DNA of 64,000 bases, taken from positions 6,335 through 70,334 of the forward strand of contig CAYOOO010000005.1 in NCBI GenBank assembly GCA_964405655.1, read 5' to 3'. The notes under the pieces were generated by a model. It ran no database searches, had not been told where the DNA came from, and worked only from the letters and a program-made list of their open reading frames with translations. This document shows, piece after piece, positions 1-64,000 of the stretch. This stretch comes from an uncultured Gammaproteobacteria bacterium. GTDB lineage: Bacteria > Patescibacteriota > Microgenomatia > Daviesbacterales > UBA10151. Made by a program: the position numbers and the translations under genes. The stretch's first letter is position 1. Every line of letters begins with the position of its first letter.

Positions 1-26
1 CGCTCTACCAACTGAGCTATGTGCCC
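1..26 (-). tRNA. Partial tRNA. The reverse complement of 1..26 is GGGCACATAGCTCAGTTGGTAGAGCG (acceptor 5' arm plus D-arm); the rest lies beyond the window edge and the anticodon is not visible.
   Basis: Canonical 7-nt acceptor, TA, then D-stem/loop GCTC-AGTTGGTA-GAGC. Confidence 0.5.
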
Positions 27-124
27 ATTAAACACAAGAATTCTATCTGAATTTTAATCATTGTGCAAGACTAACTCTCTTCTCCTATTTACAAATCTTT
101 TTTCTGACACTAACATTAAAATAT

Positions 125-364
125 ATGAGTAAGGATGCTAATTTGAACAGATTAGCTGGTAAGGGGTTGTTAAGCAAAAGAAGTATTATGTTTAAAAACT
201 TTTTGGGAGGCATCGCTTGGGGAGTAGGCTCTGTAATTGGAGCTACAGTCATTGTGGCACTGTTTATTTCTTTCCTAAAAACTTTTAACTTCATCCCAAT
301 AATCGGAGAGTTTATCACTCAAATTAGCCAGTATGTTGAGGCAAGTAAGTTTCCTATTAGATAA
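125..364 (+). CDS. Small hypothetical membrane protein, 79 aa.
   Basis: ORF with one hydrophobic helix (GGIAWGVGSVIGATVIVALFISF). No recognisable family. Confidence 0.35.
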   Translation: MSKDANLNRLAGKGLLSKRSIMFKNFLGGIAWGVGSVIGATVIVALFISFLKTFNFIPIIGEFITQISQYVEASKFPIR

Positions 365-384
365 TCTTGACTTAAAGATAGTAG

Positions 385-2178
385 GTGGGTAGAATTACTA
401 ACTTGGAAACGATGACCCGGAGGATTATGGCACAAGACACTAACTTAGAAAACATCAGACACTCCTGTGCCCATCTGCTGGCAGCGGCAGTTGTAAAGCT
501 TTGGCCTGATACTAAAAATACCATAGGTCCTGCAACTGATAATGGCTTCTATTACGATTTTGATTTTAAAAACCCTATCTCTGAAGAAGATTTTTCTAAA
601 ATCGAGGCTGAAATGGCCAAGATTTTAAGAACTTGGGATAAATTTGACAGAGTTGAGGTAACTTTTGAAGAAGCTAAAGAGAGATTTAAAGATAATCCTT
701 ATAAACTGGAGCTGATTGACGAGTTAGAGAAGGAAGGTCAACAAATTACTTTATACAAATCAGGGAACTTCATTGACCTTTGTAAAGGTGGACACTCAGA
801 AAATCCTCAGGAAGATATTGGTGCTATTAAGCTAATTGGTATTGCTGGAGCTTATTGGCGTGGAAATGAGAAAAATAAGATGTTAACCAGAATTTATGGA
901 GCCTGTTTTAGAACTAAGAACGAGCTTGAGGAACATCTTAAACTGCTTGAGGAAGCTAAAAAGAAAGATCATCGAATTTTGGGCGAAAGCTTGGAGCTTT
1001 TCACCACCTCGGTGGAGATTGGACCTGGACTAATTTTATGGTTGCCTAAAGGTACTCTTATTAAAGAAGAGCTAGAGAAACTTGGTAAAGAAACTGAGTT
1101 TAAGTATGGCTACCAGCGGGTTTCAACTCCTCACATTGCCAAAGAATCACTCTACAAACTCTCTGGACATCTGCCTTATTTTGCTACAGATATGTTTCCG
1201 CCAATGAAATCTGAGGAAGGTAATTATTATTTAAAACCAATGAATTGTCCTCATATGCATATGATCTATAAGTCAAAGTTACATTCCTATCGAGATTTTC
1301 CCATTAGGTATGCAGAGTTTGGAACAGTTTATCGGTTTGAGGATAGCGGCACACTGATGGGGCTTTTGAGGGTCCGTGGACATACTCAAAACGATGCCCA
1401 TATTTACTGTGGAAGTGAAGAACAGGCTTTAGAGGAGTTAGTCGCTGTTATGAAGCTTCATGAGTACTATTTTAAAATCTTTGGGATTAAAGACTTTTAT
1501 ATCGAGCTAGCGCTGCCTGATTTTGAAAAAAAGAAGGATAAGTATTTTGATAATCCCAAGGCTTGGGAAAAAGCAGTTAGTCTGTTAAGGAAAGCTGCTA
1601 AACAGTCTGGAGTTGAGGTGGTTGAGGATGTAGGGGGTGCAGCTTTTTATGGTCCAAAATTTGATTTCAATATCAAAAGCGCCACAGGCAGGAAATTTAG
1701 TATTACCACCAACCAGCTGGATTTTGGTTCGGGTGACAGATTCAAATTAAAATTCACTGACCAAGATGGTGCGGAAAAAATTGTCCCTTATATTATCCAC
1801 CGGGCACCTCTTGGGTCAGATGAGAGATTTATTGGTTATTTGATTGAGCTTTTTGGTGGTGCTTTTCCAACTTGGTTGTCACCCACTCAGGTAAAAATTA
1901 TCCCAATCTCAGATAAAAACCTTAGCTATGGACAAAAGCTTTTAGAACAATTTAAAGAGGCTGGGATCAGAGCAGAGCTTGATGACAAAAATTCGACAAT
2001 GCAATCAAAGATCAGAGACGGCCAGCTACAAAAGATACCTTATATGGTAGTTGTTGGCGAAAGAGAAGAAAAAGAGAAAAAGATTACTGTTAGAAGTAGG
2101 CGAGGGGAGAGTAAACCCAATCTGGATCTTAAGATGTTTCTAAAAGATCTTAACAAAGAGATTGCAGACAGAAGCTAA
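385..2178 (+). CDS. thrS: Threonyl-tRNA synthetase. It lacks the N-terminal TGS domain and begins at the N2/editing-like domain.
   Basis: HSCAHLL motif, class II core, and C-terminal anticodon-binding region (HRAPLGSDERFIGYLIE). Confidence 0.9.
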   Translation: MGRITNLETMTRRIMAQDTNLENIRHSCAHLLAAAVVKLWPDTKNTIGPATDNGFYYDFDFKNPISEEDFSKIEAEMAKILRTWDKFDRVEVTFEEAKERFKDNPYKLELIDELEKEGQQITLYKSGNFIDLCKGGHSENPQEDIGAIKLIGIAGAYWRGNEKNKMLTRIYGACFRTKNELEEHLKLLEEAKKKDHRILGESLELFTTSVEIGPGLILWLPKGTLIKEELEKLGKETEFKYGYQRVSTPHIAKESLYKLSGHLPYFATDMFPPMKSEEGNYYLKPMNCPHMHMIYKSKLHSYRDFPIRYAEFGTVYRFEDSGTLMGLLRVRGHTQNDAHIYCGSEEQALEELVAVMKLHEYYFKIFGIKDFYIELALPDFEKKKDKYFDNPKAWEKAVSLLRKAAKQSGVEVVEDVGGAAFYGPKFDFNIKSATGRKFSITTNQLDFGSGDRFKLKFTDQDGAEKIVPYIIHRAPLGSDERFIGYLIELFGGAFPTWLSPTQVKIIPISDKNLSYGQKLLEQFKEAGIRAELDDKNSTMQSKIRDGQLQKIPYMVVVGEREEKEKKITVRSRRGESKPNLDLKMFLKDLNKEIADRS

Positions 2179-2183
2179 ATTTG

Positions 2184-2192
2184 CTAGAATTT
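2184..2192 (+). promoter_or_regulatory. Extended -10-like element TGCTAGAAT upstream of infC, embedded in CTAGA palindromes.
   Basis: TGnTAGAAT ~50 nt upstream of the infC SD. The same 9-mer recurs at 3351. Confidence 0.3.
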
Positions 2193-2241
2193 CTAGGTCT
2201 ATCTAGACTTTTCTAGGTTTGTTTTAAGGAGGTTCTAAGAC

Positions 2242-2790
2242 ATCGGAAAATATTATCGCTTAAACCAAAATATTCATAACCCAAGACTTTTGGTAATTGG
2301 TCCAGATGGCGAGAAGCTTGGAGAGCTAAGCAGAGAAGAGGCAATTGAAAAAGCTAGAGGTTTAGAATTAGATTTGGTTGAAATAGCTCCCAATACTAAA
2401 CCACCAGTAGCAAAAATTTTGGATTTCCAGAAATTCCGCTACGAGGAGAGTAAAAAGGAGCAGGCTGCCAGAAAACATGCTAAGGAGGTTGAGCAAAAAG
2501 AGATTTGGTTAACACCTAGGATTGCTGATCATGACTTAGGAGTCAGACTTAACAGGGTTGAACAGTTTTTAAGCGAAGGTGATAAAATTATGTTTCGGGT
2601 CAAGTTTAAAGGCAGGGAGATGGCCCATTTGGAGTTTGGGTTCCAGCTTTTAAATAAGATCTTTGCTATTTTAGGAGATAAAATAACAATCGAGCGAGAA
2701 CCCAAGGTAGAAGGCAGAAGTATTACAGCTATAATTGGTAAAAGCAGAGGCGGAGGTAAAAATGAAAAAGTTGAAAAAAATAAAACATAA
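2242..2790 (+). CDS. infC: Translation initiation factor IF-3, probably starting at a non-AUG codon (ATC at 2242). The longest ATG/TTG ORF starts at 2290.
   Basis: IF3 N- and C-domain motifs. The in-frame upstream residues YRLNQNIHNPRL align to the IF3 N-terminus. AGGAGG at 2227-2232 sits 9 nt before ATC 2242. Confidence 0.8.
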   Translation: MGKYYRLNQNIHNPRLLVIGPDGEKLGELSREEAIEKARGLELDLVEIAPNTKPPVAKILDFQKFRYEESKKEQAARKHAKEVEQKEIWLTPRIADHDLGVRLNRVEQFLSEGDKIMFRVKFKGREMAHLEFGFQLLNKIFAILGDKITIEREPKVEGRSITAIIGKSRGGGKNEKVEKNKT

Positions 2791-2974
2791 AACTAAAAAG
2801 GCTTTAATCAAGCGTATCAAGATTACTGGGACTGGTAAGATTATGCGCTCTCACCAACTGCGCTCAGGTCACTTGAGAAGAAATAAAAGCAAACGGACCC
2901 TAAGACGTCATGCTAAAGCTACACCTGTCTCTAAAACAGCCTTAAAATCTATTAAAAGAATGTTAGGAATATAA
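2762..2974 (+). CDS. rpmI: 50S ribosomal protein L35.
   Basis: Basic 70-aa protein MKKLKKIKHKTKKALIKRIKITGTGKIMR...; classic infC-rpmI-rplT order. Confidence 0.8.
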   Translation: MKKLKKIKHKTKKALIKRIKITGTGKIMRSHQLRSGHLRRNKSKRTLRRHAKATPVSKTALKSIKRMLGI

Positions 2975-2975
2975 T

Positions 2976-3323
2976 ATGGCCCGAATTAAAAGAGGAGTTA
3001 CCTCACATAGAAAACATAAAAAAGTACTTAGGCTAACCAAAGGTCATGTTGGTGGTCGAAGCAAGCTAATCAGAAGAGCAAAAGAGTCTCTTCTTCATGC
3101 TGGCCAATATGCTTTTGCCGGTAGAAAACTTAGAAAAAGAGATATGAGAAGACTTTGGATAGTTCAATTGGGCAATGCTGTCAGAGCAGAAGGATTAAGT
3201 TACTCAAGGTTTATCTCTCAACTACGAACTCATAACATTAAACTAGATCGTAAGATCTTGGCTGATCTAGCTATTAATCACCCTGAAGACCTCAAGCAAA
3301 TCATCTCCCAAGTCACCAAATAA
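2976..3323 (+). CDS. rplT: 50S ribosomal protein L20.
   Basis: MARIKRGVTSHRKHKKVLRLTKGHVGGRSKLIRRAKESLLHAGQYAF is a typical L20. Confidence 0.9.
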   Translation: MARIKRGVTSHRKHKKVLRLTKGHVGGRSKLIRRAKESLLHAGQYAFAGRKLRKRDMRRLWIVQLGNAVRAEGLSYSRFISQLRTHNIKLDRKILADLAINHPEDLKQIISQVTK

Positions 3324-3350
3324 TCAAGCTATAGTAGCTTGGATTCCTTT

Positions 3351-3359
3351 GTGCTAGAA
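3351..3359 (+). promoter_or_regulatory. Extended -10-like TGCTAGAAT upstream of pheS.
   Basis: Identical 9-mer to 2184-2192, 11 nt before the pheS ATG region. Confidence 0.3.
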
Positions 3360-3369
3360 TTTTATCCAA

Positions 3370-4407
3370 ATGCAAGAAAAGCTTGTTAGTATTAAACAAA
3401 AATACCTAGATCAAATTAACAAGGCTAAAGATCTGAAAGAGCTTGACCAAATTTTTTTGGCGCTTTTTGGGAAATCTGGCCAACTCACTTTGCTACCCAA
3501 GCAGTTTCCAAAAATCAGCCAAGAAGAACGCAAGAGGGTCGGACCTTTATTTAATTCTGTTAAACAGGAACTAGAAAATGCTATTACTCAAAAAAGAGCA
3601 GAAGTTAGAGAAAGAAATTATGCCAAGTTAGCATCTGAAAGTCCCGAATTAGTTAAAACTGAAATAAAAAAACGGGAGGGCAACCTCCATCCCATTACTG
3701 AATTTGAAAATAAAATTGCAGATTTGTTTAAAAAAATTGGCTTTCAACAGTTTGATGGCCCCCATATTGATACTGATGAATATAATTTTGGCTTGTTAAA
3801 CATTCCTCCAGAGCATCCGGCCAGAGATATGTGGGATACCTTATATATAAAAGGCCATAATGAGCAGGCAGAAGGAGAATTACTTCTTAGAACCCATACT
3901 TCTGATGCCCAGGCTCATATTATGAAGCAATATAAACCACCAATCAGAATGATGATTATTGGACGTTGTTTCAGATATGAGAACCTAGACCCGAGGCACG
4001 AACACACCTTTGATCAATTTGAAATTGTTTATATTGATAAAGGTTTAAGTTTGGCTAATTTACAGTATCTTTCCGAGTATTTATTCAGGGGTATGCTGGG
4101 TGAGAATACTAAAGTTAGACTGTCTCCGGGTTACTATCCCTTTACCGAGCCTAGTGCCCATATCTTTGGCTCCTGCATTTTTTGTAAAGGTAAGGGGTGT
4201 CAGGTTTGTGGAGCAACAGGGGAGTTAGAGCTGGCTGGAGCCGGGATGATCCATCCTAATGTACTTAGAAACTGTGGGATAGATCCAGAAGTTTATTCAG
4301 GAATTGCTTGGGGTGTTGGACCAGGTAGAATGGCTATGCTTAAATATGATGTTGCAGACTTGAGGCTTTTTAACAGTGGGGACTTAAAGTTTTTACAGAA
4401 GCTCTAG
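3370..4407 (+). CDS. pheS: Phenylalanyl-tRNA synthetase alpha subunit.
   Basis: Class II motifs (FRYENLDPRHEHTFDQFE; GYYPFTEPS; GAGMIHPNVLRN). Contains a CxxC-x4-CxxC knuckle. Confidence 0.9.
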   Translation: MQEKLVSIKQKYLDQINKAKDLKELDQIFLALFGKSGQLTLLPKQFPKISQEERKRVGPLFNSVKQELENAITQKRAEVRERNYAKLASESPELVKTEIKKREGNLHPITEFENKIADLFKKIGFQQFDGPHIDTDEYNFGLLNIPPEHPARDMWDTLYIKGHNEQAEGELLLRTHTSDAQAHIMKQYKPPIRMMIIGRCFRYENLDPRHEHTFDQFEIVYIDKGLSLANLQYLSEYLFRGMLGENTKVRLSPGYYPFTEPSAHIFGSCIFCKGKGCQVCGATGELELAGAGMIHPNVLRNCGIDPEVYSGIAWGVGPGRMAMLKYDVADLRLFNSGDLKFLQKL

Positions 4408-4456
4408 AGTTGGGACAATAAGTCGCTACCGCGATTGAATGTTCCAATTAAATATT

Positions 4457-6172
4457 ATGAAAGTATCAATTGATTGGTTAAAAGATCTAGTTAATTTAAA
4501 AGTTTCTTTAGATGAGCTCATCCGTCTGATTCCTCTTCGAACAATTGGCTTAAAAGAGGTTACCCCTGATTTTTTAGAACTTGACATGAAAGGTTATAAC
4601 CGGGCAGATCTTTTATCCTTAAGAGGAGTGGCTTATGAGGTTGCAGCAATTACTGACTCTCAAGTTAAGTTTGAGGAACTAGGTGAGGATAAACTCCTTT
4701 GGATAGAACAAACTTTTCCATCCCTCAATGTCAAAGTTGAGGATGGGAAACTGGCTCCGGTTTATTGTTTGGTTAAAATATCCGGCTTAAAAGTTGCCCC
4801 TTCAGAAGATACTTGGGTTAAGAAACTGGCTGACTCAGGGATCAGATCCGTTAATAACTTAGCTGATATTACAAATTTAGTAATGATTGAGTATGGCCAA
4901 CCTCTTCATGCCTTTGATGCCAAAGCAGTCAAAGATGAAACCATTGTTGTCAGAACTGCCAAAAAAGGAGAGAGGCTTACCACATTGGATGGAAAAACCA
5001 GAGACTTAACAGAAGAGGATTTGTTAATTACTGATCCACAAAATGCTTTAGGAATAGCTGGAGTGATGGGAGGTAAAGATTCTGAAGTCTCAGAAACTAC
5101 AACCACAATTTTACTGGAGGCTGCAATTTTTAATCCTACAAGTATCAGAAGAACTGCTACCAGGCAAAAGCTGATCTCTGAGGCAAGTAAAAGATTTTAT
5201 CATGGGTTAACCCAAAAGAGATTGTTTCAAGCGCTAGATGCTGCCATTAAGATGTATCAAGATCTGGGTGGAAAGCTAGAAGGGTTAACAATTATTGGAG
5301 ATACCCAAGATCAAGTTAAAACAATTAAATTAACTCAGGAAAAGATTAACTCCCTTATTGGCGTAGATATCCCACCAGTGCAAGTGGAATCATTTTTGAA
5401 AAAATTAGGTTTCCACCTCGAAGGTGTAGGCTCAAACTCATGGCAAATCACTCTACCTTACTTTAGGCCAGATATTAACATTGAGGAGGATTTGATTGAG
5501 GAAGTTGCCAGGATGTATGGTTATGAGAAAATCCCATCAAAAGAGCTTAGGGGAAAGCTACCTAAAAAGATTGACCAGTCTCTTTTTGATTTAATTTATG
5601 ATCTTAAAAAAGCTTTAGTAGATATTGGTTTAACAGAAGTTCAAACTTACTCTTTTTACTCAACCCAGGTATTAAGCACATTAGGCTGGAATGAAGAAGA
5701 TAGAAAAAAACATCTGGTTAGAATTGCTAATCCCATTTCTTCTGAAACAGAGTTTATGCGTCAAAATATCTGGCCTAATTTAATTGAGGTGGTTGCTAAA
5801 AATTTAAAACAAGGTTTTGATGATATCGCTATATTTGAGCTTGGAAAAATGTATTGCTTAAATGAAAAGAATCACCCTGAAGAGGGGTATAGTTTGGCTA
5901 TAGCTTTAATGAACAATTCAGACTCGCCTGTTCTTGAACTGAATCAAATGCTCAAGAGCCTGAATGAGCAAATCAAGCTAAAATTGACTGTCGATAAAGA
6001 CACATCACCTCAAGTTTCATCCCATCTATTTCACCCAACCAGGTTTTACTCTCTAAAATTAGGGGAAAAAAGAGTTGGAGGCATGGCTGAAGTTCATCCT
6101 AAAGTGCTTTTTAACTTTGGGATAGATAAGCGAGTAGCTATACTCCAGCTTGATTTAAAGGAGCTAATATGA
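4457..6172 (+). CDS. pheT: Phenylalanyl-tRNA synthetase beta subunit, a short form (~570 aa).
   Basis: N-terminus MKVSIDWLKDLVNL, B3/B4 and B5 regions, C-terminal anticodon-binding-like domain. It immediately follows pheS. Confidence 0.85.
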   Translation: MKVSIDWLKDLVNLKVSLDELIRLIPLRTIGLKEVTPDFLELDMKGYNRADLLSLRGVAYEVAAITDSQVKFEELGEDKLLWIEQTFPSLNVKVEDGKLAPVYCLVKISGLKVAPSEDTWVKKLADSGIRSVNNLADITNLVMIEYGQPLHAFDAKAVKDETIVVRTAKKGERLTTLDGKTRDLTEEDLLITDPQNALGIAGVMGGKDSEVSETTTTILLEAAIFNPTSIRRTATRQKLISEASKRFYHGLTQKRLFQALDAAIKMYQDLGGKLEGLTIIGDTQDQVKTIKLTQEKINSLIGVDIPPVQVESFLKKLGFHLEGVGSNSWQITLPYFRPDINIEEDLIEEVARMYGYEKIPSKELRGKLPKKIDQSLFDLIYDLKKALVDIGLTEVQTYSFYSTQVLSTLGWNEEDRKKHLVRIANPISSETEFMRQNIWPNLIEVVAKNLKQGFDDIAIFELGKMYCLNEKNHPEEGYSLAIALMNNSDSPVLELNQMLKSLNEQIKLKLTVDKDTSPQVSSHLFHPTRFYSLKLGEKRVGGMAEVHPKVLFNFGIDKRVAILQLDLKELI

Positions 6173-6400
6173 AACTTGAGTCTTTGTTTAGGGGGTGTAA
6201 CCCATCTGATTGTGGATTGGACAGTCAAAACTGTGCTTTGGCAAGAATTGTAAAAAAGGTCAGTCCAGATGATACAGATGCTAGCAATTTCATTATTATG
6301 AGACTAGTCTCTTGTCAGAATTTACCTGCATCAGAAAAAGCAATCCAGGAGAATTATGGTTGTAGAGTACCAAGTTCGATGAGATCAACTTTAAGAAGGC

Positions 6401-8962
6401 TTAAAGAGCCACAGTTACCCCAACTGAAGTAGAAAAGGTTCCGCCGTTATTATCTTCAAGCGTGGCAGTGATAGTATGCGATCCCTTATCACCCACTGGA
6501 AATTCAACATGCAAAGCAAAAGGCTCTGTGGTTAAGGTTGATTTTAGCGCCCCATCTATTGTCCAGGTGACTTTTTTAACCCCAAAAGGAGAGTTGGTTT
6601 TAGCCAAAACATCAAAGACTCTAGGAACATTGGCCCCATTGGTAATATTAACAATCGAGATAACTCCTCCAGTTGACCCTCCTCCTAAGAATCCAGGGAT
6701 TCCACTACAACCCTTAGTTGCTCCAACTAATCTGGCATCAGAGGCTGTTAAGACCCACTGATCTATCCCAGTCTGCCACTTATTAGCACCTGTTGGGTCA
6801 TCTTCTTTTAGAACAACAACATCTTTCTCTTCTGCATCCTCACCATCACCTGCTAACCTATGAGGATTGCTCTTACAAACTTTTGCTCGTTGGTAAGCTG
6901 GTGAGCTATCTTTAGGTTCAGTTCCTTTAAGAAAATATTCTTTACGGGTAGGCGAACCATCTTTGGGTTTACCACCCATTAATCCATCAACATCAATATA
7001 GGAGACATCAGAAGGTGCATCAAACTTTTCATCAGGTAAGTCCTTAAGGGCGGCAATCATAATCTTTTGCCAGATGGGGGAGGCTCCTGTCACTCCTGAG
7101 GCAATCGCTGGATTCATTACCGAGTTATCATTATTTCCAACCCAAACACCAACTGCCCGGGATTTGGTGAAACCTACTGTCCAGTTATCTCTTTTTTCAT
7201 CTGTGGTTCCGGTTTTAACTGCGACTGTTTTTCCAGGTACATTTAAAACTGAATTAGAACCAAAAGCTGCGCTTCTTGCTCCATTATCCGACAGAATCGA
7301 AGATATTATATATGCCACACCTTCATCTAAAACTTTAACACCATCTGATTCCCGGTACTCATAAAGTGTTTTACCTTTTGAGTCTGTCACTTTAAGAATC
7401 GTGACTGGATCCTGCTTTCTTCCTTCGTTACCAAAAACTGCAAAAGCCGAAGTCAAATCAAGTAACCTAACTTCACGTCCACCTAAAGTTAGGGATAAAC
7501 CCACAGAATTAACATTTTCCTCAGTAGGTTCCCAACTAGTCAAACCCATTCTGTAACCTAAATCCATGACATTTTTAACTCCTGCTAAAGCTAGCATCTT
7601 AACAGCTGGGATATTATAGGAGTTACCAAGGGCGTATCTGACTTGAACCACACCATGATATTGACCATCATAGTTAACTGGAATATAGGTAGGTTTATTA
7701 CCTCCTGGAAACTCTGTTTTAACATCCACAATAGGGGAGGCAGCAGTATAGCCTTTTTGTAAACCAACTGAGTAGGTAATAGGCTTGGTAGCTGACCCTG
7801 GTTGCCTTTGACCAAGCGCGACATTAACATTTGGTTCAAAGACACAATTTTTACCTTCAGTGCAATCCGCTGGTTCAGATTTAGAGAAATAATCCTTTGA
7901 TCCAACCATCGCTAAAACCTGACCATTTTTGGGATTAATTACTACTGAGGCACCATTGCCAACTTTAAAATCCTTAAGTTTATCAATCTCATCTTTAACA
8001 ATCTTCTGAGCTTGCTCTTGAAGGTCATAGTCAAGTGTGGTGGTGACTCTTAAACCGCCTTTCTCAACTAGGGCATCGCCGAACTGATCAATCAATTTTT
8101 GTTTGACATACAATACAAAATGAGGAGCTTTAAAACCAATCTCATTTTGAGTAGTGCGATATTCAAGCGGTTGTTTTTTAGCCTCATCAGCCTGCTCTTT
8201 AGTAATGTATTGCTCTTCAATCATCCTTCTTAAAACCTCTGCCTGCCTTTCTTTAGCCAGTTCTGGATGGGTACCATAAGGAGAATAGACAGAAGGCCGT
8301 TGTGGTAACCCAGCTAAAAGCGAGGCCTCAGCAAGATTTAAATCCTTGACATGTTTACCAAAGTAAAGATTGGCAGCTGCCTCTATACCATAAGCAGTTC
8401 CACCATAAGGGATCTCATTTAAATACATCTCCAAGATTTGGTCTTTGCTATAAGTTCTCTCAGCCTGAATAGCCAATATCAACTCTTTGACCTTTCTGAT
8501 CAAACTTCTTTCTGAGGTTAAAAGAGCGTTTTTAACCAGCTGCTGAGTCAGCGTTGAACCTCCCTCAATCCTTCGGTGAACAACTAGTTCGTAGAAAGCC
8601 CTAAATATTCCTGAAATGGAAAAACCCTTATGTTTATAAAAATCTTTATCCTCAATTGAGATAGTTGCGAATTTAACAACATCTGGTACTTCTGAGAGCT
8701 TAATCGGGGTGCGGTTTTGATTTTGGAAGATATCATAGAGCAGCTGGCCATCCCGATCATAAATTTTAGTTGCCTGGGCAATAGTTCTACTCTGAAGCTG
8801 CTCAGGAGAGGGTACCTGGGTAAAAAAGAAGATCACCAACCCAATAAAGACTGCCAGCCCAATTAAAAAACCCTTAAGACCAATCGCACTAATAAAAGAG
8901 AGTAGTTTCAACTTAGCTGCTCCCGAATAGTCAGGATAACGACGTAATCTTCTAAAAGCCAT
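6401..8962 (-). CDS. mrcA: Bifunctional class A penicillin-binding protein (glycosyltransferase plus transpeptidase) with an extra C-terminal beta-rich domain.
   Basis: N-terminal TM helix; GT51 motifs (EDKDFYKHKGFS, RKVKELILA); SATK, SYN and KTGTT transpeptidase motifs. Confidence 0.85.
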   Translation of the reverse strand: MAFRRLRRYPDYSGAAKLKLLSFISAIGLKGFLIGLAVFIGLVIFFFTQVPSPEQLQSRTIAQATKIYDRDGQLLYDIFQNQNRTPIKLSEVPDVVKFATISIEDKDFYKHKGFSISGIFRAFYELVVHRRIEGGSTLTQQLVKNALLTSERSLIRKVKELILAIQAERTYSKDQILEMYLNEIPYGGTAYGIEAAANLYFGKHVKDLNLAEASLLAGLPQRPSVYSPYGTHPELAKERQAEVLRRMIEEQYITKEQADEAKKQPLEYRTTQNEIGFKAPHFVLYVKQKLIDQFGDALVEKGGLRVTTTLDYDLQEQAQKIVKDEIDKLKDFKVGNGASVVINPKNGQVLAMVGSKDYFSKSEPADCTEGKNCVFEPNVNVALGQRQPGSATKPITYSVGLQKGYTAASPIVDVKTEFPGGNKPTYIPVNYDGQYHGVVQVRYALGNSYNIPAVKMLALAGVKNVMDLGYRMGLTSWEPTEENVNSVGLSLTLGGREVRLLDLTSAFAVFGNEGRKQDPVTILKVTDSKGKTLYEYRESDGVKVLDEGVAYIISSILSDNGARSAAFGSNSVLNVPGKTVAVKTGTTDEKRDNWTVGFTKSRAVGVWVGNNDNSVMNPAIASGVTGASPIWQKIMIAALKDLPDEKFDAPSDVSYIDVDGLMGGKPKDGSPTRKEYFLKGTEPKDSSPAYQRAKVCKSNPHRLAGDGEDAEEKDVVVLKEDDPTGANKWQTGIDQWVLTASDARLVGATKGCSGIPGFLGGGSTGGVISIVNITNGANVPRVFDVLAKTNSPFGVKKVTWTIDGALKSTLTTEPFALHVEFPVGDKGSHTITATLEDNNGGTFSTSVGVTVAL

Positions 8963-9036
8963 AGCGTTAAGAAGATTATATCTTAAAAAGATACAAGAGC
9001 GTAGCGATTATATCAAAGTTATGCATAAATTGTAGG

Positions 9037-9585
9037 TTAGAATACTAGTTTATATAGTTTAGAACTCAGGCGGGTTTTAGCATACTTTTTAATCAGTTCA
9101 AAACCACCAATAAAGGTAGCAGTGTAAAAGATATCCCCAAGTAAGGTATTTTTGTAAAAGGGGATGGCGCTTATATAGCTTTGGAGTAAACCAGTTAAAT
9201 CTTTTGAATAAGTTGAGACTGGGTTTGACCAAACAGCTAAATTAGTCAGAAGATAAAAAAGTGTTGAGGAAAACAGGGTTGCTCCAAAAATAAGCAAGGG
9301 GTTTTTGTGAGGCTTCAACCACAAACCAATCAGACCAATTAGCAAAAAACTTCCATAAACACTAATCATGTCTAAGCCATAAAAGCCAATAGAGAGATCA
9401 CTGATAAAAAGAGCACTTATAGGCAAAACAAAAGCAAATTTTTTAGGCAGATAAACACCGGAAAATAAAGCTATAGCTGTAATTGGAGCAAAATTAGGTG
9501 GGTGAGGCAGGAGTCTTAAGACTACCCCAATCAATATCATCAAAACTGGTGCTAACTTTAAATCTTTAATCACTTTAAATCCCAT
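9037..9585 (-). CDS. Polytopic membrane protein, possibly an ECF-transporter S-component-like protein.
   Basis: 182 aa with ~5-6 hydrophobic helices and an HPPNFAPI motif. It overlaps the DUF4430-like gene upstream. Confidence 0.35.
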   Translation of the reverse strand: MGFKVIKDLKLAPVLMILIGVVLRLLPHPPNFAPITAIALFSGVYLPKKFAFVLPISALFISDLSIGFYGLDMISVYGSFLLIGLIGLWLKPHKNPLLIFGATLFSSTLFYLLTNLAVWSNPVSTYSKDLTGLLQSYISAIPFYKNTLLGDIFYTATFIGGFELIKKYAKTRLSSKLYKLVF

Positions 9586-9953
9586 TCTATTTTCTCATTA
9601 TCCTGGCATGTGTAGGCAGAGGCACCAATTGTGGCTTCTTGACCATCAATTGAATAAAGCCAGTATTTACCATCACCTTGGCTAACTCCATTTATTGCAG
9701 TCACCATCTTACCTAAAGCGCTGTCAGTATACTCAACACTTTTAGTACTTTTCTGCAAAGCTTCAAATGCAGTTTTGCCTTTTTGGCACTGATAGGAGAT
9801 TTTACTAGTTTGAGAAGCTGCTGACAAAGAGGCAGTAGGTTCTTCTTGAGAGAAGGGTTTAAGAGGTCTTGAGGAACTAATTAAATAGGTGGTAGCTGCA
9901 ATCAAAACCAAAACAACTATAAATCCCACCAGCAAGTTTAAGTTCTTATTCAT
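9570..9953 (-). CDS. DUF4430-like (transcobalamin-like fold) exported protein.
   Basis: Signal anchor, then ...NGVSQGDGKYWLYSIDGQEATIGASAYTCQDNEKIEW, which resembles the DUF4430 signature (W-Y-x-NG/DG ... D-I-EW). Confidence 0.4.
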   Translation of the reverse strand: MNKNLNLLVGFIVVLVLIAATTYLISSSRPLKPFSQEEPTASLSAASQTSKISYQCQKGKTAFEALQKSTKSVEYTDSALGKMVTAINGVSQGDGKYWLYSIDGQEATIGASAYTCQDNEKIEWDLK

Positions 9954-10045
9954 AAGTAGAAAAGAAGTGTCTGGTTAAAATACCAGTCTTAGACTAACTT
10001 TGTCAATTCACAAGATATTGGGGGGTAGACAGACCAGAACTCATG

Positions 10046-10118
10046 TCCAAGGCCCTGGAGTCGAACCAGGCTAAACAGGTTTTACAGACCTGCGCATCAA
10101 CCGCTCTGCCAGCCTTGG
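10046..10118 (-). tRNA. tRNA-Tyr (anticodon GUA). It is type I (short 5-nt variable loop) with a C1:G72 acceptor pair and A73; no encoded CCA.
   Basis: Reverse complement: CCAAGGC-TG-GCAGAGCGGTTGATGC-G-CAGGT-CTGTAAA-ACCTG-TTTAG-CCTGG-TTCGACT-CCAGG-GCCTTGG-A. This folds as a cloverleaf with GTA at positions 34-36. Confidence 0.8.
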
Positions 10119-10196
10119 GTTTAAAACCTAAATTAAACTCATAAATTATACCAAGATCTTGAGGGTGATGCCAGAGAATAAGGAGTAAAGCCTTAG

Positions 10197-12458
10197 TTAC
10201 TTATTAAATCCACCAACGAAGAAGTCCCAGATCATCTGAAGAAGACCTCTGCTTGTTTTAGCTCCTTGAACAGATGGAGCGGGCTGAGGTGCAGTCGTAC
10301 TCTCGGGTTGGGGCGCAGGAGCACTTGTTTGTGCAGGCTGAGGAGTGGACTGAGTACTAGTTGTAGTGGTTGATGAACCTCCACACTGACAGGAGCAGAA
10401 ATCACCATTCCAGTTACAAGTTCCTCCACAAGATCTGCATCCTGATTCCTGTGATTCTCTATTCATACCTGAAGGAGCTGTAGTTTGAGTGGTGGTAGTA
10501 CCTGTAGTGGTTGTTCCTGAAGTAGGTGAATTATAACCTCGGCAGTAACAGCTTCCACTACTCCAGTCACAAGTCCCACCACCAGATCTACAAGTAGCTT
10601 CTTGAGAGTCTCTAGTCATGGTGTTACCTGAGTAACTACCACTGCCACTATAAGAACTCGTTGTTCCGGAAGTAGATCCATAATTTGCATACTGACAATA
10701 TGATCCATTCCAAGTCCCACCACTATTCCTACATGCTTGTGCTGGATCATAATAGTTATTGGTGGTAGTAGCTGGTGCGCTGTAACCTTTACAATAACAG
10801 GAACCATTACTCCAATCGCAAGTTCCTCCACCCGCCTTGCAACCAGCCTCTTGTTGGTCCCTACTACTCATACCAGCATTATTGTTTCCTGAAATACCTT
10901 TCATACAATTACAGGTAGTGCCGTTGTTATCCCAACTACAATAACCACCTGATTGATTACAGGCTCTATTTTGATCTGCTGCAGGCGCATTGGTCTTAAC
11001 TTCTATCTGTGTGTAGTTGGGATTTCGATAATTTTGGCAACTACAAATTCCGCTGCTCCAATCGCAAGTACCACCGCCTGATTTACAGGTAGCCTCCTGG
11101 GAGTCTCTACTCATGGTACTACCACCATAGTAAACACCAGCACTGGTACACTGACAGGAGTTATTAGCCCAACTACAACCTGATTGGCTACACATCTTTG
11201 CAGGATCATAGTTATATGAAGCACATAGACAGCCGCCCCCAGCACCGCCAACCCAGGCACAACCTCCTCTGGCACAGGCAGCTGCAGGATCTGAGTAGTA
11301 TTTATCTGCCTGGTAATCTTTACAGGACGAACCATCCCAGTATTTACTGGCTTGTGTCGTACACTGATAAGCATCAGCGCTCTTATTTAAGGGTGTACAG
11401 ACTCCTCCCGGACCGATGTAGTAATCAGCTGGACAACGGACATAATAGTTGTAACTCTCAGTTTTTGGCCGGCATTGCTCAGGGTTGTCCCGACAGAACT
11501 CCATGTATTTTTGCTCAGCAGAACCTTTTTGGGGACTCATACATTTATCAGCGTTCTCTCGGCAGTGTCTGGCAAACTCTTCAGGGCTGGTGTAGTCACC
11601 AATTGGTCGAAAGTCTACTGCTCCACCAACAATACTTCTACAAGATTGGGGATTATTTTTACAATAATTTAAACAGCTCTCAGGTGAGTTACAACCTCCG
11701 GGTCCTCTAAATTCTCCAGGGCCACCACCAAAGTTTGAGCATTCCTGATAATTTTTGGGGTCCAGACAAAAAGTTTTACAGGTAGTTTCTGACGTGCAGC
11801 CTCCTGGGCCAACTCTCATCTCACCACCCCTTAACCCAACCTTTTGGGCAACTTCTGAACACTTTTGGCGATTCTCTTCTTTGTCGCAAAGACTCTTACA
11901 GGAGGTCGCATCATTGCAACCTAAAACCGCTTTTACCTTGTCTAAAACCCTCTCTGGTTCCTCAACATACCCGCCTGGTACTCCGATTTCTTTTGCCAGC
12001 TGATTACATTTATCATAGTTTTCCTCCTTATCACAAACATTTGCACAAGATTGAGGTGTGTTACACCCAAGAATCCTCTTGGCCGCAATTAAGAATTTCT
12101 GTTCAACTTCTGCTTTTAGACCTTCCCCCTGATAAAAACCTTTGGTCTTAGCATAGGCCACACAAGCATTTTCATTAACTGGATCTTCGCAAAAAGTTCT
12201 ACAGGATGAATAATTTGCACAATTACCCAGCTCGGCAATAGGAAAAACAATCCCGTATTTGCTGGTCTTTTTTACAACCTCTTCCTCAAGATCATCAACT
12301 CCATCATTATTTTCATCTAATACTGGATGCGAAGGGGAAATAAGAATTGGTACTTTATCAACTGTAACTAATATAAAAACAAAAACTACTAAAGGAAGAA
12401 GTAGCGATCTTAGTAATCTGCTTTTTAAAATGCTCAAAATTGAATTATTAAAAGTCAT
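10197..12458 (-). CDS. Giant secreted Cys-rich repeat protein (753 aa), copy 1 of a paralogous pair. It has a signal anchor, ~5 four-Cys repeats (LGCxxxxSCxxxCDxxxNxxKCxxxAK), four ~50-aa SRDSQEATC-SGGGTCDWSSGSC-C-GY repeats, a Thr/Ser/Pro/Gln-rich tail and a conserved hydrophobic C-terminus.
   Basis: Read from the translation. Strong collinearity with ORF 15445..17766 over the N-terminal 350 aa. Confidence 0.6.
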   Translation of the reverse strand: MTFNNSILSILKSRLLRSLLLPLVVFVFILVTVDKVPILISPSHPVLDENNDGVDDLEEEVVKKTSKYGIVFPIAELGNCANYSSCRTFCEDPVNENACVAYAKTKGFYQGEGLKAEVEQKFLIAAKRILGCNTPQSCANVCDKEENYDKCNQLAKEIGVPGGYVEEPERVLDKVKAVLGCNDATSCKSLCDKEENRQKCSEVAQKVGLRGGEMRVGPGGCTSETTCKTFCLDPKNYQECSNFGGGPGEFRGPGGCNSPESCLNYCKNNPQSCRSIVGGAVDFRPIGDYTSPEEFARHCRENADKCMSPQKGSAEQKYMEFCRDNPEQCRPKTESYNYYVRCPADYYIGPGGVCTPLNKSADAYQCTTQASKYWDGSSCKDYQADKYYSDPAAACARGGCAWVGGAGGGCLCASYNYDPAKMCSQSGCSWANNSCQCTSAGVYYGGSTMSRDSQEATCKSGGGTCDWSSGICSCQNYRNPNYTQIEVKTNAPAADQNRACNQSGGYCSWDNNGTTCNCMKGISGNNNAGMSSRDQQEAGCKAGGGTCDWSNGSCYCKGYSAPATTTNNYYDPAQACRNSGGTWNGSYCQYANYGSTSGTTSSYSGSGSYSGNTMTRDSQEATCRSGGGTCDWSSGSCYCRGYNSPTSGTTTTGTTTTQTTAPSGMNRESQESGCRSCGGTCNWNGDFCSCQCGGSSTTTTSTQSTPQPAQTSAPAPQPESTTAPQPAPSVQGAKTSRGLLQMIWDFFVGGFNK

Positions 12459-12463
12459 ATTTT

Positions 12464-12718
12464 TTACTTCACTGAGTCGAAGGGATTCTTATAAACTGCA
12501 AACGGGTTAACGTATTGAGACGATTTATCAAATGGATTACTATACTCAGATTTCAAGCCAATCTTTGCCTCTTTAGATTTTTCAGATTGAAAGGAAAAGG
12601 GCAATTTTTCAAGCGGGTTTTTGATTATTCCCTGAGAAACAAGAATTGCTAGTATAGCTACTAAAATAACTACTAGGAGTAAAGGAATTAAGGCGACTAT
12701 TCCTTTTTGATTGGGCAT
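12464..12718 (-). CDS. Small membrane-anchored protein (84 aa) with a PilX_N-like N-terminus (MPNQKGIVALIPLLLVVILV) and three NPF motifs; paralog of 17763..18008.
   Basis: Shared architecture: MxNQKGI + TM ... EYxNPF..QYVNPF..YKxPF. It sits 5 nt upstream of the giant gene. Confidence 0.5.
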   Translation of the reverse strand: MPNQKGIVALIPLLLVVILVAILAILVSQGIIKNPLEKLPFSFQSEKSKEAKIGLKSEYSNPFDKSSQYVNPFAVYKNPFDSVK

Positions 12719-12748
12719 TAATTAATTATTCACTGAAATTTTTTCTGA

Positions 12749-12776
12749 GAATGTGATTTAAATCACATTTTGTCAA
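12749..12776. promoter_or_regulatory. CRP/FNR-type palindrome AATGTGAtttaaaTCACATTT, abutting TTGACA on the sense (-) strand, upstream of the small gene and giant gene.
   Basis: Matches the 22-bp consensus AAATGTGAtctagaTCACATTT at 14 of 16 half-site positions. A second copy is at 18029-18056. Confidence 0.5.
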
Positions 12777-12794
12777 GAGATTGCGCTCAAGCAT

Positions 12795-13868
12795 TTAGTT
12801 CCTCTGGTAATCTTGGGCGATTCTATGAATATAACTCATGCAATCTATTTGTTCGTCCTGATTTTCTAAGCTCCGACAGATAACTTCTGATTTCTGCCTC
12901 CAATTCGGTAAATCTTGGAATACCATCTCGCCAGCTGCAAAGCGGAGACATCTTTTTTGGAAATTAACCAGCAGGGGTTGCATTTTACATAAGCTAATAA
13001 TTTTATCCGTATCTGCTTGAGAACTTAATACGCTATAAGATCCCAAAGAGTCAAAACATGCTTCTTTAAAAACCTCAGAAGTTGAGGTATTGCAAATTTC
13101 AGCTACCTGACCAACGACAAAACCAAATCTTCTAATCATCACCATTGGTTGATTTCTACCACAAGCGGTATCATAGATTTCAGGTAATTTATTACAAGGT
13201 GATAGTGGATCTTCCTGATTATAGAAGTTAGTGGAAGCAGATCTCTCAAATTCCATAAAGACTCCATCGTAACAAAACTGTTGGTTGTTAATTAACTTAT
13301 TACACTCTTTTAACGAAGCTTCTAAATCCTTAACTTTATGGAAACTTGCCAAACCGTGCCCAATTCCATGTACGCAGCTAGCAACTGGACCAGAGTTTTG
13401 CGGACCAAGTTTGTTACAAGCTTGCTCAGCCTCTGATAATTTCTCCGTTCCAAGGTAAAAGGCTTTATCTAAAAATCCGTGGAAGCAGCCGTAGGCAAAA
13501 GTAGGTGAACAAATAGACAAGCCTGAAAAGCCTGATTTGTCAAAAATGAGCCCTCCCATAAAGTGCGCTAAATCATGAGCAACATTACCACTCCCAGGAT
13601 TATTTTGATAAGTGTCAACGATAAAACTCCAAGTAGATTTTAAACCCTTTTGACCTGTTAACTTCTCAAGGTAACTATACTTTTCCTGTATATCTAGTTC
13701 CAAAAAGCCTTCTCTTGTTAAAGGAGTGAAATTTGAGTCTTGGGAAATTTCTGCATTTAGCGGTACTTGGTGATAAAACGGGTTTGTTAAAGCAAGTATA
13801 ATAAACCCTAATACCATAATCAAACCAATCAAAAAGTAGCGATCTTTTAAAACAGACAACTTAACCAT
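12795..13868 (-). CDS. Membrane-anchored Cys/His-rich repeat protein (357 aa) with ~7 repeats of C-x9-11-C-x-HG-x-GHG (e.g. CVHGIGHGL); paralog of 13869..15404 and 18070..19254.
   Basis: N-terminal TM; periodic Cys pairs; the HG-x-GHG motif degrades toward the C-terminus. Confidence 0.55.
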   Translation of the reverse strand: MVKLSVLKDRYFLIGLIMVLGFIILALTNPFYHQVPLNAEISQDSNFTPLTREGFLELDIQEKYSYLEKLTGQKGLKSTWSFIVDTYQNNPGSGNVAHDLAHFMGGLIFDKSGFSGLSICSPTFAYGCFHGFLDKAFYLGTEKLSEAEQACNKLGPQNSGPVASCVHGIGHGLASFHKVKDLEASLKECNKLINNQQFCYDGVFMEFERSASTNFYNQEDPLSPCNKLPEIYDTACGRNQPMVMIRRFGFVVGQVAEICNTSTSEVFKEACFDSLGSYSVLSSQADTDKIISLCKMQPLLVNFQKRCLRFAAGEMVFQDLPNWRQKSEVICRSLENQDEQIDCMSYIHRIAQDYQRN

Positions 13869-15404
13869 TTAATTTTTATATAACGAAGACTGGCAAGTTT
13901 GACTAAAGCCTGAATCCGCACTTTGACAAAGTTGTTCAATTTTTGTATTGTTGTTGCCGAATATATCTTTTAGTCTTTGACTCAATACCTGGAAACAGTG
14001 GGTTTTATCACGAGAGGAAGCCAACTTATTACAGAAAGTTTGTGGTTGATTAGTCATTGTTTCCCCCCAGAAGTCAACAATCACATTCAAACCACCGGTT
14101 ATACACTCTTGGAAATACCAAGGAGGCGAAACTTGGCAAAACTGAATAATCTTATCTGGATCTCTTAGGGTTTGACCAGCAATGTCCCTACCTAAACTTC
14201 TAAAACAAACACCCATCATATTCGCAGGGGTTCTCTGACATTCAGCAGCAATGGCTTGGAAGTTATAATTAAAAATACTTAGCATTCGGCTTGTTTGCAT
14301 TTGATAACACTCAAACTGGACTAACTCTGATTGATCAACACTGTTGCAAGGAAATTGAGGATCACTACTAACCCATTCAGTCTTATGACCTTTGACTGCT
14401 CCTCTCCCCTCGGCAACCATAATATTTTCCATGAACACTCCTCCAAAACACGATCTTTTAGCATAATCATTGGAAAGTTGATAACAGAGATTAATTGCTT
14501 TTGGTATATCATAGTTGATATAAGCAGTGAGACCATGACCAATGCCATGAAGGCACTCAAATTTAGAAAAATCTGTCTTGAATTTATTGCACAGGTTTTC
14601 AACTCTTTTCATTAAGGTTTTCTCCCTTTGAAGTCCCTTGGATAAGGCCTTTTGTTGGGCAATAAATGCTTCCATAGCACCATGGATAAAGCCGGAGTGA
14701 CAACTATAGTTTATTTTCTTAAAAACTGCTGATTTATAAGTTTTATAGGCAGTTCTTCCAATCAAATGCGCTTCTTGATGACAATCGACCTTGGATCCTC
14801 CGTCAGTATCTAAAACTAACTTATCCATTAATTGATTGCCTCCTAAAACAATTAACCAGTACTTTAGCTGTCTTTCGTCTTGAGCTAGTCGGTAAGCATC
14901 AGTGGTTTGCAGCTTCGCATAGAGTTTTTTAGGAAAAATTACATAATAAATTCTTGCTAAGTAAGCTTTAATATCATTTATCAATGAAGTTAAGTTAAAT
15001 TTTTTGGTGTTGTCTTTAGATGGTGTAAATTGTGTTGATCCAGATTCTGAAACTGTAATTTTCCCAATAAGATGAGGATTGAGGTGATCATGGAATTTAA
15101 ATATACCTGCTTTTTCAAACTTGAACTTCCAAACTTCGCCAGGTTGGATTGGCCTTTTTGGATCAAACTCTTTATAAATCAAATGAATGGGGTGAAAATC
15201 TGAAGCCGGCCAGCGTGCATCAGTATCCTCGTTTTTAAAAATTACCTCCTGACCTTTTTTAATTGTTATTTCATCTGGTTTGAATTCACCATCCTTAAGC
15301 AATATTGTTGCTTCCTCAGAGGACAAAACAGCTTTTGAGAAAAATATAGAATAACAAATTAATCCAAACAGGAAAACAAACCCAAACCTTCTCAGTCTAC
15401 CCAT
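13869..15404 (-). CDS. Membrane-anchored protein (511 aa) with an N-terminal cupredoxin-like beta-sandwich (no Cys ligand; HDHLNPH) followed by ~9 Cys/His repeats (CHSGFIHG, CLHGIGHGL).
   Basis: Translation read directly. The stop abuts the start of the next paralog. Confidence 0.55.
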   Translation of the reverse strand: MGRLRRFGFVFLFGLICYSIFFSKAVLSSEEATILLKDGEFKPDEITIKKGQEVIFKNEDTDARWPASDFHPIHLIYKEFDPKRPIQPGEVWKFKFEKAGIFKFHDHLNPHLIGKITVSESGSTQFTPSKDNTKKFNLTSLINDIKAYLARIYYVIFPKKLYAKLQTTDAYRLAQDERQLKYWLIVLGGNQLMDKLVLDTDGGSKVDCHQEAHLIGRTAYKTYKSAVFKKINYSCHSGFIHGAMEAFIAQQKALSKGLQREKTLMKRVENLCNKFKTDFSKFECLHGIGHGLTAYINYDIPKAINLCYQLSNDYAKRSCFGGVFMENIMVAEGRGAVKGHKTEWVSSDPQFPCNSVDQSELVQFECYQMQTSRMLSIFNYNFQAIAAECQRTPANMMGVCFRSLGRDIAGQTLRDPDKIIQFCQVSPPWYFQECITGGLNVIVDFWGETMTNQPQTFCNKLASSRDKTHCFQVLSQRLKDIFGNNNTKIEQLCQSADSGFSQTCQSSLYKN

Positions 15405-15444
15405 CTTTCCGTCTAATATACCATATTTTGAATTTCTTATGGGT

Positions 15445-17766
15445 CTAATTTTTTCCTAGCAAGAAGTTAATCACTCTCTGAAGCCAGCTGACTTGAGTGC
15501 TTGCTCCTGCTACACCGCCAGCGTCACTGCTAGGAGGTGGGGGCGGAGGGGGCTCTGGTGGAGGCGGGGGAGGGGTTTCATAGCTTGGAGTTCCATAAGA
15601 AGGGGTAGCATAACTCGGTGTACCGTAACTTGGGGTAGCATAACTTGGACTCGGATAAGAATAAGATGGTGATGGGTATGAGTAAGATCCAGGGGTGGGA
15701 TAACTATAGGTACCTGAGGGAGTGTAATAGCTAGGTGAAGGATAAGAATAGCTACCAGAAGGTGTTGGATAAGAATAACCAGGTGTTGGGTAGGAGTAGC
15801 CTGATGAAGGAGTTAAGTAGCTTTCTGGTGTGTAGTAAGTTGGGGTGGTATAACTACTACCTGGTGGAGGAGTGTAGTAGGATGGTGTTACATAATTTCC
15901 TCCAGAAGGAGTGTAGTAGGTCGGGGAGGTGTAGGTACTGCCAGGAGGAGGAGTGTAATAGCTAGGTGTATTATAAACCGCTGGTGTATAGTAGCTTGGG
16001 GTGGTGTAATTTGAACCAGGAGGTGGGGTATAGTAGGTCGGTGTGGTATATGAACCTGTTACATTGATTGGAGTATAGTAGGTTGGTGTGGTATAAGGCG
16101 GTGGCGTGGTGTAATTAGGTGTGGTATAACTCGATCCCGGAGGTGGAGTATAGTAATAGGGTGTAGTGTACCTTGGTGGGGTGTAGTAAGTCGGGGTGGT
16201 GTAATTTGAGCCAAGAGGAGGGGTATAGTAGGAAGGCGTGTTATATGAAGGTGTTGGGTAATTTCCTTGCGGAGTTGGATAGTAGGTTCCTGGTGTATAG
16301 TAAGTTGGGGTGGTATAACTACTACCTGGTGGAGGAGTGTAATAAGAAGGAGTCAAGTAGATACCTGGCGTATAGTAGCTTGGGGTGGTGTAATTTGATC
16401 CCGGAGGTGGAGTGTAGTAGACAGGCGTGACATAAAAACTTGTTGCGGGCGGGGTATAGTAAACAGAATCTTTAGGCGGAGTATAGTAAGTACCTGGGAC
16501 AAAATTATCTAGGGGTCTTGGAGATTTAGCATCAAATCCCTGACATTTGCCTGGATTGTCCTTACAAAAGTCATAACAAGCGCCTGGTGAGTCACAATTC
16601 CCCATCTCTTTAACTGGCTCCATTTTGACAGGAGTCCCGGGTGTGTAATATATAGAGGGTAAATATTTATCTGTTGGTCTCGGGCCACTTCCATCAAAGC
16701 CTCCACATTTACCTGGGTTTTCTTTACAATAGTCATAACAGGCTCCAGGGGTCTTACAATTTCCCATATCAGGTCTAGGTTGAAAGTATGCACCACCTGC
16801 TGTTGGGTTAATCCCTGGTGGCGGGCTGTCTTGACAGCTTGATCCACTCCAATATTTACCTCCTTGGGCACAGGATTGAGCTACTTGTGTCTTATCATTC
16901 GGTGTGCAAGCACCTCCAGGTCCAAAATTCTGTCCAGCCGGGCAAGCTACCGGAACATAGGCTCCATTGGAACCTGGTGCATAGCTCCTACAATCAGCTG
17001 GGTTTTGTTCACAATGCGATCGGCAGGATTCAGGGTTATTACATCCTCCTGGGCCTTGGAATTGTTGGCCTGGTGGAGCAAAAGCCTGACATTTACTAAA
17101 GTTATTTGGATCAGCGCAGAAGTTTTTACAAGTAGCATCTGAATTACATCCTCCTGGGCCCTCTTTAACCTCTCCCCCTAAAAGCCCAACTGACTTAGCA
17201 AACTGGTCACATTTTGCAGCATTGGCCTGGTTATCACAAAAGCTGCTACAGCTGGCAGCTGAATCACAACCTAAGATTTTCTTGGCTTGATCTAAAAACT
17301 GTGGTTTATCTGGTTCTTGGACATAACCTCCAATAATCTCTTCTTCTTTAGCAAAACCATCACATTTATCTTTATTTTCAGCTTTTGAGCAGAAGTCTAA
17401 ACACTCTTCCTTATCTTTACAACCTAAACCATCTTGAGTTTTCTTCCAAAATTCATCATCAGCAGCTAAAACTTTATCCTGTTTATAAAAACCCTTTTTC
17501 TTGGCATAGTCTGCACAGGAGGAAAAGTTGACTGGATCATCGCAATAAGCTAAACATTCTCCTTTGTTCTCGCAGTTGCCCAAATCTTTGATGGGAAAGA
17601 CTACAGCGTTATCTTGTCCACCTGGCGCAGGTGAGGCAGTTGGGCTTGGGGCAGGAGAAGGGGATGTTGTTTGAGCTTTTGCTTGAGTACTAAAAAAGAA
17701 GACTAGAATTGAAGCTGCCAGTAGTATTGCTAACTTATTTAGATTTCCTCTAATTAAATTGATCAT
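15445..17766 (-). CDS. Giant secreted Cys-rich repeat protein (773 aa), copy 2. Its N-terminal 4-Cys repeats are homologous to copy 1. The C-terminal ~300 aa are tandem Tyr/Thr/Pro-rich repeats (TPSYYTPPPGSNYTTPTYYTP), then poly-Pro and a conserved hydrophobic C-terminus.
   Basis: Signal peptide; PIKDLGNCENKGECLAYCDDPVNFSSCADYAKKKGFY aligns with the copy-1 PIAELGNC... block. The start overlaps the small gene stop (ATGA). Confidence 0.6.
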   Translation of the reverse strand: MINLIRGNLNKLAILLAASILVFFFSTQAKAQTTSPSPAPSPTASPAPGGQDNAVVFPIKDLGNCENKGECLAYCDDPVNFSSCADYAKKKGFYKQDKVLAADDEFWKKTQDGLGCKDKEECLDFCSKAENKDKCDGFAKEEEIIGGYVQEPDKPQFLDQAKKILGCDSAASCSSFCDNQANAAKCDQFAKSVGLLGGEVKEGPGGCNSDATCKNFCADPNNFSKCQAFAPPGQQFQGPGGCNNPESCRSHCEQNPADCRSYAPGSNGAYVPVACPAGQNFGPGGACTPNDKTQVAQSCAQGGKYWSGSSCQDSPPPGINPTAGGAYFQPRPDMGNCKTPGACYDYCKENPGKCGGFDGSGPRPTDKYLPSIYYTPGTPVKMEPVKEMGNCDSPGACYDFCKDNPGKCQGFDAKSPRPLDNFVPGTYYTPPKDSVYYTPPATSFYVTPVYYTPPPGSNYTTPSYYTPGIYLTPSYYTPPPGSSYTTPTYYTPGTYYPTPQGNYPTPSYNTPSYYTPPLGSNYTTPTYYTPPRYTTPYYYTPPPGSSYTTPNYTTPPPYTTPTYYTPINVTGSYTTPTYYTPPPGSNYTTPSYYTPAVYNTPSYYTPPPGSTYTSPTYYTPSGGNYVTPSYYTPPPGSSYTTPTYYTPESYLTPSSGYSYPTPGYSYPTPSGSYSYPSPSYYTPSGTYSYPTPGSYSYPSPSYSYPSPSYATPSYGTPSYATPSYGTPSYETPPPPPPEPPPPPPPSSDAGGVAGASTQVSWLQRVINFLLGKN
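15546..16500 (-). repeat. In-frame tandem DNA repeats of ~30-60 bp encoding the YYTPPPGS(N/S)YTTP(S/T)YYTP units inside the 773-aa gene.
   Basis: Visible periodicity of ggtggagg/agtgtagtag/ccaggtgg units on the + strand. Confidence 0.6.
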
Positions 17767-18008
17767 TTTTGTTCAAAAGTAAGAAACGGACTCTTATATT
17801 CATCAAAAGGATTAACATATTGGTTTTCCTTTTTGAAAGGATTTTTATACTCTGTTTTAACCGCTACTTTTGGCTCTTGCTTGACTAGGTTAGAGAAACC
17901 GGGGATTTTAAATGAACCTTTAGAGTAAAAGAGGAATAAACCGACGCCAAGGATAACAACAATTAACACAAGCAGTAAAAGGTGGGCGATTCCTTTTTGA
18001 TTAATCAT
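17763..18008 (-). CDS. Small PilX_N-like NPF protein (81 aa), copy 2.
   Basis: MINQKGIAHLLLLVLIVVILGVGLFLF ... EYKNPFKKENQYVNPFDEYKSPF; paralog of 12464..12718. Confidence 0.5.
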   Translation of the reverse strand: MINQKGIAHLLLLVLIVVILGVGLFLFYSKGSFKIPGFSNLVKQEPKVAVKTEYKNPFKKENQYVNPFDEYKSPFLTFEQK

Positions 18009-18028
18009 TTTTTTAGTACTTAACTAAA

Positions 18029-18056
18029 TAATGTGACGCAGATCACAATTTGTCAA
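18029..18056. promoter_or_regulatory. Second CRP/FNR-type palindrome AAATGTGAcgcagaTCACAATT with adjacent TTGACA, upstream of cassette copy 2.
   Basis: Same arrangement as 12749-12776 (TTGACAAAtTGTGA-N6-TCACA on the sense strand). Confidence 0.5.
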
Positions 18057-18069
18057 GTATTAAAATTTC

Positions 18070-19254
18070 CTATATTTGGGAGAGGCAGCCTGTTCTGAAG
18101 GGCTCTTCTAAAGAGGAACATAACTCAAGCTTTCTGACATTGCTTGAAGGCTCTGAAGTAATTTGCCCGATAATATTTTGGTAACAGCTTTGTTTGCCCT
18201 CAGCAGAGATCTTTTTGCAGATCTCTATGGCAGTCGTAGAGTCTCCCACTGAATAATAAGAACCTGCATTAACTGAAATACAACTATTTAGCCAATCACT
18301 ACCCATTTGCTGACAAAGGCTAAAGACCTTTGATATATCACCCTCAGTTAACGGATGAATTTGTCTTGCCAGGTTATCCATACACCAGTCAGTATATTGC
18401 TTATTACCAGTATTTAAACAAGCCTCCGCTGTCTTAGGGATACCTCCCAAATACATCTGATAAATCCTTGCAGCTTGATTTAACCAACAGCCCTTTTGGT
18501 ATTTTTCCCCAAAATAATTACATGGAAAATAAGGATCATCAGATAACCAATCTCTTTTTGGAGTTTTATCTTTTCCCCAATCATGAACTCCGAAGAGATT
18601 CTCCATAAACGCACCATTATGACAAGAAGAGAGTGCCTCTGGAAACTGGCTTTCTTTTTCAAAGACTTCGTCACAGGTATTTAAGGCCTTGGGAAGATCA
18701 TAATTCCAAATTGCCAAAATTGCATGGCCAGCAGCATGGGCACATTGAAAATATCTTAAGGGAGACTCTTTGCATTTATCTGCCATCCCAGCAACTACCT
18801 CAAATCCTTGATCGCTAGCAGCCTCAATAATTGCTCCGTGATAACAGGCATATAAAAAGTAGTCTTTGCACTTTAGAATTGAATCCAGTTTATATTTTTG
18901 ATAGGCATAAAAACCAATTTGATGGACAGCTAGGTGTCCTTCACCAGTATGAGGAAGGCTAGAGTGTTCTAAAATTTCTAGGGCTTGTTCCACATCTACT
19001 CTTTCGACTAATTTCCTTGTTGCTTTAAGCCGAATTTCTTGATTGTCTGACAAGATTTCTGTCAGTTCAGGAACATTTTCTGGCGTATATAATATCTTAC
19101 CTGCGGCTTGAGAGGTTGGTGTTAAGTTAATAACTGACTTAAATTTCATCAGTTCCTTTTTATCTAATTTAGGATAAGGTAATAGAGCAATAAGTAAAAG
19201 AACTAAAACTATTAGGCTTAAAAAGAAAATTAACTTGGTATTCCTAAAATACAT
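18070..19254 (-). CDS. Membrane-anchored Cys/His repeat protein (394 aa) with CAHAAGHAIL and CYHGAIIE motifs; paralog of 12795..13868 and 13869..15404.
   Basis: N-terminal TM; periodic C-x9-11-C repeats. Confidence 0.55.
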   Translation of the reverse strand: MYFRNTKLIFFLSLIVLVLLLIALLPYPKLDKKELMKFKSVINLTPTSQAAGKILYTPENVPELTEILSDNQEIRLKATRKLVERVDVEQALEILEHSSLPHTGEGHLAVHQIGFYAYQKYKLDSILKCKDYFLYACYHGAIIEAASDQGFEVVAGMADKCKESPLRYFQCAHAAGHAILAIWNYDLPKALNTCDEVFEKESQFPEALSSCHNGAFMENLFGVHDWGKDKTPKRDWLSDDPYFPCNYFGEKYQKGCWLNQAARIYQMYLGGIPKTAEACLNTGNKQYTDWCMDNLARQIHPLTEGDISKVFSLCQQMGSDWLNSCISVNAGSYYSVGDSTTAIEICKKISAEGKQSCYQNIIGQITSEPSSNVRKLELCSSLEEPFRTGCLSQI

Positions 19255-19268
19255 TCAAGGTTCTAAAA

Positions 19269-19679
19269 TCATCTTATTCGGTGTCTTCTTTTGACTCGCA
19301 GCCTGGCTAGAGATTTTTCCAAAATAGCCAAAGTTTCAGCATACTCCTCACCTGAAAGTTTTTGTTCTAAAGCTGCCTCAGCCCGTTTTTTGGCTTCCTC
19401 AGCAGCTCTTTCATCTATCTCCTCAGCTTTTTCTGCCAGATCAGCCATCACTGTTAAGATATTATTACTCACTTGCAAAAAGCCTTCACCCACTGCCAAA
19501 ACATCAACTTTTCCCCCCTTTTTAATTCGTAGCTCACCAGGCACTACTTTAGCCAATAAATTAGCGTGATGAGGCAGGATACCAATCTCTCCTTGTTCAG
19601 TTGAGATATTAACTTGATCAACTGTCTCATCAAAAATTTCTTTCTCAGGTGTCACTAACTTCAGATGCAAATCCGCCAT
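19269..19679 (-). CDS. atpC: F1 ATP synthase epsilon subunit, separated from the rest of the atp operon.
   Basis: MADLHLKLVTPEKEIF...GEIGILPHHANLLAKVVPGELRI... plus a C-terminal helical hairpin. The ORF can extend to 19703. Confidence 0.8.
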   Translation of the reverse strand: MADLHLKLVTPEKEIFDETVDQVNISTEQGEIGILPHHANLLAKVVPGELRIKKGGKVDVLAVGEGFLQVSNNILTVMADLAEKAEEIDERAAEEAKKRAEAALEQKLSGEEYAETLAILEKSLARLRVKRRHRIR

Positions 19680-19703
19680 AGCGGTATTATCGCAAATTTG
19701 CAT

Positions 19704-19709
19704 ATAATT
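19704..19709 (+). promoter_or_regulatory. TATAAT -10 box ~19 nt upstream of the 19729 ATG, in the divergent region with atpC.
   Basis: An exact TATAAT is present. Confidence 0.3.
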
Positions 19710-19728
19710 AGTAAGAGTTTAAAATCTT

Positions 19729-21234
19729 ATGAGTGGGGATCGATCGAATGAGTTACCAAGAGTCAGCCGAAGAGAATTGGTAAGTCCAACTAGAAGGACT
19801 AATACTCTAGCAACTCGACCAAATATTCTAACTCCATCTCCAGACAGAGTAAGACAAAGACAGGCAAGAAGAGAAAAGATTAAACAAGAACAAAGACGGG
19901 CTCTGCTGGGAATTGCAGGGGCAGCAACTCTAGCTGCAACATTTGCAGGAGCAAAACCTGCAATGGAGGCAGCCCAAAATATCGGAAGGGCAATAACTGG
20001 GGCAAAACCCATGGATCAGCAACCTGTTCAAGCTATCTTACATCCAGTTGATCCCACTGGTGAAAGGACAGCTCCAGCAACTGGAGTTCAAGCTGCAGAA
20101 AGACCCAGACTGCAATCACTTTTAGACAATATCCTAACTACCCCCTTAAATACCCCCCAAAGATTTGATGCAGAAAAAGCTTATGCAGATTCTGCCCAAA
20201 GCTTAAGTGAGATTAACCAAGGATTATGGACAATAACTGATTGGAACTTAAGAATTGGGCTCTTAGACAAAAGATATGCCTTAAGAGATGAGAATAACCC
20301 AAATCATCAACCTCTAACAAAAGAGCAAGCTGATTGGGCAGATAAAGAGTATATCCATCCTGAAACTTTAGCAATTACTATTCAAGCCAGAGAACTGGCT
20401 CAAAAAATTTTAGCTGAATATATTTCTAAAAGAGTTGGCGGATGGTCCAGTTTTAGGCCAGATTTGGCAGCTAAAGTTAAATCTGGTGAGCTTCCACCAG
20501 ATTTTTTTAATAAACTAAGCCCCGGAGATGTCCTAATTAATCCCGGCGGAATGGCTAGGATGGTGGTTTGGGAAACAGGCCAGGGACTACCTAAAGACAA
20601 ACCTCAGGGGGCAGTCTCCTCAATCTTGAGCAGAATCAAGAATAAAATTTCTCCGGAGAGATTTCTGATGTACGGCTTTGTGAACATTGGTTTTACCCCG
20701 GCAAGGTCTCAAATTGATGCAAATACTTTCCTGACTAAAAGATATGACAACAAGGATGCTCTATCATATTTGGCTGGTGAGCTTTCAAAAGAGACAGGTT
20801 TGAATTTCACAGAAAATAATTTACCAGGTTCCTCAAAGGTAGAAATTAAACCGGGCGATAATGACAATGCAATTGCTGAAAAACAACTTAGAAGTACTGT
20901 CTCAGGGGGAGCAGTTGGGCTACAGATGATGCCTGAGGTTATAGCAAATTATCAGTCTAACCCAATAATCCATGAAGCATTTAAAAGAAACGGCCTAACT
21001 ATTAATCCTTACGACCCAGTCTCAGCTACAACTCTAGGCTATCTATTCTTAGCCCAATCTGTTGCTACATCAGGAGGGAATTTCCAGTATGGCTTCCTAA
21101 ATAATACTCATCCTGATCTGAAAGGAAAAGAGACAATGGTTAAAGCTTTTAAGAAAGACTCACTTTTAACCTGGAATAGATTTGATAATCAAGTCAGAGA
21201 AGTCCTGGATTCAGAAGAAAGTTTTAGAATATGA
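19729..21234 (+). CDS. Membrane-anchored protein with a C-terminal lytic-transglycosylase (SLT)-like motif.
   Basis: TM helix (ALLGIAGAATLAATFAGA); EKQLRSTVSGGAVGLQMMPE resembles the SLT E-S...GA-GLMQ-MP signature. Confidence 0.45.
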   Translation: MSGDRSNELPRVSRRELVSPTRRTNTLATRPNILTPSPDRVRQRQARREKIKQEQRRALLGIAGAATLAATFAGAKPAMEAAQNIGRAITGAKPMDQQPVQAILHPVDPTGERTAPATGVQAAERPRLQSLLDNILTTPLNTPQRFDAEKAYADSAQSLSEINQGLWTITDWNLRIGLLDKRYALRDENNPNHQPLTKEQADWADKEYIHPETLAITIQARELAQKILAEYISKRVGGWSSFRPDLAAKVKSGELPPDFFNKLSPGDVLINPGGMARMVVWETGQGLPKDKPQGAVSSILSRIKNKISPERFLMYGFVNIGFTPARSQIDANTFLTKRYDNKDALSYLAGELSKETGLNFTENNLPGSSKVEIKPGDNDNAIAEKQLRSTVSGGAVGLQMMPEVIANYQSNPIIHEAFKRNGLTINPYDPVSATTLGYLFLAQSVATSGGNFQYGFLNNTHPDLKGKETMVKAFKKDSLLTWNRFDNQVREVLDSEESFRI

Positions 21235-21596
21235 ATACCCATAGTTGTGAAACACTAATTGCAACCTGTATAGACTTCAGGTTTCAGGAATATATTAATG
21301 ATTGGATAAAGGAAAATTTTAGTCCCAAAACTTATGATAGGGTGGCCTTTGCCGGGGGAGTAAAAGAATTTGAAACTATCTTTGGACAAATTGAAACTTC
21401 AAAAAGGCTCCATGATATTAAAAAAGTAGTTTTAATAAATCATGAGGATTGCGGGGCATATGGAGAGTCTGGTACTAAAAAGAAGCATATCCAAGATCTA
21501 AAACAGGCATCTTCCCGAATTAAAAAGCAGTACTCAGATTTAGAAGTAGCAACTTATTATCTTAAACTAAGCGGCACTTTTGAAAAAATTCAATGA
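21231..21596 (+). CDS. Small beta-carbonic-anhydrase-like protein (121 aa) carrying the CxDxR and HxxCG zinc-site motifs.
   Basis: CIDFRF and INHEDCGAYG. It overlaps the upstream gene by 4 nt. Confidence 0.4.
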   Translation: MNTHSCETLIATCIDFRFQEYINDWIKENFSPKTYDRVAFAGGVKEFETIFGQIETSKRLHDIKKVVLINHEDCGAYGESGTKKKHIQDLKQASSRIKKQYSDLEVATYYLKLSGTFEKIQ

Positions 21597-21973
21597 AAAC
21601 TATTAAGCAAAGTTATTTAATAAATGCTCAAGTTAGTAAAGTCTGGCAGGCTTTGGTGAATCCAAAAATTATTGATGAGTGGGGTGGGGGACCGGCAAAA
21701 ATGAGCGAGAGAGAAGGCAGCAGTTTCTCTCTTTGGGGAGGAGATATTCATGGCAGTAATCTTAAAGTGATAAAAAACAAACAACTTGTCCAGGATTGGT
21801 ATTCAGGTGACTGGGAGAATTCTTCCAAAGTTACTTTTACGTTAAAATCAGATGGTCAAAAAACAGAAGTAGATTTACTCCATGAAGAAGTGCCAGATGA
21901 TGAAGCAGATGAAATAGAAGATGGCTGGCAAAGATTTTATTTAGGACCGCTCAAAGATTACTTAGAAAAATAA
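21593..21973 (+). CDS. SRPBCC/AHSA1-like (START-fold) protein.
   Basis: SKVWQALVNPKIIDEW ... acidic C-terminus; 4-nt overlap with the upstream gene. Confidence 0.45.
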   Translation: MKTIKQSYLINAQVSKVWQALVNPKIIDEWGGGPAKMSEREGSSFSLWGGDIHGSNLKVIKNKQLVQDWYSGDWENSSKVTFTLKSDGQKTEVDLLHEEVPDDEADEIEDGWQRFYLGPLKDYLEK

Positions 21974-22162
21974 CTTCTCTCTTCCTTGATTTTTAGAATA
22001 TTTTGACGCACAATGCTAACCATGTCTTTAGTGGATCATCAACAGCAAAGAAGAGTTTGGGAAGAGGTCATATAAGAAGACTAATGATTGTTTGCATCAC
22101 ATAGTAATTTTTCAAAAAAAGTAACTCTTTAGATCCCATAGTTTGATTTTAAATAAGGTTGT

Positions 22163-22172
22163 GACTATAATC
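22163..22172 (+). promoter_or_regulatory. TGACTATAAT extended -10-like promoter upstream of the methyltransferase gene.
   Basis: TG-ac-TATAAT ~15 nt before the ATG at 22186. Confidence 0.3.
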
Positions 22173-22185
22173 TGAAAGATTAATT

Positions 22186-22836
22186 ATGGCTAAAGCTGAA
22201 GATATTGTAGCTCATACTGAAGGGTACTTCTCTCAAATCAGGACGAAGACCAAGCCTCAAACAGTGACAATTGCTGGGGTGGAGATTGTGGTTAACCCAG
22301 GGGTTTTTATGCCTGCAACTGATAGCAGATTGCTGGCAGATAACATTAGAGTAGGATTAGGTACTTCTTTCTTGGACATCTCAACTGGATGTGGTCTGCA
22401 TGCTGTTGTAGCAGGCCTCAGAGGAGGGTTTGGAATAGCTACAGATATTAATCCAGAGGCAGTTAGAAACGCACAAGAGAATTTCTGTAGATATAAGTTA
22501 AGAGTAATGGCCTTAGAGTCAGATATGTTTGACTCTATCCCAGCTTGGAACTTTGAGTTAATCATGGCTAATGGACCATTTCATGAAGGAGAAATAAAAG
22601 ACCGTCTAGATTATGCCCGTTTTGGAGCAGCCAGGTTTCATCAAGGGTTACTTGAAGGCGCCAGAACTCATTTAAGAAGGAATGGTAGGCTACTTATAGC
22701 TTTTGCCCAGTGGGCAGATACAGCTTGTCTTATGCATCAGATAGAAAATAATGGATTCCAAGCCCAAGTTATAGACAGACGCTCATCAGAAGATGGCCAA
22801 AGAACATATGATCTTTATGAGGTAAGATTTGCTTAA
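22186..22836 (+). CDS. SAM-dependent methyltransferase, HemK/PrmC/RsmC-like (NPPF-type motif NGPF).
   Basis: FLDISTGCGLHAVVA (motif I) and IMANGPF (motif IV). Confidence 0.6.
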   Translation: MAKAEDIVAHTEGYFSQIRTKTKPQTVTIAGVEIVVNPGVFMPATDSRLLADNIRVGLGTSFLDISTGCGLHAVVAGLRGGFGIATDINPEAVRNAQENFCRYKLRVMALESDMFDSIPAWNFELIMANGPFHEGEIKDRLDYARFGAARFHQGLLEGARTHLRRNGRLLIAFAQWADTACLMHQIENNGFQAQVIDRRSSEDGQRTYDLYEVRFA

Positions 22837-22841
22837 AATAT

Positions 22842-23324
22842 ATGTCACTAGAATCACAAACAAATAGAAACTATCCTGGATATGTTCAACTAATTCGGGA
22901 TTTGTTTATTACCCGAAAAGGGCTAATCTCAAACTTAACGCCTACTGAGTTGTTAGCTCCTGATAAAAAAGAGGCTTATTTACAACACGTTATAAAAAGT
23001 CCCCAAGAGCTAGGTATGTTGGCAGATGCTTTAGATGAGGCATTTAGAGAATCCAAACAAGCACAGCTCTTGTCTGATCGGGAAGAAGCAGTCCTAAGAA
23101 TGCGCTACAGTCTAGACGATCCTGCCCTAGAAGGCAGAACTTTAAGCGAAGTTGCTGCTCAGACCCCCAGATTAACCACTACCACCAAAAGATCAATAGG
23201 CCAACAAGGTTTATCAGTGGAAAGAACCAGGACTATTATTGAGGAAGCACTGGCTAAAATTAGACATTACAGCAGACAAAAACCAATCTTTGGGTTTACA
23301 GCCAACACTGATTTTTACTTATGA
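22842..23324 (+). CDS. Sigma-70 region-4-like HTH protein (160 aa).
   Basis: LSDREEAVLRMRY...TLSEVAAQ...GLSVERTRTIIEEALAKIR matches the sigma region 4 pattern. Confidence 0.45.
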   Translation: MSLESQTNRNYPGYVQLIRDLFITRKGLISNLTPTELLAPDKKEAYLQHVIKSPQELGMLADALDEAFRESKQAQLLSDREEAVLRMRYSLDDPALEGRTLSEVAAQTPRLTTTTKRSIGQQGLSVERTRTIIEEALAKIRHYSRQKPIFGFTANTDFYL

Positions 23325-24352
23325 GTTTAACCAGAGAAACAGAGGTTTACTTAAACCATACTCAAAGATTCTTATCCGAAAGAAAGGGAATACCCAGAGC
23401 GATAAGAAGATCCAGACAACGACCGGAAGTTTTAAACCAGGCATTGGAGGATTTAGAACTAGCTGTGCTTCACCTCAATGGCTTTATCAACTCATCCGAT
23501 AAACCCTTAGGTCTAAGACAAGCATTGTTACCGTTTTCTACAATAATCAAAACTGAGCTTGAAGAAGGAACAAGCTTCTACTTTCTCAGAGAGGGGAAAA
23601 ACTTACCATCTCCAAAAAATGAAGCCGGCAGAAAAACTCCTCAAGCTATCGAAGAGGCTAGAGCGATTTTCAAGCAAGCGGATAAGTTTATGTATTGGGG
23701 AGATTTAAATGTCAGTGGAGGCTGGAAATTTCACAGACAGCTTAAAGATCTGTCCCAGCTTGTTAATTCTTTTGCTATTGAAATGTATGGACTTTTGGCA
23801 GCATATAGATCTTTGCCTCTTTGGAATAAAAGCAGCACAGTAGTTTTAGCATTAGAGGAGATGCTAGCTGTCCATGGAACCAATACTAAAATGTATCAGG
23901 CAATCAAAGGCTGGTACAGTTTGGATGAAGGTTTTTCACCAATTCTAGTCGGGATGATTGAAGGTAGGGTAGATGTTCCTTTTAGGTTTGGTCAGGCAAT
24001 CAGAGTCACTCCTAGCTTTGTAGTATTTGACGGATATAAACCTGGTCTTGAGGGAAAAGCAGAAGGGCAAAGGTGGTATATCTCTCCAAGAACTGATGCA
24101 GCAGAACAGATGCTAATTGAGGCTGCTAAACTACATAGAATTGGTCAAGGTTTAACTCAACCTCATCAAGTTTTGGCTCCAATCAGTCAAACCAGAACTT
24201 TACTCAGAACAGATAGGACTTCAGATAATTTAAGAGTTTTAATTGGTGGTGCAGTGGATAAACCTAAAGAATGGGAAGATGCTGCTCCAACCCCAGATAG
24301 AATGGAACAGTGCTTAAGCTTACACCCAGATTTCTACAGCTTTTATGATTAA
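23321..24352 (+). CDS. Hypothetical protein (343 aa).
   Basis: ORF with a 4-nt overlap with the upstream gene; no recognisable motifs. Confidence 0.35.
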   Translation: MSLTRETEVYLNHTQRFLSERKGIPRAIRRSRQRPEVLNQALEDLELAVLHLNGFINSSDKPLGLRQALLPFSTIIKTELEEGTSFYFLREGKNLPSPKNEAGRKTPQAIEEARAIFKQADKFMYWGDLNVSGGWKFHRQLKDLSQLVNSFAIEMYGLLAAYRSLPLWNKSSTVVLALEEMLAVHGTNTKMYQAIKGWYSLDEGFSPILVGMIEGRVDVPFRFGQAIRVTPSFVVFDGYKPGLEGKAEGQRWYISPRTDAAEQMLIEAAKLHRIGQGLTQPHQVLAPISQTRTLLRTDRTSDNLRVLIGGAVDKPKEWEDAAPTPDRMEQCLSLHPDFYSFYD

Positions 24353-24509
24353 TATCAAAAATCAGCCAAATTTATTCAAGTTATAGGCAAAAGAGAGACA
24401 TATCACCAAATTGCCTATATTAAAAAACTAAGCTGCTTTTGATTTTTAGTCTTTAGAGTAGCAAACTAGCTTTGGTGTCAACGAATCAGCATTAATTACA
24501 AAATTTATT

Positions 24510-24785
24510 ATGTCCAACGGGAGAGAACCTGTAGAAAAACGTGGAAGTTCAAATCATTACATAGAATTAGCCAGGTTTATGTGGGCACTCTTGGCGGGAA
24601 AAAATGAAGATAAAATGTTAGTCTTGGCAGCTCGAGCATCTGTTGTAGGTGGTGTTTCGACCGGAGCAGCAATAGTAGGATTTGCCACAGGTAGACTTGA
24701 GATTGCTGCTCTGGGCGGAAGTCTGACATATCTCAGCGGTTATATTGGACTCAGGGCTGTAAATGCTTCTAAGAACCAGGGTTAG
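24510..24785 (+). CDS. Small hypothetical membrane protein (91 aa).
   Basis: Gly/Ala-rich hydrophobic stretch. Confidence 0.3.
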   Translation: MSNGREPVEKRGSSNHYIELARFMWALLAGKNEDKMLVLAARASVVGGVSTGAAIVGFATGRLEIAALGGSLTYLSGYIGLRAVNASKNQG

Positions 24786-24787
24786 GT

Positions 24788-27008
<2,221 letters not shown>

Positions 27009-27011
27009 AAT

Positions 27012-28517
27012 TTAATTTTTGCTTGTTTTCTGAAAGACCTTAACAAACTCTTTAGTAACCTTTTCTAATTCTTTGGTTAATTTCTCATCTAACTCTTTCT
27101 TCTCTGCTATCTTAGTCAAAAGCTTTTTAGTTCTTAATCTTAAATATTTGACATATTCTTCTTCTGCCTCTTTGACTTTATCAACTGATATTTCATCAAA
27201 ATGGCCATTAGTTACAGCCCAAAGGGAAGCTACTTGCTCCTCAACTGAAACAGGGGAGAAAGGAGGTTGTTTTAGAACCTCAGTAATTCTTCTGCCTCTT
27301 TCAATTTGCATCTTGGTATTTGGATCTAAATCAGAGGAGAATTGAGCAAACGCAGCCAGTTCTCTAAATTGGGCTAAGTCCAGCTTAAGCCTACCTGCTA
27401 CGCCTTTCATAGCTTTAGTCTGGGCTGCACCACCAACCCTTGAGACTGATAAACCCACATTTAAAGCCGGCCTGATTCCTGCAAAAAATAAGTCTGTCTC
27501 CAAATAAATCTGTCCATCAGTAATAGAGATAACATTTGTTGGAATATAGGCTGAGACATCTCCGGCTTGAGTCTCTATAATAGGTAGGGCTGTTAAAGAA
27601 CCTCCACCAAAATCCTCATTTAACCTAGCTGCCCGCTCTAAAAGCCTGGAGTGAAGATAAAAGACATCGCCTGGATAAGCTTCTCTTCCAGAAGGCCTTC
27701 TTAAAAGCAGGGACATCTGTCTGTAAGAGTTAGCATGTTTTGACAGATCATCATAAACGACCAAGGCATCCCTGCCTTGATCCATGAAATATTCTCCAAT
27801 TGCACAACCAGAGTAGGGAGCCAGGTATTGCATAGGAGCGGGATCAGAAGCTGTTGCTGATAGCACAATGGTGTGATCCATGGCACCAAACTCCTCTAGT
27901 CTAGCTACAATTTGAGCAACTTTAGAGGTCTTTTGACCAATTGCCACATAAATACAAATAACGTCTTTCTGATTAATGATTGTATCTACGGCAATGGTGG
28001 TCTTGCCTGTATTTCGATCGCCAATAATTAGCTCCCTTTGACCCCGACCAATCGGGATCAGGGCATCAATTGCCTTAATACCTGTTTGCAAAGGAGTGTT
28101 AACTGACTGTCTGGTAATAACTCCTGGAGCAATCTTTTCAACTGGGTAGGCCTTATCTGTTTTAATTGGACCCTTACCATCAATCGGTTGACCTAAGGCA
28201 TTAACAACCCGACCAATCATTGAGTCGCCAACTGGTACTTCCAAAACCTTACCAGTTGTTTTAACAGTATCACCTTCCTTAACCTTGGTAAAATCTCCCA
28301 AGATAACGCTCCCAACATTGTATTGCTCTAAATTCAAAGCTAAACCAAAAATCTCTTTACCAAAGTCCAAAAGCTCAGAAGATTGAACATCTGATAAACC
28401 ATCTATCCTGGCTATTCCATCTCCAGCCTCAGTTACAGTGCCGATATTTTCTTTGGTCGCCTTAAGCTTAAAACCCTTTATCTGTCTTTCAATCTGCGAA
28501 ACTAAATCACTAACCAT
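27012..28517 (-). CDS. atpA: F1 ATP synthase alpha subunit.
   Basis: GDRNTGKT P-loop; alpha-specific regions. Confidence 0.95.
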
Positions 28518-28905
28518 GAATTATTCCTCCAATTTGTAAAATTTTGTCTTGTAAGGAGTTATCAATCAATAAATCACCAACTCTTATTCTCAAACCAGCA
28601 ATAAGATTAGGATTTACTACCACTTTAGTTTGATTAACAGGAAAATCTTTTTTAACCTGCCTTTCAATCTTTGCTAGCTCGCTTTTTGATAAATCAACTG
28701 CTGCCTCTATCACCAAAGTAGTTTTATCAAGCTCTCTTTTTATTCCTTTACTGTACTCAGTTAAGGCAAAAATAGCCTCAGAAGTGGGAAGTTTTTCTAG
28801 ATCTTTGATAATTTTTTGGGCTTTATTCTCAGACAGTTTGCCCGCACTAAAACTTGCCTGGACCAACTTTTCAACTAACTTTTTTAACAGCTTATTTTTT
28901 TTCAT
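28510..28905 (-). CDS. atpH: ATP synthase delta (OSCP) subunit, short form (C-terminal domain only).
   Basis: Position between atpF and atpA; C-terminal delta-like ...[22 protein letters not shown]. Confidence 0.6.
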
Positions 28906-28907
28906 TT

Positions 28908-29402
28908 TTAAAGTCTTTTGACACTATCCTCAACCATCTTCTTTTGCTCAGGTCTTGTTAAGATCTTGCCAGTAACTTTCTCTAAAGCACTGACCACAAT
29001 TTCTGCCAGTTCTTCTCTTAACTCCTGATGCATTTTTTCCCGCTCAAGTTTAATAGAGTCTTGACCTTTTTTAAGCATCTCGTCAATATCTTTCTGAGTT
29101 TTAGTATGGGCCTGCTGAATAATTAGATCAGCAGATTTTGTTGCCTCTGCGACAATTTTTCTTGCCTCTAACGAAACTTTTTCTAAAGCTTTATCCCGAT
29201 CTTCCCCGGTTTGTTTAAGCTGCCTTTCTATTTCCTCAGCATCTTTAAGACTTTGGGCAATCCGTTCTTTCCTCTCCTCCAAAACTTTAAGCAGAGGTTT
29301 ATATAGCAGTCTTTTTAATATCCAAAGCAACACTAAAAAATTAACTACTTGCGCAGCCAAAAGCAACGGTTTAATTCCAAAATCTTTAAGTATTTGTTCC
29401 AT
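28908..29402 (-). CDS. atpF: Fo ATP synthase b subunit.
   Basis: Single N-terminal TM followed by a long charged coiled coil. Confidence 0.75.
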   Translation of the reverse strand: MEQILKDFGIKPLLLAAQVVNFLVLLWILKRLLYKPLLKVLEERKERIAQSLKDAEEIERQLKQTGEDRDKALEKVSLEARKIVAEATKSADLIIQQAHTKTQKDIDEMLKKGQDSIKLEREKMHQELREELAEIVVSALEKVTGKILTRPEQKKMVEDSVKRL

Positions 29403-29432
29403 TATAATAGCAGTTAGTAGTGGGTGACGACG

Positions 29433-29500
29433 AGCGGGGCGCCCCTGAATGGGGCCCCAGGCTTGTTAGCCTAGTGGTAAATTCCCCTGTCTCGAGTCGG
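29433..29500 (-). promoter_or_regulatory. GC-rich palindromic hairpins (GGGGCGCCCC, GGGGCCCC, GCCGACTCGAGACAGGGG) in the atpE-atpF intergenic region. Probably a partial terminator or processing element.
   Basis: A local GC island in an AT-rich genome, immediately 3' of atpE on the sense strand. Confidence 0.3.
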
Positions 29501-29522
29501 CAGGACCCACAGCACAAAAAAA

Positions 29523-29753
<231 letters not shown>

Positions 29754-30506
29754 TCAATGAGAGGTTTCATGTTTCTCAGTAAGTAGCACCATAAAAACAA
29801 GCGTCAGCATCATAAATACTGCCGCTTGGACAAACCCGACTATAATCTCCAGAAAATAAAATGGCAAAGGTACTAAAAAGGCAGTCCACTTTGCTAAAGA
29901 TGCGACAGTGGATAAAACCACTTCGCCCGCAAATATATTACCAAAAAGTCGGAAAGAAAGCGATACTACTTTTGTTGCCTCACCAACAAGCTCTAAAAGA
30001 CCAACAAATAAAAAAATTGGGCTTAGAGAAACCCACCTCTTTAGATAATCTTTCAATCCTAAATACTTAACAGCAAAAAAATGAGTAACAACTGCTGAAA
30101 CCAAAGCGAGGGATAAGGTCATGTTTAAATCAGAGTTGATTGAACGAAGTAAGGGAACAAAAATCTCTTTACCATCATGGCGCTCAAAAAAACCAATTGT
30201 GGCAAACCCCGGTAGTAAACCCAACCAATTAGCAGTAATGATAAAAAGAAAGAAGGTCATCACAAAGGGGAAGAAAACTTTGGCTTTTGAATGAGATAGA
30301 TCTTCTACCATGCTGTAGCCGCCTTCAACGATCATTTCAAAAAAATTTTGTAAGCCTCCTGGTACCAGCTGAACTTTGCGGGTAGCTAAATAACTAACAA
30401 CAATCAAAACAACCATCACCAGCCAGCTAACAAGCAAAGTATTAGTAATAGGAAAGTTATTAATAAACCCGATTACCTCGGGTGCCAAGACTATCTCATG
30501 TTCCAT
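29754..30506 (-). CDS. atpB: Fo ATP synthase a subunit.
   Basis: Polytopic; conserved Arg region (LSFRLFGNIFAGE). Confidence 0.85.
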   Translation of the reverse strand: MEHEIVLAPEVIGFINNFPITNTLLVSWLVMVVLIVVSYLATRKVQLVPGGLQNFFEMIVEGGYSMVEDLSHSKAKVFFPFVMTFFLFIITANWLGLLPGFATIGFFERHDGKEIFVPLLRSINSDLNMTLSLALVSAVVTHFFAVKYLGLKDYLKRWVSLSPIFLFVGLLELVGEATKVVSLSFRLFGNIFAGEVVLSTVASLAKWTAFLVPLPFYFLEIIVGFVQAAVFMMLTLVFMVLLTEKHETSH

Positions 30507-30569
30507 CAGTTAAAACACATTAATTTTATCTTGTTTAAATTAAAGACTCAAGGGGTAGAGAAGAAAATA

Positions 30570-30917
30570 TTAGACAGTTTTTTTGCGGCGGGGATAATTC
30601 TTAAAAAAAATCTTTCCTGCATCAGGATACATAAGTCCTTGAAAGATTCCCCCAACTAAAAATCCCTTGGTAAAAGTATAATCCAAAAAACCAACTGTTA
30701 GAGGAATTGAAACCACCAGCAGGATTAGAAGATTTAACCAGTGGTGCAACCAGATGGTTCTACCAAAAAGACTGAATCTAATGCTCGGGCTAATCTCTAT
30801 CGGCCCCTTTTTTAAAGATGGGAGTTTTCTCCTGACAGAAGACTTGGGATGGGTCAGGTAATGAAAAAGCACTATACTCAAAAAAAGTCCCGGTAGGAAC
30901 TTTATCACTTCATCCAT
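30570..30917 (-). CDS. Small membrane protein upstream of atpB, possibly AtpI/AtpZ-like.
   Basis: Position and two or three TM helices only. Confidence 0.3.
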   Translation of the reverse strand: MDEVIKFLPGLFLSIVLFHYLTHPKSSVRRKLPSLKKGPIEISPSIRFSLFGRTIWLHHWLNLLILLVVSIPLTVGFLDYTFTKGFLVGGIFQGLMYPDAGKIFFKNYPRRKKTV

Positions 30918-31036
30918 TATTTGTTACCTCTAATGTAATAAACTGTAATAAGGTTGTCAACAACAAAAATGAATCTACCCACGACCTAACGGTCGGAGTA
31001 TCTTCTTTCGATCGGACTTTGTCCGATGTTGGGAAA

Positions 31037-31063
31037 CCCTCGACTTTATAGTCGGGGTTTTAT
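31037..31063 (+). terminator. Intrinsic-terminator-like hairpin (CCCTCGAC-loop-GTCGGGG, then TTTTAT) in the tyrS 5' leader. Two further hairpins lie at 30979-31028.
   Basis: The stem plus U-run is in + orientation only. Confidence 0.35.
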
Positions 31064-31174
31064 CGAGATAAAGCTGACTTGACAACTATAGGATAGTATT
31101 ATACTTTAGACAACAGAAATATTCAAATTCTCAAGCTTTAAAAAAAAATAAGCTTTGAATATAATGATCCTACT

Positions 31175-32281
31175 ATGACAACTGAAGAAAAAATTAAATT
31201 AATTACCAGAAATTTAGAAGAGACTTTAACTGAGGAGGAGCTTAAGACTCTAATAGAGTCTGGTAAACCACTTATCCACTATATTGGTTATGAAGTTTCA
31301 GGAAAACTCCATATTGGCCAAGGTTTATATATCATGCTTAAGATTAAAGACCTCCAAGAAGCTGGAGTGAAAACCAAAATTTTAATTGCTGACTGGCATA
31401 CATGGCTTAATAAAAAGCTTGATGGAAAATTAGAAACTGCTAAAAAACTTGGCAAAGACTACCTAGAAGAAGTTTTAAGAGCGAGCGCAGTTTGTGTGGG
31501 AGCAGATCCAGACAAGATCGAATTTGTCTTGGGAAGTGAGCATTATCAGAAATTAGGCCTAGATTATTGGGCAACAGTCATAAGAGTAGCCAAGGCCACA
31601 ACTTTATCCCGAATGATCCGTTCTACTACTATTATGGGGCGTAAGGAATCTGAAGTGACTGATTCTGCTATGCTGATTTACCCTGCTATGCAATCAGCAG
31701 ATATCTTTATGCTAGGTGTTAATATCGCTCAAGCTGGCACAGATCAAAGAAATGTCCACATTGTAGCAAGAGACGCTGCAGAGGAACTTGGTTTTGAAAA
31801 ACCAATAACCATTCATGGTCACCTTTTACAAGGACTACTTCCTCCAATTTTGGTTGAAAATCCCAAGAGTGGCAAAAAAGAGATGGATATGGAGGCAGCT
31901 AAGATGAGTAAATCAAAACCTGATAGTGGGGTTTATATGACTGATACTCCTGAGGAGATTAAAAGAAAGATTATGGGAGCCTATGCACCAGAAGGGGTGG
32001 TAGAGTATAACCCTGTTTTAGACTGGACAAAGCATCTGATCTTTTACGAGGAAGGTTCAACTTTAACTATTAAAAGAGACCCAAGATGGGGAGGGGATCT
32101 AAGTTACAACTCTTATCAAGATTTAGAAAAAGACTATGAGCAAAAAAAACTTCACCCTCAGGACTTAAAGGTAGCTGTAGTAGAGTGGTTGATTCAAAAA
32201 CTCGAGCCTGCCAGAAAGCACTTTGAAGAGCCCAAAAGAAAAGCTGCGCTAGAAGAGATTGAGAAATTAACCCAGCGATAA
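31175..32281 (+). CDS. tyrS: Archaeal/eukaryal-type tyrosyl-tRNA synthetase.
   Basis: HIGQ and KMSKS motifs. It aligns along its length with archaeal TyrRS (YIGYEVSGKLHIGQ; YPAMQSADI; LTIKRDPRWGGDLSYNSYQDLEKDYEQKKLHPQDLK). Confidence 0.85.
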   Translation: MTTEEKIKLITRNLEETLTEEELKTLIESGKPLIHYIGYEVSGKLHIGQGLYIMLKIKDLQEAGVKTKILIADWHTWLNKKLDGKLETAKKLGKDYLEEVLRASAVCVGADPDKIEFVLGSEHYQKLGLDYWATVIRVAKATTLSRMIRSTTIMGRKESEVTDSAMLIYPAMQSADIFMLGVNIAQAGTDQRNVHIVARDAAEELGFEKPITIHGHLLQGLLPPILVENPKSGKKEMDMEAAKMSKSKPDSGVYMTDTPEEIKRKIMGAYAPEGVVEYNPVLDWTKHLIFYEEGSTLTIKRDPRWGGDLSYNSYQDLEKDYEQKKLHPQDLKVAVVEWLIQKLEPARKHFEEPKRKAALEEIEKLTQR

Positions 32282-32283
32282 TC

Positions 32284-32724
32284 TTAAGCCACTTTCTTAA
32301 ATGAGTTAGATCCTATTAAAGGCGGGATCGCAGGCTCTCCAGTCAAATTGATCCTAGGGATAATTCTACCAAGTGGAGAAACTGCCTTTCTAATTTGTCT
32401 TCCCATCCAAGTTCTAATAGGCTTAAATTCTCTCCAGATATCCTCTGCAACAGGCTCAATCATCCAGCCGATCGCCAGTCCACCTAAAGCCATACCAAAA
32501 GTAATGTATGTTTGAGTTGTTAAATCTTGAGAGTTGAGAAGTTTCTCTGCCTGTCTGATTGACAAAGTATTTGCACCCATAAAGGTCAAACCTCCTGTTA
32601 AAGCTGATAACAATCTTAAACCAATATTAGGAGGAATTTCAGCTTTTCCATCTGTTTTAGAGCTTAGCCACTCAACCTCTTGAGCAGTTGAGGTAAGAAT
32701 ATGTATTGGTGTTTCTGCTGCCAT
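32284..32724 (-). CDS. Hypothetical protein (146 aa), convergent with tyrS.
   Basis: ORF only. Confidence 0.3.
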   Translation of the reverse strand: MAAETPIHILTSTAQEVEWLSSKTDGKAEIPPNIGLRLLSALTGGLTFMGANTLSIRQAEKLLNSQDLTTQTYITFGMALGGLAIGWMIEPVAEDIWREFKPIRTWMGRQIRKAVSPLGRIIPRINLTGEPAIPPLIGSNSFKKVA

Positions 32725-32941
32725 ACCAGCAATTTATACCTTTTTTAGAAGCAAGCTGCAATAGTTTAATTTTGCACAAATCTGTTAAGATTAAGAGGAT
32801 GGACAGTTTTAGTAAAAAATACCGCTTAGTTTGGATAATCCTAACAGCGTTTGGAGTACTTGGAATTCTTGTTTACTCCCTCTGGCCACTGTTTTCTTAA
32901 GATTCATTTGCTGTTATCACTGTAAGAGATATAATTCGATC

Positions 32942-34999
32942 ATGGATCTCAAGACCCCATTATCAGCTTTAGCAGGGATTGGTTCTTCTTTTGCTTATAA
33001 ACTCAGAAGGCTCAATTTAGTAACTGTTGAGGATTTAATTACTCATTTTCCTTTCAGGTATGATGATTTCTCTCAAATCTCCTCAGCTAGACAAGCCCAA
33101 ATTGATGAAAAAGTTACTTTAATAGGAGAGATTTGGTCAATTAAAAATGTTTATACCAGAAGCCGAAAAGTCTTAACCCACGCTGTTTTTAATGATGGGA
33201 CAGTCCCAATTGAGTTAACCTGGTTTAATCAAAGCTGGCTGACAAAACAGATAGTAGTGGGGGATAAATTGCAAATCTCAGGCAAGTTAACCAAATATAA
33301 AAATAAGTTCACAGTTGTTGCACCAGTTTGGGAAAAACTCCAAAGTCTCCAAAATCCTCAGGTGTCAATCTATTCCACACCGGGTGTGGACACACTTCAC
33401 ACAGGCAGACTGGTTCCTGTTTATCCAGAGACATTGGGTATTAGCTCAAAATGGCTGCGCACCAAAATTAATCAAGTTCTCCCTCAAGCATTAATACAAA
33501 TTCAAGATCCTTTACCAGATAAAATTAAAGACAAGATGATTAAGCTTACTGAAGCATTAAACTTAATCCACTTTCCTCAAAATTTCCAGGATATAGAGAA
33601 AGCCAGAGAAAGACTTTCTTTTGATGAGCTTTTCTATATTCAGTTAGCTACTTTAAAAGCCAGACTTCAGTGGAAACAAAAACCTACAGTCAGGAAATTT
33701 GAAATTCAAGATTCAAAATTAAAAAATTTTATTGACAGATTGCCATTTAAATTAACAAGTGCTCAAAAAAGAGTGACAAATGAGATTATTAGTGATCTAA
33801 AAAGAGGGGTGCCTATGAATAGGTTAGTCCAAGGTGAAGTAGGTTCAGGTAAAACTGTGGTGGCAGCAATTATTATCTATTTAACTTATCTTAACAATTT
33901 AAGATCACTTTACATGGCACCAACCGAGATCTTAGCTTTCCAGCACTTTTCTACTATCTCAAATTTATTAGAACCTTTATATATAAAGGTAGGAATCTAT
34001 ACCGGTTCGAGAAAATTCACTAAGGAGCTGAACTTTCTCCCAGATGTTATCATAGGTACCCACGCCTTATTATCAAGCTCATTAGAAGCAGAAGATGTAG
34101 GAGTTGTGATAGTTGATGAGCAACAAAGATTTGGGGTTGAACAAAGATCCCTCTTAAGATCCAAGGCCAGGGTGCCACACTTTTTAACTATGACTGCCAC
34201 CCCAATCCCCAGAACTGTGGCTTTAACTTTGTATGGGGATTTAGACCTGTCTATTATTGATGAGCTACCCAAAGGGAGAAAAGAGGTTAAGACTTATTTG
34301 GTACCAAGTTTTAAACGCTCTGATGCTTATAAATTTATTGAGTCTCATATAAAAAAGGGTGAGCAAACCTACATAATTACTCCACTTATAGAAGAATCAG
34401 AGACTCTAGTTTCTGCTAAAGCTGCCAAAAAAGAGTTTGAAAGATTAAAGAAGGAGGTCTTTCCTCACTTAAGGCTAGGACTTTTACATGGCAGATTAAA
34501 ATCTAAAGAAAAAGAGGAGGTATTAAACAAGTTCAAAGATAAGGAAGTAGACATTTTAGTTTCTACCTCTGTGGTTGAGGTAGGAGTTGATGTGACAAAT
34601 GCCACCATTATGGTAATAGAGGGTGCAGAAAGATTTGGTTTGTCTCAACTTCACCAGCTAAGAGGAAGGGTAGGCAGGGGAGAAAAAGAATCTTTTTGTT
34701 TACTTTTTATGGGCGAAGAAGACTCACAAACTAAGCAGAGACTTAAGCATTTAGAAAAAACTTTTGACGGGCTTAAACTAGCTGAGTTAGATTTAAAAAT
34801 TAGAGGAGCAGGAGAGATCTTTGGTACTAAACAATCTGGCAGATTTGATCTTAAAATTGCCTCCCTCTCTGATATAAGCTTAATAGAAAAAACCAGAGAA
34901 GCTGCTCGGGAAATTCTACATCAAGATCCCACACTTGCAAAATATCCTGAGCTTAAGCTAAAATTGGAAAGTTTAGGAACTGGAGTAATGCCAGACTAA
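32942..34999 (+). CDS. recG: ATP-dependent DNA helicase RecG. The likely start is MDLKTPLSAL; the ORF extends to 32831.
   Basis: RLVPVYPETLGI wedge-region motif; GSGKT Walker A; DEQQRFG; QLRGRVGRG. Confidence 0.85.
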   Translation: MDLKTPLSALAGIGSSFAYKLRRLNLVTVEDLITHFPFRYDDFSQISSARQAQIDEKVTLIGEIWSIKNVYTRSRKVLTHAVFNDGTVPIELTWFNQSWLTKQIVVGDKLQISGKLTKYKNKFTVVAPVWEKLQSLQNPQVSIYSTPGVDTLHTGRLVPVYPETLGISSKWLRTKINQVLPQALIQIQDPLPDKIKDKMIKLTEALNLIHFPQNFQDIEKARERLSFDELFYIQLATLKARLQWKQKPTVRKFEIQDSKLKNFIDRLPFKLTSAQKRVTNEIISDLKRGVPMNRLVQGEVGSGKTVVAAIIIYLTYLNNLRSLYMAPTEILAFQHFSTISNLLEPLYIKVGIYTGSRKFTKELNFLPDVIIGTHALLSSSLEAEDVGVVIVDEQQRFGVEQRSLLRSKARVPHFLTMTATPIPRTVALTLYGDLDLSIIDELPKGRKEVKTYLVPSFKRSDAYKFIESHIKKGEQTYIITPLIEESETLVSAKAAKKEFERLKKEVFPHLRLGLLHGRLKSKEKEEVLNKFKDKEVDILVSTSVVEVGVDVTNATIMVIEGAERFGLSQLHQLRGRVGRGEKESFCLLFMGEEDSQTKQRLKHLEKTFDGLKLAELDLKIRGAGEIFGTKQSGRFDLKIASLSDISLIEKTREAAREILHQDPTLAKYPELKLKLESLGTGVMPD
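33362..33392. repeat. REP-like palindromic element copy (AGGTGTCAATCTATTCCACACCGGGTGTGG) lying in-frame inside recG.
   Basis: ~30/33 nt identical to the hairpin at 56057-56088 that flanks the IS200-like tnpA. Confidence 0.55.
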
Positions 35000-35090
35000 T
35001 TTGCCCTTGTCTCCGACTTCGTCGGAGCAAGCGATCTCGCAAACTTTTATGACAGCTTCGCTGTCTATTAAGAAAGGAGGTTTGCTCCGA

Positions 35091-35288
35091 TTGCCACAAG
35101 AACCAAAGAAAAAACATAGTAAAGCTGTTAAAAGAACCAGACGAGCTGCTATTAAATTAGCAGCAGTAAGACTGGTGATTTGCCAAAACTGCAACTATAA
35201 AACTTTAGCTCATATGGCTTGTAGAAACTGTGGCTTTTACTCCGGAAAACAGGTTGGCAAACAAAAAGCAGTGGTTACCAGAGCTTAA
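35091..35288 (+). CDS. rpmF: 50S ribosomal protein L32 (TTG start; AAGGAGG 10 nt upstream).
   Basis: PKKKHSKAVKRTRRA... C-x2-C...C-x2-C zinc ribbon (CQNC...CRNCG). Confidence 0.7.
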   Translation: MPQEPKKKHSKAVKRTRRAAIKLAAVRLVICQNCNYKTLAHMACRNCGFYSGKQVGKQKAVVTRA

Positions 35289-35297
35289 TCCCCTTCT

Positions 35298-35945
35298 TCA
35301 TTGATTATCACCTGTTTTATCTTTTTCCAGGATTTCTCGAAGAACTTCTCGATAAGGTTCTGGTAATTCGTCTACAGGATCCTTTCTTCCCATAGGCTTT
35401 AATCTATTAAAAGGCCAGAGCCACATCAGTTTTTTCCGGTAAGGGGTCCTCTGTCTTGGTTCTTCATCCACACTCCTGGGTTCTATTCGCCTAAATCTAT
35501 TACTGTGTGTACGATTAACAACATTTCTCCTTTTGTTTAATCTATATAGAAGTACCGCAGTAAATAAAATTTCTGCTCCATGTAATTTTTGGGCTGTATC
35601 AATTACAGATAACTTATCTTTGCTTTCATCTCTGGCGATTTGCTCAACTACGCCCATTGTTTCCCACATCTCCCGGATCATTGCATTACTTTCCCTAAAT
35701 GTCTGTTTATCCGAAGGCTTACTACCAGTAGGAGGGATATGGGACATAAAAGCTCTTTTGACATCATTTCTTCGACCCCAAATTTCTTTCTCTATTACCG
35801 CCTTTTCATCGTTTACTTGTGCTACTCGCGTTACTCCATGAATGGCTACACCAAGTAAAGTTGCGTTAACAGCTAGTTTACCAAAAGCTAAAAAAGACCT
35901 CCTTGGAACTTTTGGTGGCTGAGATCTGGCTTCATTTTCCCTCAT
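35298..35945 (-). CDS. Hypothetical basic protein (215 aa).
   Basis: ORF only; one hydrophobic segment. Confidence 0.35.
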   Translation of the reverse strand: MRENEARSQPPKVPRRSFLAFGKLAVNATLLGVAIHGVTRVAQVNDEKAVIEKEIWGRRNDVKRAFMSHIPPTGSKPSDKQTFRESNAMIREMWETMGVVEQIARDESKDKLSVIDTAQKLHGAEILFTAVLLYRLNKRRNVVNRTHSNRFRRIEPRSVDEEPRQRTPYRKKLMWLWPFNRLKPMGRKDPVDELPEPYREVLREILEKDKTGDNQ

Positions 35946-36057
35946 AGGTTAAATAATTTAACACAATTGTTAACTTTGAACAAATAGTAACCAATTCAAC
36001 AAGTCTAAAGTTAACGAGATTTCTATTCCAAGATATGATATAAACTCAATTAATAAA

Positions 36058-36426
36058 ATGAAAACATCAAGAGATCCCAGACATATCGAAAGAATCAGGG
36101 TGATGAAGGAGTTGTTTGCCTGGGAATTTAATGATTATGAGGATATAGAAAACGATAAAACTAAAGCAGTAATTAAAAATTTGAAGGAGATAGATCAATC
36201 AATCAATATCTCTGCTCCAGCTTGGCCAATTGAAAAAATAAACAAAGTTGATTTGGCAATTTTAAGGATCGCGGTTTTCGAACTATTAATAGAAAAGAAA
36301 ACACCACCCAAAGTTATAACTGACGAGGCAGTTGAAATTGCTAAGGAATATGGCTCTGAATCCAGCCCATCTTTTGTCAACGGTGCCTTAGGAAAATTAA
36401 TTAGCGATAATAATATTCCTGTCTGA
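36058..36426 (+). CDS. nusB: Transcription antitermination factor NusB-like.
   Basis: All-helical 122 aa; C-terminal FVNGALGKLI, as in NusB. Confidence 0.65.
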   Translation: MKTSRDPRHIERIRVMKELFAWEFNDYEDIENDKTKAVIKNLKEIDQSINISAPAWPIEKINKVDLAILRIAVFELLIEKKTPPKVITDEAVEIAKEYGSESSPSFVNGALGKLISDNNIPV

Positions 36427-36474
36427 AAATCCCCCTTGACTAATTAGTCCTAATTAATTTAAGTTAAGTTTACT

Positions 36475-36705
36475 ATGCAAAGTGAAGTTATCGAAGAGAT
36501 TGCTAAACACTTGGGGGTAACCCCTCAGGATATTGATCCTCTTGCCTCTTTAACTGATGATTTGGGTTTAGGACCGGTTGAAATAGCAGACCTACTTTCT
36601 GCTCTATCAAAAAGATTTAGTGTTACTTTTGACCCAGCAGAGGTTGAAAACTTAAGGACTGTTAATGATATGGTGGTGACAATTGAAGATTTGAGCCTTG
36701 AGTGA
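36475..36705 (+). CDS. Acyl-carrier-protein-like protein lacking the phosphopantetheine-attachment Ser (DLGLGPVE in place of DLGADSLD).
   Basis: 76-aa acidic four-helix pattern; the acp-rnc synteny is preserved. Confidence 0.55.
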   Translation: MQSEVIEEIAKHLGVTPQDIDPLASLTDDLGLGPVEIADLLSALSKRFSVTFDPAEVENLRTVNDMVVTIEDLSLE

Positions 36706-37373
36706 TGGTTATTAATCCCAATCTATTTAAAAAAGAAGTCTATCAGATTGCTTTTACTCACAGGTCTTATCTAAATGAATCTCAAGGAGTAAGGCAATCT
36801 AACGAGAGACTGGAGTTTTTGGGTGACTCTGTCTTGTCTTTTATCATCTCTTCGCTTCTTTTTGAAAAAAGACGTCAGGATGCTGAAGGGGATCTCACCA
36901 ACTTGCGTTCATATATAGTTAAAACTCCATCCTTGGCTAAGGCTGCCAAGAAACTCAACCTGGGCAAATTCTTAAAACTTTCTAAAGGGGAGGAGATGAC
37001 AGGAGGCAGACAGAACCCGCAAATACTGGCTAATACTTATGAGGCTGTTTTAGGGGCTATTTATTTGGATAAAGGGATAGATTTTGCCAAAGAGTTCGTC
37101 CAAGCAACCTTACTAGTTCTCTTTGAGAACGAGTTAAAGGAAGGACCGCCTAAGGACTCTAAGTCTTTACTTCAAGAGTTGACTCAAAACCAAACCAAGC
37201 AATCTCCTAAATATAAGATTTTAGAAACCTCTGGACCTGATCATGCTAAAAAATTTAAAGTCGGAGTATTTTTGCAGGGAAAGATAGTTGGTCAGGGAGA
37301 AGGGTTGAGCAAACAGATTGCTGAGGAAGCTGCTGCCTCTGAGGCCCTAGAATTCCTTTCAGAAAACAGTTGA
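36702..37373 (+). CDS. rnc: Ribonuclease III.
   Basis: ERLEFLGDSVL catalytic signature; C-terminal dsRBD. Confidence 0.9.
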   Translation: MMVINPNLFKKEVYQIAFTHRSYLNESQGVRQSNERLEFLGDSVLSFIISSLLFEKRRQDAEGDLTNLRSYIVKTPSLAKAAKKLNLGKFLKLSKGEEMTGGRQNPQILANTYEAVLGAIYLDKGIDFAKEFVQATLLVLFENELKEGPPKDSKSLLQELTQNQTKQSPKYKILETSGPDHAKKFKVGVFLQGKIVGQGEGLSKQIAEEAAASEALEFLSENS

Positions 37374-37439
37374 CTCATCTACTACTTGTAAATTATACTT
37401 AGCACGCTTAAAAAATTTCTTTAACTGTTTAAGCAAGAA

Positions 37440-37478
37440 CACGTTACGTAATGGACAATTCAGTAACGTGATTTTTTA
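37440..37478 (+). terminator. Rho-independent terminator after rnc (CACGTTAC...GTAACGTG, then ATTTTTT).
   Basis: 8-bp stem plus T6. Confidence 0.5.
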
Positions 37479-37515
37479 AGTACGTTAAGGTAGGCAGAAT
37501 TGTCCAAAAAGTAAT

Positions 37516-38061
37516 ATGCCAGTAAAGATACGTCTGATGCGAATAGGTGCTAAGAAACGCCCTTTCTACAGGGTGGTGGCTGTTGATGAGAGACGCAAGA
37601 GAACAGGTGGGTATTTAGAGCTGCTGGGGACTTATAATCCTTTAACAGAGCCAAAAGAGATAAAACTTAACCAGGAAAGAATTGATGATTGGGTTAAAAA
37701 GGGTGCAGTCTACTCCACAGGTTTCTTAAGAATAATTGGTAAAGCACCACAAAAACCTCCCCGAAAACCCAAAAAAGAAAAAGCCCCTGTAGAGCAACCT
37801 CAATCAGAACAACCCCAAGAACAAGCAGCAGCTGAACAACCTGTTCAACCATTAGAAGAGTCAGAAAGTGCGAAGTCTGAACCAGACAAAGCAATTAGCG
37901 AAGCTGAAGAGCCCACAGAAGCTGTTCCAGAACCTACTCCCGCAGAATCAGCTGATGAAGAGACTCCAGCACATCAGACCCAAAGTCAAGAAGAACAGCC
38001 ACTGCAGGAAAATGTTACTGATAAAGAAGATGGTGCAGAAGTTGTTGAAGAGAAAAAATGA
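37516..38061 (+). CDS. rpsP: 30S ribosomal protein S16 with a ~100-aa acidic, Pro/Glu/Gln-rich C-terminal extension.
   Basis: MPVKIRLMRIGAKKRPFYRVVAVD... The tail is low-complexity. Confidence 0.85.
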   Translation: MPVKIRLMRIGAKKRPFYRVVAVDERRKRTGGYLELLGTYNPLTEPKEIKLNQERIDDWVKKGAVYSTGFLRIIGKAPQKPPRKPKKEKAPVEQPQSEQPQEQAAAEQPVQPLEESESAKSEPDKAISEAEEPTEAVPEPTPAESADEETPAHQTQSQEEQPLQENVTDKEDGAEVVEEKK

Positions 38062-38115
38062 AGCTCCCTCGACTTTATAGACAACCAAGGTTGGAAAGAA
38101 TCATCCAAATTAAAA

Positions 38116-38448
38116 ATGAAAGATTTAGTTGAATACATTGTTAAACAAATAGTTAACAATCCTGATGCAGTGGTAGTTGAGCAGTCTCAAAATAATGGTG
38201 ATGTGAACCTACTTTTAACAGTTGCACCAGAGGATATGGGGATTGTTATTGGCAAAGGCGGTCAGACTATCAAGGCTGTCAGAAAACTTCTAGTCATTAG
38301 AGCTATGGCTGAGAACGCCCGGGTTAATCTTCAAATTGCTGAACCAGAAAAAGATGGGGAACCAACTGAGCAATCTTCACCAGCAGAACCCGCCCAACCT
38401 CAAAATGAGCAAGCTCTTTTGGGTAAAGACACTCAAAATGAAAATTAG
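38116..38448 (+). CDS. KH-domain RNA-binding protein (UPF0109/YlqC-like).
   Basis: GIVIGKGGQTIKAVRKLL motif; the rpsP-KH-trmD context. Confidence 0.7.
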   Translation: MKDLVEYIVKQIVNNPDAVVVEQSQNNGDVNLLLTVAPEDMGIVIGKGGQTIKAVRKLLVIRAMAENARVNLQIAEPEKDGEPTEQSSPAEPAQPQNEQALLGKDTQNEN

Positions 38449-39118
38449 CATAGTCACCCTCTTTCCCGAAGTCTTTACTCCCATACTAAATACCAGCATA
38501 TTAAGAAGGGCTCAAAAAAAAGGATTGGTGGAGTTTGAAGTTGTAAACTTGCGTGACTTTGCGCCCGGACCTCATCAAATAGTTGATGATCGGCCTTATG
38601 GCGGGGGAGTAGGAATGGTCTTAAAGGCAGATGTTTTAGCTAAAGCTGTCCAAAGTTTACTCAAAAAAGATTCAAAAGCTAAGGTCATCCTCACATCAGC
38701 TTCTGGTAAATCCTTTAATCAAACTCAGGCCAAGTCTTTGGCCAAACTTAAAACCATAATTATCATAGCTGGCCACTATGAGGGAGTTGATCAAAGATTT
38801 ATTGATAAGTACATCTGGAAGGAAATTTCAATTGGGGACTATATTTTAACTGGAGGAGAGATACCAGCCATGGTTTTAGTTGATGCAACTGTTAGGCTCA
38901 TCCCAGGAGTCCTAGAGAAAGAAGAAGCTACTCAAAAAGAAAGCTTTGAACAAGGTTTACTGGAACATCCCCAATACACTAGACCAGAAGAATTTGAAGG
39001 AAGTAAGGTCCCAAAGATTTTACTCTCAGGAAACCATCAAGTAATTGAAAAGTGGCGAGCCAAACAATCTCTAGAAAAAACCAAAAAAATTAGACCAGAT
39101 TTACTAAAAAAGAATTAA
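38438..39118 (+). CDS. trmD: tRNA (guanine37-N1)-methyltransferase.
   Basis: MKISIVTLFPE... DDRPYGGGVGMVLK SPOUT signature. Confidence 0.9.
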   Translation: MKISIVTLFPEVFTPILNTSILRRAQKKGLVEFEVVNLRDFAPGPHQIVDDRPYGGGVGMVLKADVLAKAVQSLLKKDSKAKVILTSASGKSFNQTQAKSLAKLKTIIIIAGHYEGVDQRFIDKYIWKEISIGDYILTGGEIPAMVLVDATVRLIPGVLEKEEATQKESFEQGLLEHPQYTRPEEFEGSKVPKILLSGNHQVIEKWRAKQSLEKTKKIRPDLLKKN

Positions 39119-39151
39119 TATAATTTTCGTGACAAAAAGTCGCGACCGCGA

Positions 39152-39709
39152 TTAGTTGTTCCAATTATAGTATCTTTTAAATATTAGCTTTTCGCCCCGC
39201 TCAATCTCATTAACAGAAGCAATGGTCACAAAATCAGAGATTTCTAAAAAATGGCAAAGGAAATCTATCTCTTTCTTACAGGGATAGGCTGAGGCAAATA
39301 CACTATCTTGTAATCTGACAAATCCTAATTGCAAAAGTTTTCTCCTAAAGACATCTCTAGCATTCTTCTTGATTTCAGGTATATCAAAAATAACAAGTCT
39401 CCATTTACCATCGCGTCTTTTAGTCTTTAGCGTAATATTTTCAAAATCATATTCTAAGAGTCTTCTTTTTCCTTTCTCAGTAATTTCAATTACAGTTTCA
39501 TTACTATTTGATGTTACTGATATCATTTCTTGCTTTTCTAGTCTTTTAATAACTCTTCCTAAATCTCTTTTATTAACATTTTTCCATGCTTTTATAGCTA
39601 CTCCTAAAGCGATTGGTAGGTTAGGAAATAATAGAGACCCAATAACCACACTACCTATTCCAATCATCTGAAGAACCTCTTTTGTAGAAATCTTTGCTGA
39701 TGCCACCAT
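39152..39709 (-). CDS. PaaX-family-like transcriptional regulator.
   Basis: N-terminal wHTH-like segment and GKWRLVIFDIPE...RRKLLQLGFVRLQDSVF, which matches the PaaX C-domain pattern. Confidence 0.4.
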   Translation of the reverse strand: MVASAKISTKEVLQMIGIGSVVIGSLLFPNLPIALGVAIKAWKNVNKRDLGRVIKRLEKQEMISVTSNSNETVIEITEKGKRRLLEYDFENITLKTKRRDGKWRLVIFDIPEIKKNARDVFRRKLLQLGFVRLQDSVFASAYPCKKEIDFLCHFLEISDFVTIASVNEIERGEKLIFKRYYNWNN

Positions 39710-39838
39710 ATAACTAGGATATAGCTAAACTAAGGTAGATACAACTAGTCGCTATAGCGATTTATTGTACAAAAATTAATATTAATCCATTTAATCAAAC
39801 TGAGAATTAGTTAGATATGAAGACTATTTATACTAAAC

Positions 39839-40546
39839 TTACTCAAACGGATCTTTTTTACCTTTTGGTCCACTAGCTACTGTCACAGTAGTAATGGGCG
39901 TAGACCTTTGGGCACTCTTGATTTTAGTTAGGAGATTAACATCTTTCTCATCAAAGGCTGGTAGAGGTTGTTCAACTTCACCAATACTTTTAGGTAGCTC
40001 CTCAAAATAAGCAAGCATTGACATTGATGCTTGGACATCATTAGATTTTCTCAAACCTATAACTTCGATCTTATCCAGTTTTAGAATTCTGGGAATTTTA
40101 GCTAGTTGGGAAATAAAATTTTTAACAGTATCTGTATTACCAGCTATTTCCATTTTGATTTGGAAGCTTTGGATTTTACCAGTATTTGCCGTCACATTTG
40201 AAAAAGAAAGGGCGTTGAGTTTTAAGCGGTTGTTAGAAACCAAAAAGAGTAGTTGCCCAACAGCCCCAGTCACATCTTGGTTATCTGGAAGTGCAGCTAA
40301 AGCGACATCAATATTTTCTTTGTAAACATTTTGGTCAATTTGCTGGAGGCTATTTAATTTATCTGACAGGATAGTTTGCTTTTGTTTTGTCTCCTCTAAA
40401 GTTTTATTGACAGTTAAATATCTTATGAATTGAGGAATAACTACAAAGATTAATAAAATCAAACAAACAAGAACTGATCCAACAGGCAGAATAAATATTC
40501 TATATTTCTCAGGGACTATATTTTTAAAAGGTAGCTTCTCTAGCAT
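39839..40546 (-). CDS. pilO: Type IV pilus assembly protein PilO-like.
   Basis: Single N-terminal TM plus coiled coil; position after pilM-pilN. Confidence 0.55.
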   Translation of the reverse strand: MLEKLPFKNIVPEKYRIFILPVGSVLVCLILLIFVVIPQFIRYLTVNKTLEETKQKQTILSDKLNSLQQIDQNVYKENIDVALAALPDNQDVTGAVGQLLFLVSNNRLKLNALSFSNVTANTGKIQSFQIKMEIAGNTDTVKNFISQLAKIPRILKLDKIEVIGLRKSNDVQASMSMLAYFEELPKSIGEVEQPLPAFDEKDVNLLTKIKSAQRSTPITTVTVASGPKGKKDPFE

Positions 40547-40553
40547 AATATCT

Positions 40554-41117
40554 TTACTGAGTAAAACTGGCTTTTGATAAGACTACTGTTAACTCAAATC
40601 TGATTACACTAGTAGGGCTTCTATTAAGATTCTCTACCTTAGTAGAAACTATTTTACCCTGATGCTCAGATGGGTTTGTTAACTTGTTAAAAAAAGTCTG
40701 GAGCGATTTGGTGCTAGTAGTTTCACCTGTCAGACTGATAATATCTTTTTTACTGTTATTGAAACTAATTAGAATCATATCTTTGGGCATAAGTTCAGTT
40801 ACCAAGTTAAATGACTGAGATTGCAAAATTCCTGCTGAGGTTAGAGATTTAATCCCATCAAGTCTATCTTTTAAGACAAAGGTTAAACCTTCATGCCTTT
40901 TATAAGTAGCAATCTTTTCCTTAATCTGAGAAATCTGACTTTCAGTATTTCTGATCGAAAAGTTATCACTTAAACTCAAAAACAACACAATTGCAGCAAC
41001 TGCAACAGTAAATACTAAAAGTCCAATACTGATTTGCAAAACCAGTGATTTTTTGGCTTCTTCTCTTTTGGCCAGTGTTAAATCTATCGGTAGTAAATTA
41101 ATATTTATCTGGTTCAT
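40554..41117 (-). CDS. pilN: Type IV pilus assembly protein PilN-like.
   Basis: Single TM after a short N-terminus; overlaps pilM. Confidence 0.6.
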   Translation of the reverse strand: MNQININLLPIDLTLAKREEAKKSLVLQISIGLLVFTVAVAAIVLFLSLSDNFSIRNTESQISQIKEKIATYKRHEGLTFVLKDRLDGIKSLTSAGILQSQSFNLVTELMPKDMILISFNNSKKDIISLTGETTSTKSLQTFFNKLTNPSEHQGKIVSTKVENLNRSPTSVIRFELTVVLSKASFTQ

Positions 41118-42151
41118 TCTTCTTTCATCCCCAGGCCTACGGCCACTGCATAAAAAGGTCCTTCAGTCGCAAGCTTATTTTTAACACTTTGGTCAACGTT
41201 AACTGCCGTCCAAGGATCTGCCTCTTGAACCTCCAAGCCTAAAGAATCAGCAAAATATTTAACCATCCCAGGCAATTGGGCTCCACCTCCTGTTAAAATT
41301 ATTCTTTTAACAGAAAGTTGTCTGTTTTGAGTTTCATGAGCTTGAATAACTCTTTTAGTTTCAGCGATTATCACATCTACTATTGGTTTGAGAGACTGAA
41401 AGAGCTTACCTTCAAGCTGATCTTCCAAAAGTCCGTAAACCTTTTTATATTCCTCTGCCTGGATCAGCTCAAAATTAAAACTTTGAGCTATGGCCCGGGT
41501 CAGCGCAACACCGCCAGTAGAAATTGATCTTGTCAAAAGAATTAAATTTTCTGAGATAACTGCAAAGTCCGTGGTGGTTGCACCAAGTTGGACAATTAAA
41601 GAAGTAGGGGAGTAAGGATTAGTACCTACCAGAGATCTCGTCACTGCAATTAGTTCAGTCTCAATTGAAATAGGTTTTAACTCAGCCATTTGCATCAATT
41701 TAAGGTATTTGTTAATCAATATTTTGGGAGTAGCTACTACAAAAACTACGGTCCTACTCTTTGGTCCTTTTTCGCTCGAGCGGTAGATGACTTGATAATT
41801 TAAGTTAACATCTTGAACAGGCATTGGTACAAATTCCTCAGCTGCGTAAGGGATGGCTTGGGCCAACTCTTCATTTGTTAAATAAGGTAGGTCATAAACA
41901 ACCCTTGTAAAGATCTTTGATTCTGGAAGGGCGATATAAACCTCTCGGGTTGGAGCGCTAATTTCGTTCATTAAATTTTTAATTGAAATAGCAACTGCTT
42001 CTAAATCCAAATCTGCGTCTGAAGCAATGCCCGGTTGGGGAGAAGCAATATGACCCAAAGATAAAAGCTTGGGTGGTTTTTGTTTGTGAGATAAAACTAC
42101 TACTTTGATTGATGAAAAACCTATATCAAGACCAACTTTTTCTTGGGGCAT
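41114..42151 (-). CDS. pilM: Type IV pilus assembly ATPase-like PilM (actin fold).
   Basis: GLDIGFSSIKVVVL N-terminus; ILTGGGAQLPGM. Confidence 0.8.
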   Translation of the reverse strand: MPQEKVGLDIGFSSIKVVVLSHKQKPPKLLSLGHIASPQPGIASDADLDLEAVAISIKNLMNEISAPTREVYIALPESKIFTRVVYDLPYLTNEELAQAIPYAAEEFVPMPVQDVNLNYQVIYRSSEKGPKSRTVVFVVATPKILINKYLKLMQMAELKPISIETELIAVTRSLVGTNPYSPTSLIVQLGATTTDFAVISENLILLTRSISTGGVALTRAIAQSFNFELIQAEEYKKVYGLLEDQLEGKLFQSLKPIVDVIIAETKRVIQAHETQNRQLSVKRIILTGGGAQLPGMVKYFADSLGLEVQEADPWTAVNVDQSVKNKLATEGPFYAVAVGLGMKEE

Positions 42152-42236
42152 GTTTACAGTATAAAATATGTGCCGGCTTTTTTGGTAGTAGAAACTTCAT
42201 CAGCAAATAAAAGGATGACCATAAAAAGCCGAAAAT

Positions 42237-44051
42237 CTACTTACTTTGATAAGAACCCTTGATAACAGAATAGGAGCCTGAAGGTCCTGAGGTGAAAAAC
42301 GATGAAGCTAGTCCTTGATCATAATTAACCGTGACACTGTTCTCCAGTTCTAACTCCCAACCTGTTATCTCAGTCAAGGTATTGCTGTTTGAGATATGAA
42401 TACTGCCTAAATTTGAATAAAGTACGCCCTGGTTACCACTATTTGAAACAGTAATAGCTTTTCTATCTAGAGGATCATCCCTTGAGTTAAACTCAGAAAT
42501 TGCCACCAAGTAGCTGCCAGGAGTACCACTGCCCAGTAATTTATTACTATTTTGCAAATTTATAAAATTATCAACAATAATTGAGCCACTAGCAGAGCCA
42601 TATGAAGAATCAAGTTTAAACTCAGTTGAATTGGTCATTGTCAAATCTCCGGTAATCCAAATTGGAGTTTTAACAGTTTCTTTACAGGTATTAGCTAAAG
42701 ATATGCTACCTGTATATTTCCCAGGACCCCAGACAGTTTGATTATTGCAATCTGGAGTAGGCAAGGATCCAGCATCTTGGGCTTGTTGTTTCCACTCATC
42801 AATATTAGCCTGGGATATGGGCATAGTAAGGACAACAGGGTCAGTACTGCCAGGATGACAATGAGTGTTATTTGTACAATTTTGACCAGAGACAGTATTT
42901 GAGGATTCGACTTGATAATAAGCATCTTTGCCAATTGTTAACCCAGTCAGTGTATTAGCATGAGCATCTCCGGTAATTTGGGGGCTGTTTGTACCAGTTA
43001 TAGAAGTTGCCACTCCTCCCATAAAGGTTTTAAAACCCAAATCCCCATTGATAGTATTCCAAACAGGTGAGGAGGCCTGCCAATTTGGCGACCATTTAGC
43101 CAGACATGGTGGGGTAGAGGAGCAAGTATATCCTTGGGTTGTATCAGAAGACCAAGACCAATAATTGCTTGAATTAGCTGTTGTATCTAACATTATCCAA
43201 TAATAGGTATTGGCAGACAGCTGAGGAGAGGTGGTAAAACCTACCTCGACAAAAGAATACTGGGAAGTCACTAAATTAGCAGAAAGTGTCCCTGAGGCTT
43301 TGACATCATTTTTGTTTGGTTTACCAGAGCTGTCCCCTAAAATTCTAACAGTTATGTTTGAGGGAGAACCAAATTTCTTTAATTTCAAAGCAACTTTATT
43401 GATGACTGCTGTCTGGGTTGGTTTAAAGCTTTGGGCTATATCCAACTCAGCACCGGAGTTTTTACCAAATACAAAATCCCCACAATTTGGATCTGTACAT
43501 TCCCACATCTGATCAGGGGTAGGTTGAACTCCACCTGCAACATAAGCATCACCATTTATTTTGGCGCTATTAGACATAGTTATACTTCCATTTGAATAGA
43601 CCGAACCATTAACAGTGGCGCTATTTTCCATCTCCAGTCCACCATCACCAACCTGCACTCCATAATTAAAGGAAACACCAACTCCTTTGGAAACTGTCAA
43701 CTCAATTGTTTTTTTGTTTTTGGCATTAGCTTTATTAGGATAGTAACCAGTGGCTTGGATTTTTTTTGTTCCTGCATCAACACTGGTGATATTTAAGGTG
43801 AATGTCCCCCCTCCAATTGCTACTTCGGTATCAGGATTGGGATTAAAACTACCTCCTGAGGCATTGAGTGCTGCAACTGCTTTATCAACCCCTGCTTCTG
43901 CCAAATTAATTGCCTGCAGCGTTCCTGTTGAGTATTTAGAACTCTGAAAGACTGTCAGAGAGCCTGAAAGCAGGGCAACTGTTAGCACTAAAACTAGTGT
44001 TAAAATTATAAAAGCTATAATCACCAGCTGACCTCTTTGTCTGTTAATCAT
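42237..44051 (-). CDS. Large PilX_N-domain pilus-associated protein (604 aa), a candidate tip or adhesin component.
   Basis: MINRQRGQLVIIAFIILTLVLVL N-terminus; a long Ser/Thr/Asn/Gly-rich beta domain. Confidence 0.5.
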   Translation of the reverse strand: MINRQRGQLVIIAFIILTLVLVLTVALLSGSLTVFQSSKYSTGTLQAINLAEAGVDKAVAALNASGGSFNPNPDTEVAIGGGTFTLNITSVDAGTKKIQATGYYPNKANAKNKKTIELTVSKGVGVSFNYGVQVGDGGLEMENSATVNGSVYSNGSITMSNSAKINGDAYVAGGVQPTPDQMWECTDPNCGDFVFGKNSGAELDIAQSFKPTQTAVINKVALKLKKFGSPSNITVRILGDSSGKPNKNDVKASGTLSANLVTSQYSFVEVGFTTSPQLSANTYYWIMLDTTANSSNYWSWSSDTTQGYTCSSTPPCLAKWSPNWQASSPVWNTINGDLGFKTFMGGVATSITGTNSPQITGDAHANTLTGLTIGKDAYYQVESSNTVSGQNCTNNTHCHPGSTDPVVLTMPISQANIDEWKQQAQDAGSLPTPDCNNQTVWGPGKYTGSISLANTCKETVKTPIWITGDLTMTNSTEFKLDSSYGSASGSIIVDNFINLQNSNKLLGSGTPGSYLVAISEFNSRDDPLDRKAITVSNSGNQGVLYSNLGSIHISNSNTLTEITGWELELENSVTVNYDQGLASSFFTSGPSGSYSVIKGSYQSK

Positions 44052-44613
44052 TACGCAAATTTACTTGACCACTGACGCTACTTTCTTGGGTTTCTTGGTT
44101 GACTGTCCGGGCAACTTTGGCAATAAAGTTAACTGAGCTTGCAGCTTGTGGGCTGACAATATTGGAATTTTGATCATAGTAGCTGAAGGTCAGTGAAGAA
44201 AGCTGGGTTGTCAGCAGCCTATTTTCACTCTGCCTGCTACTTAATGCATCAGGGAAAATTTTTTTCCTTAAAAGTTTAGCATTTTGGCTATCTTGAGTGA
44301 TCACTAAGTAGTCATAGGTATTAGCTATGACTGAGCCTGAGGCATTTACAGAAGGCAGGGTTAAAACTAGCGTCTGGGGACCACTAGTATAAGTAGTTAC
44401 ACCACCTACAAAACTTACTGCAACAGACGAAGCATTTCTGATAGAGTCATAGATCTGGGAAGAAATTTGGTTGGTATCCAATCCTTGCTCAACCTGAGCA
44501 CTTTCTCTTAAAAAAAATGCATTGTTTTGGACAAAAATTCTAACCAGTATTATTCCTACTAGCGAGGCAACCCCAATATAAATAAGTACCTCAAGTAAAC
44601 TGATCCCTTTCAC
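44044..44613 (-). CDS. Minor pilin-like protein (class III signal MKG|ISLLEV).
   Basis: G-1/E+5 prepilin motif plus a hydrophobic helix. Confidence 0.6.
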   Translation of the reverse strand: MKGISLLEVLIYIGVASLVGIILVRIFVQNNAFFLRESAQVEQGLDTNQISSQIYDSIRNASSVAVSFVGGVTTYTSGPQTLVLTLPSVNASGSVIANTYDYLVITQDSQNAKLLRKKIFPDALSSRQSENRLLTTQLSSLTFSYYDQNSNIVSPQAASSVNFIAKVARTVNQETQESSVSGQVNLRND

Positions 44614-45032
44614 TTAAGACCTCCATCTGCTATTAAGGTAGTTATCTCCACCTTTTTGGTTTCGCTTTTTTCCTGCCAGGTAACCTTGGCAGTAACTTTT
44701 TTAGCAGCTTCAGAAAGGCTACAAACATCAACTGGACAGTCAGTAATAATATAAACAGCCTGACCTTGCGGAAGAGAACTTATTCTTAAGTCATTGATTT
44801 GAGGTGGGGGGTCGGAGGTATTCGCTAGGTTTGTATAGGTCTGCCTTCTTAAATCCTCAATCTTTTTAACTGCAATATCCTTGGCAACAGATTCTTTTCG
44901 GCTGTTTCCGATCCAATTAAAAGCTGAAGGCAGGTTAGACAACACGACAATAGCAGCCCCGGCAATCAGAGTTACTATCAAAATCTCAACTAAAGAGAAG
45001 CCTTTTTGGTTATCGGGCAGTACTGGACTCAT
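44610..45032 (-). CDS. Minor pilin-like protein (QKG|FSLVEILIV).
   Basis: Prepilin cleavage motif with E+5. Confidence 0.65.
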   Translation of the reverse strand: MSPVLPDNQKGFSLVEILIVTLIAGAAIVVLSNLPSAFNWIGNSRKESVAKDIAVKKIEDLRRQTYTNLANTSDPPPQINDLRISSLPQGQAVYIITDCPVDVCSLSEAAKKVTAKVTWQEKSETKKVEITTLIADGGLK

Positions 45033-45943
45033 TTCTCAATATTGACAGTGGAGAAGATGGCAAAATCGAATATCTGGGGAACAACATTTTCTTGTCTGAA
45101 TACTTTAACAGTTCTTTGGCTTTGTCCAGACTTACCAGTCGAGGTAAATACTTTTGCCTGTACTGGCAATGTGCAAAGCAATGCACCACAGCTTCCCACA
45201 GGCTTGATTGCAATTGGGTGATCCTCACCAGAATTAGCATAAAATAACCTGGTTCTAATTAAGACAGGAGTACCGTATGTATTGATATTGTTAATTGTTG
45301 CCATACATCTAAATAAACGATCAGTCACAGTAGTATTAGGGGAATCTGAGGTATTAATCTGATCAGGTAAGGGCGCATTACAAGCCGGGTCTGAAAAGCC
45401 ATTATTGATTCTTCTGGTAGAAATTGGATCAAAATAAAACTTGTTGGAAACAAACGCAGAGCCTGATAGGGAAATTAGGTTAACCTCTATGGCCGGTGTA
45501 TTAATGGCATTTATATCTGATCTTAAATCTTTATCTCCCCAATACACTCTTAAACTGGTGCCACCGTATAAATTAGCATCAACTGCACCTGGAGAAGAAG
45601 GATTGGATAACCAAAAATGACCAACTTCTTCTCTGGTCAATTCAGGCAACTCTAAAGCCTGACCAGTACCTGGTAGGTTAAAGGTAATCTTAACGTTAAA
45701 GGCAGAGTTATTATCAAGTTGATAATTGTTAATATCTGAAAGTGAACCTTGACTTTCCAAAGAGATCGCTCTTTCAATGCCTGCTTCCGCTGCAGAGAAG
45801 GCCCGGGTTGATTGGTCTGTTTGAGTTGAGGTGGTTACATCTGTCAAAGACCGCTGGATAACTGCCAAACCAATTGCCAAAATAACTAACATTGCTAGTA
45901 GTAAAACAATCACCGCTTGTCCAACCTCTTTATTTGTTCTCAT
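45029..45943 (-). CDS. PilX-like minor pilin/assembly protein.
   Basis: VGQAVIVLLLAMLVILAIGLAV, a PilX_N-type N-terminus. Confidence 0.55.
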   Translation of the reverse strand: MRTNKEVGQAVIVLLLAMLVILAIGLAVIQRSLTDVTTSTQTDQSTRAFSAAEAGIERAISLESQGSLSDINNYQLDNNSAFNVKITFNLPGTGQALELPELTREEVGHFWLSNPSSPGAVDANLYGGTSLRVYWGDKDLRSDINAINTPAIEVNLISLSGSAFVSNKFYFDPISTRRINNGFSDPACNAPLPDQINTSDSPNTTVTDRLFRCMATINNINTYGTPVLIRTRLFYANSGEDHPIAIKPVGSCGALLCTLPVQAKVFTSTGKSGQSQRTVKVFRQENVVPQIFDFAIFSTVNIEK

Positions 45944-45983
45944 ATACTTAATTATTGATTCTTTTCCAACTAATATTCAACAT

Positions 45984-46733
45984 TTATCTTAGTTCGATAG
46001 TAGTTTGAAACTCAATGGTGTTATCAGACCCGACTTTATCTTCAAAACTGCTACCAGCATTTATAGCAGGTGATAATCTGAAATTTATTACCACAATATC
46101 CTTAAATCCTTGCTGTTTATAGACTTTGAAGTATGGATCTGAAATACCAGGATTAGACGTACTATTGGGTACAGAGACACCTCTGCCTGTGTCGCGATCA
46201 GTCAAGTAAGTAGGCGTCTCATAACTACCTACTGAAGGAGAACATAAGATTAGCAAAGATGCTTCATCACTAGGGTTTGATACAACTGGTTCTTCTTCAA
46301 CTATAAAACCATTTGAGGAGGCTGTTGGATCAACAAACCTGAATCTTATGTATTTACTCCCCTGGACACCCACGCTAGAGGAAGGAGAGGCTTTTGTTCT
46401 AATTGTTATGATCTTAGCTGGAGTTGAATCTGTCGGGCAGATTACCCCGTCAGCCTGTCTGATTGCCCGGTCAATCACATTTAAAGCTGATTGACCATTT
46501 TGTTTGATAGTTCCTATAAGCTGACTCTTGTCACTACCTCGGAAAGTTCGGGATAAAATACCGCTTAGAATTACTCCAATAGTGGCAAAGATAATCACAA
46601 CCAGTAGCGTCTCAATTAATGTAAATCCATTTTTAACTTGGACAGATTTCGACAAAGCTTGATCTGTTACAAAAGTCTTTCTACGAAATCGTCCATTCAT
46701 AACTCTTATGCTCCCATTATTAATAGTTGGCAA
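45984..46733 (-). CDS. Minor pilin-like protein (KNG|FTLIETLLVV).
   Basis: Prepilin motif. Confidence 0.6.
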   Translation of the reverse strand: MPTINNGSIRVMNGRFRRKTFVTDQALSKSVQVKNGFTLIETLLVVIIFATIGVILSGILSRTFRGSDKSQLIGTIKQNGQSALNVIDRAIRQADGVICPTDSTPAKIITIRTKASPSSSVGVQGSKYIRFRFVDPTASSNGFIVEEEPVVSNPSDEASLLILCSPSVGSYETPTYLTDRDTGRGVSVPNSTSNPGISDPYFKVYKQQGFKDIVVINFRLSPAINAGSSFEDKVGSDNTIEFQTTIELR

Positions 46734-47253
46734 GTATTGTTACTAGTTCTGAGCTGTGTTTGCCTGAAACATCTGACCAAAAAACCCTTGAGAAAACTTG
46801 CTTTTGTTTGGTGCCGTCATCTATATCTTTAATAACTATCTCCCTAGTGAACCCATCACTAATTTGTTCAAGAGAACTACTTTCTAACAGCCAAAACGGG
46901 CTATCAGGAGCTAGCGCTACCGGACAAGAGCCGATGCTTGCTTGGGTCAAAACAAATTTACAGCCTACCGGACAGATATTGGAAGTCGACCAAAGCTCGC
47001 TAAATTTAGCCACTGAGGTCACACTAGGCTTACAAACTGCATAGTCACGACCTTTGATCGCCCTGACTCTTTCCAAGCCTTCCTGAGCATATTTGGTGGC
47101 CTTAACTTGATCTTTAGAAAAGCGGCTATTTTTAAGGCTTAAAATCGTAGTTAAAGTTAGGGCTGTAACTACTATCACTATCAAACCAATAGTTACAGTA
47201 ATCTCAAGCAGGGACTGACCCTTTTGGCTAAATCTATCTTTAGTTTTCTGCAT
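46720..47253 (-). CDS. Pseudopilin-like protein (KG|QSLLEITV).
   Basis: G-1, E+5, hydrophobic helix. Confidence 0.55.
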   Translation of the reverse strand: MQKTKDRFSQKGQSLLEITVTIGLIVIVVTALTLTTILSLKNSRFSKDQVKATKYAQEGLERVRAIKGRDYAVCKPSVTSVAKFSELWSTSNICPVGCKFVLTQASIGSCPVALAPDSPFWLLESSSLEQISDGFTREIVIKDIDDGTKQKQVFSRVFWSDVSGKHSSELVTILANY

Positions 47254-47827
47254 TAATTACCCCTCCTTTATTTATTGTAATGGTTTTTGTTTGAGAAAGA
47301 GCATTGGTATTTTGCAAAGTTATGGTACAGTTTTGAGTTGAGCCGGATCTTTCGAAAACAACTTCAGTACCGCAATCAAAAGTTTGGACTGTTATCTTAT
47401 TATCCAGCTGATATTGCTGTTTTAAAATATCTGCGTCAGAATTGTCATTATTAACACAGGTTGCCCTTAACTGGTAAACACCTGTGGAAATACTTAAAGA
47501 GACTTTCCAGTTTTTGGTATGAGTATCTTTCCTAGCTGTTGTATCAGGGTCAGTATCAGACGGACAGGAAATTGAGGTTTGGGCATTTGATTGGGCTTGT
47601 TTTAAAACTTGAGCCAGTTTAGAAGTCTCGTTTTGAAGCAAAATATCTTCATTGAATTTCTTAATGTTGGGAATAGCAACAACAGTTACTATAGCTAAAA
47701 TTGCAATAGCTACCAAAATCTCCACCAGTGTAAAACCACTTTGGCCTGGACCAATTTGGTCATCATTCAAGTTGTTACAGTAGTTCCTACTACCAAATTG
47801 TCCGCTATATAACTTAAGTTTTCCCAT
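47240..47827 (-). CDS. Minor pilin-like protein (QSG|FTLVEILVAIAI).
   Basis: Prepilin motif. Confidence 0.6.
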   Translation of the reverse strand: MGKLKLYSGQFGSRNYCNNLNDDQIGPGQSGFTLVEILVAIAILAIVTVVAIPNIKKFNEDILLQNETSKLAQVLKQAQSNAQTSISCPSDTDPDTTARKDTHTKNWKVSLSISTGVYQLRATCVNNDNSDADILKQQYQLDNKITVQTFDCGTEVVFERSGSTQNCTITLQNTNALSQTKTITINKGGVINAEN

Positions 47828-47829
47828 AT

Positions 47830-47996
47830 TTTTATAAGCTTCCGCGTAATGAAAGTACGCGGTTTTCTATGATTTTAAGCTTAAACCGCTTCGTGACCCA
47901 TTAGCCGCGGAAGCTTGAAACCTTACTTCGCCTACATCCCCGGTCTAATAGACCGGGGTTTTGGCGAAGCGGTTATAATAATCAACTCTTCATTGA
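47830..47996. ncRNA. Structured GC-rich intergenic element between two pilin genes. It has nested long-range pairings (AAGCTTCCGCG/CGCGGAAGCTT; AACCGCTTCG/CGAAGCGGTT), a competing local hairpin (CCGCGTA-ATGAAAG-TACGCGG) and a terminator-like hairpin (CCCCGGTCTaatAGACCGGGG, then TTTT) oriented on the + strand. Candidate sRNA or cis-regulatory RNA.
   Basis: Pairings read directly from the sequence. The GC content is far above the surroundings. Confidence 0.3.
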
Positions 47997-48506
47997 CTAG
48001 AGCGGACTAAGCTTTAAATTGAAACTGCTATTTCCACAGACGTTGTTGCAGTCAGAATCCTGGGAATACTGGCCCTCTAATTTGGCACAAAGAACATAGT
48101 ACTGGCACCTACCAACCCCAGATAAGTTATTGTCACATGCTGTAACTAAATCATTTTTAGTAAAAGCTTTATAACAGTAAGCAGGGTTAGTAGAAACTGG
48201 ATCAGAAGGAATTTTAGAGATGTAAGTTCGATCAGCAGTGCAACTGGGTACAGTCGGATCGATACCGTCACAGTTGGTAAAAGTTCCACTGGCAGGAAAG
48301 GTATAAACTGGGGAAGGGAAATAACCCAGATCTGCATAATAGTACTGCAAGGCTGCTTGAATTGTTTTTAAGTCAGACTGCCTTTGGGTGTCTCTGGCGC
48401 TTCGCTGTATCCCAACAGAGGAGGTAATTATTACTCCAAAAACAATCCCAATTATGGCAATTGACACCAGCAGTTCAATCAGGGTGAAACCTAAGTTTTT
48501 GGGCAT
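47997..48506 (-). CDS. Type IV pilin (MPKNLG|FTLIELLVSIAI).
   Basis: Short leader, G-1, F+1, E+5. Confidence 0.75.
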   Translation of the reverse strand: MPKNLGFTLIELLVSIAIIGIVFGVIITSSVGIQRSARDTQRQSDLKTIQAALQYYYADLGYFPSPVYTFPASGTFTNCDGIDPTVPSCTADRTYISKIPSDPVSTNPAYCYKAFTKNDLVTACDNNLSGVGRCQYYVLCAKLEGQYSQDSDCNNVCGNSSFNLKLSPL

Positions 48507-48558
48507 TAAAACTATTTTGTCACTAATTTGGGTTCAAAACAAGAGAGTCAAGAAAGAA

Positions 48559-49068
48559 TTATCGCAAGCTTCTTTTGCAATGAATCTTGGTATTACTATT
48601 TTCCAAAAGAGCACAGGCTTTAAAGTAAGTCGAACCATCTGTAGGAGTTGTGCTAGAAACCTTCTCATAACCAGTAGGACAAGCGGTCTTACTCCATTCA
48701 CTAACATCAGGATCTCCTACATTAGAGTCTGTTGTTATGCAATAAGGATAACCTACTGGATCTATAGCATTAGTACTACTATCTCCAGGGAAAAGATTTT
48801 TTTCAAAATCAGAGGTTACTAAAGGCTGATAACCTGAGTTTGTCCTCTTAATCTCCAGTGCCTTAACAATTGAATTAACCTCAAGCATCCTTTTAGAATC
48901 CCTACCATTTCTTTGGGTTGTTGAATAGACAGAGTAAGCTGTTACAGAAAGAATAGCTATAATAGAAATAGCTATCATTAATTCTACTAGTGTGAATCCC
49001 TGGTCAGGTATATTAGTCCTTAAAGTAGACATATAATCATTATTTAGCTTTTTTGAATAACATTTCAA
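48559..49068 (-). CDS. Type IV pilin (..DQG|FTLVELMIAI). The start is probably the internal MSTL.
   Basis: Prepilin motif. Confidence 0.7.
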   Translation of the reverse strand: MKCYSKKLNNDYMSTLRTNIPDQGFTLVELMIAISIIAILSVTAYSVYSTTQRNGRDSKRMLEVNSIVKALEIKRTNSGYQPLVTSDFEKNLFPGDSSTNAIDPVGYPYCITTDSNVGDPDVSEWSKTACPTGYEKVSSTTPTDGSTYFKACALLENSNTKIHCKRSLR

Positions 49069-49126
49069 CAGTTAAACTTAAAGCTAGATTATTTACTTAA
49101 ACAGTGAAAGTAAAAAAGTGGTGAGA

Positions 49127-49645
49127 CTATTTAGTTAAACTAGTAACGCAAAAGAAGGCTGAAGCTCTTTCCATAGAGGCACAAAGCTTCCAAGCTTTGA
49201 TACCGCTATCACTTATATCGGTTGTACCTGCAGTACCTTGTATTGAGGAATCAATTTCAGTATACCCTGCTGGGCATGTGGAAGATCGCCAATTTGTCGC
49301 CGGATCTGCCGGTGGAGCTGTCGATGTAGAACCCTGAATGCAATATGCATATGTACCAGGATCTTGTGGAGCTTTAGATGCAGAAGTGCCTCTTGGATAG
49401 TCATCTGCTGATTCAGTTGTAGTGTATTTATAAGTTCCTGCTGAAGGGTCTTTAGTTGACTCGATATTTTTTGCAAGACTGCCAACTTCCTGCCTTCTTC
49501 TTGCATCTCTTGACGACCCTTGTGCGCCAGTGAAGATACCTAAAGCTACGACTGCTAAAACAGCAATAATAGCAACCACCACCATTAATTCAATTAGGGT
49601 AAAACCTCGGGAAGAGTTTTTATCTTTGGGCAGAAGATTTTTCAT
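49127..49645 (-). CDS. Type IV pilin (..SSRG|FTLIELMVVVAI).
   Basis: Prepilin motif. Confidence 0.75.
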   Translation of the reverse strand: MKNLLPKDKNSSRGFTLIELMVVVAIIAVLAVVALGIFTGAQGSSRDARRRQEVGSLAKNIESTKDPSAGTYKYTTTESADDYPRGTSASKAPQDPGTYAYCIQGSTSTAPPADPATNWRSSTCPAGYTEIDSSIQGTAGTTDISDSGIKAWKLCASMERASAFFCVTSLTK

Positions 49646-49700
49646 TTATATATTTACTATTCCATGTTGAAAAACAGTTGTCAATAGTCAATTTAGAGGA

Positions 49701-50603
49701 TTAAAAACGCAAGCTTAAGTACCAGTCAAGAATTTGCTGTCCCCAGAAGATTGTTAATAACCCTCCGATTGATAAAAATGGCCCAAAAGGGATAGTCTGA
49801 CCGAATTTTTTCTTACCCAAAATTAAAACTATGATTCCAACCAAAGCCCCAATTAGAAAAGCTAGTAGCAAAACTAAAACCGAGTTTGGAAAACCAAAGG
49901 CCAAACCTAAAAATATCCCATATTTTAGATCCCCGCCGCCCATACCTTTTCCCTTAGTAATAAATATTAGTAGTCCAAAAAATATTCCGATTATTACAGC
50001 TGCTACTAGTCCAGTCCAAAGTGGATAAATTGCTAAAATAGCGTGCCGGTAAAAATAATCTGAGTAGGGGGGAAGCAGATATCTACCAATTGCACTATGA
50101 ACAATTGAATTATAAATCAGATAAACCTTATAGGCAGATACCAAGACCAAATAAATTGCTGTAATAATCACTGCCGGCAAAACTACCCGATCAAAGATAA
50201 AACCTTCTTTTATATCTGTTATAAAGACAACCATCAAAATACAAATAATAAAAATATTGAAGGCAAGTTCTATCCAAATTAAAGAAGCACTGATAAAATT
50301 AAGGTCTAATATATTTGCTGGCAGTTTAATTAAAAACAGTAGAGCTATTAAAAAACCCATTAAAACTTCAACTTGCAAATACTCCAATGGGATGGGTTTT
50401 TGGCAATAACGGCATTTACCCCTAAGTAAGATATAAGAGAAAACTGGAAAAAGGTCATACCATCTCAAGTTTTTTTTACACCTTGGACAATATGACCTTC
50501 CCCAGAAAGATTGACCTTTTAGGCTCCTATCCGCTAGTGCTTTAACTAGACTTCCCAGTACCGTGCCTATTGTAAAGCCTAAAATCACAAGCCAAACAAT
50601 CAT
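49701..50603 (-). CDS. pilD: Prepilin peptidase / N-methyltransferase (A24 family).
   Basis: N-terminal CPRC...CRYC zinc site; polytopic membrane protein; GGGDLKYG active-site region. Confidence 0.85.
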   Translation of the reverse strand: MIVWLVILGFTIGTVLGSLVKALADRSLKGQSFWGRSYCPRCKKNLRWYDLFPVFSYILLRGKCRYCQKPIPLEYLQVEVLMGFLIALLFLIKLPANILDLNFISASLIWIELAFNIFIICILMVVFITDIKEGFIFDRVVLPAVIITAIYLVLVSAYKVYLIYNSIVHSAIGRYLLPPYSDYFYRHAILAIYPLWTGLVAAVIIGIFFGLLIFITKGKGMGGGDLKYGIFLGLAFGFPNSVLVLLLAFLIGALVGIIVLILGKKKFGQTIPFGPFLSIGGLLTIFWGQQILDWYLSLRF

Positions 50604-50610
50604 TTCCTAA

Positions 50611-51159
50611 TTAGTACGTACAACTACCTCCAGATGCTGCAATCAATGTTAGATCTGAACCAAACTCAAATCGACCAGTTGTATCTGTAGCGTTCTCGTT
50701 TCCACCATCATTGGCCATCCTAGTCTTTTGTTGATCAGACTCAAGGACTGCATTAAGCTCCCAACCTGTACCATTTGAACAATAGGTATAGTGGTTGGTG
50801 GCATTGTTGTTTGGATCAACTGGCAAGACTGGTACCTGGAATGGCTTGGAGCCTGTTAAGTCAACCTTAGCCCAACCTGTTCCATCTTTATTTCTGGCAT
50901 TTGCATCCGTTGATTTACCAGTACAAGGTGTTGAGGTATTAACACATAAGACATTAGCAGCTGAATTAGTTGCATCAGTTACTAAAGCGTTAATAGCGGT
51001 ATTTAGTTGCTGGAGGTCAGCTATCCTTGTAGAATCTTTACCCCTTCTTTGAAGCTCCAAAGGATTAATGATCAACATGACAACTGCAGCCAAAATAGCA
51101 ATAATTGCGATAACTATCAAGAGTTCAACGAGCGTGAACCCGCGGGCAGATTTTCTCAA
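50611..51159 (-). CDS. Type IV pilin, a candidate major pilin. TTG start (MRKSARG|FTLVELLIVIAI) with AGGAGGTG 8 nt upstream.
   Basis: Prepilin motif; position next to pilC and pilD. Confidence 0.7.
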   Translation of the reverse strand: MRKSARGFTLVELLIVIAIIAILAAVVMLIINPLELQRRGKDSTRIADLQQLNTAINALVTDATNSAANVLCVNTSTPCTGKSTDANARNKDGTGWAKVDLTGSKPFQVPVLPVDPNNNATNHYTYCSNGTGWELNAVLESDQQKTRMANDGGNENATDTTGRFEFGSDLTLIAASGGSCTY

Positions 51160-51243
51160 GTTTTTATCACCTCCTCTAAAAGCTAAACTAATAATTAATT
51201 GTAGACACAACTAATCTACAACAGTCAAGTACCACTTAAAGAC

Positions 51244-52455
51244 CTACGAGATAGATGTGGTTAATTTGTAGATAGGCAGGATTATCGATAATACTAAAAA
51301 TGCAACACCTAGGCCCAAAATAACCAAGATAATTGGTTCTATCACTACTGTTAGGTTTTTAACCAGATGATCCGATTCTGCCTCAAAGTAATCTGCCAGT
51401 TTAAATGAGACCTTATCGACCTTACCTGTCTCCTCTCCAACTCTAAACATTTGAGGAACAATTGGCGGAAAGACTTTAACTGCTTGAAGTTGAGCTGAAA
51501 AAGTTAGGCCCCGCTCAACTCCCTTGATTGTCTCTTGAAGAGCCTTTTTATAAACCATATTGCCAATAACATCAGCCACTATAGTCAGGGCATCAAGAAT
51601 AGGAATCCCAGCTGCTGTCAAAAGCCCGAATGTCCTGGTAAAGTTTGTTAGCGATGTTCCTTGAATAATCTTCCCAACGATTGGAACTCTTAGAAGGTAA
51701 CCATCAAAGGCCAGTTTTCCCTGGGGTCTTGATACCCAACTGCGAAAGACAACGATTCCAAGAATCAAAAAGAGTAAGAGCATCCACCAGAAATTGGTAA
51801 AGAAACCTGAGGTGGCTATTAAAATCTTAGTTGGTACTGGCAGATCAATATCTGACTGACTATAAAGACTTAGCAGTCTAGGTACCACAAAAAACATCAT
51901 TACTCCGACTACCAAAACCATCATGATGATTATGATAACTGGGTAGATCATAGCTCCTCTAATTCGGCTGCGAAACTCCCGATCACGCTCCAAACTTGTG
52001 GCCATCTGAGTGAGCACTATATCCAACTTACCTGACTGTTCGCCACTTTTAACTAAGCTAGCATATAGTTGCGGGAAAACATCAGGATGTTTCCTGATAG
52101 AGGAGGCAAGATCCATCCCTCCTTTGATATCTCTTGAGATCTCCTCTAGAACTGATTTAAATCTTTTATTTGACTGTTGTTCTGATAGAATATCAATTGA
52201 TTCAGACAGTACCAAACCTGATTCAACCATAGTAGCCAACTGCCTGGTGGCTACTACCAAATCACTGAAGGAAACTTTATTAAAAACCCGATCAAAAAAC
52301 TTCTTCCCACCACTCTCATCGCCTTTTTTAACTAAAATAACAATCAGACCCCGTTTACCTAAGATCCTGGCTACTTGTTTATCATCAGTTGTTTCGATTG
52401 TTCCTTTGTGATCAACACCTTGCAAGTCTCTAGCAATATAGTTGAATGTAGGCAT
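51244..52455 (-). CDS. pilC: Type IV pilus platform protein PilC (GspF family).
   Basis: Two GspF-like repeats; three TM segments. Confidence 0.85.
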   Translation of the reverse strand: MPTFNYIARDLQGVDHKGTIETTDDKQVARILGKRGLIVILVKKGDESGGKKFFDRVFNKVSFSDLVVATRQLATMVESGLVLSESIDILSEQQSNKRFKSVLEEISRDIKGGMDLASSIRKHPDVFPQLYASLVKSGEQSGKLDIVLTQMATSLERDREFRSRIRGAMIYPVIIIIMMVLVVGVMMFFVVPRLLSLYSQSDIDLPVPTKILIATSGFFTNFWWMLLLFLILGIVVFRSWVSRPQGKLAFDGYLLRVPIVGKIIQGTSLTNFTRTFGLLTAAGIPILDALTIVADVIGNMVYKKALQETIKGVERGLTFSAQLQAVKVFPPIVPQMFRVGEETGKVDKVSFKLADYFEAESDHLVKNLTVVIEPIILVILGLGVAFLVLSIILPIYKLTTSIS

Positions 52456-52462
52456 CTTTTAA

Positions 52463-53524
52463 TTAAGTACTTACGCCCAGTAGCTTGTTAAGCAAAGCCG
52501 GACGGAGGGCGTAATTTTGAGCAGTTATAGAGGTAATCTTTCCTTCTCGGACTAAAATAGATAGGGAAGTCTCCAAATTCATCATCCCTAACTCACCTGA
52601 GGTTTGAATTAGATTATCAATTAGATGGGTTTTGCCTTCTCTAATCAAATTCCTTAAAGCCGGCGAGCCAAACAATAGCTCTGTTGCCAAAACCCGGCCA
52701 GGAGTATAGGTAGGCACCAGTCTTTGGGCAATAATCGCTTCAATCACTGCAGCCAGTTGGGTTCTGATTTGATACTGCTGTTTTTCCGGAAAAACGTCAA
52801 TAATACGATCTACTGTCTGGGCTGCTGAGTTGGTATGTAAAGTTGCAAAAACTAGATGGCCAGTTTCAGCAATAGTCATAGCTGAGGAGATAGTCTCCAA
52901 ATCTCTCATCTCGCCAATTAGTACAACATCTGGATCTTCTCTTAAAGCAGCCTTAAGAGCGTTTGACCAGGATTTAGTATCGGAGTTAAGTTCCCGCTGA
53001 GAAATTAGCGACCTGCCCGGGGGATAAACATACTCAATCGGATCCTCAATAGTGATTACATGGGTATTTCGAGTATTGTTAATTTGATTTATAAAAGCAG
53101 CCAGAGTAGTTGACTTACCGTGTCCAGTTGGACCAGTCACTAAGACCAAACCTTGTTTTAAGTCGCTAATTCTTGAGACGGTAGTTGGCAACCCCAAGCT
53201 TTCAATCGATCTAATTACCATTGGTATCAATCTGAATGCTGCCGCTAAACTATTTTTTTGACGATAAATATTAATCCTAAATCTGGCTTTATTCTCAAAA
53301 TCTACACCAAAATCCAACTCCCAGTTTGATCTTAAGACCTCTCTTTGAAACTGCGAGATCAAAGGAAAAACTAACTGTTCAACATCTTGAGCGGTTAACT
53401 TATCAGTCCCAGGGATAGGTATTAGTTCACCGTTAACTCTTAAGATTGGGTTGTTTCCAACTACTAAATGCAGATCAGAAGCGTTTTTTGAGATTGTGAT
53501 ATCCAAAAGCTGATGGATTGTCAT
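52463..53524 (-). CDS. pilT: Twitching-motility retraction ATPase PilT.
   Basis: GPTGHGKSTT Walker A; 353 aa; Asp box; AIRNLIREGK-like C-terminus. Confidence 0.85.
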   Translation of the reverse strand: MTIHQLLDITISKNASDLHLVVGNNPILRVNGELIPIPGTDKLTAQDVEQLVFPLISQFQREVLRSNWELDFGVDFENKARFRINIYRQKNSLAAAFRLIPMVIRSIESLGLPTTVSRISDLKQGLVLVTGPTGHGKSTTLAAFINQINNTRNTHVITIEDPIEYVYPPGRSLISQRELNSDTKSWSNALKAALREDPDVVLIGEMRDLETISSAMTIAETGHLVFATLHTNSAAQTVDRIIDVFPEKQQYQIRTQLAAVIEAIIAQRLVPTYTPGRVLATELLFGSPALRNLIREGKTHLIDNLIQTSGELGMMNLETSLSILVREGKITSITAQNYALRPALLNKLLGVST

Positions 53525-53531
53525 ACATTAG

Positions 53532-55235
53532 TTAGTCTTGGGCGACCCTTAGTACCTCCTCTAAAGTAGTAATTCCCTCTATTGCTTTGAGATAACCATC
53601 CTGTTTTAAAGTTATCATGCCTTCTTCAATGGCTTGTTTTTCAATCTCTGCTGCTGAAGATCTTGTTAGAATCATTCGCATGATCTTGTCTGAAATAATC
53701 AATACCTCATAAATTCCAGTTCTGCCTAAGTAGCCTAAATTGCCACACTGCTTACAACCTTTACCCTTGTAGAGTTGAATAGATTTCTCTGGTGCTAAGT
53801 TGCCCAAGGCAAACTTTATATTACTGACAACCTCAGGTGGGGGATTATAAGCATATTTACAGTGTGGACAAATTTTACGCAAGATTCTCTGTCCCTCAAC
53901 AGCATTGATTGAGGAAGCCAGGAGAAATGGTTCGGCACCCATATCCATCAGTCTTGGCAGGGCACCAGAGGCAGAGTTAGTGTGCAAGGTTGAGAAAACC
54001 TGGTGACCAGTTAGAGCTGCCTGGATTGCTAAATCGGTAGTCTCACTATCTCTAATCTCTCCCACCAAAATAATATTTGGGTCTTGTCTTAGGAAAGACC
54101 TTAAAGCTGAAGCAAAGGTTAAACCAATCGTTGTGTTAACTTGAACCTGATTAGTCCCAACAATTTGATATTCTACTGGATCCTCAATTGTCAAAATATT
54201 AACTCTAGTAGTAGATAGTTTAGATAGAATTGAATAAAGCGTGGTCGTTTTACCTGAACCCGTTGGTCCACAAATCAAAATAATTCCATGAGTTCGCAGC
54301 AGCTGATTCTCTAAGTTTTTTAAAGCATTACTTCTTAAACCAAGCTCAGAAAGTGTTGGGGGTTTGTCTGATTTTGACAGCAGCCTCATGACAACCTTTT
54401 CACCAAAAACAGTTGGTAAAGTTGAAATTCTTAGGTCAATCTCTTTACCTAGGAATTCAAAATCAAACCTGCCGTCTTGAGGTAATCTTCTTTCATCAAT
54501 TTTTAAATTTGACAAGATCTTAACCCTGGAAACAAGGGCATCATGAACTTTCTTAGGTAAAATTACTTTTTCATGCAAAATTCCGTCAATTCTATAACGG
54601 ACTCTAGTTTGATCCTCTTCTGGCTCGATATGAACATCTGAAGCCCGAGTTTTAACTGCGTACTCTAAAAGCTGGGTTATAATATTGGCAACTGGTGCTT
54701 CTCTGATTACCTCAGTCTTATCAAAATCAGACTTTTCCTCTTGGGGAGCTATAGCACTAACCTCCTTTAGGGCTGAAGCTACCTCAGTAGTTAAATTCTG
54801 ACGGTATTGCTCAGTTATAGACTTAACAATATCTTCCTCTAAACCCAAATACCGTATGATCTTACGATTGGATTTTTTCTCAATAAACTGAATAACCTGA
54901 AGATCTAAAGGGTCTACCATTGCCACAGAGATACCATCAGCCGAGGAATCAAAAGGTATAAGTTTATAGCGCCTGGCTACAGGCTCGGGTATCAGGTTCA
55001 AAACCTCCGAGGAGATGGCTATACCCTCAAGTTTGACGAAAGGTACACCAAGCTGCTTGGCGTGTGCCTGAGCAATCTGATCGTTGGTAGCAAAGTTATG
55101 CTCACGGATGATCTTTTCTGAAGATTGACCAGAGTTAATACTTTCAAGCTTGATAGCTGAAACTTGTTCAGGTCTAAGTATTCCTTCCTGTGCCAGGATG
55201 TCTTCAAGTGCTTGTTGTTGGGCAGTCTGCTGCAT
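53532..55235 (-). CDS. pilB: Type IV pilus extension ATPase PilB (GspE family).
   Basis: T2SSE_N domain; CGPTGSGKTTT Walker A; tetracysteine CPHCK...CKQCG. Confidence 0.9.
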   Translation of the reverse strand: MQQTAQQQALEDILAQEGILRPEQVSAIKLESINSGQSSEKIIREHNFATNDQIAQAHAKQLGVPFVKLEGIAISSEVLNLIPEPVARRYKLIPFDSSADGISVAMVDPLDLQVIQFIEKKSNRKIIRYLGLEEDIVKSITEQYRQNLTTEVASALKEVSAIAPQEEKSDFDKTEVIREAPVANIITQLLEYAVKTRASDVHIEPEEDQTRVRYRIDGILHEKVILPKKVHDALVSRVKILSNLKIDERRLPQDGRFDFEFLGKEIDLRISTLPTVFGEKVVMRLLSKSDKPPTLSELGLRSNALKNLENQLLRTHGIILICGPTGSGKTTTLYSILSKLSTTRVNILTIEDPVEYQIVGTNQVQVNTTIGLTFASALRSFLRQDPNIILVGEIRDSETTDLAIQAALTGHQVFSTLHTNSASGALPRLMDMGAEPFLLASSINAVEGQRILRKICPHCKYAYNPPPEVVSNIKFALGNLAPEKSIQLYKGKGCKQCGNLGYLGRTGIYEVLIISDKIMRMILTRSSAAEIEKQAIEEGMITLKQDGYLKAIEGITTLEEVLRVAQD

Positions 55236-55289
55236 ACTAAAATTTCCCCAAAACTAATTTGGGTTTAAACTCATTATCAACAATTTCCA

Positions 55290-56100
55290 AGATGACTGTC
55301 AATCCTCTCTGTAAACCCACACCGGGTGTGTGCTAGGTAGACACATCAGGATTATCTATTATTCTAAAGCCAGGTGCTTAATTTCTTCTAATCTCCTTTG
55401 ATAATCAATTTGATTTAGATGAAAGTCCGTAAATTGTTGCAGAGAAGAAAATAAACTCAAGATTAAACCTGTTGTAACCGTCCTGTTTCTGGCTTTTTCC
55501 AGATAAAAAGGATAAGAAGACCAAAAATAACTTTCTAACTCTTTGGAATCCTTTAAAATAAATGAGGTAAGGGGATTGAGGTGAATGTAGCGGCAGACAT
55601 GGACAAGTTGTTCATCTGTTTCTATCCTCACAGCCTTAAACATTGACTGAAAAACTGCTCCAGTCCTTTCGGACTTGAGATTAAAATATTTAGCATAGCT
55701 ATTTTGAAAATTCCTCATAAAGGTAGAGATCCCTCCAAGCTGAATTTCTTTCATTAATAAATGGAAATGATTTGGCATTAAGCAAAACGCCAATATGTCA
55801 ACTTGTCTCTTACCCTTATTTTTTAAATTGATTAAGAATTCTGATTTTTGTTTAGCCTGTAAACGATTATAGTGAGAAAAACGTAAAATAGGTCTCTCAT
55901 AACTATAAAATTCCAAAATATCTAGAGCCCTATGATAATCTTTTTCAGTAAGGAAAATAGGCTGTCTAGCAATACTACGGTTTAAAACATGGTATATTTC
56001 ACCAGTAATTAGAGGAATTCTACGGTATGGCATACTTCCACTCTATCAATCTATCCTTAGGTGTCAAGCTGTTCCACACCCGGTGTGGGAAATTGTCTGT
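55290..56100 (-). mobile_element. IS200/IS605-family element: the Y1 (HuH) transposase gene flanked by subterminal hairpins CCACACCGGGTGTG (55317-55330) and CCACACCCGGTGTGG (56074-56088).
   Basis: Palindromes on both sides of tnpA; a third copy is in recG. Confidence 0.6.
55359..56033 (-). CDS. tnpA: IS200/IS605-family (RAYT-like) tyrosine transposase.
   Basis: HVLNR...; HuH motif CLMPNHFHLL; catalytic Tyr region (VCRYIHLNP). Confidence 0.8.
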   Translation of the reverse strand: MPYRRIPLITGEIYHVLNRSIARQPIFLTEKDYHRALDILEFYSYERPILRFSHYNRLQAKQKSEFLINLKNKGKRQVDILAFCLMPNHFHLLMKEIQLGGISTFMRNFQNSYAKYFNLKSERTGAVFQSMFKAVRIETDEQLVHVCRYIHLNPLTSFILKDSKELESYFWSSYPFYLEKARNRTVTTGLILSLFSSLQQFTDFHLNQIDYQRRLEEIKHLALE

Positions 56101-56774
56101 CAATTACACCTAATCTGTTATTATATGGTCTTGAGATGATGGCCAGATTAATTATTGCAAAAGCTTTAGAAGACAGACAAGCTTTGTTTGAAGAAATTTT
56201 GAAAAACAAAAGTCTTAAGATTTACCACCCTGACGTTTTATATATTAAGGATGAGGAAAAATTAGGCATCCAACAAGCTAAAAAAATTATTGAGCATTTA
56301 AGCTTCAAACCGCTTAAGGCAGAAGGCAAAGCAGTGGTGGTGGAAAGCGCTCAAAATCTCACAGTTGAGGCGCAAAATGCTCTTTTAAAAACACTTGAGG
56401 AACCACCAGAACAAGCCTTAATTATTTTAGCAGCAGAGGATGAGAACAATCTTCTTCCAACCATTCTCTCCAGATGCCAGCTGATAAATATAAACCAAGC
56501 TCGGGGAACTGATAATTTATCTGAAGACGAAGACCAAGTTGAACAATTTATCAAAATGGATGTAACTGGCCGGTTTGACTTTATAGAAAAACTTGAAGAT
56601 AAAGAGGCTTTTTTACAAGCTTTGACAGTTTACTTTAGACAACAAGCTCTAGATTTTAATCAATCTGCTCTTGAGTCTAGCAAATTACTTTTAGAGGCTC
56701 ATGAGTGGGCTCAAGCGAGTATCAATTTAAGAGCTATTTTGGAATATTTAGCTTTAAAGTTAAAAGTGGTGTAG
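56061..56774 (+). CDS. holB: DNA polymerase III delta-prime subunit. The start is ambiguous (GTG 56061 or ATG 56136); the 5' end overlaps the IS-element hairpin.
   Basis: NLLLYG (degenerate P-loop position), NALLKTLEEPP and TILSRCQ motifs. Confidence 0.6.
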   Translation: MSSCSTPGVGNCLSITPNLLLYGLEMMARLIIAKALEDRQALFEEILKNKSLKIYHPDVLYIKDEEKLGIQQAKKIIEHLSFKPLKAEGKAVVVESAQNLTVEAQNALLKTLEEPPEQALIILAAEDENNLLPTILSRCQLININQARGTDNLSEDEDQVEQFIKMDVTGRFDFIEKLEDKEAFLQALTVYFRQQALDFNQSALESSKLLLEAHEWAQASINLRAILEYLALKLKVV

Positions 56775-56879
56775 AATTGGCACAGTAGTAAAAGATACTC
56801 GGGTTTAGCTCACTATATCAAGCTAATCCCATTAGTATAGTTTGCATAACGGCAGCCCTTTATGTTAAACTTAGTTTAG

Positions 56880-58967
<2,088 letters not shown>

Positions 58968-58994
58968 GCCACAAATAGATAAAATTCTCCTATC

Positions 58995-59774
58995 ATGATG
59001 AATTTTAGGTCTGTGTCAGCAGTAGTGCTGGCTGGTGGAAAAGGGAAAAGACTAAACAGCAAAACTCCCAAGGTCTTAAATGAAATTGGCGGTAGGCCAA
59101 TGGTTTTTTATAGCTTAGAAAAACTCATTAATTTGGGAATCAAAGATATTATTGTGGTAATTGGATACAAAGCCTCTGAAGTCCAAAAAGCTACTAGTTT
59201 TCTAGGATTTAATTTCAAATATGCCTTACAAAAAAAGCCTTTAGGTACAGGAGATGCAACCAAAGCAGCTTTGAAAAAAGTAGATAAAAAAACTAAAACC
59301 CTGCTTGTTGTTAACGGAGATGATTCAGCTTTCTACAAAGTCTCTTCATTAAAATCTTTTTTAAATTCACATTTTAAAACCAAAGCGACTATCAGCCTGC
59401 TGACCCTTTTACCAAAAAAAGAAAAGCCTATTGCCAGGGTAATCAGAAATTTATCTGGTGAGTTTATGAGGATTTTAGAGTATAACGAATATGTTAAATC
59501 GTCAGCTAAAAGTAAAGAGATTAACTGTGGGGCCTACATTTTTGATGCTAAGTGGTTAAAAGAAAACATCAACAATATTAAAAAGAATAGTTTAACTGGC
59601 GAGTATTACATCACTCAACTTCTGGAAATTGCCAAAGATCAACACCAAAGAATTAATCTGCATCAGCTTAAAAACGAAGCAGAGTGGGTTGGGGTCAATA
59701 CACAAGCAGAGCTGCACTATGCCAACAACATGTTCATAAAAAGTAAAGGAAGGAATTCAACTAATAGAAAGTAG
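58995..59774 (+). CDS. Sugar-1-phosphate nucleotidyltransferase (GlmU N-terminal-domain-like; no acetyltransferase domain).
   Basis: VLAGGKGKRL, LGTGDA, VVNGDD motifs. Confidence 0.6.
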   Translation: MMNFRSVSAVVLAGGKGKRLNSKTPKVLNEIGGRPMVFYSLEKLINLGIKDIIVVIGYKASEVQKATSFLGFNFKYALQKKPLGTGDATKAALKKVDKKTKTLLVVNGDDSAFYKVSSLKSFLNSHFKTKATISLLTLLPKKEKPIARVIRNLSGEFMRILEYNEYVKSSAKSKEINCGAYIFDAKWLKENINNIKKNSLTGEYYITQLLEIAKDQHQRINLHQLKNEAEWVGVNTQAELHYANNMFIKSKGRNSTNRK

Positions 59775-59816
59775 TCGACGATTTGGCAGAAAAAAGCTAA
59801 TCGAAGACTAAAAATT

Positions 59817-61166
59817 ATGACCAATTCCGTCGAGAAAATACATTTTCTAGGCATAGGAGGTAGTGGAACTTCAGCTGCAGCTGGGATTGCCCAAGCTCAA
59901 GGATATACTGTAACAGGTTGCGATAAAGATGAAGTTGCTTTATCAAATGAGTTTGCTTCAATCTTTGATAAATCAATACTTTCTCTAGGGCATTCTCCCG
60001 ATCATCTGCACAATGTTGACCTTCTGGTAATCACTCCGGCGATTTTATCTTTAGACCCCAATAATGAAGAGCTAAAAGCTGCTAAAGAAAAAAAGATTAA
60101 GATTATGACCTGGCAACAGTTTATGGGTAGATTCTTAATGAAAAATAAATATGTCATTGCAGTTTGTGGCAGCCATGGAAAATCGACAACTACTGCCATG
60201 ATCGGACTTATGCTTGAAGATAGCGGGCTAGACCCAACTGTTGAACTTGGAGCAATAATCCCAGAATGGGGAACTAATTTTAGGGTAGGCAAGGGTAAAT
60301 ATTTTGTAACAGAAGCTGATGAATTTAATGATAACTTTCTATCAATAACTCCCAACATTGCAGTTGTCATAAATATTGATTTTGATCACCCAGAGTACTT
60401 TAAAAATCCTACTGCTTATAAAAGATCTTTCCAAAACTTTTTACATAAAACTAAAGACTTAATAATTGCTAATTTAGAAGATCCTGTAGTAGCAGAAGTT
60501 CTAGCTTTCCACCTCGGAGGTGGACAGTCAAATTATGGATTATTCTTTAAACCTGTAGTAGATTACTCAAAGGTCTTAATTGACTTTCCTCTAAAGGTCA
60601 TTGGTCATCACAACAGATCTAACGCCACAGCTGCTTTTATGGTTGGAAAAACTTTAGGTTTGAATCAAAAAAGGATTGAGCAAAACTTAGCAAATTACAC
60701 AGGAATTGGCAGAAGAATGGAATTTTTAGGCAAGTTTAAAGGAGCTGATGTTTATTTGGATTTTGGTCACCATCCAACAGAAATTAAAACTACTATCGAG
60801 GCTGTCAAAGAAAAATTTCCTGATAAGGATATCATTTTAGTTTACCAACCCCATATGTTTTCTCGAACAAAGGCTTTATTTAAAGATTTTATCAAAGTCT
60901 TTAGTCAACTGGAAATCTTTAGAATTTATATTATGGATATTTATCCATCTAGAGAAATCGATACTGGACTGGTGGATAGTGAAGAGTTAGTAGATGCTAT
61001 AGATCAAAAAAGACCTCCTCTGAAACACACAAATACTAGTTATGCTCCTTACAGAGAAGAACTCATTCAAAACTTGAAGCATGATATAAAAGAGGAGGAC
61101 ATTATGATCTTTATGGGTGCAGGAGATATTGATAAATTAGCCAAGGAGATTGTCAAAAATGGATGA
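59817..61166 (+). CDS. murC: UDP-N-acetylmuramate--L-alanine ligase.
   Basis: IHFLGIGGSGTSAAA N-terminus; VCGSHGKSTTTAMI P-loop; Mur ligase C-terminus. Confidence 0.8.
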   Translation: MTNSVEKIHFLGIGGSGTSAAAGIAQAQGYTVTGCDKDEVALSNEFASIFDKSILSLGHSPDHLHNVDLLVITPAILSLDPNNEELKAAKEKKIKIMTWQQFMGRFLMKNKYVIAVCGSHGKSTTTAMIGLMLEDSGLDPTVELGAIIPEWGTNFRVGKGKYFVTEADEFNDNFLSITPNIAVVINIDFDHPEYFKNPTAYKRSFQNFLHKTKDLIIANLEDPVVAEVLAFHLGGGQSNYGLFFKPVVDYSKVLIDFPLKVIGHHNRSNATAAFMVGKTLGLNQKRIEQNLANYTGIGRRMEFLGKFKGADVYLDFGHHPTEIKTTIEAVKEKFPDKDIILVYQPHMFSRTKALFKDFIKVFSQLEIFRIYIMDIYPSREIDTGLVDSEELVDAIDQKRPPLKHTNTSYAPYREELIQNLKHDIKEEDIMIFMGAGDIDKLAKEIVKNG

Positions 61167-62496
61167 ATTCAAAAATCAGCAAGCTGTCTCTTTCAGAGAT
61201 AAAAAAGTATTAATACTAGGTCTTGGTTTAAACCAAGGTGGGGTAGGGGCTGCTAAGTTTTTTGCCAAACATGGTGCTCAGGTTTTAGTGACTGATCTTA
61301 AATCTGAAAAGGAGCTGGAGCCTTCCTTAAAGCAGCTTAAAGGGTTTGAAAATATTGAGTATCACTTGGGTGGGCATAACTATGATGATATTGACTGGGC
61401 TGACTTAATTATCAGAAACCCAGCCCTAAGACCCGATAATCCATACCGTCTGGCAGCCCAAGCCTCACTCAAGAGGGTTGAGCTTGATATGGGAGTATTT
61501 CTGGATCATGTTGACAAAAAACAAGTTATTGCAGTAACAGGCACCAAAGGTAAATCAACAACCTCCTCACTTATCTTTGAGGCTTTGAAAGCAAATGGTA
61601 AAAAAGTTATTCATGCTGGCAATATTGGCAAAAGCGTCCTGGATTTTATTGATGAAATAGACAGAGATACTTTTGTAGTTTTAGAAGTTTCTTCGTTCCA
61701 GCTTGAGGCTTTTGATAAGCATAGCTTTGCCCCCAAGTGGGCAGTGATTACCAATATCTTCCCAGATCATCTTAATTACTACAAATCTCTCGAAGAATAT
61801 GTCGCTTCAAAAAAATTGATTGCCAAATATCAAACTAAAGAAGATAAGCTCTTTTTGCTAAAAGATGATCCTGTCACCAATCATCCCAGTTTCTTGGATA
61901 GAATAACTTCACAAATTATTCTTTTTTCTAAGACCAATTTACCAAAAGATTTTCATCCTTTATTAATTGGTGAACACAACTTAAATAATATTGCTGCTGC
62001 TTTTTCTATAGCCCAAGATTTAGGCTTAGATCTAGATAAATCTTTACACGCTTTTAAAAACTTTAAAGGTGTTGAGTTTAGAATCCAGCTTATTAAAACC
62101 TGGCAAGGAGTGAAAATTTATAATGATACAACTGCTACTATGCCTGAGGCTGCGATCGAGTCTTTGAAAAGTCTGCCAAACTGCATTTTAATTTGTGGGG
62201 GAATGAACAAAGGTTTGGATTATAAAAATTTCGCTAAAGCTATCGAAAAATATGCCAAACTTGTCTATTTTATTGAGGGAGATGCGACTGATGAAATTAT
62301 CAAGCATGTTAAAAATAAATCCAAAATATTAGGTATCGGTAACAATTTAAAACAGGTGGTTCATTTTGTTACAAAACACGCTACGACTGGGGATGTCATT
62401 TTATTTTCTCCTGGAGCAACGTCTTTCAATTTCTGGCAAAATGAATTTGATAGGGGCAGAAAATTTAATCTGGCTGTGGAAGAGGTATTTAAATAA
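61150..62496 (+). CDS. murD: UDP-N-acetylmuramoylalanine--D-glutamate ligase.
   Basis: KKVLILGLGLNQGGVGAAKFF N-terminus; GTKGKSTT; GEHNLNN. Confidence 0.85.
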   Translation: MSKMDEFKNQQAVSFRDKKVLILGLGLNQGGVGAAKFFAKHGAQVLVTDLKSEKELEPSLKQLKGFENIEYHLGGHNYDDIDWADLIIRNPALRPDNPYRLAAQASLKRVELDMGVFLDHVDKKQVIAVTGTKGKSTTSSLIFEALKANGKKVIHAGNIGKSVLDFIDEIDRDTFVVLEVSSFQLEAFDKHSFAPKWAVITNIFPDHLNYYKSLEEYVASKKLIAKYQTKEDKLFLLKDDPVTNHPSFLDRITSQIILFSKTNLPKDFHPLLIGEHNLNNIAAAFSIAQDLGLDLDKSLHAFKNFKGVEFRIQLIKTWQGVKIYNDTTATMPEAAIESLKSLPNCILICGGMNKGLDYKNFAKAIEKYAKLVYFIEGDATDEIIKHVKNKSKILGIGNNLKQVVHFVTKHATTGDVILFSPGATSFNFWQNEFDRGRKFNLAVEEVFK

Positions 62497-62498
62497 CG

Positions 62499-62927
62499 AT
62501 GGATGATTTTTATATGAGACTGGCTATTAATCAGGCTCTAAAATCTCGTGAACCGTTAAAGTGCGGAACTGTTATTGTAAAAAATAAAAAAGTAATTGCT
62601 AAAGCCTACAACTCCCAGCGAACCAGCCATGATCCTTCTGCCCATGCTGAGATTAAAGCCTTAAGGAGGGCTGGTAGAAGAATGGGTAGTAAATATATGC
62701 GAGGTTGTGTAGTTTATTCTACTCATGAACCTTGTTTAATGTGTCTATCAGCTCTGGTTTTTTCCGAAATTAAAAAATTGGTTTTTGGAATACCAACCCT
62801 AGAACACTCTCCAAAGGGCAAAACTATCAAGCTGTATATAGATGATTTTTTATCCTATATTCCTGCCACAAATAAATTTGAAGTTGTTAAAAACTTCTTG
62901 AAAGAAGAGGTCAGGAGAAAACTTTAG
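62499..62927 (+). CDS. CDA-fold nucleoside/tRNA adenosine deaminase (TadA-like).
   Basis: HAE and PCxMC zinc motifs. Confidence 0.65.
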   Translation: MDDFYMRLAINQALKSREPLKCGTVIVKNKKVIAKAYNSQRTSHDPSAHAEIKALRRAGRRMGSKYMRGCVVYSTHEPCLMCLSALVFSEIKKLVFGIPTLEHSPKGKTIKLYIDDFLSYIPATNKFEVVKNFLKEEVRRKL

Positions 62928-63677
62928 GTGTATTCTAAAATAAACTCTTTAAACATCTATTACCAAAAGCTGGGCAAAGGTCAAGACTTGATCTTGTTAC
63001 ATGGTTGGAAACAGGATGTCTCAACCTGGTGGCCAATATTAGATCATCTTAAAGAATTTTATACTCTTTGGTTAATAGACTTGCCAGGTTTTGGCAGAAG
63101 CGATCTGCCTAAAAAACCATTTAATATCTTAGACTATGCAGACGTTGTGGGAGAATTTATTAAGAAAAATAAAATTAATAGGCCAGTTTTACTAGGGCAT
63201 TCCTTGGGTGGTAGGGTAGCCATTAAATTAGCTTGCCACCTCCGAGGTGTCAAGCTAGATAAGCTAATTTTAGAATCATCAGCTGGAATAAAACCTAAGA
63301 GAGATTATTTAAAACCTTTAATCTTTTCCTTAGCTAAATTTTCTCATCTTATTCCTAATTTATTTAACTTAAAAGAAAAGTTAACAGTCGCCTTTTATAA
63401 ATCTCTTAAGTCAGATTATCTTAATGCTGGACCATTAAAGCAGACTTTAAAAAACATTTTAGAGGAAGACCTAACAGATGATTTAGGCAAAATAGAAACA
63501 GAAACCTTACTTATTTGGGGAGAAAAAGATCCCACTAAAGAAACCTCGCCAAAATTTGCTAAAAAGATGTACCAACTAATTAAAAATTCCAGATTAGAAG
63601 TATTAGAAGATGTTGGACATTTCCCACACCTGGAAGCTCCAGAAAAGTTTATCTATTATGTTAAAGATTTTATCTGA
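62928..63677 (+). CDS. Alpha/beta-fold hydrolase.
   Basis: GHSLGG nucleophile elbow; C-terminal GHFPHLE. Confidence 0.7.
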   Translation: MYSKINSLNIYYQKLGKGQDLILLHGWKQDVSTWWPILDHLKEFYTLWLIDLPGFGRSDLPKKPFNILDYADVVGEFIKKNKINRPVLLGHSLGGRVAIKLACHLRGVKLDKLILESSAGIKPKRDYLKPLIFSLAKFSHLIPNLFNLKEKLTVAFYKSLKSDYLNAGPLKQTLKNILEEDLTDDLGKIETETLLIWGEKDPTKETSPKFAKKMYQLIKNSRLEVLEDVGHFPHLEAPEKFIYYVKDFI

Positions 63678-64000
63678 AATTTTCCCACTTTTTGATCACT
63701 TATATATCTACCAAAATTTGGAGTATTCCACCAAAGATTTTTTTGAGTGGTTTATGCACCATGCTTTTGCCAGGAACCTGCAAAGAAAACATAAATTGGA
63801 TCTGACTAGTAAAGCTTTACTTTTATCCACCCTAGCTGTTGTTTTAATAATTAAAGTATCTATACTTTCTGCTTGGCTGCTTTTCTTACCTCAATATTTA
63901 AAACCAGGCTGTGGCAACATTTTTATTTTAGCTACTCAAAGTAAGTTATTTTTACTGGCTGTACTGGCCTTTTTCGTCTTTTATTCTTTTTTCTCTCCTT

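Follow-up and report, generated by a model that had tools for sequence, protein, structure and literature searches.

What does it take for a bacterium to charge its tyrosine tRNA by the archaeal rule, and where do the two partners of such a system come from? These questions are raised by the stretch of DNA analysed here (64 kb in full, hereafter the window), in which a class I tRNA-Tyr and an archaeal-type TyrRS are encoded among bacterial genes. The rules of tyrosine identity were long treated as a fixed difference between domains, and the M. jannaschii orthogonal pair rests on this difference. In bacteria, tRNA-Tyr belongs to type II and has G1-C72 and a variable (V) arm, which is bound by the S4-like domain of TyrRS; archaeal and eukaryal TyrRSs have no such domain and rely on C1-G72, on A73, and on the anticodon (PMC6214036; PMC9976931, Table 1; PMC5370408, introduction). 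The initial annotation had invoked this same distinction, class II with G1:C72 in bacteria versus C1:G72 in archaea and eukarya, and these sources bear it out. It had gone on to propose that the two genes of the window form a matched, non-bacterial pair, a proposal that is now supported by the sequence features of both partners and by their co-occurrence. We hold it to be highly probable that this pair is the working tyrosine-charging system of Daviesbacteria, an archaeal-type TyrRS having been acquired and the tRNA being matched to it.

ARAGORN calls a single tRNA in the 64-kb window, a minus-strand tRNA-Tyr (anticodon GTA) at 10045-10118, and Rfam RF00005 (gathering score, 29) matches from 10118 to 10046, also minus, with 52.1 bits (E=2.6e-08) across model positions 1-71 of 71. 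The gene had been placed exactly where Rfam puts it, its strand left unstated, and its GUA anticodon had been read correctly; the ARAGORN run proposed at the time returns tRNA-Tyr(GTA), and the cloverleaf is upheld by Rfam and by covariation. In the RNA sense, the 5' part reads CCAAGGC-UG-GCAG-AGCGGUUG-AUGC-G and the 3' part CAGGU-CUGUAAA-ACCUG-UUUAG-CCUGG-UUCGACU-CCAGG-GCCUUGG-A. The acceptor stem (CCAAGGC/GCCUUGG) thus has C1:G72 and C2:G71 followed by the discriminator A73, and the variable loop, UUUAG, is 5 nt long, so that sequence and feature parse agree with what had first been noticed about both. The D stem has 3 bp and is closed by G13•A22, and position 37 is A. Calling the identity of this tRNA “archaeal,” as the initial annotation did, is therefore right for the acceptor end and the short variable loop but not for the D arm and A37, which look bacterial.

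Coordinates within the window of the tRNA gene, its candidate promoter, and the TyrRS gene
Feature	Position	Strand	Basis
tRNA-Tyr(GUA), class I, 73 nt	10046..10118	(-)	ARAGORN, Rfam, feature parse, covariation
Sigma-70-like promoter candidate (CTGGCA, 18-nt spacer, TG-extended TATAAT)	10145..10174	(-)	Consensus match only
Archaeal-type TyrRS, 368 aa	31175..32281	(+)	Pfam, NCBIfam, PDB alignment, residue mapping

The promoter candidate (10/12 matches, TG before the -10) ends 27 nt upstream of tRNA position 1; a scan of the region gave 3 such sites versus 1.7±1.4 in shuffles, which lends it weak support. We also considered, and rejected, a second tRNA and a leader such as a T-box ahead of tyrS, as the Rfam search of the 64-kb window at E≤1 returned nothing besides the one tRNA.

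Is the cloverleaf conserved? In an alignment of the window tRNA with 17 relatives (18 sequences), 95% of the cloverleaf cells are paired versus 73% in shuffles, the covariation score is 0.60 versus 0.16 in shuffles, and compensatory changes, on both sides of a pair, occur in 13 of 21 pairs versus no more than 4 in controls with slid 3' partners. Among the Daviesbacteria orthologs, for example, the anticodon stem changes from CAGGU/ACCUG to CUGGU/ACCAG and the T stem from CCUGG/CCAGG to CCAGG/CCUGG, both in a compensatory manner. The pattern used to search for tRNAs imposed C1 and C2 but not G71, G72, or A73, and all three of the latter are invariant across the 18 relatives; position 13:22 is likewise unpaired in 18/18. 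The place of the gene is kept as well, since tRNA-Tyr lies beside the PBP1 gene and pheT in 9 other, independent MAG loci. The MFE fold of the bare tRNA sequence is not a cloverleaf (z = -1.8). Such MFE folds are common among tRNAs and say little about them, and we give more weight to the covariance model and to the covariation.

The other partner had been described as an archaeal-type TyrRS, and the profile searches uphold this. The NCBIfam equivalog model for archaeal-type tyrosine-tRNA ligase, NF006330 (PRK08560), scores 403.7 bits (cut-off, 220), and the bacterial tyrS model TIGR00234 scores 107.4, under its cut-off of 113.8. A TrpRS identity was rejected, every trpS model falling far under its cut-off (TIGR00233, 98.4 versus 176.75). 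The sole Pfam match is PF00579 (W and Y synthetases), over residues 30-341 of 368, and neither Pfam nor the PDB alignment places an S4-like C-terminal (V-arm-binding) domain in the protein. The top PDB match is the P. horikoshii TyrRS, 2cyc (E=1.6e-100; query residues 2-359 on chain residues 2-367 of 375), with the same domain layout, and next come 7fg6, 2cya, 2cyb, and the enzyme of M. jannaschii; the bacterial 1h3e comes in at 3e-12 only, through the N-terminal catalytic part alone. The best solved relatives (2cyc, 2cya, 2cyb, and 7fg6) are host enzymes of archaea, with ~45-50% identity to the window protein as read from the alignment.

Does the enzyme have the residues that the archaeal rule calls for? 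In MjTyrRS, Arg174 reads C1 and Lys175 reads G72 (Tsunoda et al. 2007, PMC1934993), Arg132 contacts C1 via water, and the backbone of Val195 reads A73 (PMC1934993). We mapped these positions onto the window TyrRS with an MjTyrRS sequence that agreed at 15/15 well-known positions checked. The class I motifs are present (HIGQ, 46-49; KMSKS, 243-247), Tyr36 and Asp176 of the tyrosine pocket are the equivalents of Mj Tyr32 and Asp158, both C1-reading arginines are kept (Arg149 for Arg132 and Arg192 for Arg174), and Asp330 and His327 stand for Mj Asp286 and His283. The equivalent of Lys175 is Asn193. As judged from the alignment, this change would probably be tolerated, because a Micrarchaeota homolog has the same substitution; the column holds K 49 times and N 4 times in 63 aligned sequences. 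We infer the charging specificity of the Daviesbacteria TyrRS from its sequence, and one further consideration bears on it. The combination of C1:G72 and A73 resembles the acceptor end read by bacterial ProRS (PMC9976931, Table 1), so that discrimination against tRNA-Pro must rest on the anticodon, which has G35/G36 in tRNA-Pro versus U35/A36 in tRNA-Tyr (PMC9976931, Table 1).

The host is clearly a CPR bacterium, a Candidatus Daviesbacteria from groundwater, of the Microgenomates group of the Patescibacteria/CPR. The window encodes ThrRS, IF3, L20, PheRS α/β, a class A PBP (the PBP1 transglycosylase/transpeptidase), a full F1Fo ATP synthase operon, RecG, NusB, RNase III, S16, TrmD, the type IV pilus components PilB/PilC/PilM/PilO, and GyrB. 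The initial annotation had likewise taken the host to be bacterial, and PBP1, the F1Fo ATP synthase, RecG, GyrB, the pilus genes, and ThrRS and PheRS of bacterial type all speak for it. A TyrRS protein identical to that of the window is deposited under the name [quoted passage not shown] occurs in GCA_016176395.1 (contig JACOXF010000009.1; 124,862 bp), and is found with the same neighbours in three independent Logan assemblies. Its relatives, listed as at least 120 clusters at 90% identity, share 68-100% identity and are, with few exceptions, full-length; those among the matches listed that have a name are all Daviesbacteria. The tRNA gene belongs to the neighbourhood thrS-infC-rplT-pheST-PBP1, and tyrS lies with the atp operon, recG, nusB, rnc, rpsP, and trmD; the two genes are on one contig, 21 kb apart, in separate housekeeping contexts and not in an island.

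Co-location elsewhere speaks to whether enzyme and tRNA belong together. An archaeal-type TyrRS shares a locus of ≤8 kb with a class I C1:G72 tRNA-Tyr in 26 fetched bacterial loci, which strongly suggests that the two are used together. In the mechanism that we propose, an ancestor of the lineage would have gained an archaeal-type TyrRS by horizontal transfer. The acquired enzyme, being without the S4-like domain, would read C1:G72, A73, and the GUA anticodon instead of a V arm, and the tRNA-Tyr of the genome, which carries exactly the archaeal identity set along with a 5-nt variable loop, would be its match. The simplest mechanism would then be ordinary tyrosylation by the archaeal rule in a bacterial cell, the ancestral bacterial Tyr pair presumably having been replaced or lost. 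Experiments cited in PMC5370408 have archaeal/eukaryal pairs functionally replacing the E. coli pair.

Could the pair be something other than the tyrosine-charging system of its host? The genes might stem from archaeal contamination of a metagenome bin, or the contig might be a chimera, given that cross-contamination between CPR and DPANN bins is known (introduction of Mukai et al., PMC5370408). Yet tRNA-Tyr and tyrS each have bacterial genes on both sides within one 124.9-kb contig, and the three Logan assemblies with identical TyrRS and neighbours, the tRNA-PBP1-pheT synteny of the 9 MAG loci, and the Daviesbacteria names of all named TyrRS relatives among the matches listed argue the same way; given the bacterial flanks, the recurrence in independent assemblies, and the synteny, we rejected this explanation as vanishingly improbable. 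The tRNA gene might also be a non-functional relic, or a tRNA-like sequence borne by a mobile element, in that CCA is not encoded, that 15:48 is G:G rather than the usual Levitt pair, and that support for the promoter consists of a consensus match only. tRNA genes without encoded CCA are common in bacteria, and a relic is hard to square with stems that are all intact, with the compensatory substitutions in the Daviesbacteria orthologs, with a chromosomal position that is kept, and with the fact that no other tRNA-Tyr is seen in the window; we regard it as exceedingly unlikely. There is, finally, the idea of an auxiliary orthogonal pair that would work beside a canonical bacterial TyrRS and class II tRNA-Tyr encoded elsewhere in the genome. 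CPR genomes are ~1 Mb, and duplicate synthetases are rarely kept in them. Precedents of a kind are reported by Mukai et al., who describe dual Trp systems (e.g., a TrpRS-A/tRNA-Trp(A73) operon and a bacterial TrpRS in Beckwithbacteria) and a Roizmanbacteria genome with two distinct genes for C1-G72 tRNA-Tyr, but they flag dual systems for Trp and not for Tyr (PMC5370408). Against an auxiliary role, too, are the core housekeeping context of tyrS and its conservation in Daviesbacteria, which is about that of PBP1 (71-79% versus 72-75% identity). No second TyrRS or tRNA-Tyr, even degraded, was found in the 64-kb window, and neither the window nor the 119 fetched loci gave a match to a bacterial TyrRS (with a validated query) or to E. 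coli tRNA-Tyr. In total, we judge an auxiliary pair to be improbable and retain the reading of the pair as the working system.

How did such a system arise? For the enzyme, the nearest clusters outside Daviesbacteria in a 50%-identity representative library are 45-49% identical; among them are an “archaeon” MAG, a Micrarchaeota (DPANN) archaeon, and Saccharolobus. The first two of these homologs lie on genuinely archaeal contigs, one with TBP, diphthamide synthase, and CDC48 and the other with PriS/PriL and an S-layer protein. In an NJ tree (63 sequences, 348 columns, 100 bootstraps), the Daviesbacteria enzymes form a clade with 98% bootstrap, and the other bacterial carriers fall into several separate clades that are interspersed with archaeal or unnamed sequences: Saccharibacteria with Andersenbacteria (100%), Dormibacterota with Chloroflexia (100%), a Peribacteria/Patescibacteria group (91%), and Portnoybacteria with one Saccharibacteria sequence near the M. 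jannaschii type (100%). The deep nodes of the tree are unsupported, and the shallow clades are supported; the tree fits the published view of several transfers involving archaea.

For the tRNA, the features are suggestive of a native bacterial tRNA-Tyr in which 1:72 would have been flipped and the V arm lost, a reading that we favour on a comparison with one archaeal tRNA. A37 and the 3-bp D stem with G13•A22 as its closing mismatch are as in E. coli tRNA-Tyr, the sequence of which was verified at 100% against annotated tRNA-Tyr genes. In M. jannaschii tRNA-Tyr, the archaeal comparator, all 4 bp of the D stem are paired and position 37 is G; the window tRNA has neither feature. Might the tRNA instead have been imported from archaea along with TyrRS, as a ready-made pair? 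Several other bacterial lineages have a class I tRNA-Tyr that adjoins an archaeal-type TyrRS (in one Dormibacterota locus, L036, ~68 nt separate the tRNA from a TyrRS start codon that comes after it on the same strand, in cassette-like fashion), a V arm is present in 0/108 genes with the same 5' half, so that V-arm intermediates were not found among these, and the abstract of Mukai et al. allows for “bacterial or archaeal origins” of the tRNAs (PMC5370408). The D stem and A37 shared with the class II tRNA-Tyr of E. coli point the other way, within a comparison to one archaeal tRNA, as do the 21 kb and the separate housekeeping contexts that lie between tRNA-Tyr and tyrS in Daviesbacteria and the V-arm-bearing C1-G72 tRNAs that, according to Mukai et al., show derivation from bacterial tRNA-Tyr (PMC5370408). 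No tRNA-Tyr was found within ±10 kb of the nearest archaeal TyrRS homologs. We consider import as a ready-made pair to be rather unlikely, if a serious contender, and favour remodelling of the native tRNA.

How much of this is new? The archaeal-identity Tyr pair of Daviesbacteria is already known, because Mukai, Reynolds, Crnković & Söll (Life 7:8, 2017; PMC5370408) reported C1-G72 tRNA-Tyr together with an archaea/eukarya-type TyrRS in CPR and named Daviesbacteria among the major bacterial TyrRS groups (Figure 2 legend). They presented this as the first sign that bacteria can have an archaeal TyrRS and a tRNA identity to match, and their set, drawn from Microgenomates and other CPR phyla, has the same two components as the pair described here. 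They noted CPR versions of the tRNA both with and without the V arm; the available text does not state which of these Daviesbacteria has, and the window tRNA is clearly V-arm-less. A full-text literature search for later work on Daviesbacteria returned PMC5370408 only.

Comparison with other known systems helps to define what is archaeal and what is bacterial about the pair. The M. jannaschii pair has the same type of enzyme, the same identity set (C1:G72, A73, and G34), and a class I tRNA, and its Arg132, Arg174, and Asp286 have equivalents in the window TyrRS; the differences are in the length of the enzyme (306 versus 368 aa, the window protein being closer to the P. horikoshii type, 2cyc), in Lys175 versus Asn, and in the tRNA body, where the 4-bp D stem and G37 of M. 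jannaschii stand against the 3-bp D stem and A37 of the window. With the canonical bacterial Tyr system (e.g., 1h3e of T. thermophilus, 2ts1 of B. stearothermophilus, and E. coli tyrT), the pair shares GUA, A73, A37, and G13•A22, but it is without the G1:C72, the 13-14-nt variable arm, and the S4-like domain of that system. The human mitochondrial system offers another V-arm-less tRNA-Tyr, of bacterial lineage (PMC9976931; PMC5370408), but its TyrRS is of bacterial type, still has the S4-like domain, and no longer discriminates at 1:72, whereas in Daviesbacteria the enzyme itself would have been replaced by an archaeal-type one. The TrpRS-A/tRNA-Trp(A73) operons of Microgenomates are likewise archaeal-identity pairs in CPR; they coexist with a bacterial pair and carry an extra ORF1 (PMC5370408), and the Daviesbacteria Tyr genes, by contrast, are unlinked, at a distance of 21 kb.

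That bacteria live by the archaeal rule would mean that evolution can exchange one identity set for another as a whole, and such bacteria would be a source of new orthogonal pairs that are already suited to bacterial ribosomes, EF-Tu, and tRNA processing. The M. jannaschii TyrRS/tRNA-Tyr, an orthogonal pair for genetic code expansion, works in E. coli translation (PMC6515474). What we add to the published account is confirmation in a newer genome, the bacterial-like body of the tRNA, and a hint of spread beyond CPR.

Does the pair, then, extend to other bacteria? The survey of Mukai et al. covers CPR only (PMC5370408), and in our scan the pair turns up in Dormibacterota and Chloroflexota as well; a full-text literature search found no published description of an archaeal-identity Tyr pair beyond CPR. 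The scan, which took one genome per GTDB species and the 5'-half pattern CCNNNNNTRGCNNAGNGGNNNANGCNNNNNNCTGTAAA, returned 113 loci, in 107 of which ARAGORN calls a tRNA-Tyr(GUA), all class I and 73 nt long to the discriminator. By a simple parse, all but one have a 5-nt V loop, C1:G72, and A73, the exception being L085 with a V loop of 4 nt; six Dormibacterota copies have an 8-nt T loop, which shifts this parse. The genes belong to two families. The CPR family, with the V loop UUUAG or UUUAU, has hosts in Daviesbacteria, Saccharibacteria, Parcubacteria, Andersen-, Portnoy-, Kuenen-, Gottesman-, Woese-, and Peribacteria, and the non-CPR family begins with CCCAGGG, has the V loop GUAYC, and encodes CCA. 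The labels of the non-CPR family are Dormibacterota for 58 loci (3.2-3.3-Mb chromosomes included), Chloroflexota in the broad sense for 11, and a few other single bins.

We speculate, and would call it possible rather than probable, that the pair is fixed in Dormibacterota and occurs in part of Chloroflexota (both free-living, with 3-Mb genomes), that it spread in a cassette-like manner, and that one remodelled bacterial tRNA lineage travels with the enzyme. The tandem of tRNA and TyrRS, seen in some of these lineages, suggests that the pair can pass from one bacterium to another as a self-sufficient cassette, orthogonal by nature, and the shared bacterial-looking body (3-bp D stem and A37) would imply a single remodelled tRNA lineage rather than independent adaptations. 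The spacing seen in L036, with the TyrRS start codon ~68 nt after the tRNA on the same strand, recurs in several Dormibacterota loci. The Dormibacterota TyrRSs of these loci are of the NF006330 type, with 381-391 bits, and the name Dormibacteria or Dormibacteraeota is attached to many of their relatives.

Loci L001 to L113, recovered by scanning one genome per GTDB species for the 5'-half tRNA-Tyr pattern, place the C1:G72/A73 class-I tRNA-Tyr also in lineages outside the CPR. Within this set, a CCA-encoding form that begins CCCAGGG and has the V loop GUAYC is found in 58 loci labelled Dormibacterota and in 11 labelled Chloroflexota, Dehalococcoidia or Chloroflexia (examples are L036:1490-2789, minus strand; L009, OY970355.1; L112, OY970307.1; and L076). 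At several of the non-CPR loci, the tRNA gene stands in tandem with a TyrRS matching the NCBIfam archaeal-type model NF006330 (381 to 391 bits); in L036, both genes share a strand, and the synthetase gene follows the tRNA gene after about 68 nt. Full-text literature searches found no paper on this tRNA and NF006330-type TyrRS in Dormibacterota and Chloroflexota. Many of the 50%-identity representatives related to the window TyrRS are 600 to 900 aa long (P0121, P0132, P0155, P0158, P0167, and others) and have at least two matched stretches or long N-terminal extensions; a double-length (pseudo-dimeric) or fused TyrRS is a possible reading of these proteins.

The two tRNA families differ at the Levitt pair. 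In the Dormibacterota family it is the canonical G15:C48; the CPR family combines G15 with G48 or U48, the window tRNA having G15 and G48. The noncanonical combination could be the scar of a lost V arm, or else an alternative tertiary contact. A further variant, a T loop of 8 rather than 7 nt (UUCGAACU), occurs in six Dormibacterota copies (L035, L062, L089, L091, L105, and L112).

In four Dormibacterota loci, the 5' half of tRNA-Tyr (nt 1 to 38, ending at the anticodon loop) stands alone, and the sequence 3' of it is conserved in three of the four. Full copies (L100, L062, and L044) are present on the orphan-half contigs at a distance of about 6.5, 13, or 32 kb, and on at least one contig the paired copy is the form with the 8-nt T loop. 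How might such an arrangement arise? Together, half and full copy look like an att-type duplication, as expected of an element whose integration site is the tRNA-Tyr anticodon loop; a large intron is an alternative possibility.

Coordinates of features in the window and of orphan tRNA-Tyr 5' halves
Feature	Location	Strand	Remark
PheRS beta subunit, 577 aa	window 4439-6172	+	matches positions 168-691 of 798 in the bacterial model TIGR00472
DUF6580 + DUF4430 gene pair	window 9037-9953	-	between tRNA-Tyr and PBP1 gene
tRNA-Tyr	window 10046-10118	-	
ORF, 753 aa	window 10197-12458	-	directly upstream of tRNA-Tyr
ORF, 357 aa	window 12795-13868	-	same upstream run (10197-19254)
ORF, 511 aa	window 13869-15404	-	same run
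ORF, 773 aa	window 15445-17766	-	same run
ORF, 394 aa	window 18070-19254	-	same run
PaaX central/Cas2-like domain protein, 185 aa	window 39152-39709	-	PF20803; weak PF09827 (Cas2) match
Orphan 5' half	L014:7651-7688	+	
Orphan 5' half	L024:6668-6705	+	
Orphan 5' half	L068 and L082	-	

The CPR-type class-I tRNA-Tyr also occurs in five bins deposited as uncultured Gammaproteobacteria (L023, L048, L061, L063, and L108), labels that are almost certainly wrong. In the last four, the tRNA gene adjoins penicillin-binding protein (PBP1) genes with 52 to 73% identity to that of the window; L048 and L063 also have PheRS-beta genes (54 to 59% identity to the window gene), and the L108 acceptor stem is identical to the window's.

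At the related Daviesbacteria locus L049, PBP1 comes directly after the tRNA, at a distance of about 45 nt; the DUF pair beside the window tRNA-Tyr is a small insertion specific to its lineage. Most of the five large upstream ORFs have no Pfam match, and one has an N-terminal cupredoxin-like domain. The 357- and 511-aa proteins each match several paralogous regions in L108, which hints at a family of surface or secreted proteins that has expanded.

The gene for the 185-aa protein has trmD on one side and the pilus genes on the other; a CRISPR array was not noticed. Given its length and partial model match, the PheRS beta subunit is missing its N-terminal B1/B2 region as well as its C-terminal end; a passage in Mukai et al. 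(PMC5370408) describes the B2 domain as absent from many CPR PheRS-beta proteins.

Follow-up and report, generated by a model that had tools for sequence, protein, structure and literature searches.

Results

Seven genes between atpC and tRNA-Tyr

We analysed a window of 64,000 nucleotides from an uncultured Daviesbacteria genome (candidate phyla radiation), from which the ORFs and their paralogues were read. Seven ORFs, all on the minus strand, lie between atpC and a tRNA-Tyr gene, where the initial annotation had placed them, and A1 starts 14 nt downstream of atpC:

19269-19703, minus strand: atpC (ATP synthase epsilon; Pfam ATP-synt_DE_N, 1.2e-26)
18070-19254, minus strand: A1, Cys/His (CH) protein of 394 aa; N-terminal TM helix, then a predicted disulfide-braced alpha-solenoid
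17763-18008, minus strand: A2, membrane protein of 81 aa with a single TM span and the conserved tail YKNPF-x5-QYVNPF-x2-YKSPF
17763-17766, minus strand: ATGA overlap of the A2 stop and the A3 start (ORF coordinates)
15445-17766, minus strand: A3, secreted large protein of 773 aa; signal peptide, 32-Cys head, Tyr/Thr/Pro tail, C-terminal motif
16507-17604, minus strand: A3 head, residues 55-420; seven helical hairpins of 4 Cys each and a 4-Cys beta-containing insert
15532-16506, minus strand: A3 low-complexity tail, residues 421-745, with seven YYTPPxGSxYTxP units followed by SYSYPTP/SYGTP units and poly-Pro
15448-15531, minus strand: A3 C-terminal motif (..GVAGASTQVSWLQRVINFLLGKN)
13869-15404, minus strand: B1a, exported protein of 511 aa; cupredoxin-like domain and CH domain
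15051-15365, minus strand: B1a cupredoxin-like domain, residues 14-118; Pfam PF13473 (Cupredoxin_1)
13866-13871, minus strand: B1a stop TAA followed in frame by the B1b start ATG (...tat aaa aat TAA ATG gtt aag...)
12795-13868, minus strand: B1b, CH protein of 357 aa with its own N-terminal TM helix
12464-12718, minus strand: B2, membrane protein of 84 aa with a single TM span and the tail YSNPF..QYVNPF..YKNPF
10197-12458, minus strand: B3, 753-aa paralogue of the large protein; head at residues 70-381
10045-10118, minus strand: tRNA-Tyr (GTA), predicted by ARAGORN

Each of the seven proteins starts with a hydrophobic segment, which in A1 is TM-like and spans residues 1-32. All seven are therefore predicted to be exported or anchored in the membrane, in agreement with the initial annotation, and the ATGA reported there at 17763/17766 is a genuine overlap of the A2 stop with the A3 start.

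Gene order and rate of change

Gene order was surveyed in 44 species-representative loci with an A1 orthologue. The co-occurrence of the three protein classes in relatives was borne out by the order CH, small, large on one strand in 34 of these loci, and the same order is found in L001-L007; two further loci have CH and small at a contig end, six were uninformative and two were exceptions. In 36 of the 44 loci the A1 orthologue is followed directly by a small-protein orthologue. The tight coupling suggested from the window extends to 36 small-large pairs elsewhere, all with a gap of -11 to +26 nt and 14 of them with the -4 (ATGA) overlap. The cupredoxin-CH gene is also present in 24 of the 34 loci with the full order; of the remaining ten, nine come to an end within 1 kb, and L042 has no cupredoxin gene in the 5.4 kb downstream. 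The unit that recurs across Microgenomates is Cys/His, small, large and then cupredoxin-Cys/His(-Cys/His).

In the window and in the Daviesbacteria-type loci examined (L001, L006 and L055), atpC lies on one side of the cluster and PBP1A on the other, and the A1 orthologue directly follows atpC in L001 and L006 and not in L004 (Levybacteria) or L007. Identities between the same genomes were 61-65% for A1, 55-57% for the A3 head, 65% for atpC and 72% for PBP1A, so A1 is about as slow-evolving as atpC. This rate, near those of atpC and PBP1A, together with the conserved synteny argues for the behaviour of housekeeping envelope genes and not of fast-evolving, host-specific adhesins. Small-large pairs without an adjacent CH gene occur in L055 and L056. 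Since most members of the CH superfamily have no small or large partner beside them (L008, L009, L054), the basic activity of CH proteins cannot be specific to the large protein.

Paralogy and the duplication question

The locus had initially been described as two tandem copies of a three-gene cassette. The paralogy on which this rested is, by sequence comparison, far above chance in all three protein classes (E 3e-64 to 8e-13): A3 and B3 share 40% identity across 314 aa (E 3e-64) and A2 and B2 49% across 45 aa (E 8e-13), and identities are 28% for A1/B1a (E 9e-27), 24% for A1/B1b (E 4e-17) and 28% for B1a/B1b (E 1e-17). The cassette itself did not survive the comparison with relatives, in which the recurring unit has a cupredoxin-CH fourth gene. 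Judged from the alignments and gene order, a duplicated module of three genes is not what has been conserved; the supposed second copy begins with this fourth gene, and only B2-B3 is extra relative to the recurring unit. B1a and B1b are just 23-28% identical to A1 and so are not the head of a recent copy. The B2-B3 duplication is old, because B3 is collinear over its whole length with the second of the large proteins in L018, another Daviesbacterium (37% identity, E 7e-125); the extra small-large pair is shared with one other Daviesbacterium.

What distinguishes the window is this second, older small-large pair with its different spacer, and a fourth gene that is split in two. B1a and B1b are set apart by nothing but the in-frame TAA and the immediate ATG, and the two halves are fused in an 825-aa orthologue (P0207/L014). 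In L018, whose cupredoxin-CH-CH protein is 863 aa long, the first CH domain of that protein shares 46% identity with B1b.

Small and large proteins

Among small-protein orthologues the TM helix is variable and the NPF tail (YKNPF..QYVNPF..YKNPF) is the only conserved part. Three NPF motifs had been attributed to each small protein; B2 has three, but A2 has two NPF and one SPF. In addition, no PilX_N or pilin model matched the small proteins at E<=1 in profile searches, and the proposed PilX_N-like N-terminus was not supported.

A3 has 85 homologues, whose named source records are all Microgenomates lineages except for one generic Patescibacteria label. Its signal peptide has a predicted cleavage site at ..QAKA/QTT; if the N-terminal anchor of B3 is uncleaved, the topology proposed below would change. 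The repeats described for both large proteins were recovered: C-x5-C-x3-C-x6-8-C units number seven in A3 and five in B3, the A3 tail (~60% Tyr+Thr+Pro) consists of short degenerate repeats (YYTPPPGSNYTTP) including the seven YYTPPxGSxYTxP units, and the Cys/Gly/Ser/Thr-rich tail of B3 carries four R[DE][SQ]QE..C..GGTC[DN]W..C.C units (RDSQE..GGGTCDWS) as well as Thr-rich stretches. A3 orthologues keep 32-34 Cys and a tail of ~65% Y+T+P, and they do so across Daviesbacteria, Levybacteria, Gottesmanbacteria and Curtissbacteria. In the large-protein family as a whole the spacer may be rich in Y/T/P, in Cys/Gly/Ser or in Q/E/P/R, while the head and the C-terminal motif are kept. This motif, with the consensus (V/T)(Q/G)G(V/A)ST, 3-5 residues and a terminal amphipathic helix ..IWDFL.G(K/R/N), occupies the extreme C-terminus of most full-length homologues across all tail types, and B3 ends in the same motif as A3 (..SRGLLQMIWDFFVGGFNK).

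CH and cupredoxin-like domains

A1 has 389 homologues, the best 120 of them at 61-74% identity, and 16 Cys and 8 His are invariant among 55 orthologues. No Pfam, NCBIfam or PDB relative of the CH domain was found, and the domain occurs in 5,992 clusters. The AF2 model of A1 (pLDDT 88.1) is all-alpha and matches in the PDB only generic solenoids (ARM/HEAT/TPR/PPR and designed repeat proteins), several of which were crystallised with extended peptides bound, in line with the solenoid-like repeats initially ascribed to the Cys/His proteins. Conservation and Cys covariation were counted in 224 non-redundant CH domains. H107, H111, H139, H173, H177, F216, M217 and E218, which form the set HxxxH / H / HxxGH / F-M-E in the first four repeats, are 98-100% conserved there at an overall identity of ~20-25%, and an in-register C-x-x-N ladder runs through repeats 4-7. 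Variable Cys columns are gained and lost in pairs: joint loss was seen for 106/133 in all 111 cases, for 129/137 in 90 of 91 and for 379/390 in 45 of 58, and the remaining six pairs are at least 98% conserved. The CH domain is probably an alpha-solenoid braced by one disulfide per repeat.

B1a has 407 homologues with a commonest length of ~490 aa; the source record of one names Paceibacterota. Its residues 14-118, for which no domain had been proposed initially, match Pfam Cupredoxin_1 at 7.1e-10 (39.3 bits against a cut-off of 27). Such a domain is present in 49 of the best 148 CH representatives, N- or C-terminal to CH, and no Pfam domain other than Cupredoxin_1 or Copper-bind recurs as a partner of CH. 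The domain in B1a has no Cys, and its motifs WPAS[DN]xHP[TS/I]H and FHDH are near-invariant in the 49 representatives, with four His in these two fixed motifs. The best PDB sequence matches were copper nitrite reductase (4.5e-4), Thermus laccase domain 1 (~1e-3) and plastocyanin (3.5e-3), those to laccase and nitrite reductase being marginal (E about 1e-3), and FHDH aligns with laccase YHPH. The domain lacks canonical Cys/Met ligands and might bind no metal.

Discussion

EfeO consists of a cupredoxin domain and an all-helical metal-binding M75 domain, and EfeM is an M75-only paralogue in the same system (PMC9174327). As in these extracytoplasmic proteins of EfeUOB(M) iron uptake, B1a joins a Cupredoxin_1-type domain to an all-alpha domain with metal-type ligands, and a helical-only paralogue is encoded alongside the fusion. 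Among His-ligated cupredoxin copper sites, domain 1 of multicopper oxidases (for example Thermus thermophilus laccase, 2xu9) also has a cupredoxin fold without type-1 Cys, and the second His of B1a HP[T/I]H aligns with the second His of HWHG. However, this match is marginal (E about 1e-3), the first B1a motif is HxxH instead of HxH, B1a has a single cupredoxin domain where multicopper oxidases have two, three or six, and the candidate partner to complete its site is a helical domain and not another cupredoxin. Helicobacter Hcp proteins are secreted Sel1-like alpha/alpha-repeat solenoids with one disulfide per repeat, and a close-spaced Cys pair in each repeat is shared by CH, whose pairing is supported by covariation. 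In contrast to the fixed short spacing of Hcp, CH Cys are 7-16 residues apart, and CH has the near-invariant His/Met/Glu cluster, a membrane anchor and the cupredoxin fusion; Sel1 and TPR models did not match the cluster proteins even at E<=1.

Plant extensins and mussel foot protein 1, which have structural or adhesive roles and are rich in Tyr, Pro, Thr and Ser, are cured by metal-dependent oxidases. The Tyr/Thr/Pro tail of A3 is likewise encoded next to candidate metalloproteins, but it has no sequence homology with extensins or the mussel protein, and no peroxidase or tyrosinase fold was detected among PDB structure matches. Tyr chemistry cannot be a universal role of the large proteins, since paralogues carry Cys/Gly/Ser-rich or Q/E/P/R-rich spacers instead. 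The large-protein C-terminus resembles sorting signals (LPXTG/sortase, PEP-CTERM, GlyGly-CTERM) in its short (V/T)(Q/G)G(V/A)ST motif, hydrophobic stretch and basic or polar end; however, the stretch is only ~10-12 residues long, amphipathic and contains Gln/Asp, and is thus too short for a membrane span. NCBIfam sorting-domain models did not match the cluster proteins, and the cluster has no conserved sortase or exosortase gene.

Cultivated members of the candidate phyla radiation are episymbionts, which counts towards a host-attachment system, as initially proposed, in which the large proteins would be adhesins binding a host cell or substrate by sticky low-complexity tails, with the other genes accessory. 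The predicted export of all products, the adhesive-like composition of the Tyr/Pro-rich and Cys-rich tails and the fact that the paralogues differ most in the tail agree with this, but we consider it unlikely: conservation is on a par with atpC and PBP1A, tail composition and Cys count are kept across four lineages, adhesins with host specificity tend to diversify rapidly, searches of the cluster proteins turned up no known adhesin domain, and the gene position is syntenic and not island-like. Recent window-specific tandem duplication, or a mobile island without conserved role, would account for two similar gene series side by side and for the slight GC rise over A3 and B3. It is refuted by the gene order kept in 34 loci and the B3 orthologue in L018 and retains next to no probability; the paralogues are just 23-49% identical, no DNA-level repeat was found except a 15-bp x3 array, and the GC rise is in keeping with the Pro/Gly/Thr/Cys codon content.

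Other alternatives concern the CH and cupredoxin-like proteins. These could bind, oxidise or store Cu or Fe in an EfeO/EfeM-like extracytoplasmic system for uptake or detoxification, with the small and large proteins as mere neighbours. The parallel in architecture with EfeO and its M75-only paralogue EfeM (PMC9174327), the Cupredoxin_1 domain of B1a, the near-invariant His, Met and Glu and the occurrence of CH proteins alone in many contexts all favour this reading, which is nevertheless rather improbable. It is doubtful, too, that CH is a metal-free ARM/TPR-type docking solenoid holding the NPF or proline-rich tail, with the cupredoxin as an Ig-like spacer. Its model does match only helical-repeat, peptide-binding folds, the C-x-x-N ladder is in register and only the NPF tail of the small protein is conserved, but five His and Phe-Met-Glu at 98-100% are unusual for scaffolds and typical of metal or active sites, and the four His of the cupredoxin partner are fixed in 49 representatives. 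Lastly, an energy-linked electron-transfer chain whose carrier would be the cupredoxin and whose genes would be transcribed together with ATP synthase is suggested by A1 lying 14 nt past atpC, an adjacency shared by L001 and L006, and by the one cupredoxin-containing protein. This is very improbable, as the adjacency is missing in Levybacteria (L004) and L007, the cupredoxin has no type-1 Cys ligand, and the cluster has no cytochromes, quinone-binding or polytopic membrane subunits, every anchor being single-pass.

We tentatively favour, as a plausible reading still short of probable, a conserved housekeeping-type envelope-fibre operon of Microgenomates with membrane-tethered maturation or docking factors, which from their conserved residues probably bind metal. 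Its core would be the translationally coupled pair, in which the small protein, with its single TM helix and invariant extracytoplasmic YKNPF..QYVNPF..YKNPF tail, may serve as membrane anchor or adaptor for the large one. The large protein (signal peptide, rigid 32-Cys helical head, spacer of free composition, C-terminal amphipathic motif) would be a structural fibre, wall-spanning or at the surface, whose spacer in A3 is an extensin-like or mussel-foot-protein-like Tyr/Thr/Pro tail. A1, B1a and B1b would be tethered to the outer face of the membrane. Met among the candidate ligands and a cupredoxin with His-only motifs as sole recurrent partner suggest that CH carries a metal centre, most likely copper, and it may also have a peptide-binding groove; together, centre and groove would allow docking of the large protein at the membrane surface and its chemical maturation there. 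The cluster is real and slowly evolving, its proteins are predicted to be exported, and it has the look of core machinery of the cell envelope, made up of protein families without annotation, and not of a recently duplicated adhesin cassette.

Gene content of the atpC to tRNA-Tyr interval

The interval between atpC and tRNA-Tyr holds seven consecutive ORFs, which encode proteins with a Cys/His (CH) domain, small proteins with an NPF tail, and large proteins:

10045-10118, flanking tRNA-Tyr
10197-19254, minus strand, seven consecutive ORFs, as follows
A1, minus strand, CH protein, 394 aa
A2, minus strand, small protein, 81 aa
A3, minus strand, large protein, 773 aa
B1a, minus strand, cupredoxin and CH protein, 511 aa
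B1b, minus strand, CH protein, 357 aa
B2, minus strand, small protein, 84 aa
B3, minus strand, large protein, 753 aa
13866-13871, in-frame TAA with an ATG directly after it, between B1a and B1b
19269-19703, flanking atpC, Pfam ATP-synt_DE_N, 1.2e-26

All seven proteins carry a hydrophobic N-terminal segment, and A1 lies 14 nt from atpC. The genes abut or overlap as initially described: A2 and A3 share a 4-nt ATGA overlap, B1b follows B1a at 0 nt, and 5 nt separate B2 from B3. A3 and B3 are 40% identical over 314 aa (E 3e-64), A2 matches B2 with E 8e-13, and the CH pairs A1/B1a, A1/B1b and B1a/B1b share 24-28% identity (E 9e-27 to 4e-17); on these alignments the three classes (CH, small, large) are paralogous, well beyond chance. 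The Cys and low-complexity protein repeats described in the initial annotation were all found in the window proteins. They are not recent DNA repeats, since a scan for DNA tandem repeats across the region gave a single array (15-bp x3.1).

Promoter and terminator counts showed no excess over shuffled sequence (23 vs 21.9 and 7 vs 9.1, respectively). A perfect TTGACA followed by a 17-nt spacer and CATTAT lies in the A1-A2 gap (18028-18056, minus strand), just 5' of the small-large pair, and is only a lead because promoter-like sites are no commoner regionwide than in shuffled sequence. GC content rises to 0.43-0.46 across both large genes (10001-12000 and 16001-18000) vs 0.36-0.40 nearby, which fits Pro/Gly/Thr/Cys-rich coding and not a foreign origin.

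A conserved unit of four genes

A1 corresponds to NCBI HYS93_02440 of a Candidatus Daviesbacteria genome. One genome per species was scanned, and the 44 loci with an A1 orthologue were annotated with four custom HMMs. The conserved gene order expected of such a module is present in related genomes: CH, small and large genes are co-stranded in 34 of the 44 loci, while two loci show CH and small genes and then the contig end, six are too short and two lack the partners. A cupredoxin-CH gene was found in 24 of these 34 loci, and nine of the other ten end less than 1 kb past the large gene. Orthologue neighbourhoods from Daviesbacteria, Levybacteria and relatives all show the order CH, small, large and cupredoxin-containing CH (about 460-870 aa). 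The conserved unit, as read from these loci, is of four genes, not three. This order across species identifies B1a/B1b as the conserved fourth gene and not as the head of a duplicated copy.

The three-gene cassette in tandem duplication that had first been proposed was accordingly abandoned, as only B2-B3 is extra and the copies are 23-49% identical. Such low identity also speaks against a recent tandem duplication, as does the B3 orthologue in another Daviesbacterium (L018), which likewise carries an extra pair of the B2-B3 type after the fourth gene. B3 and the second large protein of L018 are collinear over their whole length (37% identity, E 7e-125), and the RDSQE..GGGTCDWS units are part of this match, so the B2-B3 duplication is older than the split of the two lineages. 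A mobile element was considered and dropped because of the syntenic position: several Daviesbacteria-type genomes have the cluster in the stretch from atpC to PBP1A, a position not kept in Levybacteria. The window was compared with the loci L001 or L006, and its A1 and A3 head also with L004. Identities were 61-65% for A1, 55-57% for the N-terminal head of A3, 65% for atpC, 72% for PBP1A and about 30% for B1a. Rate and position together are, at the sequence level, the pattern of a core function, and they argue both against a fast-evolving host-specific adhesin and against a mechanistic tie to ATP synthase.

The B1a and B1b halves form one protein of 825 aa in a 61%-identical orthologue (P0207, locus L014). 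The former linker is now a full TM helix in B1b, reading KDRGLLGYLFSLIPP in the relative and KDRYFLIGLIMVLGFIILALT in the window.

Among the variants of the unit, three or four tandem CH genes occur in L020, L042, L043 and L046, and the cupredoxin gene is divergently placed in L038, L039 and L041. In every pair the small and large genes lie -11 to +26 nt apart, and 14/36 pairs overlap by ATGA. Small-large dyads without an adjacent CH gene were also observed (L055, 8654-10941; L056, 8675-10326); in these, head and C-terminal amphipathic motif are retained and the spacers are very different (Cys/Gly/Ser-rich, Q/E/P/R-rich). Given these variants, the small-large dyad is the tightest unit.

Several features of the surroundings were also recorded. 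The ATP synthase operon is split (19269-26155), with about 5 kb between atpC and atpD (24788-26155). On the opposite strand this interval encodes a 501-aa ORF without a Pfam match, Pro_CA_2, AHSA1, a methyltransferase, a Sigma70_r4 protein and a 343-aa unknown. Pro_CA_2 holds the equivalent place in L001, L007 and L055, so the interruption is old; AHSA1 adjoins it in L001 and L007. Immediately downstream of tRNA-Tyr, genes for DUF6580 (9037-9585) and DUF4430 (9570-9953) overlap by 16 nt and lie upstream of PBP1A (6401-8962). In one lineage, the Levybacteria locus L004, a rhomboid protease gene follows the cluster directly on the opposite strand (16770-17420). Additionally, many public records among L010-L053 are titled 'uncultured Gammaproteobacteria' or 'Saccharibacteria' and carry Daviesbacteria/Levybacteria-like genes (60-77% identity, same order), and these titles look unreliable.

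The CH domain

Across the group, A1 orthologues share 61-74% identity, and 16 Cys and 8 His are invariant. A full HMMER scan over 1.84 billion representatives, clustered at 50% identity, recovered the CH domain in 5,992 clusters at E<=1e-3 and in 4,177 at E<=1e-10. Proteins carry one copy of it, a tandem array of up to seven or eight copies, or a copy joined to a cupredoxin on either side. Cupredoxin_1/Copper-bind was the sole Pfam partner to recur among 38 long members, with GH3, FG-GAP and LRV/HEAT found once each. In the protein P0326 (3580 aa, on an 831-kb contig), about eight CH domains precede a GH3 glycoside hydrolase domain and LRV/HEAT repeats. The domain is also found outside the candidate phyla radiation, as several tandem copies on a Solirubrobacterales (Actinomycetota) contig (L054). 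There, at least four tandem CH ORFs (9950-14912), some apparently frameshifted, adjoin an opposite-strand protein of 1214 aa whose sequence resembles a trypsin-type protease with repeat regions.

In 224 non-redundant CH domains, residues H107, H111, H139, H173, H177, F216, M217 and E218 (A1 numbering) are 98-100% conserved and six Cys pairs are conserved at >=98%. The three variable Cys pairs are gained and lost together (106/133, 111/111; 129/137, 90/91; 379/390, 45/58), with Jaccard values of pairwise co-loss of 0.78-1.0, as predicted by one disulfide per repeat. Together with the N-terminal hydrophobic segments, this places CH in the descriptive class of putatively disulfide-braced extracytoplasmic repeats, and we infer from the same Cys covariation and N-terminal anchors that the domain lies outside the cytoplasm. 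A metallothionein-like role for these Cys-rich proteins was rejected, as the regular pairing of Cys within exported helical repeats suggests disulfides. After the second Cys of each repeat a residue ladder runs HxxxH, YHG, HxxGH, (H)xGxFMEN and then CWLN, CMDN, CISVN and CYQN. As in-register solenoid positions line one face, a groove is predicted there, with a metal centre at its N-terminal end and an Asn ladder along the rest, which may be like the ladders that bind extended peptides in ARM-type proteins.

Residue conservation and the fusion to cupredoxin make it rather probable that CH binds metal, and copper is a possible, somewhat doubtful, identity for that metal. No known family accounted for the domain: the A1 profile gave one meaningless match against PDB sequences (E 0.7), CH did not qualify under the Sel1/TPR repeat models (including Hcp), and the four-helix bundle with two sets of three His of type-3 copper proteins (tyrosinase, hemocyanin) was not found in it.

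The cupredoxin partner

In a Pfam and NCBIfam scan of all seven proteins (E<=1) the cupredoxin was the only family found, the remainder being sub-threshold noise (DUF3784, OppC_N, twin_helix). The initial annotation could name no domain for the repeat families, which stands; it overlooked Pfam PF13473 Cupredoxin_1 at the start of B1a (residues 14-118; 39.3 bits vs a cut-off of 27, E 7.1e-10). The same domain is precomputed in most B1a homologues, and across 49 representatives the motifs WPAS[ND]xHP[TS]H and [FYW]HDH are near-invariant. On these features the CH-linked cupredoxin is a distinct subfamily.

Its best PDB sequence matches were marginal, with E 4.5e-4 for a copper nitrite reductase, about 1e-3 for Thermus laccase domain 1 and 3.5e-3 for plastocyanin. 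When the domain is aligned with the laccase, FHDH lies over YHPH, and the second His of the first cupredoxin motif over the second His of HWHG. The His-x-His motifs of multicopper oxidases supply copper ligands. A multicopper oxidase has at least two cupredoxin domains, four HxH motifs and a type-1 site; B1a has one domain, one HxxH, one HxH and no type-1 site. Nor was the His/Cys/His/Met ligand set of blue copper (type-1) proteins such as plastocyanin and azurin present, as the C-terminal loop lacks Cys and Met. Aligned with spinach plastocyanin, whose ligand loop we take to be Cys-x-x-His-x4-Met, the domain reads FHDHLNPHLIG at that position; the loop is Cys-free in all 49 representatives, some of which carry Cys in a mid-domain insertion.

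The closest architectural precedent of the cupredoxin-CH protein is EfeO, which combines a cupredoxin domain with an all-helical metal-binding M75 domain, EfeM being its M75-only paralogue (PMC9174327). Unlike in these proteins, the partner domain here is CH and not M75, and no C-terminal M75/imelysin domain with HxxE was found. In addition, the EfeU/FTR1 permease and the EfeB DyP peroxidase appear in none of the gene tables of nine comparison loci (L001-L009), and the genes flanking the cluster in the window belong to other Pfam families or to none.

The small and large proteins

The membrane helix of the small protein is variable and its tail is strongly conserved (LKTEYKNPFxKxTQYVNPFxxYKNPF). 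The NPF motifs reported initially are present, although A2 has two NPF and one SPF, not three NPF. The PilX_N-like N-terminus did not survive the searches: neither the models of the type IV pilin class III signal (N_methyl) nor PilX_N gave a Pfam or NCBIfam match at E<=1. A pilin or pseudopilin identity was therefore rejected for want of the class III signal, which has Gly at -1, a hydrophobic residue at +1 and Glu at +5; A2 reads QKG/IAHLL, with the Glu at +5 missing, and the Levybacteria orthologues have no KG at all. A RiPP precursor role was also discarded, as the C-terminus is conserved, the N-terminal TM helix is variable and modifying enzymes are missing.

The large-protein family comprises 85 matches, and all source-named ones are from Microgenomates bar one generic "Patescibacteria group bacterium". 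Its members keep a signal peptide, a head, a spacer and a C-terminal motif. The head contains 32-34 Cys arranged as C-x5-6-C-x3-C-x6-9-C helical hairpins, and no known relatives were found with a head model (pLDDT 75.8) or by sequence searches. The C-terminus has (V/T)(Q/G)G(V/A)ST and then a short amphipathic helix ending in G-K/R/N. A sortase/exosortase-type sorting signal was considered for it and rejected, as the hydrophobic stretch of about 10-12 residues falls short of a TM helix of roughly 20 residues; NCBIfam CTERM models did not match A3 or B3. The A3-type spacer is about 65% Tyr+Thr+Pro (YYTPPPGSNYTTP), and the spacer is Cys/Gly/Ser/Thr-rich in B3, in L055 and in the second large protein of L018 (L018b), and Q/E/P/R-rich in a Roizmanbacteria paralogue. 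Since the ends are kept and the middle changes composition, head and C-terminus are likely the functional ends and the middle a spacer or stalk. Furthermore, a run of three GT2 glycosyltransferase genes is found immediately upstream of the CH/small/large genes in L007 (6267-9972) and of the small-large pair in L055 (4542-8278), and their presence in two lineages hints that the large protein may be glycosylated.

A possible envelope-fibre system

Taken as a whole, these proteins most likely form an envelope-fibre system, our preferred reading, although a tentative one with chances not far short of even. The large protein would be exported and its disulfide-rich head would fold, while the co-translated small protein would keep it at the membrane via the NPF tail, the C-terminal motif or both. 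Membrane-tethered CH solenoids would then dock the large protein in their groove, where the CH metal centre, jointly with the cupredoxin domain, would act on it. We consider it unlikely that this chemistry is an oxidative curing of the fibre at its Tyr or Cys residues. We give similarly little weight to the further reading that CH and the His-only cupredoxin are an extracytoplasmic copper enzyme of a class not recognised before, with a disulfide-braced alpha-solenoid as its framework, that cures the Microgenomates fibre. Under this copper-enzyme reading, curing would mean Tyr cross-linking or DOPA formation in an extensin-like or mussel-foot-protein-like fibre, perhaps also disulfide formation in the 32-Cys head, and would leave the cell wall with a covalently hardened layer of protein. 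Against a link between CH and the fibre, CH proteins mostly lack small and large partners and the dyad can occur without CH; as each occurs without the other, the link is lineage-specific and not obligatory.

Significance

The papers found describe neither the three proteins (CH, NPF and large) nor the way they are linked, and passing mentions of a Roizmanbacteria "secreted cysteine-rich protein" and of CPR "cupredoxin" are not attributable to these families. No entry for any of the three was found in the family libraries and solved structures searched, and Cupredoxin_1 is the only named family to which a part of the cluster could be assigned. The fold classes are recognisable (alpha-solenoid, cupredoxin, low-complexity stalk); what appears to be new is the protein families and their operon linkage, and a new mechanism is proposed. 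CH is, by its sequences, a large superfamily in which the His5-Met-Glu signature is near-invariant and a cupredoxin serves as dedicated partner; it lacks a Pfam, NCBIfam or PDB entry, and is probably a new metal-binding domain; if it binds copper, it would add a new metal-binding fold. Curing by a copper enzyme, if true, would give a lineage without a cultured member a wall chemistry of a type new among bacteria. To our knowledge, no member of the Microgenomates has been cultured, and images are all that is known of their envelope. The four-gene cluster occurs in many Microgenomates orders and matches the ATP synthase and PBP1A genes in its slow evolution. Being slow-evolving, widespread and unnamed in databases, it is a concrete candidate for a core structure in the envelope of these ultrasmall cells.

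Follow-up and report, generated by a model that had tools for sequence, protein, structure and literature searches.

The stretch of DNA analyzed here (64,000 nucleotides, hereafter the window) carries two exact copies of the palindrome TGTGA-N6-TCACA, each lying between the -35 and -10 hexamers of a promoter that precedes one of two paralogous gene cassettes. Comparison with related genomes suggests that these dyads are probably Crp/Fnr-family operators, a standard kind of element. On balance, we lean towards the view that they are the operator of a dimeric Crp/Fnr factor belonging to a Microgenomates-specific branch, which would repress both cassettes in trans. Next to nothing is known of transcriptional regulation in bacteria of the Candidate Phyla Radiation (CPR), which are not growable alone, and the value of the finding lies in the lineage, the kind of element itself being ordinary. 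The analysis yields a candidate regulator-operator pair: a promoter of the form CTTGACAA-17-TATAAT-like, a CRP-type dyad inside it and, in sister genomes, a Crp/Fnr gene at that promoter. A widespread uncharacterised surface-protein operon, possibly metal- or redox-responsive, is indicated as the regulated function. If true, the reading of a repressor from a CPR branch would define a transcription factor together with its operator and regulon, in a lineage that is uncultivated and has reduced genomes.

The first cassette and the DNA upstream from it comprise the following features.

12795..13868, minus strand: 357-aa gene, with its stop 19 nt upstream of the copy-1 -35 (ORF call)
12771..12776, minus strand: -35 hexamer TTGACA of the copy-1 promoter, part of CTTGACAA (sequence, and conservation in 52/59 upstream regions)
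12749..12770, no strand assigned: operator-like dyad of copy 1 (sequence, motif counts, top PWM score in the window, 16.4 bits)
12748..12753, minus strand: predicted -10 hexamer CATTCT of copy 1 (3/6, with A2 and T6), 17 nt after the -35 (placed by spacing)
12464..12718, minus strand: 84-aa small membrane protein gene, first gene of cassette 1, with the C-terminal motif YxNPFDKxxQYVNPFxxYKNPFD (ORF call)
10197..12458, minus strand: 753-aa Cys-rich secreted protein gene, second gene of cassette 1 (ORF call, homologs)

A first-pass annotation had pointed to a near-consensus CRP-type palindrome upstream of this cassette. The plus strand at 12749-12770 indeed reads GAATGTGATTTAAATCACATTT, with an exact TGTGA-N6-TCACA core at 12752-12767 and 19 of 22 positions equal to the E. 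coli CRP consensus, AAATGTGATCTAGATCACATTT. The description of the element as a perfect 22-bp dyad needs trimming: symmetry is perfect over the 20 bp from 12750 to 12769 (AATGTGATTTAAATCACATT, a palindrome of the classic CRP type), whereas the outermost pair of the 22-mer (G...T) is unmatched, leaving 21/22 to the idealised palindrome. On the sense (minus) strand the region reads CTTGACA-AAA-TGTGA-TTTAAA-TCACA-TTCTCAG...ATG. TTGACA (12776 to 12771) is thus followed, after 3 nt, by the dyad, the order first described, and the dyad centre falls 41 nt upstream of the ATG at 12718, in agreement with the earlier estimate of about 40 nt. The 84-aa ORF could not extend further upstream, because a stop codon stands two codons before this ATG; the 753-aa ORF begins 5 nt after the 84-aa ORF, and all genes here are on the minus strand. 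The concern that the motif might lie inside a coding region was checked as well: the dyad is intergenic, in the 76-nt gap below the end of the 357-aa ORF at 12795. No terminator was found between the 357-aa gene and the dyad.

Loci L165 and L082, from the near-identical strain GCA_016176395.1, annotated as Candidatus Daviesbacteria, and from one Logan assembly, have TTGACAG, not TTGACAA, by the copy-1 -35 (window position 12770, A). The copy-1 dyad is intact in both, with this substitution right beside the -35. The assembly with the TTGACAG variant has no gene call at the place of the 753-aa gene of the window. Directly downstream of the latter, the window carries a tRNA gene (10046-10118, minus strand).

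Other copies of the dyad, whose presence had been raised as a check, were sought in the window, and a second exact core (TGTGACGCAGATCACA, 18032-18047) was found at the equivalent place upstream of cassette copy 2.

18070..19254, minus strand: 394-aa gene, located upstream of copy 2; its ortholog in relatives stands before the Crp/Fnr gene (63% identity with the 407-aa protein of the Daviesbacteria contig L083)
18009..18069, minus strand: 61-nt gap between the 394-aa and 81-aa genes, the syntenic slot of the 238-aa Crp/Fnr gene in L083, empty here (synteny)
18051..18056, minus strand: -35 hexamer TTGACA of the copy-2 promoter (promoter scan, TTGACA-17-CATTAT, 10/12)
18029..18050, no strand assigned: operator-like dyad of copy 2, TAATGTGACGCAGATCACAATT, core 18032-18047 (motif counts, second PWM score, 15.5 bits)
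18028..18033, minus strand: -10 hexamer CATTAT of the copy-2 promoter (4/6; same promoter scan)
17763..18008, minus strand: 81-aa small membrane protein gene of copy 2 (43% identical to copy 1)
15445..17766, minus strand: 773-aa Cys-rich secreted protein gene of copy 2 (37% identity with copy 1 in the N-terminal 380 aa)

The second dyad lies in the 61-nt intergenic gap, directly after CTTGACAAA, as in copy 1, and its sequence is identical in five other assemblies of the species (six independent assemblies in all). To judge from the identity of their small (43%) and large (37%) proteins, the two cassettes are evidently old duplicates. When aligned, the two intergenic regions share CTTGACAAA[A/T]TGTGA......TCACATT, with four of the six spacer bases and most other DNA differing. 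Half-sites kept while the spacer drifts are the pattern expected of a dyad bound by protein, and they point to selection on the half-sites in both dyads; a recent duplication or gene conversion would have left no such pattern. As a separate feature of copy 2, a longer inverted repeat, itself imperfect, extends over the whole intergenic region (18009-18069; -15.5 kcal/mol when folded as RNA, z -4.3) and has no comparable counterpart in copy 1.

Promoter architecture was examined in 80 homologous loci (L001-L080) fetched from species-representative genomes, 56 of which conserve the small-large gene pair; the homologs of the large protein came from Candidatus Daviesbacteria and other Microgenomates. 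A total of 59 regions upstream of the small gene were analyzed, 57 from the fetched loci plus the two in the window. Of the 59, 52 contain TTGACA, in most cases within CTTGACAA, and a TATAAT-like hexamer usually follows it after 17-18 nt. In 27 regions the TTGACA starts 34-38 nt before the start codon, and the TATAAT-like hexamer, 16-18 nt downstream, ends 6-9 nt before the start; many such mRNAs would therefore be nearly leaderless. Given this conservation, CTTGACAA is evidently the -35 element of a conserved sigma-70-type promoter of the operon across Microgenomates. Within the window, the consensus promoter scan made no call at the copy-1 -10 (CATTCT), where the prediction is weak. Each dyad takes up the 17 nt that separate the -35 from the -10 (predicted in copy 1), and the last two nucleotides of its core coincide with the first two bases of the -10. 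Relative to the predicted TSS, the 16-bp core extends from about -26 to -11, with its centre at about -18.5.

These positions bear on the sign of the regulation, which the first-pass annotation had left open as either activating or repressing. The location of the dyad inside the -35/-10 spacer of a conserved promoter favours repression; the activating half of the alternative fares poorly, as the predicted TSS places the dyad centre away from the class I and class II positions (-61.5 or further upstream, and -41.5) and the -35 is perfect where such promoters usually have a poor one. We infer repression because the promoter has a perfect -35 and a spacer of the optimal 17 nt, and the site lies where the polymerase footprint would be. 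In the mechanism that we propose, a Crp/Fnr-family dimer with CRP-like DNA-reading residues would bind the dyad and occupy DNA needed by RNA polymerase, causing repression; release of the regulator from the DNA upon some signal would turn the operon on. The same factor would control both paralogous cassettes (at 12.7 and 18.0 kb) in trans, from a gene located away from the place that it holds in relatives.

Activation, with a Crp/Fnr-type site helping RNA polymerase at a promoter with a poor -10, strikes us as unlikely. The -10 hexamers of the window are weak enough to invite this explanation (CATTCT, 3/6; CATTAT, 4/6), most studied members of the Crp/Fnr family are activators, and three related loci (L037, L019 and L012) have a similar dyad upstream of their -35, in an activator-like position. 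The window dyads, however, are centred inside the spacer rather than near -41.5, -61.5 or beyond, next to a -35 that is a perfect, conserved TTGACA; a good -35 is typically missing from promoters that depend on CRP. Since the spacer already has the optimal length of 17 nt, a remodelling of the MerR type would not be needed. Furthermore, AR1, the surface used for activation, is conserved only within the clade of E. coli CRP (PMC12531629).

With no terminator between the upstream gene and the dyad, the palindrome could also act in RNA, as a hairpin on a read-through sense transcript that serves as a processing, stability or attenuation signal. The 31-nt copy-1 segment folds at -7.6 kcal/mol (z -3.3), the copy-2 intergenic region reaches the -15.5 kcal/mol (z -4.3) given above, and the TGTGA/TTACA version found in relatives (see below) would still pair through G-U. 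Yet neither the copy-1 intergenic region as a whole (z -0.37) nor the core hairpin of copy 2 (z -1.2) folds better than shuffled sequences, and the 17 promoters preserve the stem at the level of sequence, without compensatory changes. Transcription from the conserved -35 would leave most of the dyad outside the RNA. A role in RNA thus appears very improbable. A terminator or riboswitch was considered separately and rejected: there is no U-tract or GC-rich stem and no Rfam match, and the folds are weak or inconsistent between copies.

The link between the dyad and the Crp/Fnr family comes from relatives that carry the same operon. In five of the fetched loci (L044, L045, L048, L051 and L054), the gene directly upstream of the small gene encodes a 211-225-aa protein with the Pfam domains HTH_Crp_2 and cNMP_binding. 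The same arrangement is seen in L083, L171 and L173, the proteins of the whole set measuring 211-238 aa; their cNMP_binding scores are near or below the Pfam cut-off. Among the 80 homologous loci of other species, none has an exact TGTGA-N6-TCACA at the operon. This first looked like a refutation, until the TTACA variant beside the Crp genes was seen: the promoters of the five loci read CTTGACAA-N9/10-AATTGTGAC-N5-ATTACAAT, one mismatch from the CRP core. Within the species-representative set, a dyad between the -35 and the start codon occurs in 5/5 regulator-adjacent promoters, as opposed to 0/52 of the others from other genomes (Fisher p ~2e-7).

A database search with one of these regulators returned 108 relatives, some of them named "Crp/Fnr family transcriptional regulator" (Levybacteria, Daviesbacteria). 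One, P0200, is encoded on contig L083, where the order is atpC, 407-aa gene, crp (238 aa), small, large, ..., small, large; a dyad is found at the first cassette of this contig and none at the second. When metagenomes were scanned with the regulator alignment, the genes for close homologs were all followed by the promoter-plus-dyad and the small gene, except in L095. Altogether, 17 of 17 distinct regulator-adjacent promoters carry TTGACAA-N10/11-(A/G)ATTGTGAC-N5-ATTACAAT, representing 13 distinct 22-mers. The relaxed motif TGT[GA]A-N6-T[CT]ACA has 12 matches in 865 kb of related loci, eight of them in small-gene promoters. Another of the 12, ATTTGTGATTTTGCTTACAAAT (L010, 13174-13195), precedes a stand-alone Crp-like gene of Daviesbacteria by about 30 nt. 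Situated in a divergent intergenic region shared with a gene for a 903-aa secreted protein, it may be an autoregulatory site.

A PWM trained on the 13 foreign (regulator-adjacent) sites only, none of them from the window, was run over the 64-kb window. The two window dyads rank first and second, at 16.4 and 15.5 bits, and the next site scores 11.1. The maximum in shuffled windows averages 8.5 bits, the highest being 16.0 (one of 50 shuffles); the training sites themselves score 25-30 bits, against 15-16 for the window dyads. This ranking, together with the regulator-adjacent dyads of relatives and the base-contact residues described below, supports the suggestion made at first reading that a Crp/Fnr-family regulator controls the cassette.

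The same data dispose of coincidence. The earlier remark that such a dyad is unlikely by chance is borne out by the counts, as the window has two exact TGTGA-N6-TCACA motifs where 0.04 are expected, and at least two were found in 0 of 100 shuffles. Chance palindromes in AT-rich intergenic DNA could be argued from the absence of enrichment when up to two mismatches are allowed (22 found, 27.6 expected) and from the one shuffled window at 16.0 bits. Set against this are the two exact cores, their homologous promoter positions, their conserved flanks and the linkage of the motif to Crp genes in relatives; the chance reading is effectively refuted, and we assign it next to no probability.

The window dyads are not replicas of the regulator-adjacent sites. 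Their distance from the -35 is 8-9 nt shorter than that in any of the regulator-adjacent promoters, and they are symmetric (TCACA), the others asymmetric (TTACA). In the regulator-adjacent promoters the dyad sits over the -10 and the start region, which, by its placement, is evidently a repressor position too. Orthologous cassettes elsewhere show further arrangements: L037 (3531-3546), an ortholog of copy 2, has a perfect palindrome, TGTAATCTAAATTACA, immediately upstream of its -35, not downstream, and in L019 and L012 similar dyads occur about 14 nt upstream of the -35.

The first-pass annotation had asked for a Crp/Fnr-family gene elsewhere in the genome. No Crp-like ORF was found in the 64-kb window, either with the subfamily HMM on all six-frame ORFs or with Pfam on 40 proteins, and none in about 14 kb of flanking DNA available from GCA_016176395.1 (7 kb beyond each window end); about 78 kb were covered altogether. 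The regulator matches in databases, traced by accession, all come from other assemblies, and a search with an N-terminal fragment of the stand-alone L010 regulator gave one match only. A 216-aa ORF (22186-22836) beside a one-mismatch dyad was considered as a regulator candidate and rejected, being methyltransferase-like and its dyad overlapping the start codon of the next gene. That dyad (TGTCACTAGAATCACA, 22843-22858) is probably due to chance; the ORF whose ATG it overlaps is 160 aa long and has a Sigma70_r4 domain.

Gene order in the window matches that of L083, with atpC (19269-19703) followed by the 394-aa gene, small, large, ..., and crp missing. This raises the prospect that a Crp/Fnr gene was lost from the slot between the 394-aa and small genes and that the dyads are its non-functional leftovers. 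The empty slot fits, as does L164, the closest relative of cassette 1 (large protein 73% identical), which has the TTGACA promoter and has lost, or never had, the dyad. Decay is hard to reconcile, however, with two perfect cores (10/10) in promoters that have otherwise diverged, or with a site identical in six independent assemblies. Moreover, a dyad accompanies the second cassette in the window and is missing from that of L083, a distribution other than simple inheritance from the adjacent-regulator arrangement would produce. We therefore consider leftover sites improbable.

A dimeric regulator of some other family, such as a winged-helix/HTH repressor, might recognise a TGTGA-type palindrome with no Crp/Fnr protein being involved here. 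Such an explanation would accommodate both the lack of a Crp-like gene in about 78 kb of the genome and the different position and symmetry of the window dyads relative to the regulator-adjacent class. The window also encodes possible DNA-binding proteins, with PaaX_M (39152-39709) and Sigma70_r4 (22842-23324) domains. But half-site and spacing agree exactly with those of the dyads found alongside Crp/Fnr genes at the orthologous operon, and linkage of any other regulator to the operon was not seen in 58 loci. A regulator from outside the Crp/Fnr family is accordingly rather unlikely in our estimate. Leftover sites, a regulator of another family and activation all stay alive because the regulator was not found in the 78 kb, because L164 lacks the dyad and because the window sites differ in position, symmetry and score.

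Several genes in this part of the window deserve mention in their own right. The 357-aa, 394-aa and 511-aa proteins (12795-15404 and 18070-19254) are paralogs, with 23-28% identity, and match no Pfam family apart from the N-terminal Cupredoxin_1 domain of the 511-aa protein. The 511-aa gene abuts the 357-aa gene in the same frame, the ATG of the latter coming right after the stop codon of the former. The two ORFs were considered as a single split gene (868 aa, compared to an 863-aa protein of L083); this was rejected, since they are paralogs that match overlapping parts of the 863-aa protein. In the region from 19269 to 30506, atpC stands apart from the rest of the ATP synthase operon (24788-30506), separated by about 5 kb of opposite-strand genes for a 501-aa protein, Pro_CA_2, AHSA1, a methyltransferase and the Sigma70_r4 protein; a similar interruption is found in L083. 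Further along, a type IV pilus-like cluster (PilO, PilN, several N_methyl pilins, secretion ATPase) occupies 39152-56033, together with the PaaX_M/Cas2-like protein (39152-39709) and an IS200-like Y1 transposase (55359-56033).

The favoured reading, repression by a Crp/Fnr dimer, draws on the residues with which the regulators of relatives would contact DNA. Aligned to E. coli CRP (hhalign probability 98%), they place GLARESVT(R/K)E on GCSRETVGRI, retaining R180, E181 and R185 in the form of R, E and R/K. CRP makes its specific contacts with bases through these three residues, according to the listing in PMC12531629. The ligand side is different. The CRP contacts to cAMP, E72, R82 and S83, align to M, K and Y, unlike what is expected of a cAMP-sensing CRP; the alignment of 19 regulators has no conserved Cys, and the half-site is GTGA, not TTGA, unlike what is expected of an oxygen sensor of the FNR type. 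With the cAMP contacts replaced and no conserved Cys, the effector would therefore be neither cAMP nor an FNR-type Fe-S cluster. By sequence, the closest solved structure to P0200 is that of NtcA (E 1e-13).

TGTGA-type dyads also follow closely after the genes of more remote branch members, TGTGATTGCAATCACC in L097 and L098 and TGTGATCTAAATCACA in L104, the latter almost equal to the core of window copy 1. In L097 (4004-7946; the same in L098), TGTGATTGCAATCACC is followed by genes whose products, by eye, look like a small CsoR-family protein, a DsbD/CcdA-like multi-pass membrane protein and a large protein with multicopper-oxidase motifs. These neighbours and the Cupredoxin_1 domain in the 511-aa protein of the window hint at a copper or redox theme for the regulator branch. 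In its most extended form, the proposal would be that a CPR-specific Crp/Fnr branch, devoid of cAMP or Fe-S ligands, supplies a dedicated repressor of a lineage-wide surface operon, possibly with a copper or redox signal, acting here in trans on two operons. The operon in question consists of a small membrane protein and a giant Cys-rich secreted protein, next to cupredoxin-like genes. We hold this extended proposal to be possible but doubtful.

Proteins that combine HTH_Crp_2 and cNMP_binding are common in Levybacteria and Daviesbacteria MAGs (L044, L045, L048, L051, L054, L083, L171, L173 and L084-L094). A 2025 survey of about 6,000 genomes had reported that the CPR clade conspicuously lacks proteins joining a Crp/Fnr HTH to a ligand-binding domain (PMC12531629). 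Judged by their domain content, such proteins clearly exist in Microgenomates MAGs, and the impression given by the survey is corrected to that extent. A search of the literature on promoters or Crp in CPR found nothing relevant beyond this survey.

Among known systems, the E. coli CRP site offers the nearest match in sequence: its TGTGA/TCACA half-sites, 6-bp spacer and A/T-rich flanks are those of the window dyads. The window dyads differ in place and host, lying inside a -35/-10 spacer with a perfect -35, rather than at -41.5, -61.5 or further upstream, in a CPR bacterium, and the regulators of relatives lack the cAMP contacts of CRP. The FNR box (TTGAT-N4-ATCAA) belongs to the same family and has the same 5-N-5 geometry; copy 1, as GTGAT-TTAA-ATCAC, agrees with it at four of five positions per half-site, but the discriminating base is G (GTGA) in the window dyad and T (TTGA) in FNR. 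NtcA, the cyanobacterial global nitrogen regulator, recognises GTA-N8-TAC, and the TTACA half-site of the operators beside regulator genes resembles that of NtcA (TGTA...TACA). However, at the position of CRP E181, NtcA has V and the regulators of relatives E, and the window dyads show GTG...CAC instead of GTA...TAC; nor is there any sign of a 2-oxoglutarate pocket in the relatives' regulators. Sites at which Crp/Fnr-family members act as repressors by overlapping core promoters include those of GlxR in Corynebacterium, the NtcA-repressed promoters and FNR at ndh. The window dyad resembles these in being a family-type dyad placed over the -35/-10 region, an arrangement that would imply steric exclusion of RNA polymerase. 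GlxR, NtcA and FNR are global regulators with many targets, in contrast to the regulator of the relatives, which appears to be local and is encoded beside the single operon.

Follow-up and report, generated by a model that had tools for sequence, protein, structure and literature searches.

A candidate surface module of Microgenomates bacteria centred on a tyrosine-strict Y-x-T-P repeat protein

Several secreted structural proteins are built from tandem units of 5-10 residues rich in proline, tyrosine and hydroxy amino acids: the extensins combine Ser-Hyp4 with YXY motifs, the plant proline-rich proteins (PRPs) repeat the pentapeptide (PPVYK)n and mussel foot protein Mfp-1 repeats the decapeptide (AKPSYPPTYK)n, and all of these are Lys-rich and basic. 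Tyrosine also recurs regularly among proline, serine or threonine in resilin (repeat GGRPSDSYGAPGGGN), HMW glutenin (GYYPTSPQQ), FUS-type low-complexity sequences ([G/S]Y[G/S]) and the RNA polymerase II CTD (YSPTSPS). A large part of bacterial diversity consists of CPR bacteria; an attached life on other cells is assumed for them, and hardly any of the molecules from which their envelopes and attachments are made has been identified. Cys-rich large extracellular proteins have been reported from CPR Peribacteria (PMC4736985), and families of non-cytoplasmic hypothetical proteins are enriched in Microgenomates (bioRxiv 10.1101/335083). The protein discussed here resembles them in being secreted (by prediction), Cys-rich, strain-variable and lineage-restricted, with attachment proposed as the role, but its repeat array, C-terminal tail, partner proteins (NPF and solenoid) and family are not described in those reports. 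A literature search returned no paper on tyrosine-rich Patescibacteria proteins, and Cys-rich CPR extracellular proteins are treated there in general terms.

The gene lies in a 64-kb window, meaning the whole stretch of DNA that was analysed, on a contig whose MAG is Candidatus Daviesbacteria (Table 1), and an identical 773-aa protein is called on NCBI contig JACOXF010000009.1 (GCA_016176395.1). The protein is predicted to be secreted, as an n-h-c region ending in AKA↓Q can be read by eye at its N-terminus, where the AF2 model has a helix at aa 3-27 followed by a low-confidence, presumably disordered linker (aa 30-51). Behind it comes a head in which 32 Cys are arranged in repeated modules, most of them invariant in an alignment of 54 sequences, and which AF2 models as helical hairpins (mean pLDDT 81) with no fold match in the PDB and no match in Pfam or NCBIfam; the whole protein likewise has no Pfam match at E<=0.01. 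The original reading is upheld on secretion, by the Sec-type signal and the Cys modules, and on the middle section, which is a hydroxyl-rich array of Tyr, Thr and Pro.

Table 1. Features of the Y-x-T-P locus and its neighbours (positions in the 64-kb window)
Feature	Position	Strand	Description
Whole gene, 773 aa	15445..17766	(-)	signal peptide, Cys4-module head, YxTP spacer, poly-Pro, VQG-type tail
Sec-type signal peptide, aa 1-31	17674..17766	(-)	...TQAKA↓Q; read from the sequence, cleavage site inferred
Disulfide-rich head, aa 52-420	16507..17613	(-)	seven C-x5-C-x3-C-x6-8-C modules and one 4-Cys variant block
YxTP array, aa 423-731	15574..16500	(-)	~47 Y-x-[T/S]-P units, 25-residue super-repeat, nearly uncharged
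PPPPPPEPPPPPPP, aa 732-745	15532..15573	(-)	directly after the array; lineage-specific, rare among homologues
C-terminal tail GGVAGASTQVSWLQRVINFLLGKN, aa 746-773	15448..15531	(-)	family 'VQG' element
Single-pass membrane protein 'NPF', 81 aa	17763..18008	(-)	Y-x-NPF...QY(V/I)NPF...K(S/N)PF
Membrane-anchored Cys/His-rich alpha-solenoid, 394 aa	18070..19254	(-)	AF2 pLDDT 86.7, all-alpha
Cupredoxin-solenoid fusion, 511 aa	13869..15404	(-)	cupredoxin type-1 Cys replaced by Asp; same solenoid domain
Third Cys/His solenoid family member, 357 aa	12795..13868	(-)	
Second NPF small membrane protein, 84 aa	12464..12718	(-)	upstream of the 753-aa paralogue
Paralogue, 753 aa	10197..12458	(-)	five Cys4 modules; Cys-rich (GGGTCDWSSGSCYC) and Thr/Pro spacer replaces YxTP; same VQG tail

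Tyr/Thr/Pro tandem repeats had been noticed at 15546-16500, corresponding to aa 423-741, and a tandem array is indeed there, with 47 Y-x-[TS]-P units across the whole spacer. Within aa 423-745 the strict Y-x-T-P unit occurs 43 times against the ~4 expected from composition (a rough estimate), the longer form P[PL]GS[NST]YT[TS]P[STN]Y[YT]TP is present in seven copies, and self-identity peaks at lags of 25 (z=8.3) and 5 (z=6.6) residues when compared with composition-preserving shuffles. The array consists mostly of five residues (P 27%, Y 22%, T 21%, S 14% and G 6% over aa 426-745, the first four values being the same over aa 423-731), contains no Cys and is almost without charge (one Lys, one Arg, one Asp and three Glu in 323 aa), and the residue before the proline of a unit is Thr in 84% of cases and Ser in 16%.

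The array had been likened to extensins and mussel foot proteins, and the composition and periodicity do bear this comparison, including the pentapeptide period of the PRPs, whereas membership of these families does not follow. The Ser-Pro(3-5) signature of extensins has 0 matches (SP{3,}, aa 423-745), with eight TPPP+ runs in its place; the Mfp-1 peptide PSYPPTYK and its decapeptide are absent from an array with a single Lys; and no prolyl hydroxylase, peroxidase or tyrosinase was identified, the window giving no tyrosinase family match. Of the Tyr cross-link motifs, YxY occurs seven times and VYK never, though such motifs by themselves do not tell whether cross-links form. Similarly, the regular tyrosines recall resilin, glutenin, FUS and the CTD, and the C-terminal part (SYATPSYGTPSYATPSYGTPSYETP) resembles SYGAP and CTD motifs, but SYGAP itself is absent (SYG[AT]P occurs twice), YSPTSPS heptads number 0 in an array with periods of 5 and 25, Gly reaches only the 6% given above and there is a single Gln, where the proteins compared are rich in Gly or Gln, and the protein is bacterial and, by prediction, extracellular. 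Extensin, CTD, glutenin and other repeat families were also set aside after searches of the repeat region, which returned no Pfam or PDB match at E<=10. On these comparisons the array is most probably no relative of extensin, Mfp-1, resilin or the CTD, and the likeness would be one of composition.

Could the array be an artefact, either of assembly or of low-complexity sequence that codes for nothing? In Logan assemblies of this strain the contigs stop before or inside the head and never cross the repeat, two homologues from another strain cluster (P0226 and P0228) carry a frameshift inside it, and the longest exact DNA repeat, of 44 nt, is found at both 15833 and 16298, 465 nt apart. Against this, the 2.3-kb open frame is not interrupted by the repeat and leads in frame to the conserved tail, the identical architecture recurs at 16 other loci from many studies, and the peptide is conserved alongside synonymous divergence, which leaves an artefact close to refuted; it is the exact copy number of the array that lacks independent confirmation, because the Logan assemblies break ahead of the repeat. 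At the DNA level the copies are 60-85% identical to each other, TRF reports a single 15-nt x3 array (15602-15648) and nothing else, each of the 14 [ST]YYTP units is encoded by a different 15-mer, and between motif copies the codon differences come to 40% synonymous versus 16% non-synonymous. This pattern points to purifying selection on the array peptide while its DNA has been synonymously scrambled, as would be expected of a genuine, selectively maintained array.

The search for relatives recovered 99 homologues of a family specific to Microgenomates (CPR bacteria), and at least 59 homologues have the same YxTP spacer, so that comparable proteins do exist elsewhere. Members share one layout: a signal peptide is followed by a head of Cys4 hairpins stabilised by disulfides, then by a spacer and finally by a 21-residue VQG tail. 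It is the spacer that distinguishes the subfamilies, being YxTP, Cys-rich or PT/PQ/PA-rich, and missing in some (P0224 has none), and it is the spacer that changes in length: among 45 complete homologues it measures 142-452 aa versus 389-431 aa for the head, and the longest on record, at locus L019, has 578 aa and 85 units. Copy number also differs between close strains, since sequences 94% identical are separated by spacer indels of whole units (5, 14 and 5 aa). The length variation foreseen from the DNA repeats is real, but the idea of repeats at the DNA level holds only in part, and synonymous divergence among the copies makes the proposed slipped-strand route unlikely.

The tail has an invariant Gly about 19-21 residues before the end, after which come a short helix of amphipathic character and a basic residue, and its motif is present in 72 of 101 family sequences, the remainder being mostly truncated. 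This brings to mind the tripartite sorting signals (LPXTG/sortase, PEP-CTERM/exosortase and GlyGly-CTERM/rhombosortase), which also have a small-residue motif with invariant Gly, a hydrophobic helix, a basic end and a Pro-rich linker ahead, but the hydrophobic part of the VQG tail is short and amphipathic, the tail belongs to one family, and no sortase or sortase-like gene was seen linked to it. In the window and six loci (L001-L006) a tail HMM picked out Cys4-family genes and no others, and among 1.84 billion representatives it gave six matches, namely family members P0070, P0221 and P0224 and three spurious repeats; a word-index search with the tail alignment gave no match, and comparison with CTERM models gave no NCBIfam match at E<=1. 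A general sorting signal was accordingly rejected, the tail being confined to the Cys4 family. Its hydrophobic stretch, which includes a conserved D/E/Q, has only ~11-13 residues, fewer than an ordinary transmembrane helix requires, which makes anchoring by the tail a conjecture.

The reading that I favour, at about even odds (roughly 0.5), is that of a Microgenomates-specific family of secreted proteins in which the YxTP array serves as an extended stalk in the envelope and its tyrosines have some necessary role. The array would form a long, uncharged, Pro-stiffened stalk of polyproline-II type that reaches across the wall or S-layer and keeps the head at a distance from the cell; this extended conformation and topology are my inference. 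The VQG tail and the NPF protein, whose gene is probably translationally coupled (its stop overlaps the start of the 773-aa gene by 4 nt, and 39/41 family genes have an NPF gene upstream), would tether the protein to the membrane. Such an arrangement has parallels in Gram-positive adhesin stalks, actinobacterial PT linkers and the TonB rod, in which a Pro-rich low-complexity spacer also separates a folded domain from a C-terminal element and is strain-variable in length between conserved flanks; unlike these, the YxTP array has 21-22% Tyr in strict register, no LPXTG or described sorting motif, and dedicated neighbour genes. It counts against this reading that about 340 residues, if fully extended, would span roughly 100 nm, far beyond a cell wall.

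A stalk alone is nevertheless an incomplete explanation, because mere spacing would not demand Tyr so strictly. Tyr occupies 97.5% of 2,590 motif sites and Phe is not among the eight commonest residues there, unlike the heads, in which F is about as common as Y, so the hydroxyl of the tyrosine appears to be required at the motif position. Interaction with, or modification by, the neighbouring solenoid and cupredoxin proteins would be the likeliest reason. Solenoid genes, usually with one fused to a cupredoxin, are present at 17/17 YxTP-type loci versus 1/20 other loci, an association confounded by phylogeny because the YxTP-type genes form a single orthologous clade with seven modules. The solenoid proteins carry N-terminal membrane helices, and the 394-aa member is 60-74% identical across Microgenomates, with H107, H111, H139, H173, H177, E218 and 10 Cys invariant. 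That His/Cys-rich, copper-type-domain membrane proteins invariably accompany this type of repeat hints at tyrosine-directed surface chemistry.

One form of such chemistry, a sharpening of the original suggestion, would be an oxidatively cross-linkable structural or adhesive matrix, with the tyrosines converted to dityrosine or DOPA-type links by the co-encoded metal proteins to give a covalently cured envelope layer or holdfast, after the manner of extensin, plant PRPs, resilin, mussel glue or the Bacillus spore coat. The strictness of Tyr with Phe nearly absent, the gene association and the seven YxY motifs would fit, as would the invariant HxxxH, H, HxxxH and E on successive solenoid helices. 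The cupredoxin domain, matched by Pfam Cupredoxin_1 (E 7e-10) and by amicyanin and nitrite reductase (E 1e-5 to 1e-4), contributes further invariant residues (H71, H74, H105, D106, H107 and H111) in loops that bind copper in the latter two proteins, and its FHDHLxPH motif shares an H-x-H-x3-H spacing with the HCHxxxH motif of multicopper oxidases. Also in favour, the genes around locus L010 include those for SOD, DsbD, a Zip transporter and two proteins that are plastocyanin-like and thioredoxin-like. However, in alignment to amicyanin the cupredoxin has Asp for Cys, Asn/Tyr for His and Leu/Ile for Met, so that the type-1 ligand set is incomplete and, with Cys and Met replaced, it lacks the site through which known oxidases transfer electrons; laccase and ascorbate oxidase are matched without significance (E 0.05-0.3), the solenoid fold has only weak, generic ARM/HEAT-like PDB matches, Lys of the mussel or PRP kind is absent, and no neighbour matches a tyrosinase, laccase, peroxidase or hemerythrin family. 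The check for tyrosinase-like genes suggested originally led to something related, the Cys/His solenoids, one fused to a cupredoxin, that flank the YxTP genes, but these match no tyrosinase or laccase family. Many Microgenomates are also inferred to be anaerobic fermenters, which makes O2-dependent chemistry less obvious. A cured matrix is unlikely on this balance, though foremost among the alternatives, and its most specific version, in which the array would be the dedicated substrate of a CPR-specific metal-dependent Tyr-modifying system of membrane-anchored solenoids and a Cys-less, His-rich cupredoxin domain that cures it into a dityrosine or DOPA-type cross-linked envelope layer or a holdfast for host attachment, is the more doubtful of the two.

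The same solenoids may instead act by docking, much as ARM and HEAT proteins bind extended peptides: membrane-anchored solenoids would bind the YxTP units, one per repeat, and so fasten or organise the protein on the surface. The co-occurrence of solenoid genes with YxTP-type spacers, the N-terminal membrane anchors and a ladder of His/Asn that keeps its register at C+2/C+3 from one repeat to the next (read from the alignments) are consistent with this, and so are Foldseek matches to importin-alpha, Vac8, karyopherin-beta2 with PY-NLS and a designed (PLP)n-peptide binder. Those structural matches are all weak, though (E>0.01, TM ~0.2), a metal site would explain the ladder just as well, and the phylogenetic confounding applies here as well, so that docking is improbable, ranking below the cured matrix and a little above its most specific version.

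Glycosylation would address the other hydroxyls. As every unit ends in Thr-Pro or Ser-Pro, the array may be a mucin-like domain whose Thr/Ser (perhaps Tyr) is heavily O-glycosylated outside the cell to give a hydrated, protease-resistant brush, for which the PT linkers of actinobacterial enzymes, BclA and the Tyr/Thr-glycosylated S-layer proteins are precedents. Three GT2 glycosyltransferase genes stand directly upstream of the NPF/family pair at L006, and GT-C-like membrane proteins adjoin the YxTP gene at L009 and L004. But the L006 member is non-YxTP, the GT-C-like proteins are found at these two loci only, have no homologue in the window and match PMT_2 weakly (E 0.012, under the Pfam threshold), and the strictness of Tyr would be unexplained unless Tyr were itself the acceptor. 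A nearby glycosyltransferase, for which a check had been suggested originally, was not found in the 64-kb window or in most YxTP loci, and glycosylation seems a poor prospect, placed between the cured matrix and docking. The 501-aa neighbour (19729..21234) was considered and dismissed, being neither GT-C nor related to the L004 membrane protein.

Returning to the stalk with needed tyrosines, the locus can be read as a putative conserved four-component surface module restricted to Microgenomates, comprising the NPF mini-protein, the Cys4-head/spacer/VQG-tail protein, the Cys/His solenoids and the Cys-less cupredoxin, of which only the cupredoxin domain appears to match a described family. The strict Tyr and its link to putative metal proteins provide a testable idea, either Tyr-directed extracellular chemistry or repeat-peptide docking. 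Were the array no more than a stalk, it would still illustrate clearly how a spacer of constrained composition can vary in length while synonymous scrambling keeps its DNA stable; and were the cross-linking system true, bacteria would have invented the chemistry of extensin, resilin or mussel glue independently, with enzymes of a previously unknown fold family. Promoter and terminator scans did no better than shuffles. A tRNA-Tyr gene stands beside the cluster and was considered as a functional link, which was rejected; since it also adjoins non-YxTP members, its position looks like conserved synteny.

The protein segment encoded at 15546-16500 (residues 423-741 of a secreted 773-aa protein), for which the original prediction had claimed extensin- or mussel-foot-protein-like Tyr/Thr/Pro tandem repeats, is indeed built of Tyr/Thr/Pro-rich tandem repeats. 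Pro makes up 27% of residues 426-745, Tyr 22%, Thr 21%, Ser 14% and Gly 6%, and the basic repeat is the pentapeptide-like Y-x-T-P, found 43 times in 323 residues where I estimate roughly 4 from composition (47 units of Y-x-[T/S]-P over the entire spacer as assembled, the copy number coming from the assembly only). Self-identity against shuffles is maximal at lags 25 (z=8.3) and 5 (z=6.6), the units being grouped into a ~25-residue super-repeat, PPGS(N/S)YTTP-(S/T)YYTP-xxYxTP-SYYTP; the predicted consensus occurs seven times and the closing PPPPPPEPPPPPPP is present. Composition and period make the array an analogue of plant PRPs and extensins, Mfp-1, resilin and CTD-like repeats, but sequence tests of membership in these families were negative (0 SPPP, 1 Lys, 6% Gly), there are no heptads or decapeptides in the array, and Pfam and PDB searches with it gave no match. 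An artefact is very unlikely, since the frame stays open into a conserved tail, 16 other loci carry such arrays and the copies have diverged synonymously.

That divergence also speaks against slipped-strand length variation, which had been proposed for the underlying DNA. Tandem Repeats Finder detects a single array (15 nt x3, at 15602-15648), repeat copies are 60-85% identical in nucleotides, no exact repeat exceeds 44 nt (copies at 15833 and 16298), each of the 14 [ST]YYTP units is encoded by a different 15-mer, and between seven copies of a 14-residue motif 40% of the codons show synonymous and 16% non-synonymous differences. The DNA copies have thus drifted while the peptide was conserved, and slippage is unlikely, two recent segmental duplications (98% and 93% nucleotide identity) notwithstanding.

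Features of the 773-aa protein, its gene cluster and the rest of the window
Feature	Position	Strand	Remark
PaaX/Cas2-like domain protein	39152-39709	minus	
Type IV pilus or competence-type cluster	39839-55235	minus	complete
ORF, 604 aa	42237-44051	minus	no Pfam match
IS200-like Y1 transposase	55359-56033	minus	
ORF, 343 aa	23321-24352	plus	no Pfam match
ORF, 501 aa	19729-21234	plus	no Pfam match
Cys/His-rich solenoid, 394 aa	18070-19254	minus	
773-aa ORF	15445-17766	minus	ORF call
Sec-type signal	residues 1-31		773-aa protein
Pro/Ser/Ala linker	between signal and head		773-aa protein
Head	before YxTP spacer		seven C-x5-C-x3-C-x6-8-C modules
PPPPPPEPPPPPPP	residues 732-745		773-aa protein
C-terminal element (VQG tail)	after YxTP spacer		(P)VQG[VA]STxRx[LF][LFW][QDE]x[IL][WL][DN]F[LF]x[GR][KR]
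Cupredoxin-solenoid fusion, 511 aa	13869-15404	minus	
Cys/His-rich solenoid, 357 aa	12795-13868	minus	
753-aa paralogue	10197-12458	minus	same VQG tail, GGGTCDWSSGSCYC-type spacer
tRNA-Tyr(GTA)	10045-10118	minus	79 nt downstream of cluster

Neither Pfam nor NCBIfam has a model that fits the 773-aa protein anywhere along its length. This protein is found identically on NCBI contig JACOXF010000009.1 (MAG GCA_016176395.1), the gene adjoining it is annotated as Candidatus Daviesbacteria, and the rest of the window holds housekeeping genes and a type IV pilus cluster. Among 5.8 billion proteins searched, 99 homologues turned up, all 'hypothetical'; the few with source names are nearly all labelled as Microgenomates (Daviesbacteria, Roizmanbacteria, Gottesmanbacteria, Chisholmbacteria). 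GTDB species genomes, scanned in addition, contributed 29 further family loci. Many module-bearing 'binchicken' MAG records (L011, L012, L015, L016, L018 and others) are titled 'uncultured Gammaproteobacteria' or 'Pseudomonadales', evidently placeholder or wrong labels on genomes with a Microgenomates-specific module.

Head cysteines are mostly invariant (54 sequences), and the AF2 model of the head (pLDDT 81) consists of helical hairpins, with no match in a PDB fold search. The tail motif, present in 72/101 family sequences, has an invariant Gly some 19-21 residues short of the C-terminus; a general sorting signal is ruled out because the tail's matches are confined to the Cys4-head family in every search run. 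What is exchanged between members is the spacer: it is of the YxTP type in 59 homologues (Tyr 17-25%), Cys-rich or PT/PQ/PA-rich in others, and missing from P0224 (335 aa). The 753-aa paralogue has its own copy of the NPF gene described below and a Cys-rich repeat, GGGTCDWSSGSCYC(K/R)GY, in about five copies, with SRDSQEA(T/G)C ahead of each one; this long ORF may be unannotated on the NCBI contig, since the gene list there has only 84-, 74- and 46-aa genes over the same stretch.

Among complete YxTP-type homologues (n=45) the head spans 389-431 aa and the spacer 142-452 aa with 21-66 units, and the spacer at locus L019 is larger still (578 aa, 85 units). P0025 (828 aa) and P0227 (842 aa), which belong to the same 90%-identity cluster, share 94% identity, with indels of 5, 14 and 5 residues, every one within the array; P0226 and P0228 of this cluster have a frameshift within the array and continue in a different frame, which could reflect mistakes in assembling or sequencing the repeat or else genuine inactivating variants. 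YxTP spacers carry almost no charge and are free of Cys. Of the possible readings, the best supported is a surface protein whose Pro-stiffened stalk varies in length; the uncharged spacer would separate the distal, disulfide-rich head from a membrane-proximal tail with its NPF partner, a logic matching the wall-spanning linkers of other bacterial surface proteins.

The stalk leaves without explanation both the strictness of the tyrosine and the linkage, private to this spacer type, with cupredoxin and His/Cys-rich proteins. At 2,590 x-x-x-[T/S]-P sites in 60 spacers (17,773 aa), Tyr makes up 97.5% of the residues three before Pro, and Phe, as frequent as Tyr in the heads, is outside the eight commonest there; judged from these counts, the phenolic hydroxyl itself appears to be under selection.

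As for the neighbours, a gene for an ~80-aa single-pass membrane protein with three conserved NPF motifs lies directly upstream of 39/41 family genes, its stop usually overlapping their start by 4 nt (its own start, M-x-N-Q-K-G-(F/I)-(A/V)-x-L, is vaguely like a prepilin signal, without Glu+5). The minus-strand order in the window is 394-aa, NPF, 773-aa, 511-aa, 357-aa, NPF and 753-aa paralogue. The 394-, 511- and 357-aa proteins have in common a Cys/His-rich all-alpha domain for which Pfam and NCBIfam hold no model; 394-aa orthologues are unusually conserved (60-74% identical across Microgenomates), and the 394-aa model (pLDDT 86.7) shows weak, ARM/HEAT-like Foldseek similarity. In an alignment including both window paralogues H107, H111, H139, H173, H177, E218 and ten Cys are invariant, and the domain carries an in-register ladder (C+2 H107/H139/H173/N213; C+6 H111/H177; later repeats C-x-x-N), a candidate metal site or peptide-binding groove. 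My reading of the His/Asn ladder and the weak ARM-like matches suggest, as a possible but improbable addition to the stalk, that the YxTP repeats dock in the solenoid groove.

An HMM census over all loci found at least one solenoid gene in 17/17 loci with a YxTP-type gene (usually two, plus one cupredoxin fusion) and in 1/20 with only non-YxTP members; Fisher's exact p, by hand, is about 1e-9, treating as independent loci that are not, because the YxTP genes belong to a single 7-module clade. Oxidative cross-linking or modification of the tyrosines, as originally proposed, gains candidate enzymes, but these are without a family match or a type-1 copper site, and the idea is improbable. The N-terminal cupredoxin domain of the 511-aa protein (Pfam E 7e-10; amicyanin and nitrite reductase E 1e-5 to 1e-4) has Asp for the type-1 Cys and Leu for the Met when aligned with amicyanin; the residues H71, H74, H105, D106, H107 and H111 are all invariant, and FHDHLxPH is spaced like the motif HCHxxxH of multicopper oxidases, a resemblance without statistical support. 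O-glycosylation would be a further possible but improbable addition, as every unit closes with TP or SP, but glycosyltransferases adjoin few loci only and none was found in the window.

Cys-rich, strain-variable extracellular CPR proteins and many Microgenomates-enriched non-cytoplasmic families are on record, and this literature contains no description of the YxTP/NPF/solenoid module (PMC4736985; bioRxiv 10.1101/335083). The YxTP protein is real and conserved and would be a so far undescribed form of low-complexity stalk on bacterial surfaces, its gene embedded in a CPR-specific module without a characterised part; were tyrosine chemistry true, the interest of the locus would rise from moderate to high.

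A tRNA-Tyr also lies near family genes, YxTP and non-YxTP, in 7/33 other loci (L006, L011, L019, L024, L028, L036, L037), which probably reflects conserved synteny and not a connection with the Tyr-rich product. The syntenic Daviesbacteria locus L006, whose family member has a PA-rich spacer and not YxTP, carries three GT2 glycosyltransferase genes (5542-9278) on the same strand directly upstream of the NPF/family gene pair. Around the YxTP genes of locus L010 lie redox and metal genes (1-5700 and 11059-13201), which encode DsbD_TM, thioredoxin-like, DUF3179, plastocyanin-like Copper-bind, glutaredoxin, Zip transporter and Fe/Mn SOD proteins. The pilus cluster of the window comprises PilM/N/O, at least 7 N-methyl pilin-like genes, PilD peptidase (A24), PilC (T2SSF) and PilT-like and PilB-like ATPases, with the transposase and the PaaX/Cas2-like gene on either side; the N-terminus of the 501-aa product is rich in Arg, Pro and Thr and precedes a single hydrophobic segment.
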